Source: Marsupella aquatica (taxonomy: Eukaryota > Plantae > Marchantiophyta). From it: a stretch of DNA of 64,000 nucleotides. Numbering within the stretch: the first letter of the stretch is position 1; every line of letters begins with the position of its first letter. The stretch is from NCBI GenBank assembly GCA_973895155.1, contig OZ316895.1, positions 16,064,816 to 16,128,815 of the forward strand, read 5' to 3'. A program made the position numbers and the translations under genes. Under the pieces are notes generated by a model. It was not told the DNA's origin. It made no database searches and was given only the letters and a program-made list of their open reading frames with translations. Shown one piece after another: positions 1 through 64,000 of this stretch.

Positions 1-745
1 CAAGTCAAACAAAAACAAACAGAAAATATTACTAAAGCGACAACAAAAACAAAAACAAAGGATGGATGACCAAAGCAAAGAACCTCGACCCGGTAGTGAC
101 AACAACCGCACGTCGAAAAGGACCGCTGCAGCCCCGCGCAAAGGAAGCTGTCGCGGAGGCACCCCCTCCGGGTAGAACACCAAGAAGCCACACCACAACG
201 AGCTGCCCCAGGCCACGAACCAACCCCGGCACAGAGCCAGGAGAAAAAGCGCCAGACCCCGGGCCAGGGCAGGGCCGATCACCAGGCTAGAGCAGAAATC
301 CAACCAGCAGAGAAGGCTCCCAAGCACCAAGACCTCCCCCCCAAACAGAACCGAGGGGCCCGGAAAACAGCCCCCAAAGGGCCAAAGCCAGCAGTACGAG
401 GAGCACCGAAAGAGGAGAACCAAGGATGAAGAGCCCGGGGCCAACAACCCACACAAAAATCCCGGTAAGGGGGAAAGGGGGGGGGGATCCGAGGGTCACC
501 CCGGCGGAAGGAGCCCCTCTCCGAGGGGCAGGGGGTCCCTCATAATGAGGCCCCCCCAAAAAGGGCCCCTGCGCATGCCCCTCCCTGGCTTCGCCACACG
601 TCAGCCACCACAGCGCGTCAGCGCCCAGCCGTGCGCAACCCAGCCCACCCCCGCCGCGCTCGACCTCGCTCGCCCGACCCTCCCGCCACTCACTCGCTCC
701 CCCGCTCCTCCCGACCCCGGTTCGCTCCGCTCCGCTCCACTCTTC
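1..745. mobile_element. GC-rich, strand-biased segment; probable end of an unidentified TE cut by the window edge
   Basis: CpG-rich and C/A-rich on +, with an abrupt switch to AT-rich sequence near 745. No recognisable protein. Confidence 0.3.
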
Positions 746-1089
746 ATAAACTAAGTTTTCCTCAACAAAAGCCAGTTCATTGGATACCGTTGATTTTTCT
801 TAAATCACAACTGGCCATCAAAAACTAAAAATAAGATTAAGCCTCAAAAAGTATAACAACAGATAGTCTCCACTTTTCATGAAGTTTTCCTCAAGGGAAG
901 CCAGTTCATAATTGGATACCTTTGATCTGCCCATCAAGAATTATAATAAGCATTAAAAACTATAACAACAGGTCCCGCCATTTTCTTTATAGTGGTGCTT
1001 CTTAGCTTTTTCTGTGCCAAAGAAAATAAGGAAAGCAAAGATAGAAACAAACATGGAGAACAAGTCACTCCAAAAGTGGAGGAAGAATC

Positions 1090-1335
1090 ACTCTTGATCC
1101 TCTTGATCTCCCAATGTAATTGCAAGACAGTACAGTCACTCCAATCCCTGGCCAGTGTCTTCTTTGTAATTGCTCCTCCACTTGATCTCCTAACTGTACT
1201 TGCAAGTATGTCTTCTTTATATTTGCTCCTCCACTTGATCTCCTAACTGTACTTGCAAGTAAAGCCATTCCCCTTGATCTCCTCATTGTAATTGCAAGTA
1301 GAGTCACTCCAATCCTTGGCCAGTGTCTCCTTTGC
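1090..1335. repeat. Degenerate tandem repeat (TTGATCTCC...TTGCAAG units)
   Basis: TTGCTCCTCCACTTGATCTCCTAACTGTACTTGCAAGTA occurs twice; AGTCACTCCAATCC.TGGCCAGTGTCT occurs twice. Confidence 0.85.
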
Positions 1336-2440
1336 ATTTGCCCCTGCCCTAATGTATCCTCCATATATGTGCCATGCAATGCAAACAGAGTGTGGTAGCC
1401 CCCTCCCCTTGGTACTCCCATGAAATGAGTACATAACATGAAAACCAATATAATTGGCAAAATTGAATCAAATGGTAATGATTTAGGGGATAAACAACTC
1501 TGAGCCGGGGTGGCAGGGTTAAAAGATGCATGCATGAGGGAACCACCACATGTGACATCTTTTAGATAACATTATTTTTTGTGTAACAACATCCTGTGTG
1601 CAATGTTCTCTTTTGCACAAGATCATCCTTTCAATTCTATGACAGACTTCTTTTACTAGCTTAATGAAATCTTTTGTGTAATGATATCCCTCTACTAAAC
1701 AACATATTTTCTGCAACAACAGCTTTAACTTAATATGACATGTTTAATTTGGACAATGATATAATTTACTTAACTACATCTTTTATACAATGATATTTTT
1801 TGTGTAACGCCTGGGATTGAACTCCTACATAATATGTATAAGGGGAACCATCCATTCAGGACTTCTCCCTTTCTACACATCCCCCTCACATTCTTTCCTC
1901 TAAGGGGCCAGTCTGCTCCATCATTTCAGGAATTTTTTATAGTCAATAGTAAAATTTACGTGGATCATACGAGTAACCCGTAGCTCTTGACGGCCGGGGC
2001 AGCTGTTCGTGGTATAAAGTTGTCAAAATTGATTGATTTCTGTTGAGCAACTTTTTTGCTGGTCTGATTCCTACTTATCTTGGGATTCAGCTAACCTGAT
2101 CTATGTGTCCCTGGCCAGATTGGCAAGCCAAACACGCTACTTTCCCAATTTGACAGACTAGAACAAACACAAGATCAAAAGAGAGGAGAGAGAGCACTGC
2201 AATGTCGACCAAAGAAGCACGAAACACAAAATAATAAGTCTGAACTTGGGTAACTAATTAGTCCAACAAATAAAATTGCCTATATTAGCATGGCAAAGTT
2301 AATGCCAAGTTAGCTATATAACCAAGGCTATAAGTCTACTATTCTTTCACTCATATTAAACTATAAACAAGAGATACATATATTAAGCCCTGGAATCATA
2401 CAATATTATTCACAATATATGCTAGCTTGAATGGACTCTA

Positions 2441-3182
2441 CACTGTTCACCATAATTGGTCTAATCTTGGAAATAGTCTTAGTCCCCTAGTATTAGTGTT
2501 GGTAACCCTAATTTAAGAGTGGGGCAGGTTTGAATAGAGAATAACACTGTATGTGGTGGGTTTTTGAGCTAAGATTATTTACAATAGGGTTGGAATCGAT
2601 CCCTTGAACTGTAGTAGAGCAATTCAAATTTGTCTAGTCCTATTCCTGATTCATGCTGACATTGTTTGGCAAGTAGTGTAGCCTAGCTAGCTTGCTGAGA
2701 CTCTATTCCCTATCTGTACTTTATCTTTTTCTAGTGATTCTGAATGCATGAGACACACTCTTCTCCCTAGCTGTTTGAGGTGAGAAAGCAGTCATGTCTA
2801 TTTGTATGTGTGTATTGGAACCCTCTCAGTTTTGCTTGTATGAAGTGGTAGTCTTTGAAGTGTGCCTTCAAGCAAAATCCCCGGCAAAATCTCTGAATTT
2901 ATTGTTATCTACAAACAGAATTTGTATAAACTTTTCTCTCCAATAGTGGTGTGCAAAACTGGAATTAATTAATAGTATAACACTAATGTTACTTAATGCG
3001 TACACTATTATTGTTAGTCCATAATTATTAATAATATTACCAAGACTATTGGCTAATAAGTGTACGCATTAATGCAATTAGTTTTTGTAATATTATTAGC
3101 TATGTTAATTGAAGAGTAAGCCCAAAAATATAGGCTGCACAGTCTATAAGATTACCAAGACTAATTGGAGTCACGAACACTG
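2441..3182. mobile_element. Degenerate MITE of the CACTGTTCACCATAATT-TIR family
   Basis: Left TIR follows TA and matches the copies at 14254 and 24744; right end is degenerate (CACGAACACTG). Confidence 0.55.
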
Positions 3183-3459
3183 TCGGAAGGTTCAATTCCA
3201 TGATCCCACATGGCATCCATCATGTGTGACAAAGAATGGGTTGTTTTGATGCATTTTGAGCAAGACTTTTTAAACCACCACTCGGGGTATAAAGCCCCCC
3301 ACCAGGCTGCCCGCACGTACGGGGCACTCTGCCCAGGTCAGGCAGAGTGTCGGGTGCCCTGGCATCACCCGGAGCTCACAGGGCCCAGCAGCGCTCCCCC
3401 CTCCCCGTAGCCCCCCTCCCAGCCCTAGCACTTGGGCAACAGCGGCCGCTGTTGCAAGG

Positions 3460-4080
3460 AGCCAAGACTGGCTGGCTGCCATAGCCAGCTGCGAGCACCA
3501 ACCTTGCTGCTACGAGATGCTGCTCAACTTGCTCGCCTCCTGCTCAACTTGCTCGCCTCCTGATTGCCGACATGCTGCCTTTGCTCCGAGCTCCCAAGAT
3601 TTCGTGGCTGCCATAGCCAGCTGCTCGCCTTCTCCTCGACCTGCTGCCAACCTCGCTCGCGACCTCGCTGCTGCTCAACATTGCTGCTGCTTGACGTCGC
3701 TCATGCTCGACCTCGCTGCTGCTCGACCTTGCTGCTGCTCGACCTCGCTGCTACTCGCCTGCTGCTCACTTGTTGCTCGACTCGCTGCCACCACTTTGAG
3801 CTTCCAATACTTCGTTTCCACCATAGCCAGCTGCTCGCCTGCTGCTTGACTCGATGCCAACCTCGTCGCTCCCCTGCTCCTCGCTCGCCTCTTTCAAGGC
3901 AGCGCTGCCAACCTTGCTACTTGCCTGCTGCTGAACTTGCTCGCCTACTGCTCGCTTGTCCTGACCTCATTGCTGCTCCGACCTTGTTGCTGCTCCCGAC
4001 CTCGCTGCCATAGCATGGGGAAACTAAGCTCGCCTTGCTGCCAAGCTTGCTATACTTTGTGACAGCCATAGCTTCTTGTT
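3460..4080. repeat. GC-rich low-complexity (CTG/CTCG) array with repeated CCATAGCCAGCTGC units
   Basis: Many CTCGACCTCGCTGCTG-like units; the overlapping ORFs are low complexity. Confidence 0.8.
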
Positions 4081-4467
4081 TGCTGATCGTTTTACGACTC
4101 ATTTCTCCTCATTGTTAGGTCTCAATTTCTCCTGATCACATCAACTCAAATCGTGGAGAGCAGAGCGTGTGCTGCCGTCTGTGAGCCTTGCTTGTGTTCA
4201 TTTGGATCTATTGTGGCCTAGGTGGAGTTCCCTTTCAATATACTCCTCGGATTTTGGCTGGAGTTGAGGCTGCGGTTTGCGCTTGTTGTTCTGCATTTCC
4301 CTCTGTTCTTGCAGCAATTCAATTGTGAGCATTTCAGGTCTTACTGCTGCAATTGGTGTTGTGGATTTGTGTTCGTCCCCCCTTGGATTTCAGTGGCAAG
4401 GTAGTGCAACCAGGAGTTCTGATCTTGGTGCTCGGATTTCGGCTGTGAGGTTTCTCTGAGGATTTCA

Positions 4468-5037
4468 TTGCACTGTGTTGCTGCCATTTCAGTTGTCGCA
4501 AGTGCTGTGAGCTTTTTTGGTGTTGATCCCGCTATATTTGCAGTGACAACAGGGTCTGATTTTCAATGTACCTTCTTTGCTAATGTTGGGCAAGAGCAGC
4601 AAGTGACATGTGAATGTGATTGGTTTTGTGTCAGGAAGATGGCGCCGACTAGAAAATTGAGAGCCATGTTGACTGAAAATGGCAATGGGATCTACAATTT
4701 GACCTGGCAGGATCCTAGTCATGTTGAGGGCACTCCACCTACTGTCCGGACTGTCACTGTGCAAGAGGTCCAGGCTGATTTTCCAGATTTTTGTACTGCA
4801 ATTACAGAGTGTCACAGTGATCTCAACCCTGTAGTCCCAATTGAACAGCTGATCATGTGCGCTGCATATAGTTATGTTGAAACTGTCATGAGAAGGAAGA
4901 GATACCAAGTCTACACTCACTTGGCCTACGTAGCAGGGTATTCCGAGAGAACTAAGTTTCCTGAACCGGTTGAAGCTTCTGTGAAAGCTACTTGGCATGA
5001 TGAAGGAGAGGAATTTGTAGGATTCCTTGCTAATTAG
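4468..5037 (+). CDS. KolX-like accessory protein (P2X7 intracellular/ballast-domain-like); true start uncertain, possible acceptor at 4542
   Basis: TCECDWFCVRKMAPT, CTAITECHSDLNP, RYQVY, and C-terminal ERTKFPEPVEASVKATW..GEEFVGF parallel the KolX pattern (CxCxxC..MPT; R..IPSCV...IR..FP...G.Y.GF). Convergent with the transposase. Confidence 0.6.
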   Translation: MHCVAAISVVASAVSFFGVDPAIFAVTTGSDFQCTFFANVGQEQQVTCECDWFCVRKMAPTRKLRAMLTENGNGIYNLTWQDPSHVEGTPPTVRTVTVQEVQADFPDFCTAITECHSDLNPVVPIEQLIMCAAYSYVETVMRRKRYQVYTHLAYVAGYSERTKFPEPVEASVKATWHDEGEEFVGFLAN

Positions 5038-6096
5038 GTATAGAGAGACTTTTGCCACACTTCATGTTTATGTTTCAATGTTTGATATGACTAATAAAGC
5101 TGTTTGCAGAATACAACTCCTGCTGGTTGGCAGCATAAGGGGTTCAATTCCCCTTGGGAGTACATGTTACAAAAACACAAAAACATATTTGCATGAGAAG
5201 CACATTGTTCTATCTTGTTTACATGCACGGATGTATAATTATTATCTTTGTTTCTTCCTTCCCATTGCACTTCTCAAAGTTGGTAGTATATGCTACAGCA
5301 CAAGAAAGGTTCTGAGAGTCACTATCTATTGCAACTCTACTGTCTGAAGTACTATGCATGACCAAACAACTTTTATCACCAAACACTTTTATCACCAAAC
5401 ATTGTTTCACATTCAAACCGCAATATTCCTTGTAATGATGGCTCATTGGAGTCGGCACTCTGAAAATTTTGCTCATTGTAGTCTCTAAAATGAATCTCTG
5501 AAGTCTCTAAAATGGCACCCATTCAATTTGGCACATTTCTCTAAAATGGCACTCCAAAATATGGTTCCACCACAATAAACACTTCACATTTGTTTGACCA
5601 CTATAAGCATTACAACATGAGTCACAAAATAACACCAAAAAGCCAAAATAAAAATTGCCAATGTTCTTAGCTATCACATGAGAGTCGAAAGCTTCATCCA
5701 TAGCTCTTGCCTTGAGTCACAGTACTACTGGTGTGAGGTCATCATTTTTCTAATCAGGTCCCGGCCCTCCTCAAGAGAATCACCCCTACAACAATGACAA
5801 CCATTTTAGAGGAAGTTACACAATGACAACCATTTTACAGCAAAATGATACCTATTTCAATGAACTAATTTTATTGCTTATACTCACATGAAGTATGTTA
5901 GCCGAGGTCTTTTATGGAGGCCTGGCACCACTCCATAAGTACACTGATAGCTATGTTCACCACATGTCAACCCTCCTGCATAAAATCACCCACAAAATTG
6001 TACCTTATGATAATTGTCATCAACATCAATCTACCAATATGCTTACATTGCCACTTGTACAAAATATTTAGCTCATCTCATTACTTTACCTTGGCT

Positions 6097-9000
6097 CTAA
6101 GATGGAGGTGGCACTCCATAAATACGCTCACTCGTTCGGTCCTTCCAATTAGTGGTTCGGTCCACCAACACTCGTGTTCGACCAGGACGCTCTCTAATAG
6201 CAGTATTCACGGGCGTGCGATGGTAGACCTTCCACACATGTCGGCGGATATTCTCGTTCCAATCAAGGGCAGCACAACACAAGCGAGCCTCATGAGTAGC
6301 CGAGAAATGAATACGCTTGATGGCATACTTGCCCATCACAGAGTGATAGGTCTCCGACATGAAGTTCTCCCGAGCCATGGTATAAAACCTCATCTTGGAA
6401 GGAGTAATATACTTCTTCATGAACTTTTGCATGGCTAAGTGAGTCTCACCACCTGCATGCACAAAACCCACATTGTGAATCATGTGACCCAACAATAACA
6501 CCCAAATGATATTAGGACAACTATAGTAAGTAACATATATTGATTTGTACCTCGCTCATAATAACGGTCAACCTGGATGGCTCCAGGGTCTCCAAGATGC
6601 TGACAAGGTCTATCCGATAGTCTTGCACATAACGCATGATCGCCAGCCCAATGATCAGCGCAGTTTCCCAACTCAAAGGCCAACGACTCTGCATCTCCCC
6701 CACTGCCAAACAAAAAAATTGTCAAAACTCTATTATATATGCTACTAGACCTCAACCCATATTACAACATTTACACATAAAATGCAAAATCAAAGAAATC
6801 ACACAGTCCATGCATAAAACAATTCACATACCTGGTCCTACAGCGCCGACAACATACATAGAACCACGTCTTCAATTTGGTGGCCAAGTTATGCTGAGAC
6901 AACTCTGGATACTTTGGACCACGAGTCTGAATGTGTACTAGCTCCTCATCAGGTAACCCTCGCATGTCAGCAACTTTATGGACCAGGGCCTCCTTCCTGA
7001 GGGTTGAGTACCCTCTCACTCCTTTTGCCCTCAACCAATCCTGCAACCTTTTAGCAGTAACTGCTTGTAGCTCAGAATGAGAGGTGGCAGTATCGATGTC
7101 AATAGTAATAGTGTATGTCACACTCACCATCTTCTCAACAAACTTTTTGACCAAGTTCTTTGCCTTATGCCATAGGTCTTTCTGGTTCCTAATCCCCATA
7201 TCCTCCACAATAGTATCGATAGTGGATTTATCATCATGGATAACCTCTGTAATAGATATTCCTACCTCTCTCAAGCTATCCAATGCCTTTTTGGTACCCC
7301 TGTCCTCCATGTACCAGGCATTTCTCTCCTCTCGCCGAGTAATTGTCACCATCTCAATTACTCTATTATCTTCAGTGTTGAGGATAGAGGTGGTACCATG
7401 AAAACCACTCCGAGAAGAATCCCAACGAGTATCGAGATACACCACCAACCCTGGATCTGTGTCAAACCACACACAAGTACTAAGAATCAAAATTTACGAG
7501 AAATTGCATCATGATACTAGAAATCTATGACTGGTCTTCTAGGGGAACCAACTCACTAACCTGTCTCAGTCGTCCGTCGATACTGAAGCTGGTCCTTCAA
7601 CTGCTCCCATAGATGATTTTTGTCTTCCTTCCACTCTTGCTTCACAGCTGCTATCCATCCACCTTGGGGTCGCCCACGACCACTCTGAAAGTCATGCCAA
7701 TGACCCGCAGTAGGGACATGTAATCCTAGGTGCGAGGTAACAGAAGCCAAGGATGTGTAGGTCAATCCGGAGCAAAGGGTAGAATGATATAACTTGGGAG
7801 TAATCATGGGGGAACTCCTCCCTGGCTCATTGTCACCTGTAACAAAGGTCCAACCATGTCCATCCACACCACAACCAATACGAATTGACCATAACTGATG
7901 CAACTCCCTAACACGCTCAACTATCGGAGTCCTCAAACATCCATGTACATGACATCGAGGGAGTAGCCGATCAACAAACGTAACCAGCAAATGGCGATCA
8001 AAAAACTCTACTGTAGCTGGCCGACGGGGTGGTGCTCTACGAGTCGGCTGAGAGTCCGGAACTGGAGCCGGTTGAGAGTCCGGAACTGGAGTGGGCTGAG
8101 AGTCCGGAACTGGAGCTGGCTGAGAGTCCGGAACTAGAGTGGGCTGAGAGTCCAGAACTGGAGCCGACTGAGAGTCCGGAACTGCAATGGGCTGGGAGTC
8201 CAGAACTGGAGCCGAGTGAGATTCCGGAACGGGAGATGGCTGAATGTCCGGAATTGGAGATACCTCCTGATATAATAAATCCACAATCTATGTCAATAAT
8301 TATTTTTGAATTTTCTACAAAGTTGTTGAAAAGGTGATGGTCATGAAAGATCTCATACCTGAAAGGTATCCCCATCCACAATGTCCAAGGCCCCTAGAGC
8401 TGCAAGAGCAACTGGGTCATCATCTTGATAAAGAGCGTCATCCTCCGCATCTGAGGCATATTGCTCTGCAATATGTTCCTCCAAGACGTCATCCTCTACT
8501 CTATCTGAATCCCATGCCTCATGTTGGGCAGTCTGCAAATAGCACAAAGATGAAGTTTAGCAATGAATAGAACCCTAAAACTTTACTAAACCCTAAAGTT
8601 GTAAAGTACCAAATTATGAGCAACACCCATATGTTTGAGTTGTGAAAAATATTGTAGTAATAACATGCCTGGCATGATATATGACTGTGGTAACCCTAAA
8701 ACATATGAAATTTTTTTATTCATGTGTTGGGGTTTCTTACAACAAAACAAACCCTGACTTTGGCAAACCCTAAACTGTTGGTATTTATTAGTAATGACAT
8801 ATTTTCATGGATGTGAGTTAGGTGAGTATACAGGGGCTCATTACAAAACAGAATTATAACTTAGCAAAACTATGCTCAATTGTCATAATCCAAGCCTAAA
8901 CCATAAAAATGGTGAAATTGAAGAAAGGGGACTGTTGGCCGAAATAAAATAGTAACACATGGATACATATATGAATGACACCATAAAAGAGACAATTGTA

Positions 9001-9370
9001 CCTGAAGTGGTGGGTGTGAAGGCTGGTCACTGTTGTGCTCAGGTGCGGCTGGAGGTGCTTCGTCCCCCATCAATTGAGTGGCCTCCGCTATACGCCATTC
9101 ATGGAGTTCCTCAACCCCAGGTCGTGAGTGATCTAGTAACCATGTGACCACAGTAGAATGCGTGGTATCTGGTCCAAGCAAAGCTCTAAGGTCCTCCCAC
9201 TCATCCCACCGCTCAAGTGGGACCCGGATTTCTGGCTTGGCATCCGGTCTCCGTCTCTTCTTATAATCTATATCATCACTCGGATACCGTCGCCTGGGTG
9301 GACCACCCCCTCGTTGGGGACGTTTCCGCCTCCCATCCGGAAGATTGGGGGGGCGCGCCCCTGTGCTCAT
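6097..9370 (-). CDS. Kolobok-type DDE transposase, 6 exons, ~793 aa (exons 9370-9002, 8532-8359, 8266-7561, 7456-6832, 6702-6551, 6452-6097)
   Basis: Six ORF-track segments join at GT-AG introns with matching phases (0,0,1,2,1) into 2382 nt without a stop. Motifs: YLDTRWDSSRSG (D1), VIHDDK (D2), QKDLWHKAK (DxxH), NFMSETYHS (E), CAALDWNEN. These match Kolobok patterns recalled from memory (DGRCDSPG / TDRH / HQFDVWH / LESFHS / AALDHN). Confidence 0.8.
8044..8250 (-). repeat. 24-bp coding tandem repeat (PVPDSQPA-like, ~8 units) in transposase exon 3
   Basis: Repeated GCTGAGAGTCCGGAACTGGAG units on the + strand. Confidence 0.9.
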
Positions 9371-9447
9371 ACTGTCCTATCCTAACGCCAACCTCTAAAA
9401 TGTACCTAAAACCTAAAAATAAAAACCTACATATGAAAACTGGAGAC

Positions 9448-9572
9448 CGGATGCCAAGCCCAACCCGGCAAACAAATACAAAATTCTACAAAACAATGCA
9501 AAGTCAAAATCGGATGCCAAGCCCAACCCGGCAAACAAATACAAAATTCTACAAAACAATGCAAAGTCAAAA
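9448..9572. repeat. 63-bp tandem duplication upstream of the transposase
   Basis: CGGATGCCAAGCCCAACCCGGCAAACAAATACAAAATTCTACAAAACAATGCAAAGTCAAAA occurs twice. Confidence 0.95.
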
Positions 9573-9804
9573 AATGGAGAGGGAAGAAAAGGAAGGAGCA
9601 CTAGACCTTGTTGAACATGTGAAATATGGCACCCCAACACTTTCCCCCCTCCCTACTAAGACCTCCTCCTCCCTCCTGCTCTGCTCCCTCTTGCTCTGCT
9701 CTGCGCTCCCGATCACCTTGGCTGGAATAGAAACCCTAATCCCATGCTCTGGCCGCCACATTTTTGACCCCACACAGTGGACTTCCCCAAAAAATACAAC
9801 CACA

Positions 9805-9876
9805 TGCACTGTGGAGATTCGAACTCAGGACCTCCTGGGTGGGAGGCAGGGTTGTGAACCATCAAGCTAAGGAAAA
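9805..9876 (-). other. tRNA-like (Gly-like) sequence with Pol III A/B boxes; not a functional tRNA
   Basis: Minus strand reads TAGCTTGATGG (A box), CCTGCCTCCCACCCAGG (anticodon-like arm), GAGTTCGAATCTC (B box/T arm), GTGCA. The acceptor stem does not pair. Confidence 0.55.
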
Positions 9877-10729
9877 TCTTTGAATGAGAAGATCCCTCAA
9901 CTGTAAATGAACTAAAAAAATGCGCCTCAGCCTTGACCATTCCCTGTTCTCTCGGCAGGGCCCGTGTTGTCACCGCACCCTGCCTTCTTCCCTGGCACCC
10001 GACACTTTATAAGGCCAGGTGTCCCCTGCCCGGCCTGCCCGTAAATTTGAATTTCAAATTTACTTCCCCACCCAATCAGAAGCCCCCGTTTGTTATTCAC
10101 TATTTTCTCATTCATTTTTCATCATTTTCTAATGCGGATTTTTCTGGGACGTAGATCTCAGCGAGATCTTCAAAATGAGCCGTAGATCGCTGAGTTTCAT
10201 GGGCGGATGAGATTATGGTGAAGGCCGATCGGAGGGCTACCGATGGGCGCCCGTCCGCACTCGCGAGCGTCGAGTTTCTTCAGTGAGTACTCCGGGTCAC
10301 CCGGAGTACTTATATTACGAATTGTGGTTTAAAACTTACATGCATGGAGTAAAGGTTGAAATTTTCAAAATAGCATGGACATCATCACCTGATTGGCTGC
10401 TACTTGGATTTAATTAAGTTTCTAAGGATATCACAAAAAGTCGGGCAAAAAGTCAATATGTCGATCACTGTCATGTGATGGGGGTGCCTCAGAGAAGTTA
10501 GACCCTCAAGGATAGACTTTTGCAAAGCTCGAGATGGAATCTTAGCGTATGTTTCAACGCAATCCAAGTAACACGATTTACAACTTTTACAGAGTATTTT
10601 CACATAAATTTATACACTCTTGCCCATGTGACTCTATTCGGGTTTAATATTGGTAAACCTAGCTTAGAAGTGTTGATATACATGGACGCATAATGTTTTT
10701 GTAACAAGTGTATGAAAAGTCTAATATAG

Positions 10730-11235
10730 CATGCTATAGCATGCTCATCCTGGAACATGCTTGAGTTTTTGTCTTGTAGTGATTTGAAAAGAAATAAAAC
10801 TTGAGAACATAAGTAGAAGGATTGGTGCACAGTGACCAATGAAAAGTACAATCAAGGATGCTACAATGTGTGCACTTAATTCAATGAATGACACTCATTC
10901 CAATAAAAACCATAAACTTAGTAAAGAAATACATGAGGGAACCTAAGACACAATCAGAATTATTTCTCTCATTCATGAGAATGTTCAAGTGGTGAGAATG
11001 GTTCATTTTATCTCTAACAAAATCATAAATATTAAAATTTATAAGGGGGTTGCCAAAATAAGTTCAAAATACTGTAGAATCCTAGAAATTAAAGGGGTCC
11101 ATAAATTAATTAAAAATGTATATGATACACAGGTTGCCCCTTGATAAGGCACATTGAAATAAAAATATATGACACCAAAACTCTGAATAAGACAAAATCT
11201 GAAAGGTGGATCCATCATATAGCAGTTCCAAATAT
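10730..11235. repeat. Dispersed ~500-bp repeat family A (uninterrupted copy)
   Basis: TAGCATGCTCATCCTGGAACATGCTT, CAATAAAAACCATAAAC and GAATAAGACAAAATCTGAAA motifs recur at 29205-30530 and 30528-32445. Confidence 0.85.
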
Positions 11236-11252
11236 AATTTAACTATGAAAAG

Positions 11253-11396
11253 TATGAAAAGTCTAACTAACTAACTAACTGACTAATTAACTCAAACTTG
11301 AAATCAAGTTGACAATACCAATATGAAAAGTCTAACTAACTAACTAACTAACTGACTAATTAACTCAAACTTGAATCAAGTTGACAATACCAATAT
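11253..11396. repeat. ~80-bp tandem duplication containing (CTAA)n
   Basis: TATGAAAAGTCTAACTAAC...GTTGACAATACCAATAT occurs twice. Confidence 0.9.
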
Positions 11397-14253
11397 CCTG
11401 CAATAAGCCCTCTTCCAAGAAAGAAAGCGCAAATTAATTTAAGAGATCTTGCCAATAATTAGGAAGTCAATATGAAGTTTAAACAATACCACATTCTGTG
11501 AGAGATATATTTGATGTGAGGAGAAGATTTAGAAAGCTAGAATGTATATATAGCTACCATACCAGAGTGAGAATCAAACATTTCTATAAAAACTCCCACA
11601 AAACTATTAAGCCCATTGGTTAGCAAATGAATGAATACATGCATAGCTTGGGAGGTCATGCAACTATATAAACCGGGTACAAAAAATCTATAAATGCATG
11701 CATATACTAGGAGGTCAACTATATAGTATTGTCAAACCACGCGTGATCCCCGGCCAAATAGACATTTGTTTTCATCCTGGTTTTGACAAGACTATAAATA
11801 AAATATATGAGCTAATTTGGAGTGTTGAAATAGAACATAAAAATGATATGTGTCACTCACGCTATGGATATAACAGTTAATTATATATATATAATTTTAA
11901 TAATTATAACTATATATACATATAATTTGTATATTTTGCTCAAAAATAAAGTCCAAAAGCACCTACACATAGTAGGTGAAACTCGTATGAAATAAACCAA
12001 ACCTGCATGGACTAGATTAAAACATAAAGATTGATCTGTTTGGATAAATTGTTATTTTCAATTTTGTCCAAAAATATATTGCCATTACCTTGATCCAAAT
12101 ATTTTGCCTGCACTAACTCTCTCTCACACCACTTCTCTCGTAAAGATACTTTGTCAGTGGCTAGAGCACTTTTGATTGAGATCGATTATGGCTCCATTCT
12201 TCCAATATTCTTTTCCCTTCACATATACACTTAGTTACTCTAACCATTTTTTTGAGTTAATTTAATAAAAAAGATAAACTTTAAAGTAGATTTAGGTAGT
12301 TAAATATCTTATCCGGCTTTCATGACAGATAAAATTTTGGGTAGATTGAATGCTTTACATTCTATTCATACCTCCTCAAGAAGTTTGCTTAATGATAAAA
12401 ACAAAATAAATTTAGTAATTTTCTTCAAAATGTATCTTTTATGTTCACAAGCTCTATGTTCTTGTTGCCAGGATTATAATAATTTTTTTGCTGTGAAGCT
12501 AAAAAAATTCTAACTTACATGAGCATTGTTGTATAATCCTATTTTTTGGAGACCATTGTTCTTGTTATAAATAGTAGTTTGACTAATTTTATTGCTATAA
12601 AACTACTAAGGATTTTATGTTTTGGAAGTATTGTTGACAAATTCTATTATATGAGAGCGTTGTTCTTATTACAAGAAGCACTTTAATTGTTTATCCTTGC
12701 GGAGCTACCAAACATTTCAAATAGGCATCTTTGATTAGTTTTTATTTGACTTTTAGGTGCACACATAGCTACTTTTTTATGGTAATAAAAATGTAAGTAA
12801 ACAATCAATGAAAGCATTTACCAATTATCATCTATTTGTAGTTGACTATCTCATGATTGTGTGTAAAATAGTTTGTCTTATTGTCATAGTCAATGGGGAT
12901 AGTTGGAGACAATGTAGCAGTCTATCCCTCCTTTAATTAGTTTCAATTTTACTCAAATAGGATTTAATTTATTATGTGATTAAAAATTTATTTTTGATTA
13001 TTATACTTTTCACACCGATCTAATAAGCTACTTTAAAATCTGATAGGCTAAAATAATGAAATAAGGGATACTACGGGTCAAAATTTGTTCACAGGTGTTT
13101 TAGAGGTTGAACTTGGGATGATTATACATGCATTAATTAAAAATAGAGAATATATTTAAATATATATATGTGTTTTCATTATAATTTTGTGTAAACTAAA
13201 ATAGGCCCTTGATCGAAGTCATATGATAGAAATAGATATGGATTACACATGACAGTTGGATGTCAAATTTATTTTATTAATCTCAAGATAATTTTTACAA
13301 AAATTATGTTACAAATAAGTACACTAAGTGCACATGTATTCCAGGAAACCTTTATATTAACCCAAATTACACCAAAATTATTCTAAAAGCAGGGTTTTAT
13401 TCTGCAATTCTAAAAACTAGCCAATTTTAACCAAAATTCTAAATGCAGGATCGACAACCAAATTAGCCAATTTTTCAGGATTTTTATTAAGATTCTAAAA
13501 ACTCTTTTAGTAGAAACCTAAGCATTTTTAAACTTTGATTTTTATTAGAGTCAACCTTCCAGTTCATATAAAAATGGGCAACCCTACTTATAATTAATAT
13601 ACCCAGGATTATGTGTTGACAGATGAACCACTAATACAGTGATGTGTTGCATTTCAAAATAAAGAATAACATCATGAAACTTACTCTTTCATGAGGTAGT
13701 ACCTGCTTACAATTCAAATATATATTAATGTTGCACACAAGAATACATTTGCAGGTTAGCTTTAATTCAATTGTAAATATTTGTTTAAATTCAGTAAAAC
13801 CCGACTTTCATCCTTTGCAGATCAGTCCCCATGTATTAATTAATTATGAGACAGTGGATCGGGGTCCATGGCTACTTGTGTGTTGCCGAATGTTGCACAC
13901 TCATGTACATGTTGTCTTTGAGTCATAGCAGTTGTTTACTCAACAACATAGTTAATACTTGGACCGCACCATGATCGTGGGAAAGAAGCAAATTAATGGA
14001 CATACATATGCCCGGCCTAAGGGTAGATCCATGCCCTGGCCCACTTGAGCACTGTAGGATTAGTGTTAGATCACTGTTTGAAAGTTGTAATATAAGACAG
14101 AAGCCAGGGTAAAAGTAATCATTCTAAGTGACCAGTCTTTTTTTATGAGATACTCAAAAACTTGTCTAATATAATAACAATAGAACTTGAGTCTCTACGT
14201 ACATATAGCAAGGGTAATCTTGGCAGCCATAAAATTTGTAAGTCAACTACATA

Positions 14254-14709
14254 CACTATTCACCATAATTAGTGTGACTAACATTACTTGGAGAGCTTCC
14301 CATTTTCACTGTCTACTCTCGAATTAGTATTAGTCACACTAATTTTGTGCTAACACTATTTTTGGGCACATGAATTAGTGTTACTATGGTCTTAAGAGTG
14401 GCAAAATAGAGAGAAAAAAAACTATTTAAAAAAATCCACAACAATTAGTGTTACTTTAGAATAAATACTATCCATTTTTTACAAGAAATTTAAACTAGAG
14501 TGAAAAAAATGTGTTTTGAAAACCGACAAAACATTAGTGTTACTTGGACTGAAAATCATTAGTAACACTAATTTTGGTCCAAGTAACACTAATTACCTGT
14601 ACATGTAATTAATGTTATGCAAGAATTAGTGTTAGCACAATTTTGAGTTAGTAACACTAATTTTGTACTAACACTAATTCTTGCATAACACTAATTATGG
14701 TGAACAGTG
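14254..14709. mobile_element. MITE, TA TSD (Tc1/mariner-like), TIR CACT(G/A)TTCACCATAATTAGTGT
   Basis: TA-CACTATTCACCATAATTAGTGT ... ACACTAATTATGGTGAACAGTG-TA; internal AATTAGTGTTA/TAACACTAATT repeats. Confidence 0.9.
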
Positions 14710-15174
14710 TAGGTTAACTACTGGCGGTGGTTTACAAGCGGGTCTAAATTAAATATGCAAGTTCTGTTAATTTTTTTCCTTTTCTTTTTTAACTAATTTT
14801 TATGTAACTCCTTTTTAAGACTTGGTGATGATTGACTGAAATGATTGCAATACACATTTATTAGTAGAACCATTGTATAAATTTAACTGGGTATCTCAAG
14901 TTAGCGAAATAATGTAACTGTTGAAAAGAGACCGTGAGAGCTCGACGTGCCACATGTCCAAAACTCTTAAAATCCATCATTGGTATTTCCATTGTCTTGT
15001 ATATTGAAGAGTCTACTAGATGTGTCATGTTTTGGTTGATCCTCTGCGTTGATCTCAGTTGTTGAAGAGATGAGGAAGAGATGTGTCAAGTGTGTCAAAA
15101 ACTATTAAAACCCATTCCATAAGCAATTTTTAACAATTAAGCTAGCAATCAAAGATACATCATGCTATACTTTC

Positions 15175-16400
15175 AATCATGGATCTGGTTTTTGCAAGCC
15201 TGAGTTTCATGGAAGCCACCAATGGAATAGATCTAGCATATGTATGGCCCAATGTTTTAACATCAGCCTGGCCCATCCAATTTTTGCTAGAAGGTGAGTG
15301 TCGTGAATGCAAAGGAGGAGTGGTTGTACTTAATTTTGCATGGTGGCCTTCCTTTGCATTAAGGCCACCATGCATGCTTTCTGGTGCCTTAATATGAACA
15401 AGATCTAGTTAACACATGTGAGCTTGCCATCATTGATTAAATTAGGAAACACTTTGGGTCATATACTCTAACTTCAGTCCTTATATGTTCATGCCAAGTT
15501 GAATCTTCTTAAAGATCTTGTGTGACTGGTCAATTGTAGTTAATTTGTATATTTTATTGCACTACCAAAAAATATTGCATAGATTTATGTAAGTTATGCC
15601 AGCATTATTAGTTTTGTCTAAGTGTTGAAAAGTCTACTAGATATGTCTTGTTAATCTTAATTAATCTTGTGAGGGAGAAGCATGTCAGGTGACTATGTCA
15701 AAAGCTATTAAACTCATCTCATGCATGGACAATTCTTAGCAAACAATTAAAGAATCTATTTTAGATTCTTTTTTTAAGATTGTTTGTTAAAAATTGCTCA
15801 TTGGATGAGTTTTAGTAGTTTTTGACATACGTGACGTGACATGCTTCTCCTCGCAAGATTAATAAGATCAACAAGACATACCTAGTACTTAGACTTTTCA
15901 ACACCTAGACAAAGCTAGTAATGCTGGCATAACTGACATAAATCTATGCAACTATAATTCTTAGTAGTATTGCTAATATAATATTACAAATATAATTTAT
16001 TTATTTATATTACAACTGATCAGACATTATATATATAATATATTACAATTGATCAGACAACTCAGATCTTGCACAAGATTTAATTTGGCATGGATATTTA
16101 AAGACTGAACATGGAGATATCCAAAATGCTTACTAATTCAATCAATGGTGGCAAGCTTATATATATTTACTATCTTGTTCATACAGGTAGCACTGGCAAG
16201 CATGTATGGTGACCACAATGCAGGGAGGGATTTGCTTAAAATTCCTCCTCATTTATGTCACTTACCTTCACGCAAAATTTGGATGCATGGCTGATGAACC
16301 TACGACATCATGCCTTTGGGATCTTGGGACATCCGTATGCTATCTACTCCATTAGTAGCTGCCATGAAACTCAGAATGCGGAACCCAGATCTCGATTCAT
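15175..16400. repeat. Long imperfect palindrome, ~600-bp arms, centre ~15760
   Basis: Centre AAAGAATCTATTTTAGATTCTTT. TTGCATAGATTTATGTAAGTTATGCCAGCATTA pairs with TAATGCTGGCATAACTGACATAAATCTATGCAA; CTGAGTTTCATGG pairs with CCATGAAACTCAG. Confidence 0.9.
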
Positions 16401-17825
16401 GAAACTCAATGGGGTCATAGTCCATATAATTATTCAAGCGGAATAATTAAGAAGCTCTTCTAGCATATATATCTCAAGTAATTGCATGGGGGTCTTGAAC
16501 ATGGAAGAAAGCCTTAAATAGTAGCCCAATTTACATGTTGCCCTGAGAAATCTGATCGGAAGATCATCACTGTGCCATTTGATGGCAGGGCCAAGTACAA
16601 GCTTTCATTTAAGTACTAGCTCCAACCCATGAGAATCTGATCAGCCCTAAGGATCGAACCCTTGTGGCCAAAAATGAACTAAGTAATTCATTTGAGTTGG
16701 AATACTAAATCTTGAGAATGCGAGTCCTAAGAGATGGCAATAAATCACTACCAGTCAATGAGAAACAAGAAAGAAGCAAAACATGAATGGCAGTTGCAAC
16801 TAATACGAAGCATGGAAGTCAAGGACCGAGGCTGTTATCTGAAAATAGACGATCACAATAGTTGTCTGACTGCATTGGAGATCGGCCGTCTGATGGTAGA
16901 AACGCGTCTTCTGAGGTCCTCAAGCACATTCGTTGGAACTATGTTCAGCAACAACGTACGCGCTTGCTCTCGGGTGAACACCATCTGTGATCTACGTCGA
17001 TCAGACTGAGCATTTTCTCAATCTTGCAAAGAACTTCTGAAAGATGTATCAAAGAACCGTGAAAGTCTGTGAAACATCACTCCAGATCGACAGCAGAATC
17101 TCGGTTGAAATTTACAACGAAAGTTGGCAGAACCAAAACAACGTTGCACATTCAATGAGGAACACCCTTTCTGCTATGACGAACAGAACTGCAATCTACA
17201 ATAATCATGAATGACAAACCATGACGCCAGGAGGCCGATCGTGTGACAAAATGACTTACTGTACAAAGGTGGGAGCTTCATTACAGAAATGATAACATAT
17301 ATCTCAACAAGGGTGTGAACCACAAGACGCTCTCAGATATGATCTATATGTACATCGACCTTAATTAAACTTCTGGACTAACCGAACTAGTAAGAGTTAC
17401 AGCCTCTCTAGCATTCCATATACAAGTTTGCTAAAGCTCCAATTGTAAATGTACATCGACCTCAACTTTCAGAACTAACCCTCAGACTGACCGAAGTGGT
17501 GAGAACCATAGCTTTCGTCTAGGATTCCATCGAAAGACTTGCTAAAGACGAAACATTCTGAGTGAAAACTATGGAACTGTACGTGTGAGAGGTCACCTGC
17601 CAAATGCTCAAGACATGAATGGAGTCCCCAATGGAGTCCTGGCCAACGCGAAGTGGTCGACAAGAAGTCGAAGCACTTGAATGTTTCGTTACGTTGAACT
17701 CCGCGTGCTAGCTAGGAAGTGACGAGTCGTTCATTTCCACATTGGATGATCGATGCATACTGCGCCAGACCGTCCGTGGAAGCACTTCGACATTACATTA
17801 TAGGGTGGAGGCAGTAAGGCAGTTT

Positions 17826-18005
17826 TTATTTCCTCGACAACGACCTTCGATTCTCCCTTGAACTTGAGAGCTTCCTAGTAAGCCTCTCGTCTGTGCACAG
17901 ATGTAACCGCTGAGTCGTGATTTCGTTGTTGCCATCATCCGCGTTAAGCCAGTCCGGAGGGTCAACATCCGTGAATATGTCAGCCGGATCCATGAGTGAT
18001 CCCAT
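17826..18005 (-). CDS. Candidate 59-aa small ORF (MGSLMDPADIFTDVDPPDWLNADD...SLSRK)
   Basis: ATG to TAA open frame, downstream of a TATAAAAG (~18289, - strand) and a short GTAAGT...ACAG 5'UTR-like intron. No homology recognised. Confidence 0.3.
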   Translation of the reverse strand: MGSLMDPADIFTDVDPPDWLNADDGNNEITTQRLHLCTDERLTRKLSSSRENRRSLSRK

Positions 18006-18944
18006 TGAACTGGACTACGTATGTCGTATCGATATCAAACCCTCGTCTGTTTAGAGAGTAGAGCTGGAGATGTTAAATCCACACTGAAAGCTAGTTCTGC
18101 TCACTTTCAGACTTACTAAGTACTCTTTCTGACGACCGGCGTTTAGAGATAAAAGGAGGGAGTAGACACGACGGGTGATCGAATGATCTGAGTAGGTCAG
18201 CAAGGATTGAGTACTGGGTTTGTCTCTCGGCAAAAACTGATCACAGAAAGGCTTGAATGGCGAACGCTGAGGTTTTGTATCCTTTTATAGATGAATGGCC
18301 AAGCCCTACGCGTTGAGAAATCCGAAAGGCCACGGTGATAACCGCCAAAATGCACCCTAGCTATTGACCTACCACCAGTTGAGCCTGGACAGACGAGCAA
18401 GTGGAATTTCAAAGTCGCTACGCGCTTCCCATGAGTCGACAGCGAACCCTGGAATCACCTAAAACCAAGTCAGATTCCGTGTTTCGAAATATTGTATATT
18501 AGTTCTGCTACGCTAGAAAGGCCGACCACACAACTGATAAGCAAGTTAGTCGATCGAGTTGTTCGAATCAGAGACATTCACAAATGGCACTGTACTGGGA
18601 CTCGACTGGACTGGACTGATCTGGACTTTTACACCATCCAAATCAAAGCAGCTCCATCCATTTAGCATACAATCAAGGATCCCGGCCGATTATTCATCTT
18701 CAAAATCAATCTCGTGCGAGGCAGCTGAGAGAATGCACCTAAATCGAGCTTCTCGTTCACGGTAGAACTGAATGACCCCCGTCTGAGTGCGTCCATACTT
18801 TTCGGCATGTGTTCGAACGAGTCAAGCATCGAATTACCAACTTATTACTCAAGTCGGGTTTTGAGGCCCACGCCTTCTTCCTCAGCACTATCTCGCTCAC
18901 CCTCTCACGCTTTCTCAACCACGTCGTGTCGTCCTCCGTCAAGT

Positions 18945-19620
18945 ATTGACCTCCGTCGTCGAAGTAAGGGCTGACCACAGTGCGACCGCAGCCCTCGTGT
19001 GCAATTACAGTAACTTCGTAATTGTCCTTACAAGTGGACAGTATTAAGGGCAGGTCAATAGTCAGCCCAGGGTCCAAGGATGTGACCGTCCCTGTCCCTT
19101 CTTGTTGTTGAAGCTAGGAGCCACAAAATGCTGCTTTAAGATTTGATTTGCACCTTTCCAAAGGAATAAAGGGAAGCCCACCATAATTGGATATGCAAGG
19201 TCAATTAAACCTCCACTCTTGCCCAAAATGTGGTAGCACAAAAATGTGGTAGGACAGGGCCCTTGCCCCAATATCTTAAGGTTCTGGTCAACATAAGTAA
19301 CTGCTTTCTCTACCACGTCATGTTGTCATCCTTCAAGTTGAGAGAAGGAGTTCAGGCCAAACCCTGACCGCAACATGAATGTTGGGCTTGTCCAGAATTA
19401 CAGCAACTTCATCGTTGTCATTACAAGGGGACAGTAAGTCAGTCAGCCCAGTGAGGGAGCAAACTTATGACAGTCCCTTCTCTTTTTGAGGCATGCAACC
19501 ACGAAATTTTGCTTTAAGGTTTTCCTTGCACCAAGTGAATTATCTTTTGAAGGGTAGAAAATGAAAGTCCCGGGGAAAGTCCACCATGGTTGGACATGCA
19601 AGGGACCCTTAAACCTCCAT
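18945..19620. repeat. Diverged tandem duplication, ~395-bp unit
   Basis: AATTACAG.AACTTC.T..TTGTC.TTACAAG.GGACAGTA at ~19003 and ~19397; AGTCAGCCCAG, GCTTTAAG and ATGCAAGG are also repeated. Confidence 0.7.
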
Positions 19621-21879
19621 TCATTTGTCACCCACTCAAAATAGCAGGTCTCCCCCTGGCTTTTCTATTTTCTTCAAGAGATTTATTTGTTTATTATGGG
19701 GTTTGGTCAAGTTGAGGTGTGACAGTGGTGGTTTAAGGTCATTCAGGTCTGGTTGTATAATGTATATTAATGCAAGACCCGAATGACCCCCGGCAACACC
19801 AATTCAGGTCATTATAGCAAGCTTGAATGGGGGTCTCACTGTCTGGAGCTCCTCACATCACTTGTGACATTTTCAGGTCAAGTACACCCTAAACCTTAAG
19901 AAAACCAGTTTTCTTTAGCTGTTTTATCCGCTTAATGTGGACCGAATATTTCAAAACTTGCCTTTCAAAACCCCAGGCATTAAAGATCTTAAACAAATCA
20001 GTCTTTGGAAGTTTTCTTTCAGAGCCAGTAAAACAACTCTATGCTTTGTTGCACATGATATGCCATTTTTGCAAAAGTGAGACCCCCGAGATAGCAACTC
20101 ATTGTCATGTAAACAAGCTGGTAATGGTTGGGGCATTCAAGGTCACTCCCAATCCGGCCAGTGCAATGTAGTGATTAACTTTGTTACTTGGTCCATAGGA
20201 TTAGCAACTTATGTCTTTCCACATGTTCACCATTCTCTAGTTGTAAGTTTGTATTGTTGATGAAACATCAGACTAGTTTTTTAGCTGGGATGAACACTAG
20301 GTAACTTTCACACAATTGACACTGGTAAGCTGCCAATCATGGATTGGCTGCACAAACTTATTAAAGTCATCTTAGTCATTGGAATATGTTCTTTTACCAT
20401 TGTTGGGGACTCTCGAGCTTTTTGGCTCTTTGGCCTTCCTGGGTTTTTCCCTTGTTTTCCTCCTGCCAGCCTTCATTCATGTAGCCACTTGGAACTTGGC
20501 TACATCCTAGCCAAAGTGACCCAGAAGGTGACCTGCGGCCCCACCTGCGCCTCTCAGTGTCCCAGCCAGGATCCAAGAGCCAAAATCAAGAAGATATGAA
20601 AGATCGGAGAGAGGAGTAGAGTGATTGAGCAGAGCCCACTGAGGGGAGCCGACTAATGTGCAAGTGAGGGAGGGAGAGTGGAGAAGTGGCCTGTCTGATG
20701 CTTAAGTGGGAAGGAGGGATCGGAGTAACCATACAAGCTAGTGCTCAAGGGAGAACTGCGAGCAAGCAAGCTGGGAAATTTCCGCACATGAGTGGCTGCT
20801 CAGGTCTCACATGTTACATGGAGGCCCCCAAATCACCCACAATATTTTTAGATCTCAGACATCCTTATACTTAGGAATAAAACTAAGGTTTTTTATTTTT
20901 TACCCCTACTAATTTGGAATATCCACAAGTTTATTTGAAAACATTACCTTTTCTTTGAGCACAAAATAAAATTTAGAAACCCTAAGTAACGTTCTTCCAC
21001 AAAAAAATTTAAAATCTTCTCTTAAATCCAATAAAGTGACCTATGTTTCATTGTATAAGGTGTGTACGTTGTTTGTGCAAAAGTGAGACCACAAAAGCAG
21101 CTGGGCGACAGGCTCCACCCTGACATGAGTATTGATGCGGCAGTAGTTGGTGAGCAAAGGCCTTTGGTTTCTTTTCGTTTGGTTGCCTTCGCCACTTTCT
21201 TGAGTTTTTTGCTTTTGGGATCCTGTCTCCCTGTCAAGAGCTTATTGATCTTTTGCTTCTCTTGCCTCTTGGATCCTGTCTCCTCAACACATTCTTTGTT
21301 CTTTTTCTTTGGCAGTGTTTTATATATGATATATATATATATATATAAATACAAAAGTATATCGATACTAAAGTAGAGTCGTTGCATTAAAATATTCAAA
21401 TTCGATTTCATCAAAGAATCTTGTGATATGCCACATTAGGTTGTCCCTATTAACGTTGTCCATATTACCCTTGTCCTTATCGGGGTATGGACGCGTAATG
21501 GATGCTCTTGCTAACACATGTTTCATTTTTTGTCTCCCTTAATGACTTTAACAGCATCTTAGAAAGTTAGGTTTTTGATTTTAATTCTTAAATAATTATA
21601 TCGTTGTGACTTGCGAAAAGTATTTAGATTGGGTGTGTGGAGCAAAGCAACCTAAAAGTCAATGCTGTGGTGCATCACTTGTCCTTGTCCATTTATAATG
21701 AAATTTAATATTTATTGTGTAAAATTAGATAAGCTATGTCACTGAAGAAATATCACCTGAAAAGCTCATAAGGGATTTTCTGTAAAGGAAAGTCAGAACA
21801 AAAATATTTGTTATTATTATCAATACATAATAATTATGCAATATGCTACTAGTTTTTGTTGATGCTATCCCAAGATGAT

Positions 21880-22450
21880 GTTCCCCATAATTGACCATCA
21901 AGTGTAAGAGTTTGACAATCCTAGACTTGTGGAGCCATCAATCGCCAGGGGTATGTTGTTCCCATGGAAGAAACCCATCACGTGTGAATAAGAATAGTGT
22001 TGCAAAAGACTTATGAAGAATCTACGTGGAAGTGAAAATTCAGAAATATCATGTGTTGTCACATCATTGGTTTGAGCTATTTAGTTTTTTAGTTCATAAG
22101 AGGTTTCAAAACAACCAAAACCTTCTAATATGATGTGGAGTGCCTACCAAAGGTGACCCCTCAGACTCCTAAGGGTCACTATTTGGATAGCACTTATATC
22201 ATTTAAACAGTGAGTTTTGGTTTTGAACCCTTATCAATTCAACTTGCAAATACGTAGCTCTAAACCAATCATCTGTGACACATGGCATCTTTAATCTTTG
22301 AGCCCTTACTTCCATAAAAATTCTTGGATCTCAATTTTTTTTTTAAATGGCTTGTCAAACATAATAGTCACTCACTAAAGGGTCACAGATTCTGTTCTTG
22401 GGCATCATTGATAGTCATAAAAAAGGTCAATTTACTGTGCAAATGGGGTA
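21880..22450. mobile_element. Degenerate foldback/MITE-like inverted repeat centred ~22165
   Basis: GTGACCC/GGGTCAC core; TGTCACA.CATTGGTTTGAGCTA pairs with TAGCTCTAAACCAAT...TGTGACA. Confidence 0.65.
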
Positions 22451-24743
22451 TTAAGCCTATGTAATTAAATCAAAATAAAGTTAAGCCATAGTGAGAGCTT
22501 ACCAAGGAGAGGCTAAAGGTACGTATGCAAATTTTGTAGCATTATTAGCTAATTTGTCTTGTAGCAAGATAAAAAGGTATAGATGCTATATACTGAGCTG
22601 AAATTTATAAAAAAAACTTCTTTAAATTAGATTAATTCTTCTTGAAATTATTAATGCAAGTCTATTATCGGAATGAAAGGGACCCTTGCCAAAAAACATT
22701 TATGTGATATGGCCCTACTGACTTTTGTTACAAACTAGGCCCCCCACAAAAATGTTGTTACATACTAGGCCCCCTACATAGGTTCCATACACATGGTTGT
22801 TATGTGGTGCCTAACTGCATGGCCAACCATACATTTTCCACCGTGCACCATGTCATAGTCCACCGCATGTGCCTCTATGCTTGAAGACATAATGGATTAT
22901 GTCTTTGAATAACATGATTAAAAAGTTTTAGGGGATCCCCGCTAGATGATAGCAGGTTTGTACAACATGTAGTCTAGTTCTTGCAGACTAACAAAAAAGT
23001 TCCTGTTACTTACTAGGATTGACTCCATGCGGGACTCCATGCTGTCTTTGTTTCACATTTAGACAGTTTTTGAAAGTTGCAACAAGGGCAAACAACCAAA
23101 GTAAAAGATACTTGGTTCATTCCATACTTAGACAAATTTGGGGCCTAGATATGAGACCCTCCCACACTTTGGACAATTTTTGAACATGGCAGCAGAGGCC
23201 AATGGCCAAAAGTAGAGAATTCATTCCATGTTTAGACGAAAGAATAAAGAGAAGCGTCAAAACATCATGCAAACCCTATGCATAATTTGCATGAAGCAAC
23301 CAAAGACGGACGGTATGGTAGAAATTCAATGTTAACATGCAAAATTTGGGTTGTGAGTCACAAGACTGTTCACTTTAAAGCATCATCTCTTACCCATAAG
23401 TGCACAATGGTACAGGTTTTTACTTAGTATGTAGTACTGTAAACCCCTGTTAGGTGCACACTGGATGCTTCTTAATAGGAGTGTACACTTAGAGAGAGCC
23501 TGTAAGTATCACAATTGTGTGTACCCTCATTTGGAATCTAGAGGTACAAGCCAGGTATATTAATCTGGTTAAGATCATGAACAATTATATCCTAACTTGT
23601 ATACCAAAGCAAAGTATAGTCCAATGGTTAGAGCACTCCCACCAGTGCCCTAGCTAGTAAAGTGACTTGAAACCTCAACACAAAATGCGTGCAAGGTGCC
23701 AGTGCCAATGCACAAGCAAACTCAAGTGCATGTATCTTAGCTTGCACATTGATTGAATCTCATCACATTTCATCGATAGATATTGGTATCACCCTATTCA
23801 TTAAAAGTGTATTTTACTTTGTTCACTTTTAGCCAAGCCTCTAAATGTTCACTTTGGGTCTCTAAATATATAGTTTTTAACCCCAAAAGGTACACTATAG
23901 TACAATACTCTACACCTAAATGGTTAATTGTAAACTTGAGGGGGCAAAAAGGATCTTTACTAGAAGGAGTCTCATCCTAGTTCATTTACAAAGGATGAAC
24001 ATGGTGGAACGTCTCATGGTCATCACCTTTATTTCTTGCCCAAATTATGTACACTTTTTGAAAGTCAAATGTACAGTTTCAATTTAGTAGTTTTGTTAAA
24101 GAAATATAGGGGTGTCTTAATCCAATTATGAGACTTATAAGAACTATAGGGCTTTTTTAATATCAAATGTCAGAATATTCCATAAATTTAGGGGTTAAGA
24201 AATACTAAAAATCTACTTTATTTTCTTACGTTTTAAGGTGTTTATTACTTGAAAATTAACTTTGCGTGTGATATATCTGGGACCTCCCTTGGACTGGCCC
24301 TTGGAGTGAGGGCCCGAGGCTGGTCCAAGCCCATCAAATTGTTTGACTATTTGGCTCACACGCAGAATATTTAAAATAAGATTCATATTTGGGGGAAAAT
24401 TCTAGAATAATTGCACAATGAAAGTCGAATGACACTAGACAATGTATCCAGGGTGAGATGAGAGTACCTCCAGATTCCAGCAAACAATCCAGGCTGTTTG
24501 TAGGGGGTTCAAAGAGCCCGGCAACTTAACGAATGGTAATATTTACTTTTCCGGACTCCTTGGCATATATAGGAAAGATCATATAACGAATGGGTGCAAG
24601 TATAAATACATACTTACTAGAGATGATGGAGCCTTTAAGTTGTACATCAATGATGAGACTCGCAACAAAAGCAAGGTTTGTCAAGTCTCTAAATGTAAAA
24701 ATCTAATTTGTGTGTGCCTAACATTTTTAAACACTAACTACTA

Positions 24744-24950
24744 CACTGTTCACCATAGTTAGTGTGACTAACACTAATTTGAGAGCGCCCAGTTTCAGGA
24801 TCTACCCGCAAATTAGTGTTAGTCACACTAATTTTGGGCTAACACTACTTCCGTGCACATGAATTAGTGTTAGTATGGTCAAAAGAGTGGAAAAATAGAG
24901 GGGAAATTATTTTTAAAAATACACGTACTAAATAATTATGGTGAACAGTG
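24744..24950. mobile_element. Short internally deleted copy of the same MITE, TA TSD
   Basis: TA-CACTGTTCACCATAGTT ... AATTATGGTGAACAGTG-TA; the first ~170 bp are colinear with the 14254 copy. Confidence 0.9.
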
Positions 24951-24989
24951 TACTAACATTTTTTAACACTGATATTTGCATATTTGTTT

Positions 24990-25303
24990 TATTAGTCATT
25001 AGTCACAGTTGTCCGAAATGACATCCCATATGTAAAACATTGATATGACAGGGTTTTTGTCAATTGTGTCATTGACGGAGACTAACCAAAATGACCACAA
25101 CTCAGAAGTGTTGTCATTATAGGAGTCAAAGTCATTTGGCTCATTGGTTGAACTCTATTTAAATTATTAGTCATTTTTTTCACTCAGTCATTATATATAG
25201 ACAGCCATTTATGTGTCATTCATGTCTTGTCATTGAAATATTGTCATTTGGGCACATAACTTATATGTGTCATAGTCATAAAAGGCCCCATTTTCTACTA
25301 GTG
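24990..25303. mobile_element. Orphan CACTA/EnSpm terminus with subterminal GTCAT repeats
   Basis: TTTTCTACTAGTG is the reverse complement of CACTAGTAGAAAA; it is preceded by many GTCAT motifs. Partner TIR not found. Confidence 0.7.
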
Positions 25304-26930
25304 ATATCAAGGAAGTTATTTGCAATTCATGATTGAAACTTTGCTATCATTGATTCCCAAGGGTAAACCTCTCTTCCACTTGACGGCAAAGAGGATCAAT
25401 CGTCACGACAAGGAGACTCTCTACGATGGGGCTGACATTCCCAACCTGAGTCTGCACAAGAAGGCTGGTATATCTATCAGTTCTTGCTTTGGTAAATTGA
25501 ATGCAAAATTACGTAAGTTTGGCTCAGCATAATCAAGGTTCAAACGTCTGTAAATGACTTTCTCTGCTGGAGGGTTATATTTTCTAACCTTGATGGTCTT
25601 TAATCTAGATTTTTGGTGGTTTGCTGCTTACAGAGTAATGGAACTATAACGTAAAATTTGTTGAGTAATGTTTGTCATAAAACTACATTCAATCTTGTCC
25701 TCCATCATTGGGATCTGAAAAATTGATACTTATAGTAAGCAAAGGCACTCTAACTTGCACATTTCTATTCAATAGAATTCATCACTTGTTATCATAGAAA
25801 TGAATGACGACAATGAAATGATAGATCACGTCTCCTATGTCTCATTTATATGTTGTTAGAGTATTTCTGCTGTTCATTTTGAAATCCTAATCAAATTCAA
25901 TCTTTGGTGTCATTTGTTGTCAGCGTCTTCTGCTTTTTATTTCAACATCTTAAATAATTTGACATGTTGCGCAATGGTTGTCACAAACACTTCTTCTTGA
26001 AGAAGGAAAATCTCACGGGTGATGTTGAAGCTTACAATGCAAAATCTTTGTCAAAGGTTCCTCCAGCCCCGACTACGTTATCAAAGGTGATTTTGTCCAT
26101 CACGATTATTTCACAGTCTACAAACTAAGATGAATATATTATTGCCGAGGTACTTCCAACATTGCATCTTCTCCTATTTCTCATTTCTTCAGTGAATTCT
26201 GTAGCGCTCTTTGAGGAAGAGAGTTCATTGGTAGATGGATTGCAGATTTTATTTTCTTTTGCATTCCTTACATAGATGTGTTCATCAATCAAGAGAAAAA
26301 CCTTCACAAATTCACAAGAACTAGTAATGTGGCTGTGAAGGGAATAGCCCTTGAATGTCTTGGAAATTATTAATTTTCCAGTAGCCTCAATCCCTTCAGA
26401 CACCAACCAAAGCAAATCCTCATCTCAAAATTACATCAAATAATATTTTTACTTGCCTTTCCTCATTGGTGGTATATTGAGCTAGCTGTAAAATTTGTTG
26501 CAACAAACTTTCACTCAGAATGACTTTTAATTGGGTGTTATAGAAGCTGAGTGTCCAAATATCCAAGAATAAGATGTTACTAGGATTTGCAGTATGAATG
26601 ATTTATGCAACGGTTTGTCCATTTTTCCATGAGTTACATGGCATGGGAGTTCCAGAGAACCATTAAAAGACTTTTCAATTAGTTCGTTAATCCCTATTTG
26701 TTTTGTTTTCACAATGTCAAATTCGAAAGCATCCAGATTCACAGATAGTGTTCACATACTTCATACAATCACAATTATTGTTTTTGCGATATTGAATTCT
26801 ACTGCATCCAGATTCACAAATAGTGTTCACATAATTGATTTGATTGAACTCGGTGATTGAACCTGATTTAACTGTCTGTCGATCAGATCTTAAAATGCAG
26901 TATTCAACTTATAGGTGCCACTTTGCCTTA

Positions 26931-27043
26931 TGGTGTGCCACAACTGACAGAAAAAAACCCCTGCCTTTTCATGCACATCTTTCACCACGGACTTCCACGC
27001 TTCAGTTTGTTCTTCATTCCAAATGTCGGGGGTGCTTGGAAAT
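26931..27043 (-). pseudogene. Fragment of a 12-oxophytodienoate reductase (Old Yellow Enzyme family) exon
   Basis: Manual translation FPSTPDIWNEEQTEAWKSVVKDVHEKAGVFFCQLWHT versus the OPR pattern TPGIWT.EQVEAWK.IVDAVH.KGG.FFCQ.WH. Confidence 0.8.
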
Positions 27044-29419
27044 CTCGTGAATGATCTTGAGTGGCTTGATGATCTTGCACGGTGTCGGTCAATCTTTCTT
27101 GGCAGTTTCTTCTACGAATTAAGAGTGCCAGACAATGCAAGACCTCATGCGGCCGATGGTTTTCTCAATCATCTGCTACCAACATAGTTTTTCTTATCGT
27201 CCTTGTCTATTTCTTCTTATGGTGAATTTTAATCTCATGATCCCCAATTTTCATCTCGACATCCTCATCATTGGCGGCCCTTTGTTGCTTAGTAATGCCC
27301 CTGCCATCATTGCGCTTCTGGTAAGCGTTTCTCTCGCTATTCTCTACTCAATTGAATCAGAAGTCAGAATGAGGGTGGGCTTACTACTAAATGCACAATC
27401 GGTTACTCAAGGTAAATAAAATGGTTATTTGAAATAAATTTACATAACGTTTTATGGCATGGCGTCCTCAATTTTACCAAAAACTTGCAACAAACACGAA
27501 AGGTGGAGTAATATTATTTTGGAAACCAATCCATTCCTCTTTGCAGTGCACTATGATGATGTGGCATGCTATGGAGTCTTGAATTTTGGAAGGGACCTCT
27601 AATGGGGTCCGTAATGACTGTTCCCATTGCAATTGAAGGATACCAAAGTGAACAGTTGCAAGTTAAAAGTATTATTTGACCAATCTGAAAATTAATCATT
27701 TATATTTCTTTGCACATGGATAGACATCCAATACTGTTTGGGTCAGCTCTTGCTAGCTACCCTCAGGAATTCCAATTGACACTCAGTTGCATAGGATCTA
27801 CTAAAACCTTGGGGATCTCACTCTATGGAGCCCCCTATCACTTGCAACGTTTTCAGGCCTCAAACCCCCCTGAAATGTAAGAAAAAATAGTTTTTAACCC
27901 TACAAGATTGGAGTATTCTTGAAATAATCCAATTTTCATTTAAAATATCATAATGTTCTTATATAAGTCTCAAAATTGGATTTAACAGACCCTAATATTC
28001 TTCCCAAAAAATGGGCAAATATTCTCTTACAACCAATTTAAAAAACACTATCTTTTAATTGCACATGATGTGTTATTTTTGTGGAAGTGAAACCCCAAGA
28101 GTGAAAGTTATTAAATAACTAGGATTACATTATTTAATCTTAAAAAACAAAGTTATATTGGGATTCCATCCAAACTATGGTTCAAAGAGAGGTGATCGAC
28201 CCCGAAGGTGACTATAAATTATTTAATAACTAAATCTAGTTTATGACCAAAAAATTATTCATATAGATTATCCTGTGTGACTCAAAAACAAAGGCCTGTT
28301 TAAGTCACTTTGAAAATAAGTGGGCCTTTTTACGTGAACCTTTACAAAGAGGAGCCCTTGTTAATCTATTTCAATTGGGGAGTGGGCTTAATTTTTTAAG
28401 AGCTTGGGGGTATGTCACCCAGGATTTTGCCATCCAACTCTTAGATCTAGAATCAAACAGTTGAAATTGAGTCATCAATTCTCACTTGACACAAAAATAC
28501 AGATAATTGCAACTTGACTCAATTTTCACTTACTACATGTAAGTGCACTTATATGATTGATACACAGTGTATAAGTGGAGTGGGACATGTATACTTGGGA
28601 GCTCGCAGACTCAGTAGACTTGTGTAAATATTGCTAGTTCAACCAATAGTGCTCATTTAATAGGTTTCAGCGTCCAAGCTTTTTGAAGCTCAAAGGTAAG
28701 AGCCCCTAGAAATGGCAATAACGTTTTCCCTATTTGCCTCTCCAAATGTAATGTAGATGGACACTTGGTTCATCCCTCGGCATTGCAACAATGTCTAATT
28801 AGTTGGGGTTAACTTAGTATATTTTTAGGACAACACTTAGTGGGAACCTGACCTACTTAAATTATCCCTATCGATCCTATAAAGAATATGTTGTCCAAAT
28901 ATCACATTTTGAATTCTAAATGATATATTTTACTTTATATACGGTTTGCAACAATGCTTAGTCTTTGTAAACGCTGTATTCTTATTTTTTACAATTTGTA
29001 AAATTATAGCCAAAGTATAATAAAAACACTTAATATTTTGTCTTGCACATGATGCCTGCAATTCTTTAAAGCTTACCCCTAATGTTGTATATTACTCACC
29101 TGGCAGTCACACCCTCTTGGACCCAAATAGTATGGATGTACGACTCACATGCCATGCATATCACGGGTCCATTTATTTGTCTATTATGGTACAAACATAT
29201 ATTATAGCATGCTCATCCTGGAACATGCTTGATATTTTGTCTTGTAGTGATATGTAAATGGGTCAAATAAGAGAGTAGAACTGTCTAGAATGGGACATGC
29301 AAAGAAAAGCAAATATGACCAATGAAAAATACAATTACAGTAAGATGCTATGACACAAAGGCACTACTATGTGTGCACTTAATTCAATGTGCCTTATTAA
29401 TGTCACTTAATTCAATAAA

Positions 29420-30198
29420 TAAATTTTTACTATCCTGTCCCCCAAACTGAGCTAAATTACTAATCTACCCCCAAAATTATTTTAATTGTTAGGTTGCCCC
29501 CCCCCCCCATACTGTATTTATGGGTTACATTAACTGTTTTAGTTAAGCCCAGGTGATTTCTCATTGGTGGACTAACACATGACGAGGCGCTACTGGCTCC
29601 GCCTTACCCTGGCCGAGTTTACCCTCACCCGACTAGCTCTTTCCCATTGTTTGAAAGAGTCTTGCACCAAACAGGGCTGGCCCCTCCCCTTCGCAAGTTC
29701 AATCCCAACCCTGGTGACCTGGCTAGCTGGGTGCTGCAATTTCCCTTTCAAAAACACCATGGGTCTCACACTCCATCGGGGCCTGATGATCCGGTGGTCC
29801 TCATGATGCACCTGACTCCCACTTTTCTGATGGAAAGAGGCCCCAAAAGTCTACATATTTTCCATGCGTGAACAAACCCACATTTGGGCTTACCGCCTGA
29901 TTCGAGCTGGGTCATCAGGATTGAAACTCGGGAGGGGGACAGGCCAGCCCTGTTTGGTGTAGGGCTCATTCTAAAAAATGGGAAAGAGTCAGCCAGGTGA
30001 GAATAAACCCGGCCAGTGTAAGGCAGGGCCAATAGTGCCTTGCCATGTGTCAGTCCACCAATCAGAAATCAAGTGGGATTAACTAAAACATTTAATGTAA
30101 CCCATAAATACAATATGGGGGAAACCTAACATTTAAAATAATTTTGGGGGTAGGTTAGTAATTTAGCTCAGTTTGGGGGACAAGATAGTACAAAGTTG
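29420..30198. mobile_element. Non-autonomous MULE-type element, ~175-bp TIRs, 9-bp TSD TTCAATAAA
   Basis: TSD at 29411-29419 and 30199-30207. TACTATCCTGTCCCCCAAACTGAGCTAAATTACTAA pairs with TTAGTAATTTAGCTCAGTTTGGGGGACAAGATAGTA. Confidence 0.9.
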
Positions 30199-30706
30199 TT
30201 CAATAAAAACCATAAACTTAGGGACGAAAGTCATGAGGGGAACTTAAGACACCATGTGTTCAGGTTTATTTAGAATCATTTTTCTCTCTCATGAGAAGAC
30301 TTAAAAACTTTGTTCAAGTGATAGAAATTAAATTCATTGAGATTAAAAATTGAGAGGGCTGCCACAATGAGTTCAAAATTCTCTAAGATAACAAAACTTA
30401 AAGGGGTTCAAAAATTAATTAAAATCTATGTAATACAAAGGATGCCCCTTGCTAAGGCACATTGAATTAAAAATACATGACAAAAAATTTATGAATAAGA
30501 CAAAATATGAAAAGTACATTCACCGTATAGCATGCTCATCCTGGAACATGCTTTATTTTTTGTCTTGTAGTGATCTGAAAATAAATAAAATATGAGAGCA
30601 TAGAAATGCTGTTATATAAGTAAAGTGCCCAAGAAAAGCACAGTGACCAAGAAAAGGAACAGTCAAACGATGCTACGATGTGTGACATGAATGAGCCACT
30701 TAACTC

Positions 30707-32076
30707 GAGAGATATACTTAGTGGACCTCCAAATGTAACTTGTTTTCCTAATGGACCAAAAGTTGCACACGCCCTCCCAATGGACCTCCGGGCCCACCAG
30801 AGGTGCCATTTTGTGTGAGATGTTCTTCTAACACATTGTGTAGTTTTTATAACGCGAGATTGTCACTGTAAAACACAGCATGTTCTACTGTTCTTCAGTG
30901 TCCGACCGCATCGCCAAACGCGGTCGACTACAATCGCAGTTCCGAGTGAATCAATGTATCCCACAATGTATACATTGACCACAATGCATACAAACATGAA
31001 CCGTCACTTTGGTGGGGGGCGTTTTCGTAAAGTTGGAGGGACAATTTTTTTTTCTAAGTGTGAAATCCGAATACAACTTTCAAAGTGTATACATGACAAG
31101 TCATATCTCTGTGTTGTAATACAATAGGTTTTGTCCATTTGGGCAGGCTTCGGAGGGGCTTCGGAGGGGGGCGTCTTCGTAAAGTCAGAGTGACAAAGTT
31201 TTTGTCTAAGTGTGAAATCTAAATACAGCGTGCAAAGTGTATACATGACAAATCATATTTCTATGTTGAAATACAATAGGTTTTGCCCATTTGAGCAGGC
31301 TTCGGCGGGGAAGGGGGGGCATCTTCGTAAAGTCGGAGGGACAAATTTTTTCCTAAGTGTGAAAATCCGAATACAACGTGCAAAGTGTATACATGACAAA
31401 TCATATTTTTGTGTTGTAATATAATAAGTTTTGTCCATTTGGGAAGGCTTCGACAAGGGGGTGTCTTCGTCGTAAAGTCAGGGGAAATGTGCATACAACA
31501 TGCATATTGTATGCAAGACACACATTTATCGTTCTATGTTGAACAGGTTTTGGTTTTGTTGAATATAGCAAGCCTTATTGCCTGTATGTAAGGCAGGGGA
31601 GTCCTAACTTTGTTTAGGTGCGATCTTTGAATACAGTGTCCACTATGTATCCAAAGCAGACGCAACCTAGAATCGCGACGTGTCATTGCATGCGTAGAGT
31701 AAATACATTGACCATGTTGTATTCTTCCGATTGTTCTAGATTGCGGCTATTGTAGTTTGAATACAATAGCTATATTGTATTCACAAAAACTAGGAAGCCA
31801 TCATGTTGCCACACTCGATTGCGACCAGGGCTACGACGCTTGTGGACTGCGACGTTATTGATAGCCTACTACACATGACCAACCACGGTGTCCACAGGGT
31901 ATGTAGTGGACCTGAACTGTGTGGCAAGGTGTTTCATAAGAACATGCTTGTACAGAGTGGGCCCGGGGGTCCATTGGGAGAGAATCTAAACATTGAGGTC
32001 CACTGGGAGGGCGTGTGCAACTTTTGGTCCATTAAGAGAAAAAGTTGCATTTGGAGGTCCACTAAGTATATATCTC
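30707..32076. mobile_element. Non-autonomous MULE-type element, GAGA- TIRs (>80 bp), 10-bp TSD CACTTAACTC
   Basis: TSD at 30697-30706 and 32077-32086. GAGAGATATACTTAGTGGACCTCCAAATG pairs with CATTTGGAGGTCCACTAAGTATATATCTC. Confidence 0.92.
31015..31480. repeat. ~150-bp tandem repeat, 3 units plus a partial, inside the MULE
   Basis: TTCGTAAAGT...CTAAGTGTGAAA...CAAAGTGTATACATGACAA...GGCTTCG repeated. Confidence 0.9.
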
Positions 32077-33692
32077 CACTTAACTCAGGGTGCCTTATGA
32101 ATGACCCGCCTTTCAATAAAAACCATAAACCTAGGAAAGAAAAACATGAGGAGAACTTAAGAGGCTATGCATTCATGTTCTTCAACATCATTTCTCCCAC
32201 TCGTGGTGGTGGAGCCTTTGGTTTCATCTCTAAGAAACTCTAAGAAAACACATACTGTGAAAGGGGGCTGCCAAAATAAGTTCAAAACATTCTAGAATAC
32301 CTAAAACTAAAGGGGTCTAAAAATTAATTAAAAATGTATAGAATACAAAGGCTGCCCCTTGATAAGGCAAATTGAATTGAAAATACATAACACAAAAATC
32401 TGAATAAGACAAAATCTGAAATGTGCATTCACCATTATAGCAGCTTCAACATATACATGACATCTCATGCAACATGAATCATTTTCCTAGGAGCATGCAA
32501 CAGTTGGACCAAGGGCTTTTGTCTACATGCACCCAACTACCGACCCCACACCCACTCTATACCCTTCACAAACATCCTACTCCTAATGTGGAATGGATGG
32601 GGAAATGGAACCTTAGACCATTTCCAATGCCCGGTGTCACTGGAGGTCAACCCCACTCAAGTATTTGGGGTCCAATGACTTGAGGGCAGCTTTGCAAGAC
32701 ATTGGGGGCAGTGTTCTCTTTTTCTGGTCTCCAAGATGTGATTGGGGCAGTCCATTTGGGAGACAGTATTTCAAGTCACTTTACAAAACGTACGTTCGGG
32801 CAGTTTTTTCCTAAACTGTTGCCATGCTACATGGAATGGAGTAGGGCCCAAGTTTTCTTCTGTGGACCTCAGTTTTGACCTAGATTTTAGACCACCTTTG
32901 TTGGAGTTATGTTTATCTGGCGCATTCTTATTTTATTTTCACATTTTGCACTAAAGTGGACCCAGAGGCCCCTTACATCAGACTTTTCTTGTCAGGGCAA
33001 GAAGGGCGCCAGCGAAAGGAGTATGTGACTTCTAAGGTGGAGTAGGTCTCCAACATGCCTTTTAGCAAATTACTCCAACCACTTGCGAATGGCCACCTTT
33101 TTGAACGGGGTTTGAACAAGCTTATTGAATAGGCACACCTGACCGGTTTAAGAAAATTGCTATTTTTGTGTATTTTGCACTTGCGGGAGGAAAAACCAAA
33201 ATACAGTCATTGCCTGATATATATTGGTTAAAAATACTATCGAATGTGTTCTTTGTCATTTGCACAAAGAGCAAAAAGATACCTGATAAAACTTGTTAAC
33301 TCTTGAAAATGCATTAAAATTACTGGATGGATAGTGAAGGGCTATGGGGTGGAGGCTAGGAGAGCTATGTGCTGGAGGCTGGAGGGCTATGGGGTAGTGG
33401 AGGCCGAGAGCTATGGGGGGTACTGTCCTGTTGGCAAGAGAGCTATGGGATGGAAGGAATAGTCAATTTTATGTAATATAACTTTATAAGACCAGATTTT
33501 TATTTTTGGGGGTATCAGTCCTCTTTGTTTGGGAAACATTGATTCTTCGAGGGTTGTAGGTATAGCCAATCGGGTGGTGGGCACAATGACCGGAAGGATA
33601 GCTAAGGCAATACACATACTTTTTACAGAAAAAGGCCAAATAGAGTACAAAAGAATAAACAAGAGAGGTCCCAAGTGGACAAAACCAAACGC

Positions 33693-33792
33693 AAAAGAAG
33701 TGAGCAAAAGAAAACCCTAAAAACCAAGAAAGAGGAACTAAAAGAAGTGAGCAAAAGGAAACCCCTAAAAACCAAGAAAGAGGAACTAAAAC
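33693..33792. repeat. ~48-bp tandem duplication in the retrotransposon 3'UTR with an AAACCCTAAA motif
   Basis: AAAAGAAGTGAGCAAAAG.AAACCC(C)TAAAAACCAAGAAAGAGGAACT occurs twice. Confidence 0.9.
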
Positions 33793-33843
33793 TACCGCAA
33801 ATGGACCGAGGTCCTCATCATACCTAGCAAATGTGGCAACAAG

Positions 33844-36800
33844 CTAGTGGTCTACATCAAGTGTCGAAACTAGATCGGCAAGTGGGACAGGAATGTCCTC
33901 GAGGGGGGCTAGCCGCTGCGGAGTCACACTAGCACCCACTGTCAGAGATCGACGATAGACGGCCCGAGCTTGAGCATGTTGTAAGGTGACTGAAATGCGT
34001 TGGCGAAAGTGCGTGGTCAAAACAGATAGCGGGGGCCCGGTGGGACCCATCCGACCGTGAACATCCCGAGCAGCTTGGCGAAGAAGCCCGTCGAACTGAT
34101 GATGGAGACGCCCAAATATCTCAAGAGCAAGGGGCAGGAAGCTATCAGATGAAGCTAGTGCAGCATATTTGGCCTCCTTCGTTGTTGCTGCTCGTGATGC
34201 TGCTGCCCCTGCCGTTGTTGCCGCTGTCCCAATGATGTCTTGGCGCAATGGGTTTGCCACCACTACATCTGCCAAAGTACGGTGACCGTCACGGACCATG
34301 GTAAGATCCACCCGTAACCGTTGTGATGGAGGACCAGGTAACTCGAGCACCACCTCCCGCCGCGCGTAGACCAAAGAGCCAGAGAGAACCTGAGCAGTCG
34401 CATCTCTCACAGCGTCGTGAACAAAAATGGTTTCGCCGCCCAAACTGCATCAAAGAAGATGGACACCTGTGGCATCACAAGGCTTCCCACAAGTGCAAGT
34501 AGGAGGTAAACCAGCAAGAAGTGGGTGGGGCAAGCCCATACGAAGACGCATGGCTGTCGCAAACTCCGCTGAAGACATCCGCAGGTGATGAATGACTGGA
34601 TTAGCCTGAAGCCAGCCTCCTGCGCCCTTCCCTCCGGAAGAAAGAATCCGAGCTCGGTCCGTGTCAGGTGCCTCGGTGAGGATGCTGGAAAGGGTGAAAG
34701 CGTGCATACGCCCAGCAAGGTCTGCCTGAAGACGGACGGGGTCCAAGGATAAAAACTCCTGGAATGAAGGTAACGCAGCTCGAATAGGATCGGGTAATGA
34801 TGACCGCGCCGTGCGCAAATGAACCTGAAATGGGAGGGAACCCTCCTCAACCTCCATGAGAGATGAAAGTAAAAAAGGTCGATCCTCAGTAAGGAAACGA
34901 TCTGCCAACAATGAGAAGGCGGCCCACGCGCCCAAGAAGGCCAAAGGTGCAAGGCGCTCAGTGGAAGTAAGCCCAAAACCACCGTGAGAAATAGGAAGAC
35001 TGAGCTGTCGATGAAGCCACGGAGATGAGAGTAAAGTACCTGGCCCTAAAAGAGAGGCCAAAGTCTCACGAATGGAGACATCAAACGCTTGGAGGTGTAG
35101 ATAAAGATCCTCGGTAGGGGGATGTGTCCGAGCCAAATAGGACGCACGAGGGTGGATGCATCTCAACAACAACCCAAATGCTGCCTGAGAGTCTGCCAAC
35201 TTAGGGAGCATAGGAGTAGGGGCTAAGGCAGCCTGGAGAGCATCAGCAATGAAAGATGAGCAAAAGGAGGTGGTACCGACTGGGGAGCCAAGGACCCGAA
35301 GACCGTCGGCAGGACGTAAGAACCCAGGGGGAAGCGCAAGATCAGAGGGTAACCCAGCTGGACTCCATGCACGACTCTTCACCGGCTGAACTCGTAAACC
35401 GAGGCCCAACAAATGGGTGGAAAGGGTGGCGAGGGCAGAAGTAACAGCAACAGGTGGACCAATGATGTGGGTGTCATCTGAAAGGGAGGGGAAGATACAC
35501 TGGGGGTGGGCCGCGGAGGCTTCTCGTAAAGTAGTAAAATGGGCAATGGCAAAAAGAGGCCCACCCAAAGGGTCACCCTGACGTGTACCTTCTGCAGAAG
35601 AAAGAGTGGTATACACTCCTGTAGAGGTGTGATGACTATAGAAGAGGGGGGCCTCGAACCCATAAAAACAACGGACAAAGGGGATAAGGGACTGGATGTC
35701 TGGATCCGCTGCCCTCAAAGCACGAAAAATTGCTGCCCGAGAAACCGTATTGAAAGCATTGGAGACATCAACCTGGAGGACAACCCAATCAGGGTGGAGG
35801 TCCAAGGTAGTACGAATACCCGCAATAACTGTCTCACAACTGCCAGGAACGCCCACTGCAAACTGATGTGGAGAGAGATGATCCGATAGTGCAGAGCGAT
35901 ACTGCGATGAAAGTGCGCGAGACACCAGACGAAGAAAAACCTCTCCAATAGCTATGGGCCGAACACCCGGTGAAGACTTAGCCATGGCCAATAAACGAGA
36001 AGCACTCAAAAGCCGAGAGACGGGAGGAGGTAAACGGCCGGTAGCAATACACTGGCAAAGGGAGAAAAAAACTGGAAAACCAGACTGAGGATCCTCAGGG
36101 GGGAATAAATCACGAAAATGCTCAAAGACATAGCCAGAGGGGCCACCAGCCGTGCAACGCGGAGCATGGAGGAAAGCATAGGTGAAGTGGTCCCTACTAA
36201 ACTGAAGATCCTCCTCAGGCTCAAAATCCTCCACGAACAAAGGGAGCTGATCATAGGGCTGCGGATGGAGATCCTGAAGGGCCGTCAAGGTGACCTCGCC
36301 AGGGGGGGCTGGTGTGGTGGGAGATAGGGCCTGGACTGCACGACGATATTCACCAGCCTGGGCTAAACGACAAGAGCGACGAAGGCGTCTGTGCTCTGGA
36401 GGATGAGAGTGGCAAGCTGGGTCAGACAAAGCACGGGTAGTAAAGGAACGGGCTCGAAGAAAGTACTCTTCCTGAAGCTGTTCCCAATCTCCCCGCAGAA
36501 AACGATGGATACGAGAGGCAGTCTCACGATGACCCACGCGACCACCGTGACTAGGGAGGGTAAGAGTCCACTGTGGAAAAAGCATGAGTAAAGACCAATA
36601 GGAGACCTCGATAGGATGCGCCAAGATAAGCTGCATGAGTTGCAACAAGGATGACCGAACTAATGGGCGCAACGCTAGTGGGATGTGGTTATAAAGGCGA
36701 GGTCTAATGTACCCTGGATGGTAGGCTGGAAGGGGGTCTAGAGAGCGAACCCAACTCCATGCCTGCTCGGAAGCCTCCAAGGAAGGAGGGGCAGAGCTAA

Positions 36801-37636
36801 CTGGGTCAAGAGGGGGCTGGGATTGGGCTTGCTAGCGACGTTGGCACCGGCCCCGCCCACGGTGATGAGGAAGGGAGAGGCCAACCCAACCACACTCAGG
36901 ACAAGTATGCAGGGGACGCTCGTCTGGGGAGGGAGCAGGGAACGACTGGACCGGAGGTGGGGGGCGGAACCGACGTGGATGAAGAGGCCGGAGGGGGATG
37001 CTGGAGGGGTGGAGGGGGAATGGGCTGGGGAGAGGAGCCAGGGCGTCGATGGGGTGGGCAGTAGACTAGGGGGACTGGTAGAACATCGGGCATGGGGTCA
37101 TCACGAAGATGAGAGAGATCCAATGAAGAAGAGCAAACACGAAGGCGACCACGAGGCGGGGGGGAGGAGGGGGGAGAACTGTGTGGGGGGGCTGGGCACT
37201 TGCCCCGCGCCAACACTCTCAACGTAGACATGACAGGTCGCAACCCGATAAAAGCAAAAGCGCATCAAGAAGCGACAAAAGGCCCAACCAAGACATGTGA
37301 AAAGAAAGGGAAGGCTATGGAGAGAGCCCACCGCGTCAAAATCCGAGAAGCGGCGCCACCGCTAGCCTAGAAAACCGTTGAGCACGTGCAGGCACAGCCG
37401 GGAACAAAGCTGGAACTCTCGTCGATGTGTCCGTTGAGGTGTCGATGCGAGTGAATATCTCTCCGCTGATTTGAGCGTGCTGCGACAGCTCCCAAAGATG
37501 GTGGAATGCAAACTGGTCCACTAAACTTGGCAAAAACCACCTTGTCAGAACTGAAGAAGAAAGGCAACCACCAATCAGAGGAGAAACGTGGCAAGACAGG
37601 AATGCTCCAAAGCTGATCAAGGGAAACCGTCACCAA
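33844..37636 (-). pseudogene. RT-RLE polyprotein of the CRE-like element, disrupted
   Basis: The 776-aa and 199-aa ORFs are in the same frame, separated by one TGA (34450-34452). Further stops and frameshifts lie in the Pro-rich/Cys-His N-terminal part. Confidence 0.85.
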
Positions 37637-39584
37637 AAATGGAGGAGTAAATCAGAATCGTAATCGGAGCCGAAAGTGGTTGATATGTCACCAAAAGGAC
37701 CGCGGTAGGGATAGATGGTGCACTCCCGGACAAGAGCTGGCCAAATCACATGAGAATGCCGGATTCCGTGAACGAGGAACTGTTACAGGACCCCAAAGCT
37801 AATTGAAAGTGAGAACGGTGGAAATTGAAGAAAAAACGGGAGAGCTAATCAAAGTCCAATCGGGGCAATAGGAGACCAATTGGACCGCTCTTGGGATCAA
37901 TCTGATGCTCCCGGAGAAGAGCTATACAAAGCACTTGAGAAATCTGAAATCCGTGAAAGATTGACCGAGATATGACCGTCGAAAGGAAGACGAAAATCGC
38001 AGAAAAATGACTGAAAAACGGCGAAAACGAATGTGACCATAAGTATGTTGATACGGCACCGTTTTGGACGTGTTTTATATCGATTTGATGCGCCTCGGCA
38101 AGAGCAAGCTAATGCAACTGAGAAAACTGGATTCCGAGAAAAACTGAGTGCGGGAGGGTAATCGAAGTAGCGCGAAAACTGTACTACAGTCTGAACTCCA
38201 TAGCCAGGAGCTCAAAGACCTAATCCTCCAATGGACCTCCAGTAGACGTCCATCCATAGCTAAGGGCTGTGGGATGGAGAGTGGATGGCAATGGGCTGGA
38301 GGCTATGGATGGACGTCTACTACCCTTTGGCAAAAGGACTACTTGCCTCATTTGGCTAGATCATGATGATGTTATAAAAGTTGTTGAAATTAGTGCACAT
38401 CCTGAAAAAGCCAAGAAGTGCATAAGCATAGAGAGGAAAAAGGATGGTACCTCATAAAGAATTTGAGAAGAAAAAAACTGAGAAACAAACAGGACAGCTG
38501 ATGAGCGTACAAATGAAAAATGATGGGACTTCATTAGCAACTTGAAACAAAACAAGACAGTTGATGAGGGTACAGAGGCAAAATGATGGTAAGTAATAAG
38601 CGCATAAATATCTACATGTCAAAATTTCCAGGCAAAAATGCAAACATGACACCTAGCACAGTAGCAAGTAAATTCAAACTTGGCATTACTGATTTCCAGG
38701 GAAACTACTTTTGCCACTTGCAGAGCATTTGCGAATTCCTAACCAGCTAGATTTTCTTCGACCCAGCACACAAGACTTGGCGTGCGCCAACGTCTGGCAA
38801 GCTCCCTTTCCATCGTATCCAAAGAATTGTGATACGCCAATCTAAAAACACATGGGTGGCCATTGCATCATCATTGTATTGTTCTCTGCTTGGATGACCT
38901 TTGCATGTGAGAATAACCATTCAGGTGGGGATTGTGTCCAAGTGCTGCCCACTGATGAATGTCTCTCTCGCCAACTCCCTCGCTACTCACCCTACTAAAT
39001 ACCCAGCTACAAATGGCATGACGGGTGGGAATGCTCTAAGTGCACTATTAGTGGTCCTATCCGTGGTCCTATCTCCACTTCTTATGGTCAGTCTTGTGTG
39101 ACCAAGCCTCCCTTGGCCCTTGGTCACGAACACCATCACCATTCAAATGGATCTTAGAGTGCCCAAAGACACGGAAGGTTTTAGTGGTAATTTTATATGG
39201 ATAATTTTATTTTGTTCTGTTTTTTGCTTCAAAAGAATTCTTAGATGATAATTCTGAATTTGAAGCCCCTATGGACCACCAGGTTGGACTTTGAAACCTC
39301 CATGGACCACATTTCCCAAATTTGAGTTTAATTGTAACAACTTGATATTCATGAATAAAAAATAAAATGGGGGATATGCTAGAGGAATAGGTAAGCTACA
39401 CTTCCATCAAAGTGAAATTGTATTTCTGGTCATTTTGATTGAGTTTTCCATCATAAAATGGGCAGGGGTAAATTCCAATAGAAAATATTCATTGTGTCAA
39501 GATGAAACATTTGGCATAGGTTTTTTTTTAGGTCTCCTCCTTCCCTAGTTGCCTTGCAGGTGCAAAACTAATCATCAAATTGTT

Positions 39585-40045
39585 GTTTAGTACACATAAT
39601 TATCAAATTATGAGCTGCAAACTCCCATGGACCACTACCAAAGTGTGGTCCATGGGAGCACAGTGTCCAGGATTAAAGATTATTTTTAGTACTCGTAACC
39701 ATCAAGTTATGGGCCCCAAACTCCCATGGACTACCAAAATGTGGTCCACCGGAGTACTATGTCCAAGACTAACAATTAGTCTAGTATTCATAATCATCAA
39801 GGTATTGGCCCAGACTCCCATGGACTACCAAAATGTGGTACACCATAGCAGGGTGTCTAGCACTAACTATTATTTTAGTACTCATAATCATCAAACTATA
39901 GGCCCCAAACTCCCATACACTACCAAAATGTGCTACACCAGAGGGCAGTATCTAGGACTAAGGATTAGTCTAGTACTCATAATTGGCCCCCAAACTCCCA
40001 TGGACTGCCAAATGTGGTACACCAGGAGCCGCAAAGTGTGGTCCA
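39585..40045. repeat. ~95-bp tandem repeat, ~5 units
   Basis: TAGTACTCATAATCATCAA...GGCCCCAAACTCCCATGGACTACCAAAATGTGGT repeated. Confidence 0.9.
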
Positions 40046-40398
40046 TCCTGGCATCAGATTGTGATAATTTCAGTGTGAGCTTTATAAACCACGTTGCGCA
40101 CATTATCATCGCAAAAGCTCGGTAGCAACAAGAAGGGGATAAGCCTGCAAACATGTTTTGCTTCTATGGAACACACAATATATACGAAGAAATACTCTGA
40201 GACACACGCATTGAGACAGACAGAATTTCAATCAAAGCGGAAGGAGAAGCAAAGGCGGGTATGGTGGAATTGCAACGAAAGGTCTTCTCCATGGCTCGCA
40301 ACATTTTCGGAGAAACACGAAAAGGTATGCATTGACCGAAAAAGAGAGAGAGGGAGAGAGAGAGAGAGGGACGGAGATTTCAAAGCAGAGGAGGATCA

Positions 40399-43300
40399 AT
40401 GGCGGGTGTGGTGAAATTGCACTGCATCCCGCCCCTCCATGCAATTCCAGCTCGAAGCAGAAGGCAGCAAGAGCAGGGAACTCGACCCGCGGCGACGATG
40501 ACGACGGGCACCGATCTCTCGCCACATATCCGAATCACGCAGCTGTTCCGCAGCAGCAGCAGTAGCGCACCATCGCCATCGTCACAGGGAAGAGCACCGT
40601 TCCGGCATTCAATTTCCTCACCATGGCGCGGCCGAATGAAGCAACAGCAGCCGGATAATTTCGCAGCTTTGCGGGTGTTCGCTGCGAAAGGGAACGTGAG
40701 GCAGAAGCAGCAGAAAGCGAAACCCGCTCCTCCTCCGCTGACATCCCAGAATAGGATTGGAATTCCTCCTTCCGCCCCTTCTCTTGCGGACCGCGACCTC
40801 TCGTCGCAGGAGGAGAAGGAGATCTCTGCACCGCCTGTGAGAAGCAGCACTATAGCCGAAGTAGTCCCTCCCAGCAACGAGAGGGAAAATATGGCGTCGA
40901 AGGGGCCTGTTTCGGGTGGGAATGGAGTTTTGTCCTCCTCGTTTGCTCGCATTATGTGGAGGGGCACATTACGACGCATCTCGTCGCTCCGGCTCGCCAT
41001 CGCAGAACTCGTTGTCATCGCTGGTCTTTCTGCTCTAGGTACAGAGTCCAGTACACTCTATCATTTAACTTGTCTTTCGAATTCTTTGCCACGTCCGTGT
41101 TGCTTTGCGGTTGCTCTTCCTCTGCAACTTTTGTTCAGCATTCTCGTGTCATCCGCGGCATTCTCGTCCTGAGGTCCTCTTGGTTTGCGGTGCGGAACAG
41201 GGACGATAATCGAGCAGAATGAGAGTCCACAATTTTATTTCGATAGTTATCCCGAAGAGAATCCGATGTTTGGATTTTTGACATGGCGGGTGATCCTTGG
41301 AGGCAGCCTGGACCACATTTACACGTCGTGGTATTATCTAGGCTTGCTGCTCCTGCTGGCTGCGTCCTTGATCGCCTGCAGTACGACCAGACAATTCCCT
41401 ATTGTGAAAGTCGCGAAAAGGTTCTCTTACAACATTCATTTTTGAAGCTGAAACCTCATCTTCAATCGTGTGAGCAATTGGTTTTGTCTGCCAAGGTATC
41501 TTAAAAATTGCTTAGATTTTCTCACTCGAGGAGAGATGGGTTTAAGCTGACGTGAATTCTAACCTTGCAGATGGTCGTTTTTTAAATCCTCGGCTGCCTT
41601 TGATAAATTGCCGGTATCGGAAACGCTTGAAAAGGCTAGGCTTGGCGATTTCGCTACATTACTTATGGCGGAGGGATTTGAGGTATAACCTTCGTCTACA
41701 TTGTACACAATTCTATTTTTTCAGCTGAATTTCTACTACAACAGTGATGACTTCCAAGAATTTTCACCCTACAGTGCAAACTGTCACAAGATGGAAATTC
41801 TAAGAGGAGCGCAATGCCATCAAAGAAAAAGCAAAGGTTGAACATCTATCGAACTGTACAGTAGTATCCGAGATTTTGACGACTGTTTGGATGCACAGGT
41901 CTTTGCCAAAGGTCCTACTCTCTATGCTTTCAAAGGTCTGGCTGGGAGATATGCTCCCATTGGTGTACATATAGCTCTGCTGCTGATAATGGGTGGGGCC
42001 ACCGTTAGTGCAATTGGAGGGTATCACGGCACTGTCATGGTTCCGCAAGGTCTAGGCTTTCAAGTTGGTGATATTATGGCAGCAAAGGGTTTTCTGTCCC
42101 TGCCATCTCCTGTTATTAACTTTCAAGTGCAGATTAACAAGTTCTTCATTGACTACCTTGATACTGGGGCTGTATGTATCTGTCCCCCTCTCTGAGTTTC
42201 TACTGAAGATGTTTATAATAGCTCCAGTTAGTGGTAAGGACTTGGGTGAAGTTCTAAAGAATCAAATGTCTAATAATTTTCTGTTCGAAACTACGAATGT
42301 TCTCGAAACAAGGGGCAGCAATTTGTAATGTACGCAGGATTCATTGTAAGTGGAGCATGTCACTGACAATTATCTAATCATGGGAATTGTGGCAATAGAG
42401 ACAGACCTAGGAAGGGAATTGTTGCTCACCTAGATTCCCCATGTGCAGGTTGCCCAATTTCATTCCGATATTTCTATTCTGGACAGAAGAGACAACGAAG
42501 TATTTAGGAAGACCATATCTGTAAACGATCCTCTTAGATATGCTGGGCTCACGATGTATCAGACCGACTGGGCAATAGCTGCTGTCCAAGTGCGGGTAGA
42601 TGGATCGGAACCTTACAATCTTGTTATGGCTTCCTTGGAGAAAGGGGACAAGAAGCTCTTCGGTACTTTCTTGCCACTAGGATCGGATGGTTTGGAAAAG
42701 GCAAAAGGAATGTAAGCATCTCACACCTATTGTTCACCACGCTTGTTTCTGCTTAAGCATAATCAAGTAGAGGGTGTTTTCCCGGTCTTGCTTTTTAACT
42801 ATAGCTCTAAGCCAAAATCACTTTCTCTGCTTAGTCCAAAGTTTGGACATTATGGAGAATATCCCCCATAACTCGCACTGCGTGTGACACTTCCTACCTA
42901 TAGCAATTTTTACAGGAAGTTTCGGAGCATTGTACTTGGCCTTGATATGGTGACGTTATTCTTGGGCTGAAGTTCGAGTTCTTCTGTTGTATTCCTGCAG
43001 TTCAATTCTTGCTCGCGATTTACAGTCTGTGGTAATCTATGACCAGGAGGGCAAATTTGTAGGGGTCAGGCGCCCAGGCTCCGCTAAACCAATTGTTGTT
43101 GATGGGGTCAGCATTGTGGTGGATGATTTGATCGGCAGTTCTGGCTTAGAGTTAAAGGTTTGACCTCTAACTCAGTTTGCTAATTAACGGTAGTGCTCAA
43201 ATTATCACATTCAGCTTTATCTTGTGTCATCTCACCTTTTTCCGGCTGCAACCCTAGCCAAGGTTTCTTTGTCAATTAATTTTTTCTCGTTGTTCGGACT

Positions 43301-43839
43301 GAATGTGTGTCATCACAGATGGATCCCGGCGTTCCCGTCGTCTACACTGGCTTTGGAGCTTTAATGCTCACAAGCTGCATCAGCTATCTCTCTCATTCAC
43401 AAGTACGTGATTCTCTGAACGAAATGAATAATACCGTTAGTTTGTCATTCTTGGGCTGTCATAGATCGGTCTGTTGTAGCTTGTTGCTTTGCGTATTTGG
43501 GAAAGACGTGAGCACTGTTCAACTCCAACCTTGTGCCAAGATGATATAGACTGCCATGTTGATGTGTTTGTTTCTGCATTTTGCACGGGCTTGACCAAAA
43601 GGTTGGCATCGTTGTAGGTGTGGGCTCTACAAAATGGCACTAGTTTGTTAGTTGGAGGCAAAGCCAACAGGGCAAAGGTTGAATTTGAAACGCAGCTTAA
43701 TAAAATTCTAGATTTGGTCCCCGAAGTAAATATTGTTTCTGCACCGGAGCAGCTTCTTGAGAAGCAGAGCAGCAATGGAGTACCCATCAGGGCTACGGAG
43801 GAAGAAACATCTAGAGTAGGGAACGTTCGAAGTAGGTGA
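40399..43839 (+). CDS. CCS1: Cytochrome c biogenesis protein CCS1, chloroplastic (ResB family); exons 40399-41038, 41201-41420, 41571-41682, 41899-42171, 42449-42711, 43001-43157, 43319-43402, 43618-43839
   Basis: SSLRLAI..SALGTIIEQ, LDHIYTSWYYL, KGLAGRYAPIGVHIALL, QFHSD..TISVNDPLRY..YQTDW, DPGVPVVYTGF, GGKANRAK; transit-peptide-like N-terminus; GT-AG introns in phase. Confidence 0.95.
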
Positions 43840-44775
43840 CCTCCATATCCTTAAAACCGTATCAGTTCCATCTGGGACCACGAATAGTGTTTCTAAACCT
43901 AGCGGCTGAGACATCTTTCTCAGGGTGTGCACCCACAGCCAAAGGTCATTCAGGGTGGTGGGATAAATCATGTGAGTAAAATTTGAACATGAATGATCTC
44001 CACAACCCATGTAACAATAGTAGGAACAGTCAGTACATAGGTACTTTTAAAAGTGTAAGATGATGTAAGGAGAAAGGTGAGAAGTGAGAAGTGATAGCAA
44101 CGATATTGCATTTTACGAGAGAGTGGTCAAACCATGAAAGAGGGCGAGGCAACTTGCCTAAGCAATCTTGGTTAGTTTCACTCCCTGTCCACAGTGTGCA
44201 TGATTACGATGTACTCCGCCATTAATTATTCGACAGTCATTTCCAGTCAATTGAATGTAAAGAAACCGCTGTATGGTTACAAAGTGATCGGGGGAAGGGT
44301 CACTGGTGATCCCTTCGAAACACGACCAGATTGGCTGTATAGGCAGGTGTGAAGTGGTCAAAACCTACATTTTCATAAACTTAGTCTCATGATCCGATGG
44401 ACCATGATTTGTATTCCCATTGTTTCAAACGCAGATTGTATGATTACAGCTAAGAACACATGTGCTCTTCTTGAAAGCAGTCCCAACAGGGAAACAGTGG
44501 GAGATTGGGGGCACTACCCTTCCTGTTTTGTTAATAGTTCATGTTCATATGTGCACGAACTACGCAGATGAGGGCAAGCAACATGACGTGATAAAATAAG
44601 CAGTAATCTCTGTCATCGCTGCTTGAGAGAGATGAAGTACTTGACGGGAAGTGGCACGTCCCAACAGGTCCGAGTTCGGTAACGACATTTTTGGACATCG
44701 CTGAGAATATTCTTAGCAAGGGGCAAGAAAATAACCTCAATTTCGTAGAACTTGTTGTACTTCTCGAGCATCGAC

Positions 44776-45099
44776 ATGACTAATGATTCAAATTCGGAGC
44801 CCAAAGTGGCACCCAGCACCACATGGCGACTGCAATCCCTCAGGCCTGTACCTGAGGCAATTCAATGGGGTATTGCAGGTGGTATCTACACTGTCGCGAA
44901 GGCGGGCTCTCAAAGGTTGCGAGGAGCTGATGATTGGAAAAATGCAACTGTTGGTGGAGCCGTGGCAGGAACGGGCTACGCACTCATTGACCCCACCACC
45001 AGATATGATCGCCGGCTTGTTCTTAAGAGTACAATTAGTGGTGCTTTTATCGCCCTTGCCGGCGAGATCTTACATCACATGGTCAAATCTTATAAATGA
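44776..45099 (+). CDS. OEP16/Tim17-family-like membrane protein, short and intronless
   Basis: QWGIAGGIY..RLRGADDWKNATVGGAVAG..KSTISGAFIALAGE resembles OEP16 helices 2-4; the first helix is apparently absent. Confidence 0.7.
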   Translation: MTNDSNSEPKVAPSTTWRLQSLRPVPEAIQWGIAGGIYTVAKAGSQRLRGADDWKNATVGGAVAGTGYALIDPTTRYDRRLVLKSTISGAFIALAGEILHHMVKSYK

Positions 45100-45520
45100 A
45101 AAACATTAAATAGACTGTTGACGGAGGACAGATTAAAGATAAAATTGATAAGACAGGAAACAGATTTCAACGAGCTAGGGTTGGGAAAGCTTTCTTTGCA
45201 ATTTGAGCTCAATTACTTTCAAATCAATTCGGTCCAATTCAATTCCAACTGTTTTCCTTTGGAATTGAGGGTTGGGAATGCTTTGTTTGCATTTTGCTGC
45301 TCAATTACAGATCAATTCGGTCCAATTCAGTTCAATTCTAACTGTTGTCCATTGGAATTGAGTTCAGTCCCATCCACCCCTTACACTATGTCTCAGGCAA
45401 AATGTTGCAGACATTATGGCATACGCGTCTTTGCCAAATTGAAGTGAAACAAATCTGGGAATCTTGACGCAACAGGTAAATATTGTCCGCTACAAACATT
45501 GGGAGATTCGGACTGTTAGC

Positions 45521-47722
45521 ATGAATCATTCATCGGAGTTACAGCTTGATACTGCTACTGCATTTGACCAAGCCGTTCAGATGGCAACTCAATGCAGCAA
45601 GAGGAATCTGACGCTGAAGAGGGAAGACTCAAAAGTTGAGGAGCTAGTATTGAAGCGCTGCTGGCTGGCCCGTTACTGGGGACTAGCTGCTAAACTTGGA
45701 GTGTACCCTCACATTGCTCATAAGAGACATGCTCAATGGGCAGGCTTCGCTCCAATTCCGCTCGAGGTCCTTCCCTTTCCAGAAATCGATTGCCTTGCAA
45801 ATTCAATTCCAATATTCGTAGATATGCAGTATCCCAAACCAGGTTACGTACGTTGTACGTGTTTAAACTGGTCTGGTCCGCTGAAGACTGCGCTGGCCCT
45901 ATTGTCCTGCTACTTAGTGGAAACAATTATTCTTCACAATAATATGTAAAAAGATTATCCACGATCTTCATGCCCTTCAACTGACGTCATTCAGCGCCCG
46001 ATTAATTCTCGAAACAATCCCTAAGCAAACCCCCAGCCCTAATCCAACCAGCCTCCAAGTCCATTTGGGTCGTTCTGCAATCAGACAACTTGCAAGATCG
46101 ATCTAATTGACAACGTAATTCATTCATTCGAACTAGAGCACCAGCTACAAGAAAAGACTTAACAGGACCCTCTGGCATCTCCTGGACTGTCCAGCAAGAT
46201 GCCATAAAGACTTAACAAGACCCCTCTAACTACTTATTTTGCCCAGGTCTTCATGGCATTTTACTCACAAGGGGGTGACTTAACAAGACCCCTCTAACTA
46301 CCTGTTTTGCCCAGGTCTTCATGGCATTTTACTCACAAGGGTGGTTAAGTCTAGGAGATGCCAGAGCAAGATGCCATAAAGACTTAACAAGACCCCTGTG
46401 ACTACCTATTCTCCCAGGTCTTCATGGCATTTTACTCACAAGGGTCCTGTTAAGTCTTTCCTTGCACCAGCTGCAACAAATAGGTCACAGCAAGGTTCTG
46501 CTGTGCCCAAAAAAAATCACAATTGACAAAAAAAGGAATGGTCTTCGATCCAGACACGCCTTTTCTATGCAAGGTTCTGAACTGCCGCAAAAACATCACC
46601 ACTGACCAGAAAAGGAATGGTCTTCGATCCAAACACGCCTTTTCTATGGAAGTCAATGGAAGACCATGATTGAATGCAACCATGTCTTGTGTATTCTCAG
46701 GCCTGTTAGGAAAACTCAGAAAATAAATTGCACTGAGAATCTAGACTCAAATATAGTCGTGTGCTTTAGAGAAATTCTTCATTGCCATTGTAACTCACTA
46801 CGGTACCCCAATCTACCATTACACTATGAATGGAAGAGCTACTGTAGGCGACTTCAATCTTACTTAAAGGCAGGAATTTGTTTATTTACTCAACCGCGAA
46901 GATGTGTGACTCATAAGGATATAAACGAGGACGTGTAATGGGAAATTCAGGGTGCAGAGAAATTTGGAATCAATTTGAGCAAAGAAGAATGTTGAGGAAT
47001 CTTTGAGATACGACGTTGAATAACGACCAATGCTCCTGATTTATAAGCCAATCGCGTAGCTTAAATCTCAGTTTTTTAATCCGACGCAGGTTGTGATATC
47101 GGCTGGGCAGAAGGCAAAGGCTCTTCCAGCACACCGTCCTCTCCCTAAATCGGAAAAGGACAAAGCAACAAATGGAACTTCACGTCGTGCATCGCCAAGT
47201 AGCCCTAAAATGGAGAAGGATAGAGCAACAGACGACGGTTCAGGTCTTGCATTCCCAACCTGTGATAGGAATTCCGAGGAGGAGACACCTGCTGAATGTG
47301 AGGAGGAGCAGAAGGAGGAGCAGGAGAGCAGCATTGACGAGAACCAGCTTTTGATGGCTGACGAAGGGTTGAACGAACTCGCTGCGTTGCGAGTGGAGGA
47401 GGCCGTGTTGCTGAAGATCTCGCAGAATCAGAACCCTACATTGATCTGGCTCGGGCTCAGTAAAGAGCAGGCAAAAGACATCCAATTCAAGCAGGCGTGG
47501 CTGGTGCACCATTGGAGGCGAGCGCAGGCATCCGGTGTTGTGGAGCAGGATATTGCTACGGAGCGTCTTCTGTACTGGATGAATCAGACCGACAAGCCGC
47601 CTAGTTATGAAGAAGCTGTGAATGTTCAGAGAGGCCTCCTAGAGCTTCGGACATGCCTGTCTGAAATCCCTTCTTTAGAATCTCAACGAACTGAAGCTCA
47701 AGGAAAGTGTGGTTCAAATTGA
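45521..47722 (+). CDS. SCD2-like protein (C-terminal part only); exons 45521-45766 and 47090-47722
   Basis: EELVLKRCWLARYWGLA..APIPLE|VVISAGQKAK spliced in frame; GLNELAALRVEEAV; FKQAWLVHHWRRA; VQRGLLELR. Start codon uncertain. Confidence 0.85.
46150..46450. repeat. Intronic tandem repeat, ~70-100-bp unit, 3 copies plus a partial
   Basis: GACTTAACAAGACCCCT...CCCAGGTCTTCATGGCATTTTACTCACAAGGG occurs three times. Confidence 0.9.
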
Positions 47723-49600
47723 CCACAAAGTTGACAAGATGCTCGAATGAATCATTCCAACTTGCATCATAACATTTTTTCTTTGTATATAGCTGCTCAA
47801 ATTTTTGTAGTGTTAAACTGTTAGGTTGGTCGGAATCCTAGTACTGAGGTCAAATGTGTGTTCCATCCCAGCATCCATGTCAAAGGCCAAGTGGGAAAAT
47901 GAAGCAAGCCTCATGAAAATAGTCCCAAGCTCCCATAGATTAAAGGTTTTAGCAAGATAATCGGACTCCATCTCAACCAACATGGAGGACTGTGAAACAT
48001 TGTCTTTTACTTAGATAACATCAATTAGTACGAATGGTCACCGTTTGGGTGTCAAAAAAATGCTTAGTCCATCCTGGGTCTTGAGATCAAATGCTGTGGT
48101 CCCTCAGATTAGAGAAAAGGCTCGAGAAAATAACATAGCGGAACAAACTCTAGAACTTAGCAAAGATAAGCACGCGCTCTAGAAGAATGAAAAGGTGAGA
48201 ATTCCATCGAGTTTTAGGTCGGAACACCTAATATGACGAAGAGTTAACAAACTTAAGATTTCTAAAAACTCACAACTTCGAACATCACTTTTCCTAGTGT
48301 TAGTGACATTTTAAAGCTCTGTACCATGCATGTAAGTGGAGCAAATTCACATGGGAAGGTGGGGCACACAAGGTTTGAACCTGAGACTTGGCACATGCCT
48401 TTGCACCTCCTGGGCTGCATTTGGTGTATAACACCCATTTGATACTCCAAGATTTGAATGTCATAAAGGTAGAATAAGATTTGGGATAAAATTTGAGGTT
48501 TGACCTTCCAAGGGTGAGCTGTGACTTTCAGATGGAGGTCACTTTTTCGATCACTCAAACTTTTTCACACATCCTTTTTCGTGTTCCTTAGGTTAAATGG
48601 GCTGAAACATAAGTCAGTTTTCTCTCTCCATCACTGAACTCGCCAGATTTATAAAATTAACGACACAAGTGCACCTGATACTCTTCAATCCTGGAGAGTG
48701 GTTTATGGTTTGAAGCTTACTGGCGAACTGGAGCCTCCCAGTATCGAATCTAACCCTCATTTGAGTAAGAACTATAGTTTGAGTAAGAACTACTGTACAG
48801 ATTCAGTTCATATTTGGGCCCAACAGGGACTTCCAGGCAATGACACGAAGTGCTGCAGTAACTGCGTGTTCATTGTTACCTCGTTAGGACTAATTCGTTT
48901 CTGAACTGGTTGTGCGAAATCACAGGCAATTTAGCGCAAAACCTACACCAAGCGACTCACATTTTGCTACTTTGGATCCCTTCTGGTGACGAGAAGAGTG
49001 CGCTTTAAGTGGCTGATCTCTTCATGTGACTCACGATCTGCACGATCTGTACAGAAATTTGACCTGAATTTGACCTAAACTGTTGAGAGTGCAAAAAAGC
49101 AATACATCCAAAATACCGTTGGAAAGAGCATGCTGCGCAACACTGAGATCGAGAACTCTTCAAATGAGCATAGGTGGAAAACTATTCCGGTGACCCTACA
49201 GCTAAGACCAAAGTGACATGAAAGGTCCATATATGCTGAGAAATTTCGGCACCATTGCCAGACCCATTCTGTTGGATGCTACTCAAAGTCCTCTTTGCTG
49301 TCGGATAAAGGAAACGATAGACTTAAGTTTGCTTGTTTCCTAAGAGTAACTCGTGGTAAAAGGAGTCTTCCCTGTCGCTACCGACGATAACAAAATTTGA
49401 TAGCAAACGCCGCCTACAAATTGCTTCAAGTTGGGACCATTAAAGATTGATGCATTTTGCTACCAATACCTTCTGTATATAAAACCCATTCCCAATGGAA
49501 GGTAGCAATAAAACCTCGATGCAGAAGTGAGAAATCAATCTAAGACTTAAATTTATCAAAGCTCTGCCTTTATAGTCTAGGCTTTACTGAAGGCACATCC

Positions 49601-52600
49601 TTACTGAACTTTCTTAGGATCATTTTTTTCCTCTCTCTTCTTGCGAATAAGCATGTAATGGTGTGCTGCATCATCCCTCGCAAAACTCCACCACAGGAAT
49701 GAGGAGGGTACTGCTGACAAAATCCACAGGGTGTCGGGATCAAGCACTTCCCACAAATAGCTGAAATCATATAACCTGAAGAACAGCATAAGTGGAGCAA
49801 CCAGAGCAATCGACCACAGCTGAAACCGTCCTGGGTGCTTTTTGATTGCAGCCCATGTGATCCAAAGAAGATACTGAGCCGAGCCTATCAGGATGCAAAC
49901 CAGGGTATTCAGACCTGCACAAAAACAGGTATTGCGTCATTTTGTCAGTGGCAGTAACTACGTATCAGTTACGGGTAAGTATATAGAGAAGTGAGAAATG
50001 ATCAGATGACAAGGTGGGCACATTAAACCTCAGTCCCCAAAAAGTTTTCCTATGAACGGTTGTTATAGAAAAAAGACAAAAAAGGAAGAGGTTGGTTAGT
50101 CAGCCACAAGCGAAAAAAAATAAACGAATCTGAAGCACGTCTGTTCTTAACATGTTCCGAGAATTCCAAGGTCGGAGGCAAGGAGAGAAATCACGAAGAC
50201 ATTCAATCAAAAGTAGTGAAAGAGCAAATGGGACGTTGAAAGCACTAGAGGGCCAATAGAAAACGGAGGAGTGAATACACTGCAGTCCGATGAACACAAA
50301 ACTACTAGATAGTCAACGCATTCTAACGCACAGAGAAAGAAAAAAAGATTCTAAAAACGATGAATGAAAGAAAGAAAAAGTATATTTAATGGACGGAAGA
50401 TTACATGTCGAGCCATAAAACCCAAAGAGAACTGGGAGCAACTACACGATAAACAAGAGAATGATGTGGAAACATGGATCCAACGGGAGATAGAAACCCA
50501 AACAGATGTGGCCAGCGTTGCTACTTTACAGAGGAGACGGTTAGATCACATGTGAGAGGTGTTACCGTAGTCAAAGGTGCACAAATTAATATACATAAGA
50601 TGGGGCCAAAGAAAGGCTAGGGTCGGAGTTAACACAATAACTCGCGCCTGCTCGCTTCTCATGTTACCAACTCGCATTATTGCAAGAATAAGGGCATACC
50701 CTGCAAACAGCACCTCCAAGGTAGCGTCGATGTGCTTATCGATGGCCATGTTCCTACATACAGTTCTCAGGATTATTACCACGATATTCGCCGGCTTCAG
50801 CTCAAAAGAATGTACTGTCAAATATGTCAAATAAGTTATGTAGCATCAGCGACTTGATATGCAAATGAGGCTCTTGTAGCTGTCTTGAAAGTCGACAAGA
50901 ACTTGCACCAGAGGCCCCAGCCTTCCCAAAGCACGAGGAAATGCATTGACCCGAAAAGTGCTCAGAGTCTCTCACCTCGAACGAATGATACATTGGGCTA
51001 ACCAATATACTGTTGAAAGAACGCCATATATTGTCCAGACACCTACAAATGGATAGTAGGGACGACGAAGACTGGGATGCAATGGCAGGCTACGGTGAAC
51101 AAACTTTAGGAATGTTAGAAGGCCAATGAGATTCATCAAGAGGTTCAAAGCTGACAATGCAGCGGACGCTGGTTCCTGCACCGAGAGTACACAGACAGTG
51201 GCAGAGGATCCTCAATACACAATATTATCAGGGCTGCATTTTCAAAACTGAGCGAACTCCATGGTAGAGAAACACTGTATAATATACTATGCCTTCTTGC
51301 ACCCTCTCTAGAATCAGCGTTACAGGCGACTAAGCAAGCTTCAAATTGAACTGTACACCATCTCGAGTGAAGCCAGACCTCACATTGATCAATCTCAGAT
51401 CTAGCTCTGGTATGAAGGCAGATGCTGCGAGGTGCCTGTACAGATGCTTCGAGCTTTGCTGCAGAATCCAATAAGGTGCATTAATGGTTGGTGTGAGTTC
51501 CAGATAGTTAACAACAGAACTTTGATTGGCAAACAATGGTTCCGACATTTTGTGAGGCCTCCCTGAGCTATCTAATTGTGATCAAAGCTAGAAGACCCTC
51601 AGGCTTAGAGGGTAGATGGGAGGATACAATGTCTTTGCATCTTACTTGGTGAACCATTACACGGGCCAAGCACCAGTTATCTCTGTAACCTATCGCCTCC
51701 TGTTCAAGACCTGCTTCTTCAGCTTCCTTACTGAGCTTGCAGTGGTAGCCACATTCCGTGCTACAAATCCACTCTTTCCACCTTTGATACACAGGAAGCC
51801 TCTGCATTGCAACATCTCTTGTCGTATTGCTGTGGCGACAGCTGGGAAGACAGCTGCTTCCCGCACACCCAGAGACTTCACAGGTCTTCAGACATGACCT
51901 GAAAATCAATAACTCACTGATGAATATTTGTTTCATCGCTCCAGTTGTTCAGGCAACGGGGTGCTAGAATGTAGACCACCAAACTGGCCTCAAACTGCGG
52001 ACGGAAACTTGATTTGACAGCTACTAACATTGCGATGATGGGCTATGGTGCTGAGAATTTCAATTAAGCACAGTAGGAAGAACCTGGACGCTAGATACAA
52101 GGCTTCGGCCAACAATCACGCCAGTCCTTGAAAACTCAATCCTAGGAAAAAACTCGAATGAAAGCAGTTTCTATCTGTAGGCTCTCGCACAATCCAAACC
52201 AATCCACTCAAATCCGGAAATATCGGGAAACGGTGCAAGTCAAGAAAATACACGATCGCCACGCTGTCTCACACCTGGTGATTTTCATGATTTGACCGAA
52301 TTTAGTAGAGAACCTTGTGAATGTGAGGTTCTAATGTGATAGGGTTCGGTTACGGATTGCTTCATCAAGCTCAACAGTCCATAGAAACTGTTGAAGAGCT
52401 GCGCGAACAAGTCCACTGCTGACATTTTCACAGTTGCCAATTCTTCTCCTCTCTATCAAACAAAGGTCGGCAACGTGACAAGATGAGTTTGAAAATGATG
52501 CAGGTAAGGCGAACACAAATCCAGAGAGTGGTGTGACTTTGGTAACGACCTTGGGACGGTATACTACGTCTGGACGTAAGCTCAAATCTAGTATGACAGA

Positions 52601-53173
52601 GCTCCGCACGTGGCACCTACCCGTGGTGAATTATCACTTGCAGAACTTGCACAATTTGTGATGAAGGCTAGGTGTTAAATCCCTTGAAATTGCGATTCTC
52701 TATGTACTTTCATATCCTTGGGAAATTGTGATTAACGTAGAGCCTGACGGTTCTAAAAGATCATGAAGACAAATACTCCGACGCATGAAATTACCCCGGT
52801 ATCCATATCTCTGGACACGGTATAGTTTACGACAGCAACTACCCAGACATTCAAACTGTCGCAGTAACGGAGTACATACGAATCAACTACGACACGCAGG
52901 ACACGCAAGCTCACATGCAGTCCGCCAAATGCAATAAGGGTTAAGGGGAAAGCGTCATGAAGCATTGGTTTTATGACGCTTTGGGAGATCGGCAGTTTCA
53001 ACCCGCCTTAAGAATCAAAGTGAGTACCAAAATTGTGCTGACTCGAAAGGTTGGACGAATAGAGAGAGTAAATCGTACTCGAAATTGATGTCGGCGCTCA
53101 CTTGGCACGACAAAAGGACAAGTGCACAAACGGCGGCCGCCAATGACCAACGCCAGGATCCAACACCTTCCAT
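49601..53173 (-). CDS. Per1/PGAP3-like (CREST family) membrane protein, divergent; exons 53173-53079, 51898-51646, 51175-50976, 50753-50566, 49914-49601
   Basis: Signal peptide; Cys-rich domain CLKTCEVSGC..WICSTECGYHC; QEPASAALSALNL; NMRSEQARV; FDYGLN; LWWSFARDDA; in-phase GT-AG introns. Confidence 0.88.
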
Positions 53174-54534
53174 CTGCGCCAACTTACGAGTCTCCAGAGC
53201 AGGTCTCCGTATTTTCTCTGAATCTCGTCGATCGCAACGCAGTTTACGCTTGGCGGGTCGGGTTCTCACCTCTGATTAGCTTCTCTTACTTCCTTGGATT
53301 CATTTATCGTTCCTCTAACTGGTCTAGTCCTCCGACAACTTTCCCTGCCTCTTCACTGCTGAAACGAACCTTTCTATCCGACAATAGTCATCTATCCTGA
53401 AGACTATCTCCTGAGAAACTTTTACATCTCGATTCTCTTTCTCGCTACGCAAATACTTCCGGTCTCCAGTGGCTACTCGTCTAGAGAAAACGATTGACTT
53501 ATTAATTGATTTTAAAACTTCTAAGATAATCAATAAGGTTTCAGCTCGAGTTGTCCTGAGCTCGTGCTTGAATCCAACCGCGCGTGCCTAGAGCTGTCAT
53601 AGACCCCTCTGACTGTCTAAAACGACAACAGTTGCTTTGTACAGGTCCAGCACGAAAACCATTTGTGTACTTCCTTTACGATAGTGTCCCTGCCCGAACA
53701 GTGAGAAACCACAGATTTACCTCGCTCTCTCACTGGATTGATCCAAAAGAGTCTCTCGACGGAGCCTCAATGAACATTTCTCGGGTTGAATGGAATAATA
53801 AAGTACTATAATAGAAGATCCTGGCGTCGCTGCCTTGGCTTCAGATGCTCTACTCCTCTACACGCTTGACAGAAATAGCTCAAAGTCCAGCTGCGTAAAA
53901 CCACACTCCTCTCCGCTAAGCTAGTCACTCAGTCGATCATATCCACAAATCTTCACCCTTCGACAACAGCTGCTCCCGAACCAGGATGCCAGATACACCT
54001 CCAGAGGGATCAATCGACCGACCAGGACCTGATTCGACGGACGCTACGGAAAAAAAAACCTCAAGCTCCTCGTTGAATCACCATTTAGTATTTTACAGCC
54101 ATTACCGAAAATGCCCTTGCATCATGCACGACAGAAGCTGCAGTAGTGCTGCAATGACGTCCCCACCACCACCATTCTCACGAGTAGTTCCACACCAATC
54201 CAGTCGCCTTCGCAGTTAATGCAGAGTGCCAGTTCTTCCGCATTATACGCCCTGCTCCTGCTACTGTGCAGAATTTGTCAGTCCGTCGCCCAATTTTCCC
54301 TCCATTCGGGTCGTTGTCCTCTGCGCCACAATAATAATAACATTTCCGTTCACGATTCGACCATATTTATTCGAGCCGAGAAAACTCCCGCAACAAAGGG
54401 AGAAGATCATGTCCCGATGAGAGTCCACGAGCCCTTTACGGGGAGCACTTTAATTAACCGTGTATAAGTGCTCCGTGTATAAGTGCATTTGGTGGGTAAT
54501 GAGAGGGTGGTTGTGTGGTCTTTTTAACAATATC

Positions 54535-54895
54535 GCACATGACAAAAGATGTTGTTAAAAAAAAATATGTCATGTCCCCAAAGATGTTGTCAAGAAAAAA
54601 AGTGTCATGCTGCCAATGATGTTATTAAGAAAATATATTTTGTGTCGCCAAAGATGTTGTTAAGTAAAGAGACGTTGTTGTGCCAAAGATGTCGTTATGT
54701 CCAAGATGTAGTCAAGTAAAAGATGAAGTGTCACCAAAGATGTTGTTGAGTATTGATTTTTGGTTAAGTACAAAATGGTTGATAAGTAAAGGGATGTCAT
54801 TAGTCAAAGACGTTGTCAAGTAAAAGATGTTCTTAAGTACAAAATATTGTTAGTAAAGGATGTTAAGTAAAAAAGTTGTTAAGTAAATGATGTAC
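54535..54895. repeat. Array of AAAGATGTTGTTAAG-like short units; related reverse-orientation array at ~1550-1810
   Basis: Repeated AAGATGT(T/C)GT motifs, and ACATCTTT-type motifs near the window start. Confidence 0.75.
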
Positions 54896-54909
54896 ATTGT
54901 TGCCACTTT

Positions 54910-55415
54910 TTTGTCACCCCTTGCATCCTGGATCCCATTGGTAACCCCAAAGTATTGGTTATTTTAAGCTTTTTACTTAAAGTTACCATGGCCGCTTACT
55001 TGGCTTTGGCCACCCCAATGCTGAGCAGGATGTCGAGACCCCTTGGGACAATGGCATGGCTTGGCTGACTGTTCAATAACCTTTCTTTGCTACCCCTTGC
55101 ATCTTAGAACCCCATTGGTAATCCTAATTTTTGGTTACTTTAAGCTTCTTACTTAATGTTGCCAAATTGCTTAATTGGCGTTGGCCGCCCCAATATCGAG
55201 ACCCCCTTGGGTAACGACGCTGTTTGGCTGACTTTTCAACGGCCCTTTCCCTGCCCTTGCATATATCCTGGAACCATTTGGTAACCCCAATTTTTTGGTT
55301 ATTTGAAGCTTAGTTTGCTTAAAGTTGGTTGCGGTCGCTTCATGGCTCAGCCCACTTTTCAGCAACACAATTGAATTTTCCCTACCCCTTGCATAGAACC
55401 CCTTTGGTGACCTCA
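54910..55415. repeat. ~160-175-bp tandem repeat, 3 units plus a partial
   Basis: CCCTTGCAT....GAACCCATTGGTAA repeated at ~54918, 55094, 55254 and 55386; TCGAGACCCCTTGGG-like occurs twice. Confidence 0.8.
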
Positions 55416-58400
55416 TCCAAATTTACTCAGCTCCTTACTCGCCAACACCATGCACCATTGGGGTGGCAGTGTGGTTTGCAACACTTTCCAACATTAGATG
55501 TTTGAAAGGAGGTGGTCCTCTCATATACAATTCTAGGGACCTGCCACCCCCGGACCGACTTTGGTCCCAAGATTTTGGCTCCCACCCCATGCCTCTTCCT
55601 GTGCTAAACAAAGTGGCAAGACATAGCAACAACTGAGGGCTTGTTGGGAAGTTGGAACCCAAGTCAAGATTGAGTTAGGGTTGCGGATGGGACCCTGGGG
55701 TCTTGGGTTTCATTCAACCCCGGGATGTTGGTCTAGTGTATTTTTAAACAATTTTTTATTTTTAGCCAGTGTGGCAAATGTCAGCCTCTCAAAGGTAGGA
55801 GATGCTAGGAATTTCTTCATCAATTTCTCTTGAATTATATCTTGATTGTCAGGTATCTCTAGATTTAATACCATTATTTTGGCAAATGGGGTCCATGATT
55901 TGGTGGGAGAGTGGCAAATGGTATGCAGAGAATCTAGCAAATTTTTGGCAAAAGTGGCAAACACGTTTTGTGGAGGTGGAATTGGCAAAAGTTTGCACCT
56001 AACAAATATGTTGTTTGGATCCAGGCAAGGGCCAAGCTCATCTCAGGAGTCGGCGTCGCTTCCTTGTCACTCTCCCATGTCGTCTTGTCGCTCTCCCTCA
56101 TCGCTCTCCCTCTTGTCATCACTCTGTCCTTGTTGTAGCTTAAAAGCCCTCATGAAATGCCATTAACCCCTTATGAGCTCACATAGGACCTTGGGCTTGG
56201 TGTAGAGAGCTCCAAAGGGAAAGAAGCTATGTACTCTCTCTTAAAAGTTGTACAAGTTGTACCCTGCTGGTACAATTGTATCTCCTTACATGACCTCTAC
56301 CCCCTCTATACCTTGTACCTGGGGCTCCAAAGGGGAATGAGCTAGTATGCCCCCTCCTTCTTCTGTACCTGCCTTGTGCCCACTCATACCCGGCCTGTAC
56401 CAGGTTTCTTCGCCTCCCTCGTCCCTCCTTTGTGGTTACTCCCTCCTTTTTTCCTCTTATTGGTTCCATTTTTACCTGTTTCAATTTTTCTCACCCAAAA
56501 GGACACACCAAATTTGAATGACCACCATGCCATTTTTTGGCGCAACCTCTTATTCTAGTTCTTGATATAAGAAATCCAAAACTAGGGTCCTTTTCTTCAG
56601 AACCACTTCTAACATCAGGAAAAAGAGAAGAAAACACAGGAGCAGCCCTCCAACATATCAAAAATTCCCCTCCTCCTAACAAGAATCCAAAACCTACAGA
56701 AATCTTTTCATCCCAATGTGTATTCCGCCTTGCCATGAAGTACTCTATGTAGGCATATAGTATAGTATAAAAAGCACACGTACCTTCCTAGTTTAAAGAA
56801 AGAACATCCCCTTGGATATCGTTTTTTGGTCAATCCAAATAGTCAAGATACCATGGCATGTTGGTTTTGGCCAAGGGCAAGGTGTGCCCTCAATGGCAAT
56901 GAACTCAAATATAAAAAATGCGGATACACCTATTTTCTAAACTCATAACTTTATATTTTGTGGTGCTTGTTTTGAAGAACTTTAAAACATTTTTGAGATC
57001 ATTCAATTGCCCAAAATAGTTTTCATGCAAGTCTTTCCTGCCGTGTTGTTCTTGTCATGTTGTGCCACTTTTTGTCGAGAAAGAGTCACTTGCCATCCCT
57101 GGTGAAGCAAGTCTGCCAATAGGTTCCATTGCATGTGCATTTTTGATGCCATGGCTATACCTATTGTTCATTTAACCAAATCACTAAATGTGAGTATAGT
57201 GATTTGGTTAAATGAACTCAGATATTATTTGCCTTTGCACTTTGGGGTCTCAAAGGTTGTTATTAGGAACATCAAGTTACCTGGCCTAAACATTGTGGTC
57301 CATCAGATGATTAATTGATTTCTGGCTAGGAGGTGGGTTTAGGGTTTAATTACTTCACAATCCCTGGAGTGCCGTACTCCGATCCGGAGTCCTGTATCAT
57401 CCCATCCTGGTAGCGAAACCCAAAATGGCACATCCAAGAGCTTGCTACGAAGTTCTAGAAGCAACACCTCTTTCTTGGAGGCGCTGTCGATTCGGAAGAT
57501 CGACGGCATCGGTGGGCTCGGACAATGTTGCTGCTGTCGAGCCACGGAAGTACAAGAACGGTAGAAGAACCAAATGCCACTGTACCGCGTGAAAAGGGCG
57601 CTGCGCTACTTTTTTTCCCTTCGAAGCGACGAATGCGTCTGCTCGAAGCCCGCGCTCCCGTTGCTCGCCTTCCCTTATCCTTCCAGGCCATCCATCCGCT
57701 TCCCGTCCGTCGCCTGGCGAGTCCACCGGGGCGGGTTTGTGGTGGTGGCAGGCAGAGAGCCTGACGGGACACAATTTCGCACGAAGAAGCAGCCCGAGTC
57801 ATCTGCAAAACACTTGATTCGGCGTCCGTGAGATGGACCGGCCTCCCTCGTACCACTGCCACTACCGCAGCCGACGATGGTGCTGATTTCGAGCTCCGCG
57901 CTCGACAATTTTGTCGAGTGAGTGGAATGCTGATCGGTGGGACATGGCCTTCTGAATTTTGATCGTGCTGTCGTCTCTGGCATTTTTGCTGGCATTCCTT
58001 TTGGTGGAGAAAATATTCATTCTGATGCGGGGGGATCATCGTTTTTTTTTTGGTCGTTGTTGTGGGACGCTGGCCATTTTGAGGGTGGGGTTGTATTCTG
58101 TGGTGAGGCTGAGAATGGCGCTGCCTGCCACTGTCGGGTAGTGACTTTGATGGATTTGATGGATTTGATGGCCGTGAGAAGTAGCAGTAGGAAGTGGATG
58201 GCGTTGTGCGCATTTAGGGCCGTCAGTGGTGCTGATTCTCTTTTTGGTTTATTTGAATACCTTGTGCAGTGCAGAGCAGACCTATTTGTGACAATTTTTG
58301 TTCATCCAGTGTCGTTTCAGACGCGGTGTGTGACCTAATTTTGGTTGAGGAGAAGGACGATATAGGCGAAGCAGAAATAGCCGATGTTTGACAAAGCTGA

Positions 58401-58632
58401 TGAGAATCCGAATTTTCTAGCTTCACTGCTGCGTCACGCTACTAGATAATGCTCAGAATTCGTTTATTCTATCCTGGGCTCCCGTAATAGGGTTCTTCGG
58501 CAGCAAGACCCATTTCATCTGGTGAATAACAATTGGCGCCCGGTGAAAGTTTAACTGCAAGTCCAATACATACAGGCCTAAGATTCGATTTCTGCCGTAA
58601 AATCTTCGTCACTTGGCGTGTAATACTTGGCA

Positions 58633-63908
<5,276 letters not shown>

Positions 63909-64000
63909 GTGAGTAGGAATCTCTGCTGCTCATGTGGTTGAGTTCCATCTTGACAGCATTCGAATGCTCGTTATGGATGCTATCACTTTTATGAGTTGCA

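What the first reader, a model, noticed from the sequence alone, without database searches (positions are those of the whole stretch)
4468..9370. Apparently intact Kolobok-like transposon (spliced DDE transposase plus convergent KolX/P2X7-ballast-like gene) in a land plant
Seen: six exons splice in phase into an uninterrupted ~793-aa protein with D-D-(DxxH)-E motifs, and it faces a Cys-rich ORF ending in ...FVGF. Known: Kol0 Kolobok elements encode a DDE transposase and KolX in convergent orientation and are described mainly from animals, fungi and protists. Inference: this is a plant Kolobok lineage with host-style introns, either recently active or domesticated, because it is intact among decayed repeats. 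I am not aware of a land-plant description but cannot check the literature.
Basis: partly seen in the sequence, partly recalled or inferred. Interest (0 to 1): 0.9.

Follow-up and report, generated by a model that had tools for sequence, protein, structure and literature searches.

The report
Liverwort Kolobok transposon with TCP-like domain
This is an intact-looking 7-kb two-gene jumping gene, repeated in the genome of a green plant (likely a liverwort), of a kind that our searches did not find described in land plants, and its cutting enzyme begins with a domain that weakly resembles the DNA-binding domain of TCP plant growth regulators, whose ancestor is unknown and may be such an element.

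Summary
Observation largely confirmed. Six GT-AG exons give a stop-free 793-aa DDE transposase (D425, D491, DxxH 510-513, E709) facing a second gene. The element is wider than reported: TTAA|ACCAC (3270) to GTGGT|TTAA (10332), and public contigs show diverged copies with the same borders, so it is a repeat family, not a tamed single gene. Structure look-alikes are Kolobok-type clusters. Named relatives come from liverworts (Calypogeia, Riccia), Chara and Closterium; in Calypogeia both genes sit together at two loci. Corrections: the second protein is 132 aa from ATG 4639, is not Cys-rich, lacks the zinc ballast motif and resembles only the KolX tail (by eye); TTAA duplication and RR..YY ends cannot both hold, so it is not classical Kol0. 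New: a SAP domain inserted in the catalytic core, and no THAP but an N-terminal ribbon-helix-helix-like domain whose best match is the plant TCP domain (E about 1e-3; E 0.4 in a stricter control). TCP's ancestor is reported as unfound, so this is a testable lead, not a result. The scan noted Kolobok elements before in animals and diatoms, none in plants. Repbase and RNA could not be checked.

The parts
3270..3273 (.). Left TTAA, candidate target-site duplication (TA at 3271-3272 or TTTAAA at 3269-3274 fit equally)
   Evidence: Sequence; a single-copy flank contig of run X2 ends at 3298, i.e. shared sequence begins at 3269 if words are 31 long (inference)
3274..10328 (.). Whole element, about 7.06 kb
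   Evidence: Inverted ends 3268-3292 / 10310-10334, 80% complementary; contig depth step at both borders in 4 of 4 runs
3274..3292 (+). Left imperfect terminal inverted repeat, perfect over only ACCAC
   Evidence: the 9-nt match with TTAA is not significant alone (262 of 1000 controls)
3288..3293 (+). TATAAA facing inward, candidate promoter of the small gene (inferred)
   Evidence: consensus match only
3346..3358 (+). 13-bp subterminal motif mirrored near the right end, candidate transposase or factor site (inferred)
   Evidence: Longest word shared by the two ends; 3 of 1000 controls reach it
4639..5037 (+). Small gene, 132 aa; C-terminal 47 aa resemble the KolX tail, no zinc-binding cysteines; splice-acceptor-like sequence just before the ATG
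   Evidence: 11 homologs at 47-67% identity, alignment; by-eye match to Data S6 of PMC9587614; no Pfam/PDB match
6097..6452 (-). Transposase exon 6, with catalytic E709 (6352-6354) and stop
6551..6702 (-). Transposase exon 5, H-x4-H-x2-C-x7-C zinc-finger motif (6603-6653)
   Evidence: H642 82 of 86, H647 75 of 85, C650 78 of 84, C658 57 of 81 homologs
6832..7456 (-). Transposase exon 4: D425 (7431-7433), D491 (7233-7235), D510-x-x-H513 (7167-7178)
   Evidence: 30-45% identical to 6 Riccia proteins
6966..7079 (-). SAP-like domain inserted between DxxH and the zinc finger (about aa 543-580)
   Evidence: Pfam SAP hits in homologs, up to 28 bits, above cut-off; Ku70 SAP E 0.0036; present in all 12 rows of alignment A5, degraded in one; the window's own exon gave no SAP hit
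7561..8266 (-). Transposase exon 3: 24-bp tandem repeat (8017-8280) in an acidic linker, then C-x4-C...C-x4-H finger (7856-7954)
8359..8532 (-). Transposase exon 2, acidic, least supported exon
   Evidence: only 2 homolog alignments span its 3' join
9002..9370 (-). Transposase exon 1 with start codon
   Evidence: 49% identical over 121 aa to a Calypogeia protein that starts at the same place
9095..9301 (-). Conserved N-terminal domain (aa 24-92), ribbon-helix-helix-like, best family match TCP
   Evidence: the window's own copy has no Pfam hit
9994..10006 (-). Right copy of the 13-bp subterminal motif, next to an inward-facing TATAAA (10006-10011)
10310..10328 (-). Right imperfect terminal inverted repeat
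10329..10332 (.). Right TTAA, candidate target-site duplication
   Evidence: Sequence; X2 flank contig starts at 10304, i.e. shared sequence ends at 10333 (inference)

Best explanation
The 7.06-kb stretch is an intact-looking copy of a repeated two-gene DNA element that is likely a cut-and-paste transposon of the Kolobok superfamily, from a lineage found in streptophyte algae and liverworts, and likely not a tamed host gene. Shown: exon structure, catalytic residues, borders, diverged copies, linkage of the two genes in Calypogeia. Inferred mechanism: two inward-facing promoters would drive the convergent genes; the spliced transposase would dimerise and grip the element's ends or the 13-bp subterminal motif through its N-terminal ribbon-helix-helix/TCP-like domain, which stands where animal Kolobok has THAP; the DDE core would cut at the ends and insert at TTAA within a T-TTAA-A site; the inserted SAP domain would add non-specific DNA grip; the 132-aa protein is likely a zinc-less remnant of the KolX accessory protein, role untested.
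For: Stop-free splice model and conserved D-D-DxxH-E. Atlas structure search of a Riccia homolog: TM 0.58-0.70 over 250-298 residues to eukaryotic clusters, seven of eight carrying PF20700, with THAP (Cnidaria), lambda-type exonuclease, DEDDh exonuclease or parabasalid taxa, the accessory domains that PMC9587614 lists for Kolobok lineages. By-eye motif match to that paper's Data S5, including the zinc finger between DxxH and E that it says MuDR, P and hAT lack. Contig depth falls from 139-865 to 11-57 across the right border and is higher inside than on the left flank in 4 of 4 runs of 2 studies; contigs of all identity classes down to 88% were laid. 10 of 10 listed indels inside the element avoid the coding 39%. 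Calypogeia: CAM6082157 (small gene) and CAM6082159 (transposase N-half); CAM6099332 (small gene), 333 and 334 (transposase pieces, C-terminal piece nearer), each set on one contig length. Tree: window groups with Calypogeia 97/92 inside a liverwort set; Chara and Closterium form own clades. Host CCS1/ResB gene with introns and transit-peptide-like start.
Against: No direct profile or tree test against Repbase Kolobok, MuDR or P sequences was possible. PF20700 is named 'Mutator-like', most hits are below its cut-off, and one Chara homolog hits IS256 at E 1.8e-4. Termini read AC..GT if the duplication is TTAA, against the RR..YY rule. The terminal repeat is not significant alone. Summed contig depth is no copy number, and one run may be the source sample. 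Best-supported coding variants are 9 non-synonymous to 4 synonymous (13 of 36 listed in the element; only 40 of 778 rows shown), several apparently private to this copy, so it may already be drifting. Linkage rests on accession order, not on DNA read here; a third Calypogeia small gene and three other Calypogeia transposase pieces had no partner among the proteins looked up.
Confidence: 0.83

Rival explanations
1. A MULE/Mutator-type or otherwise unnamed superfamily element that only shares the C/DxxH signature with Kolobok.
For: Pfam label 'Mutator-like transposase'; UniRef name 'MULE transposase domain' for one Chara homolog; IS256 hit E 1.8e-4; termini break the RR..YY rule.
Against: No hit to classical MULE families in any scan; Kolobok-type architectures fill the structure search; zinc finger between DxxH and E; palindromic AT site rather than a 9-bp variable duplication at this copy.
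Confidence: 0.08
2. A domesticated host gene pair kept by selection, the ends being relics.
For: Open frame with five introns; plant-regulator-like N-terminal domain; SAP domain common in chromatin proteins.
Against: Diverged copies with shared borders; many fragmented paralogs in Riccia and Calypogeia; variants not skewed to synonymous.
Confidence: 0.06
3. The element is a Kolobok, but the TCP resemblance is only a generic ribbon-helix-helix likeness or chance, and the small gene is an unrelated passenger.
For: TCP E-value rises to 0.4 without three TCP-hitting members; N-terminal stretch alone of the best member scores 20.5 bits, below the cut-off of 23, and 7 of 9 stretches have no TCP hit; the same member hits RelB/DinJ at E 0.002; domain not detected in Chara or Closterium members above shuffled controls; small gene has no database match to the ballast.
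Against: TCP is the top hit in two libraries with an alignment chosen before TCP was suspected; the match spans the whole 55-aa domain with the D/N-x-H, IR-x-P, LG, S and AEPA positions in register; TCP beats bacterial RHH families in score.
Confidence: 0.38

Closest known systems
Kolobok superfamily, Kol0/Kolobok0 lineage (type Kolobok-1_XT; PMC9587614, PMC6004289)
   Same: DDE core with DxxH and the first zinc finger; no second CCHC finger; two genes; TTAA at both ends; small protein with a KolX-tail-like C-terminus.
   Different: No THAP; RHH/TCP-like N-terminus; SAP insertion (seen in none of the Data S5 rows read, parts 103-106); no ballast cysteines; termini AC..GT under a TTAA duplication; host lineage.
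Algal Kolobok families in Data S5 of PMC9587614 (Kolobok_1_MicRcc299, Kolobok_1_KlNi, Kolobok_1_CCri)
   Same: Same superfamily already in green and red algae; KlNi probably stands for the streptophyte Klebsormidium nitens (my reading of the abbreviation).
   Different: MicRcc299 and KlNi carry the second zinc finger after the first Asp, which this element lacks; CCri carries a RecQ helicase. By eye the core is nearer Kolobok_16_CGi, _1_OwFu, _1_NaeGru and _1_TV.
Cysteine-poor KolX-like proteins of piggyBac elements (Data S6 of PMC9587614)
   Same: C-terminal KolX-like stretch without most zinc ligands; by-eye register with 11 identities in 47 positions and one gap to piggyBac-2_GrCh_2p.
   Different: Here linked to a Kolobok-type transposase, with a predicted three-strand, three-helix N-terminal part that has no known match.
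TCP transcription-factor domain (PF03634; AtTCP15 7vp3/7vp6, OsPCF6 5zkt)
   Same: Strand-helix-helix layout, RHH-like fold (PMC9841405), positions in register over 55 aa; TCP arose in Phragmoplastophyta (PMC9480096), the group holding the named relatives.
   Different: First Arg of the RIR saddle is replaced, DRH reads NYH/DYH/DYK; fused to a transposase; scores are marginal; no TCP consensus site at the element's ends.

Membership tests
Kolobok superfamily | DDE transposase with C/DxxH between second D and E | tested here: met
   D425, D491, D510-x-x-H513, E709, conserved in homologs
Kolobok superfamily | Zinc finger between DxxH and catalytic E, absent from MuDR, P, hAT (PMC9587614 section 10) | tested here: met
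   H642, H647, C650, C658 (definition)
Kolobok superfamily | Transposase groups with Repbase Kolobok in a phylogeny | not testable with these tools
   Reference sequences could be read but not used as input; structure neighbours are Kolobok-type clusters
Kolobok superfamily | TTAA 4-bp target-site duplication | tested here: inconclusive
   TTAA at both ends, but TA and TTTAAA fit this single copy equally; no empty site or second full copy seen
Kolobok superfamily | Termini 5'-RR..YY-3' | tested here: inconclusive
   AC..GT with TTAA (not met), AA..TT with TA (met), CC..GG with TTTAAA (not met)
Kol0 lineage | N-terminal THAP domain (PMC6004289) | tested here: not met
   No THAP hit in the window exons or in any homolog scanned; a different conserved domain stands there
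Kol0 lineage | KolX with 7 zinc-binding cysteines (ballast fold) | tested here: not met
   3 Cys in 132 aa, 2 conserved; 0 of 12 members hit a P2X7/ballast family
Kol0 lineage | Second gene carried with the transposase | tested here: met
   Inside the ends here; adjacent accessions at two Calypogeia loci
KolX/ballast C-terminal tail | Sequence or fold match to the P2X7 tail | tested here: inconclusive
   By-eye match only; model unreliable over residues 83-132; no PDB match
MuDR/MULE | Variable 8-10-bp duplication and long terminal repeats (recalled) | tested here: not met
   Short imperfect ends and an AT palindrome at this copy
TCP domain (PF03634) | Score above Pfam cut-off over the domain | tested here: inconclusive
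   One homolog 28.7 bits whole, 20.5 bits for the domain alone (cut-off 23); 3 of 48 homologs hit; window copy does not
TCP domain (PF03634) | DRH loop and RIR/RVR saddle (PMC9841405) | tested here: not met
   His and second Arg kept in 30 and 29 of 33 rows, but DRH and first Arg are not; one Riccia member has DRH
TCP domain (PF03634) | Homodimer binding GGNCC-core DNA | not tested

The most novel reading that the evidence does not exclude
The plant TCP DNA-binding domain (TB1, CYCLOIDEA, PCF) was domesticated from the N-terminal end-binding domain of this streptophyte Kolobok lineage, which still jumps in liverworts and bridges bacterial ribbon-helix-helix proteins and TCP.
Probability: 0.27. 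Interest if true: 0.93.

Novelty: new variant of a known kind. Interest (0 to 1): 0.74.

Why it matters
It extends Kolobok transposons to land plants with a lineage that tracks Chara, Closterium and liverworts, sits in public proteomes under labels such as 'SAP domain-containing protein', and escapes Pfam cut-offs, so TE annotation would likely miss it. The domain swaps (RHH/TCP-like for THAP, SAP inside the core, zinc-less KolX) are a new architecture. If the TCP link holds, it gives a candidate answer to a stated open question: PMC9480096 found no ancestor of TCP genes in prokaryotic or eukaryotic genomes. That is directly testable by profile comparison, structure and DNA-binding assays. An intact liverwort-native cut-and-paste element could also be tried as a tagging tool.

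Tried and rejected
No genome is held for the window; no second copy inside the 64 kb. No RNA holder was listed, which says nothing on expression. Flanks of other copies and empty sites were not obtained, so the duplication length stays open. Related-locus scans found no confirmed locus: viral, metagenome, prokaryote genomes. Long Cys-rich reading of the plus ORF rejected. Small-protein searches without a meaningful match: PDB sequence, Pfam, PHROGs, Atlas (54, phage baseplate hits at low recognition, treated as noise), folds (77, 101; best Z 4.1). Transposase model was poor (pLDDT 51): Foldseek top hit Hermes at E 0.085, VIA best Z 5.7 for SAP domains; TCP structures were not listed in these fold searches, which were dominated by other domains. 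Single-sequence search of P0074 against PDB did not list TCP. Terminal repeat alone is within chance. TCP consensus sites GTGGNCC and GGNCCCAC are absent from the ends. N-terminal profile did not detect Chara or Closterium members (best -0.3 bits; shuffles reach 4.9), though three best placements fall at a plausible spot. Complex prediction for a homodimer was not available. Paper searches were uninformative (loose terms; wrong year). A ratio printed for SAP coverage used mismatched sets and is not used.
Full report
Gene model. Six minus-strand exons joined at five GT-AG introns give 793 aa without a stop. The joined protein aligns with a Riccia sorocarpa protein at 43% over residues 207-787 (E 6e-149) and with a Calypogeia fissa protein at 44% over residues 1-357. 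Joins 3-5 are crossed by 51, 68 and 70 of 161 fetched proteins, join 1 by 10 and join 2 by 2. In public contigs a diverged copy aligns from 7559, the intron-3 donor, and another skips 6706-6827, matching intron 4. No RNA was seen; no RNA holder was listed.

Ends and copy status. Inverted ends lie at 3268-3292 and 10310-10334: TTAA-ACCAC and GTGGT-TTAA. That 9-nt match is within chance (262 of 1000). Independent support comes (4 runs, 2 studies, contigs only): depth drops from 460, 139, 653, 865 in the last inner bin to 19, 11, 28, 57 outside, and in run X2 the single-copy flank contigs break where sequence shared with other copies would start at 3269 and end at 10333 (inference from 31-letter words). 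The tool warns that this depth is no copy number. All 10 listed indels inside the element avoid coding sequence (39% of it; 12 of 66 rows shown, 2 outside the element), while listed coding substitutions are 4 synonymous and 9 not (40 of 778 rows shown). A 13-bp word is mirrored at 3346 and 10006 (3 of 1000 controls), each end with an inward TATAAA. Because both flanks read TTTAAA, the duplication may be TA, TTAA or TTTAAA; TTAA and RR..YY cannot both hold.

Superfamily. The core has D425, D491, DxxH and E709 plus an H2C2 finger. PMC9587614 (read: main text parts 1-2 of 6, section 10, passages, supplement 2 part 7, supplement 3 parts 103-106 and passages) defines Kolobok by these features and lists accessory exonucleases. 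The Atlas structure search of a Riccia homolog returned eukaryotic clusters at TM 0.58-0.70 with THAP, lambda-type or DEDDh exonuclease partners, or parabasalid taxa. I read these as Kolobok lineages, so PF20700, although named Mutator-like, points to Kolobok here (inference). No tree with reference Kolobok or MuDR sequences could be made.

Range. A profile search gave 838 proteins at E up to 0.001, 150 listed. Of 26 transposase hits looked up by name, 5 were Riccia, 4 Calypogeia, 7 Chara braunii, 2 Closterium and 8 without a usable organism name; one of the last clusters with sequences labelled Pyramimonas and Prorocentrum, which may be real or contamination. The other 688 hits were not seen. 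In a tree of 31 rows the window groups with Calypogeia (97/92) within a 13-row set holding all named liverwort rows (93/91); Chara and Closterium form separate clades (midpoint-rooted, no outgroup). This fits old vertical descent but does not prove it. The window holds an intron-containing CCS1/ResB gene with a transit-peptide-like start, so the host is a green plant, likely a liverwort.

Small gene. Eleven homologs start near ATG 4639. In Calypogeia two lie next to transposase pieces by accession order, the transposase 3' part nearer. The protein lacks the ballast cysteines and matched nothing in Pfam, PDB or fold searches. Its last 47 residues match by eye the cysteine-poor KolX-like protein of a piggyBac in Data S6 (11 identities, one gap). 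I put KolX-tail homology at about 70%. PMC7016195 (passages) describes ballast domains from Metazoa.

New domains. A SAP-like domain is inserted after DxxH across the family; I saw no such insert in the Data S5 rows read. No THAP was found. A conserved domain at aa 24-92 (58 matches among fetched proteins) was modelled as strand-helix-helix and matched MatP, MazE and KacA at Z 4.3-5.0. An alignment chosen before TCP was suspected hit AtTCP15 first in PDB (E 0.0015) and PCF6 (E 1.2) and Pfam TCP in 2 of 10 members; 3 of 48 homologs hit TCP. Against this: without those three members E is 0.4, though TCP15 is still among only four hits with a full-length alignment; the best member's domain alone scores 20.5 bits, E 7e-4, under the cut-off, and the window's own copy has no hit; the same member hits RelB/DinJ; algal members were not detected. 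I put true homology at about 60%, direction open. PMC9841405 (passages) shows TCP is RHH-like and binds through DRH and RIR motifs, only partly kept here. PMC9480096 (passages) places TCP's origin in Phragmoplastophyta with no ancestor found; PMC6679135 and PMC5737466 (passages) placed it at land plants.

Novelty. Searches: kolobok+transposon (155 papers, 30 listed), +liverwort (1 review, listing only, 56), +plant genome (34, 30 listed, 57), +Marchantia (same review, 87), +KolX (1, 88), +Klebsormidium (0, 94), +moss+transposable (3, listing only, 105). None showed a described land-plant Kolobok family; a spinach paper names Kolobok only in an annotation tally (passage), and a 1007-genome plant survey screened for it without reporting it in the passages read (its supplements were not opened). 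PMC6004289 and bioRxiv 2021.09.26.461848 were seen as passages. Repbase and subscription journals were not searchable. No library search paired TCP with transposase; the four TCP-related papers read contain no word beginning 'transpos'. Earlier scan notes hold Kolobok elements in animals and diatoms, none in plants and none alike by sequence.

Verdict. A real, intact-looking member of an apparently undescribed streptophyte Kolobok lineage with a new domain set; not classical Kol0; with a moderately supported link to the TCP domain that deserves a direct test.

Noticed in passing
window 9234-9252 and 9442-9460: Perfect 19-nt inverted repeat with 189 nt between arms, straddling the transposase start codon; could fold the 5' end of the transcript.
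   Followed up: no
window 9433-9558: 63-bp tandem duplication upstream of the transposase ATG, containing one arm of the inverted repeat above.
   Followed up: no
window 3440-4050: C/T-rich 12-20-bp repeats inside the element's left arm, upstream of the small gene.
   Followed up: no
window 33847-36831 (-): Non-LTR retrotransposon-like reverse transcriptase ORF of 793 codons (RVT_1, E 1e-10) with a frame break before its C-terminal part.
   Followed up: partly
window 40400-43840 (+): Host CCS1/ResB-like plastid cytochrome c biogenesis gene with introns; nearby Tim17-family (44749-45096) and Per1-like (49604-51948, -) genes.
   Followed up: partly
window 10735-11240, 30199-30532, 32097-32455: Another, very abundant non-coding repeat family just right of the element, with two more copies in the window.
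   Followed up: no
proteins P0095, P0105 (Closterium clade): These transposases carry a further long low-complexity insert after the SAP domain.
   Followed up: no
protein P0036 cluster: An 891-aa relative with the SAP insert and RHH-like N-terminus clusters with sequences labelled Pyramimonas and Prorocentrum; wider algal range or contamination.
   Followed up: partly
window 19728-19736: A third match to the terminal 9-mer; no further similarity to the element, likely chance.
   Followed up: yes
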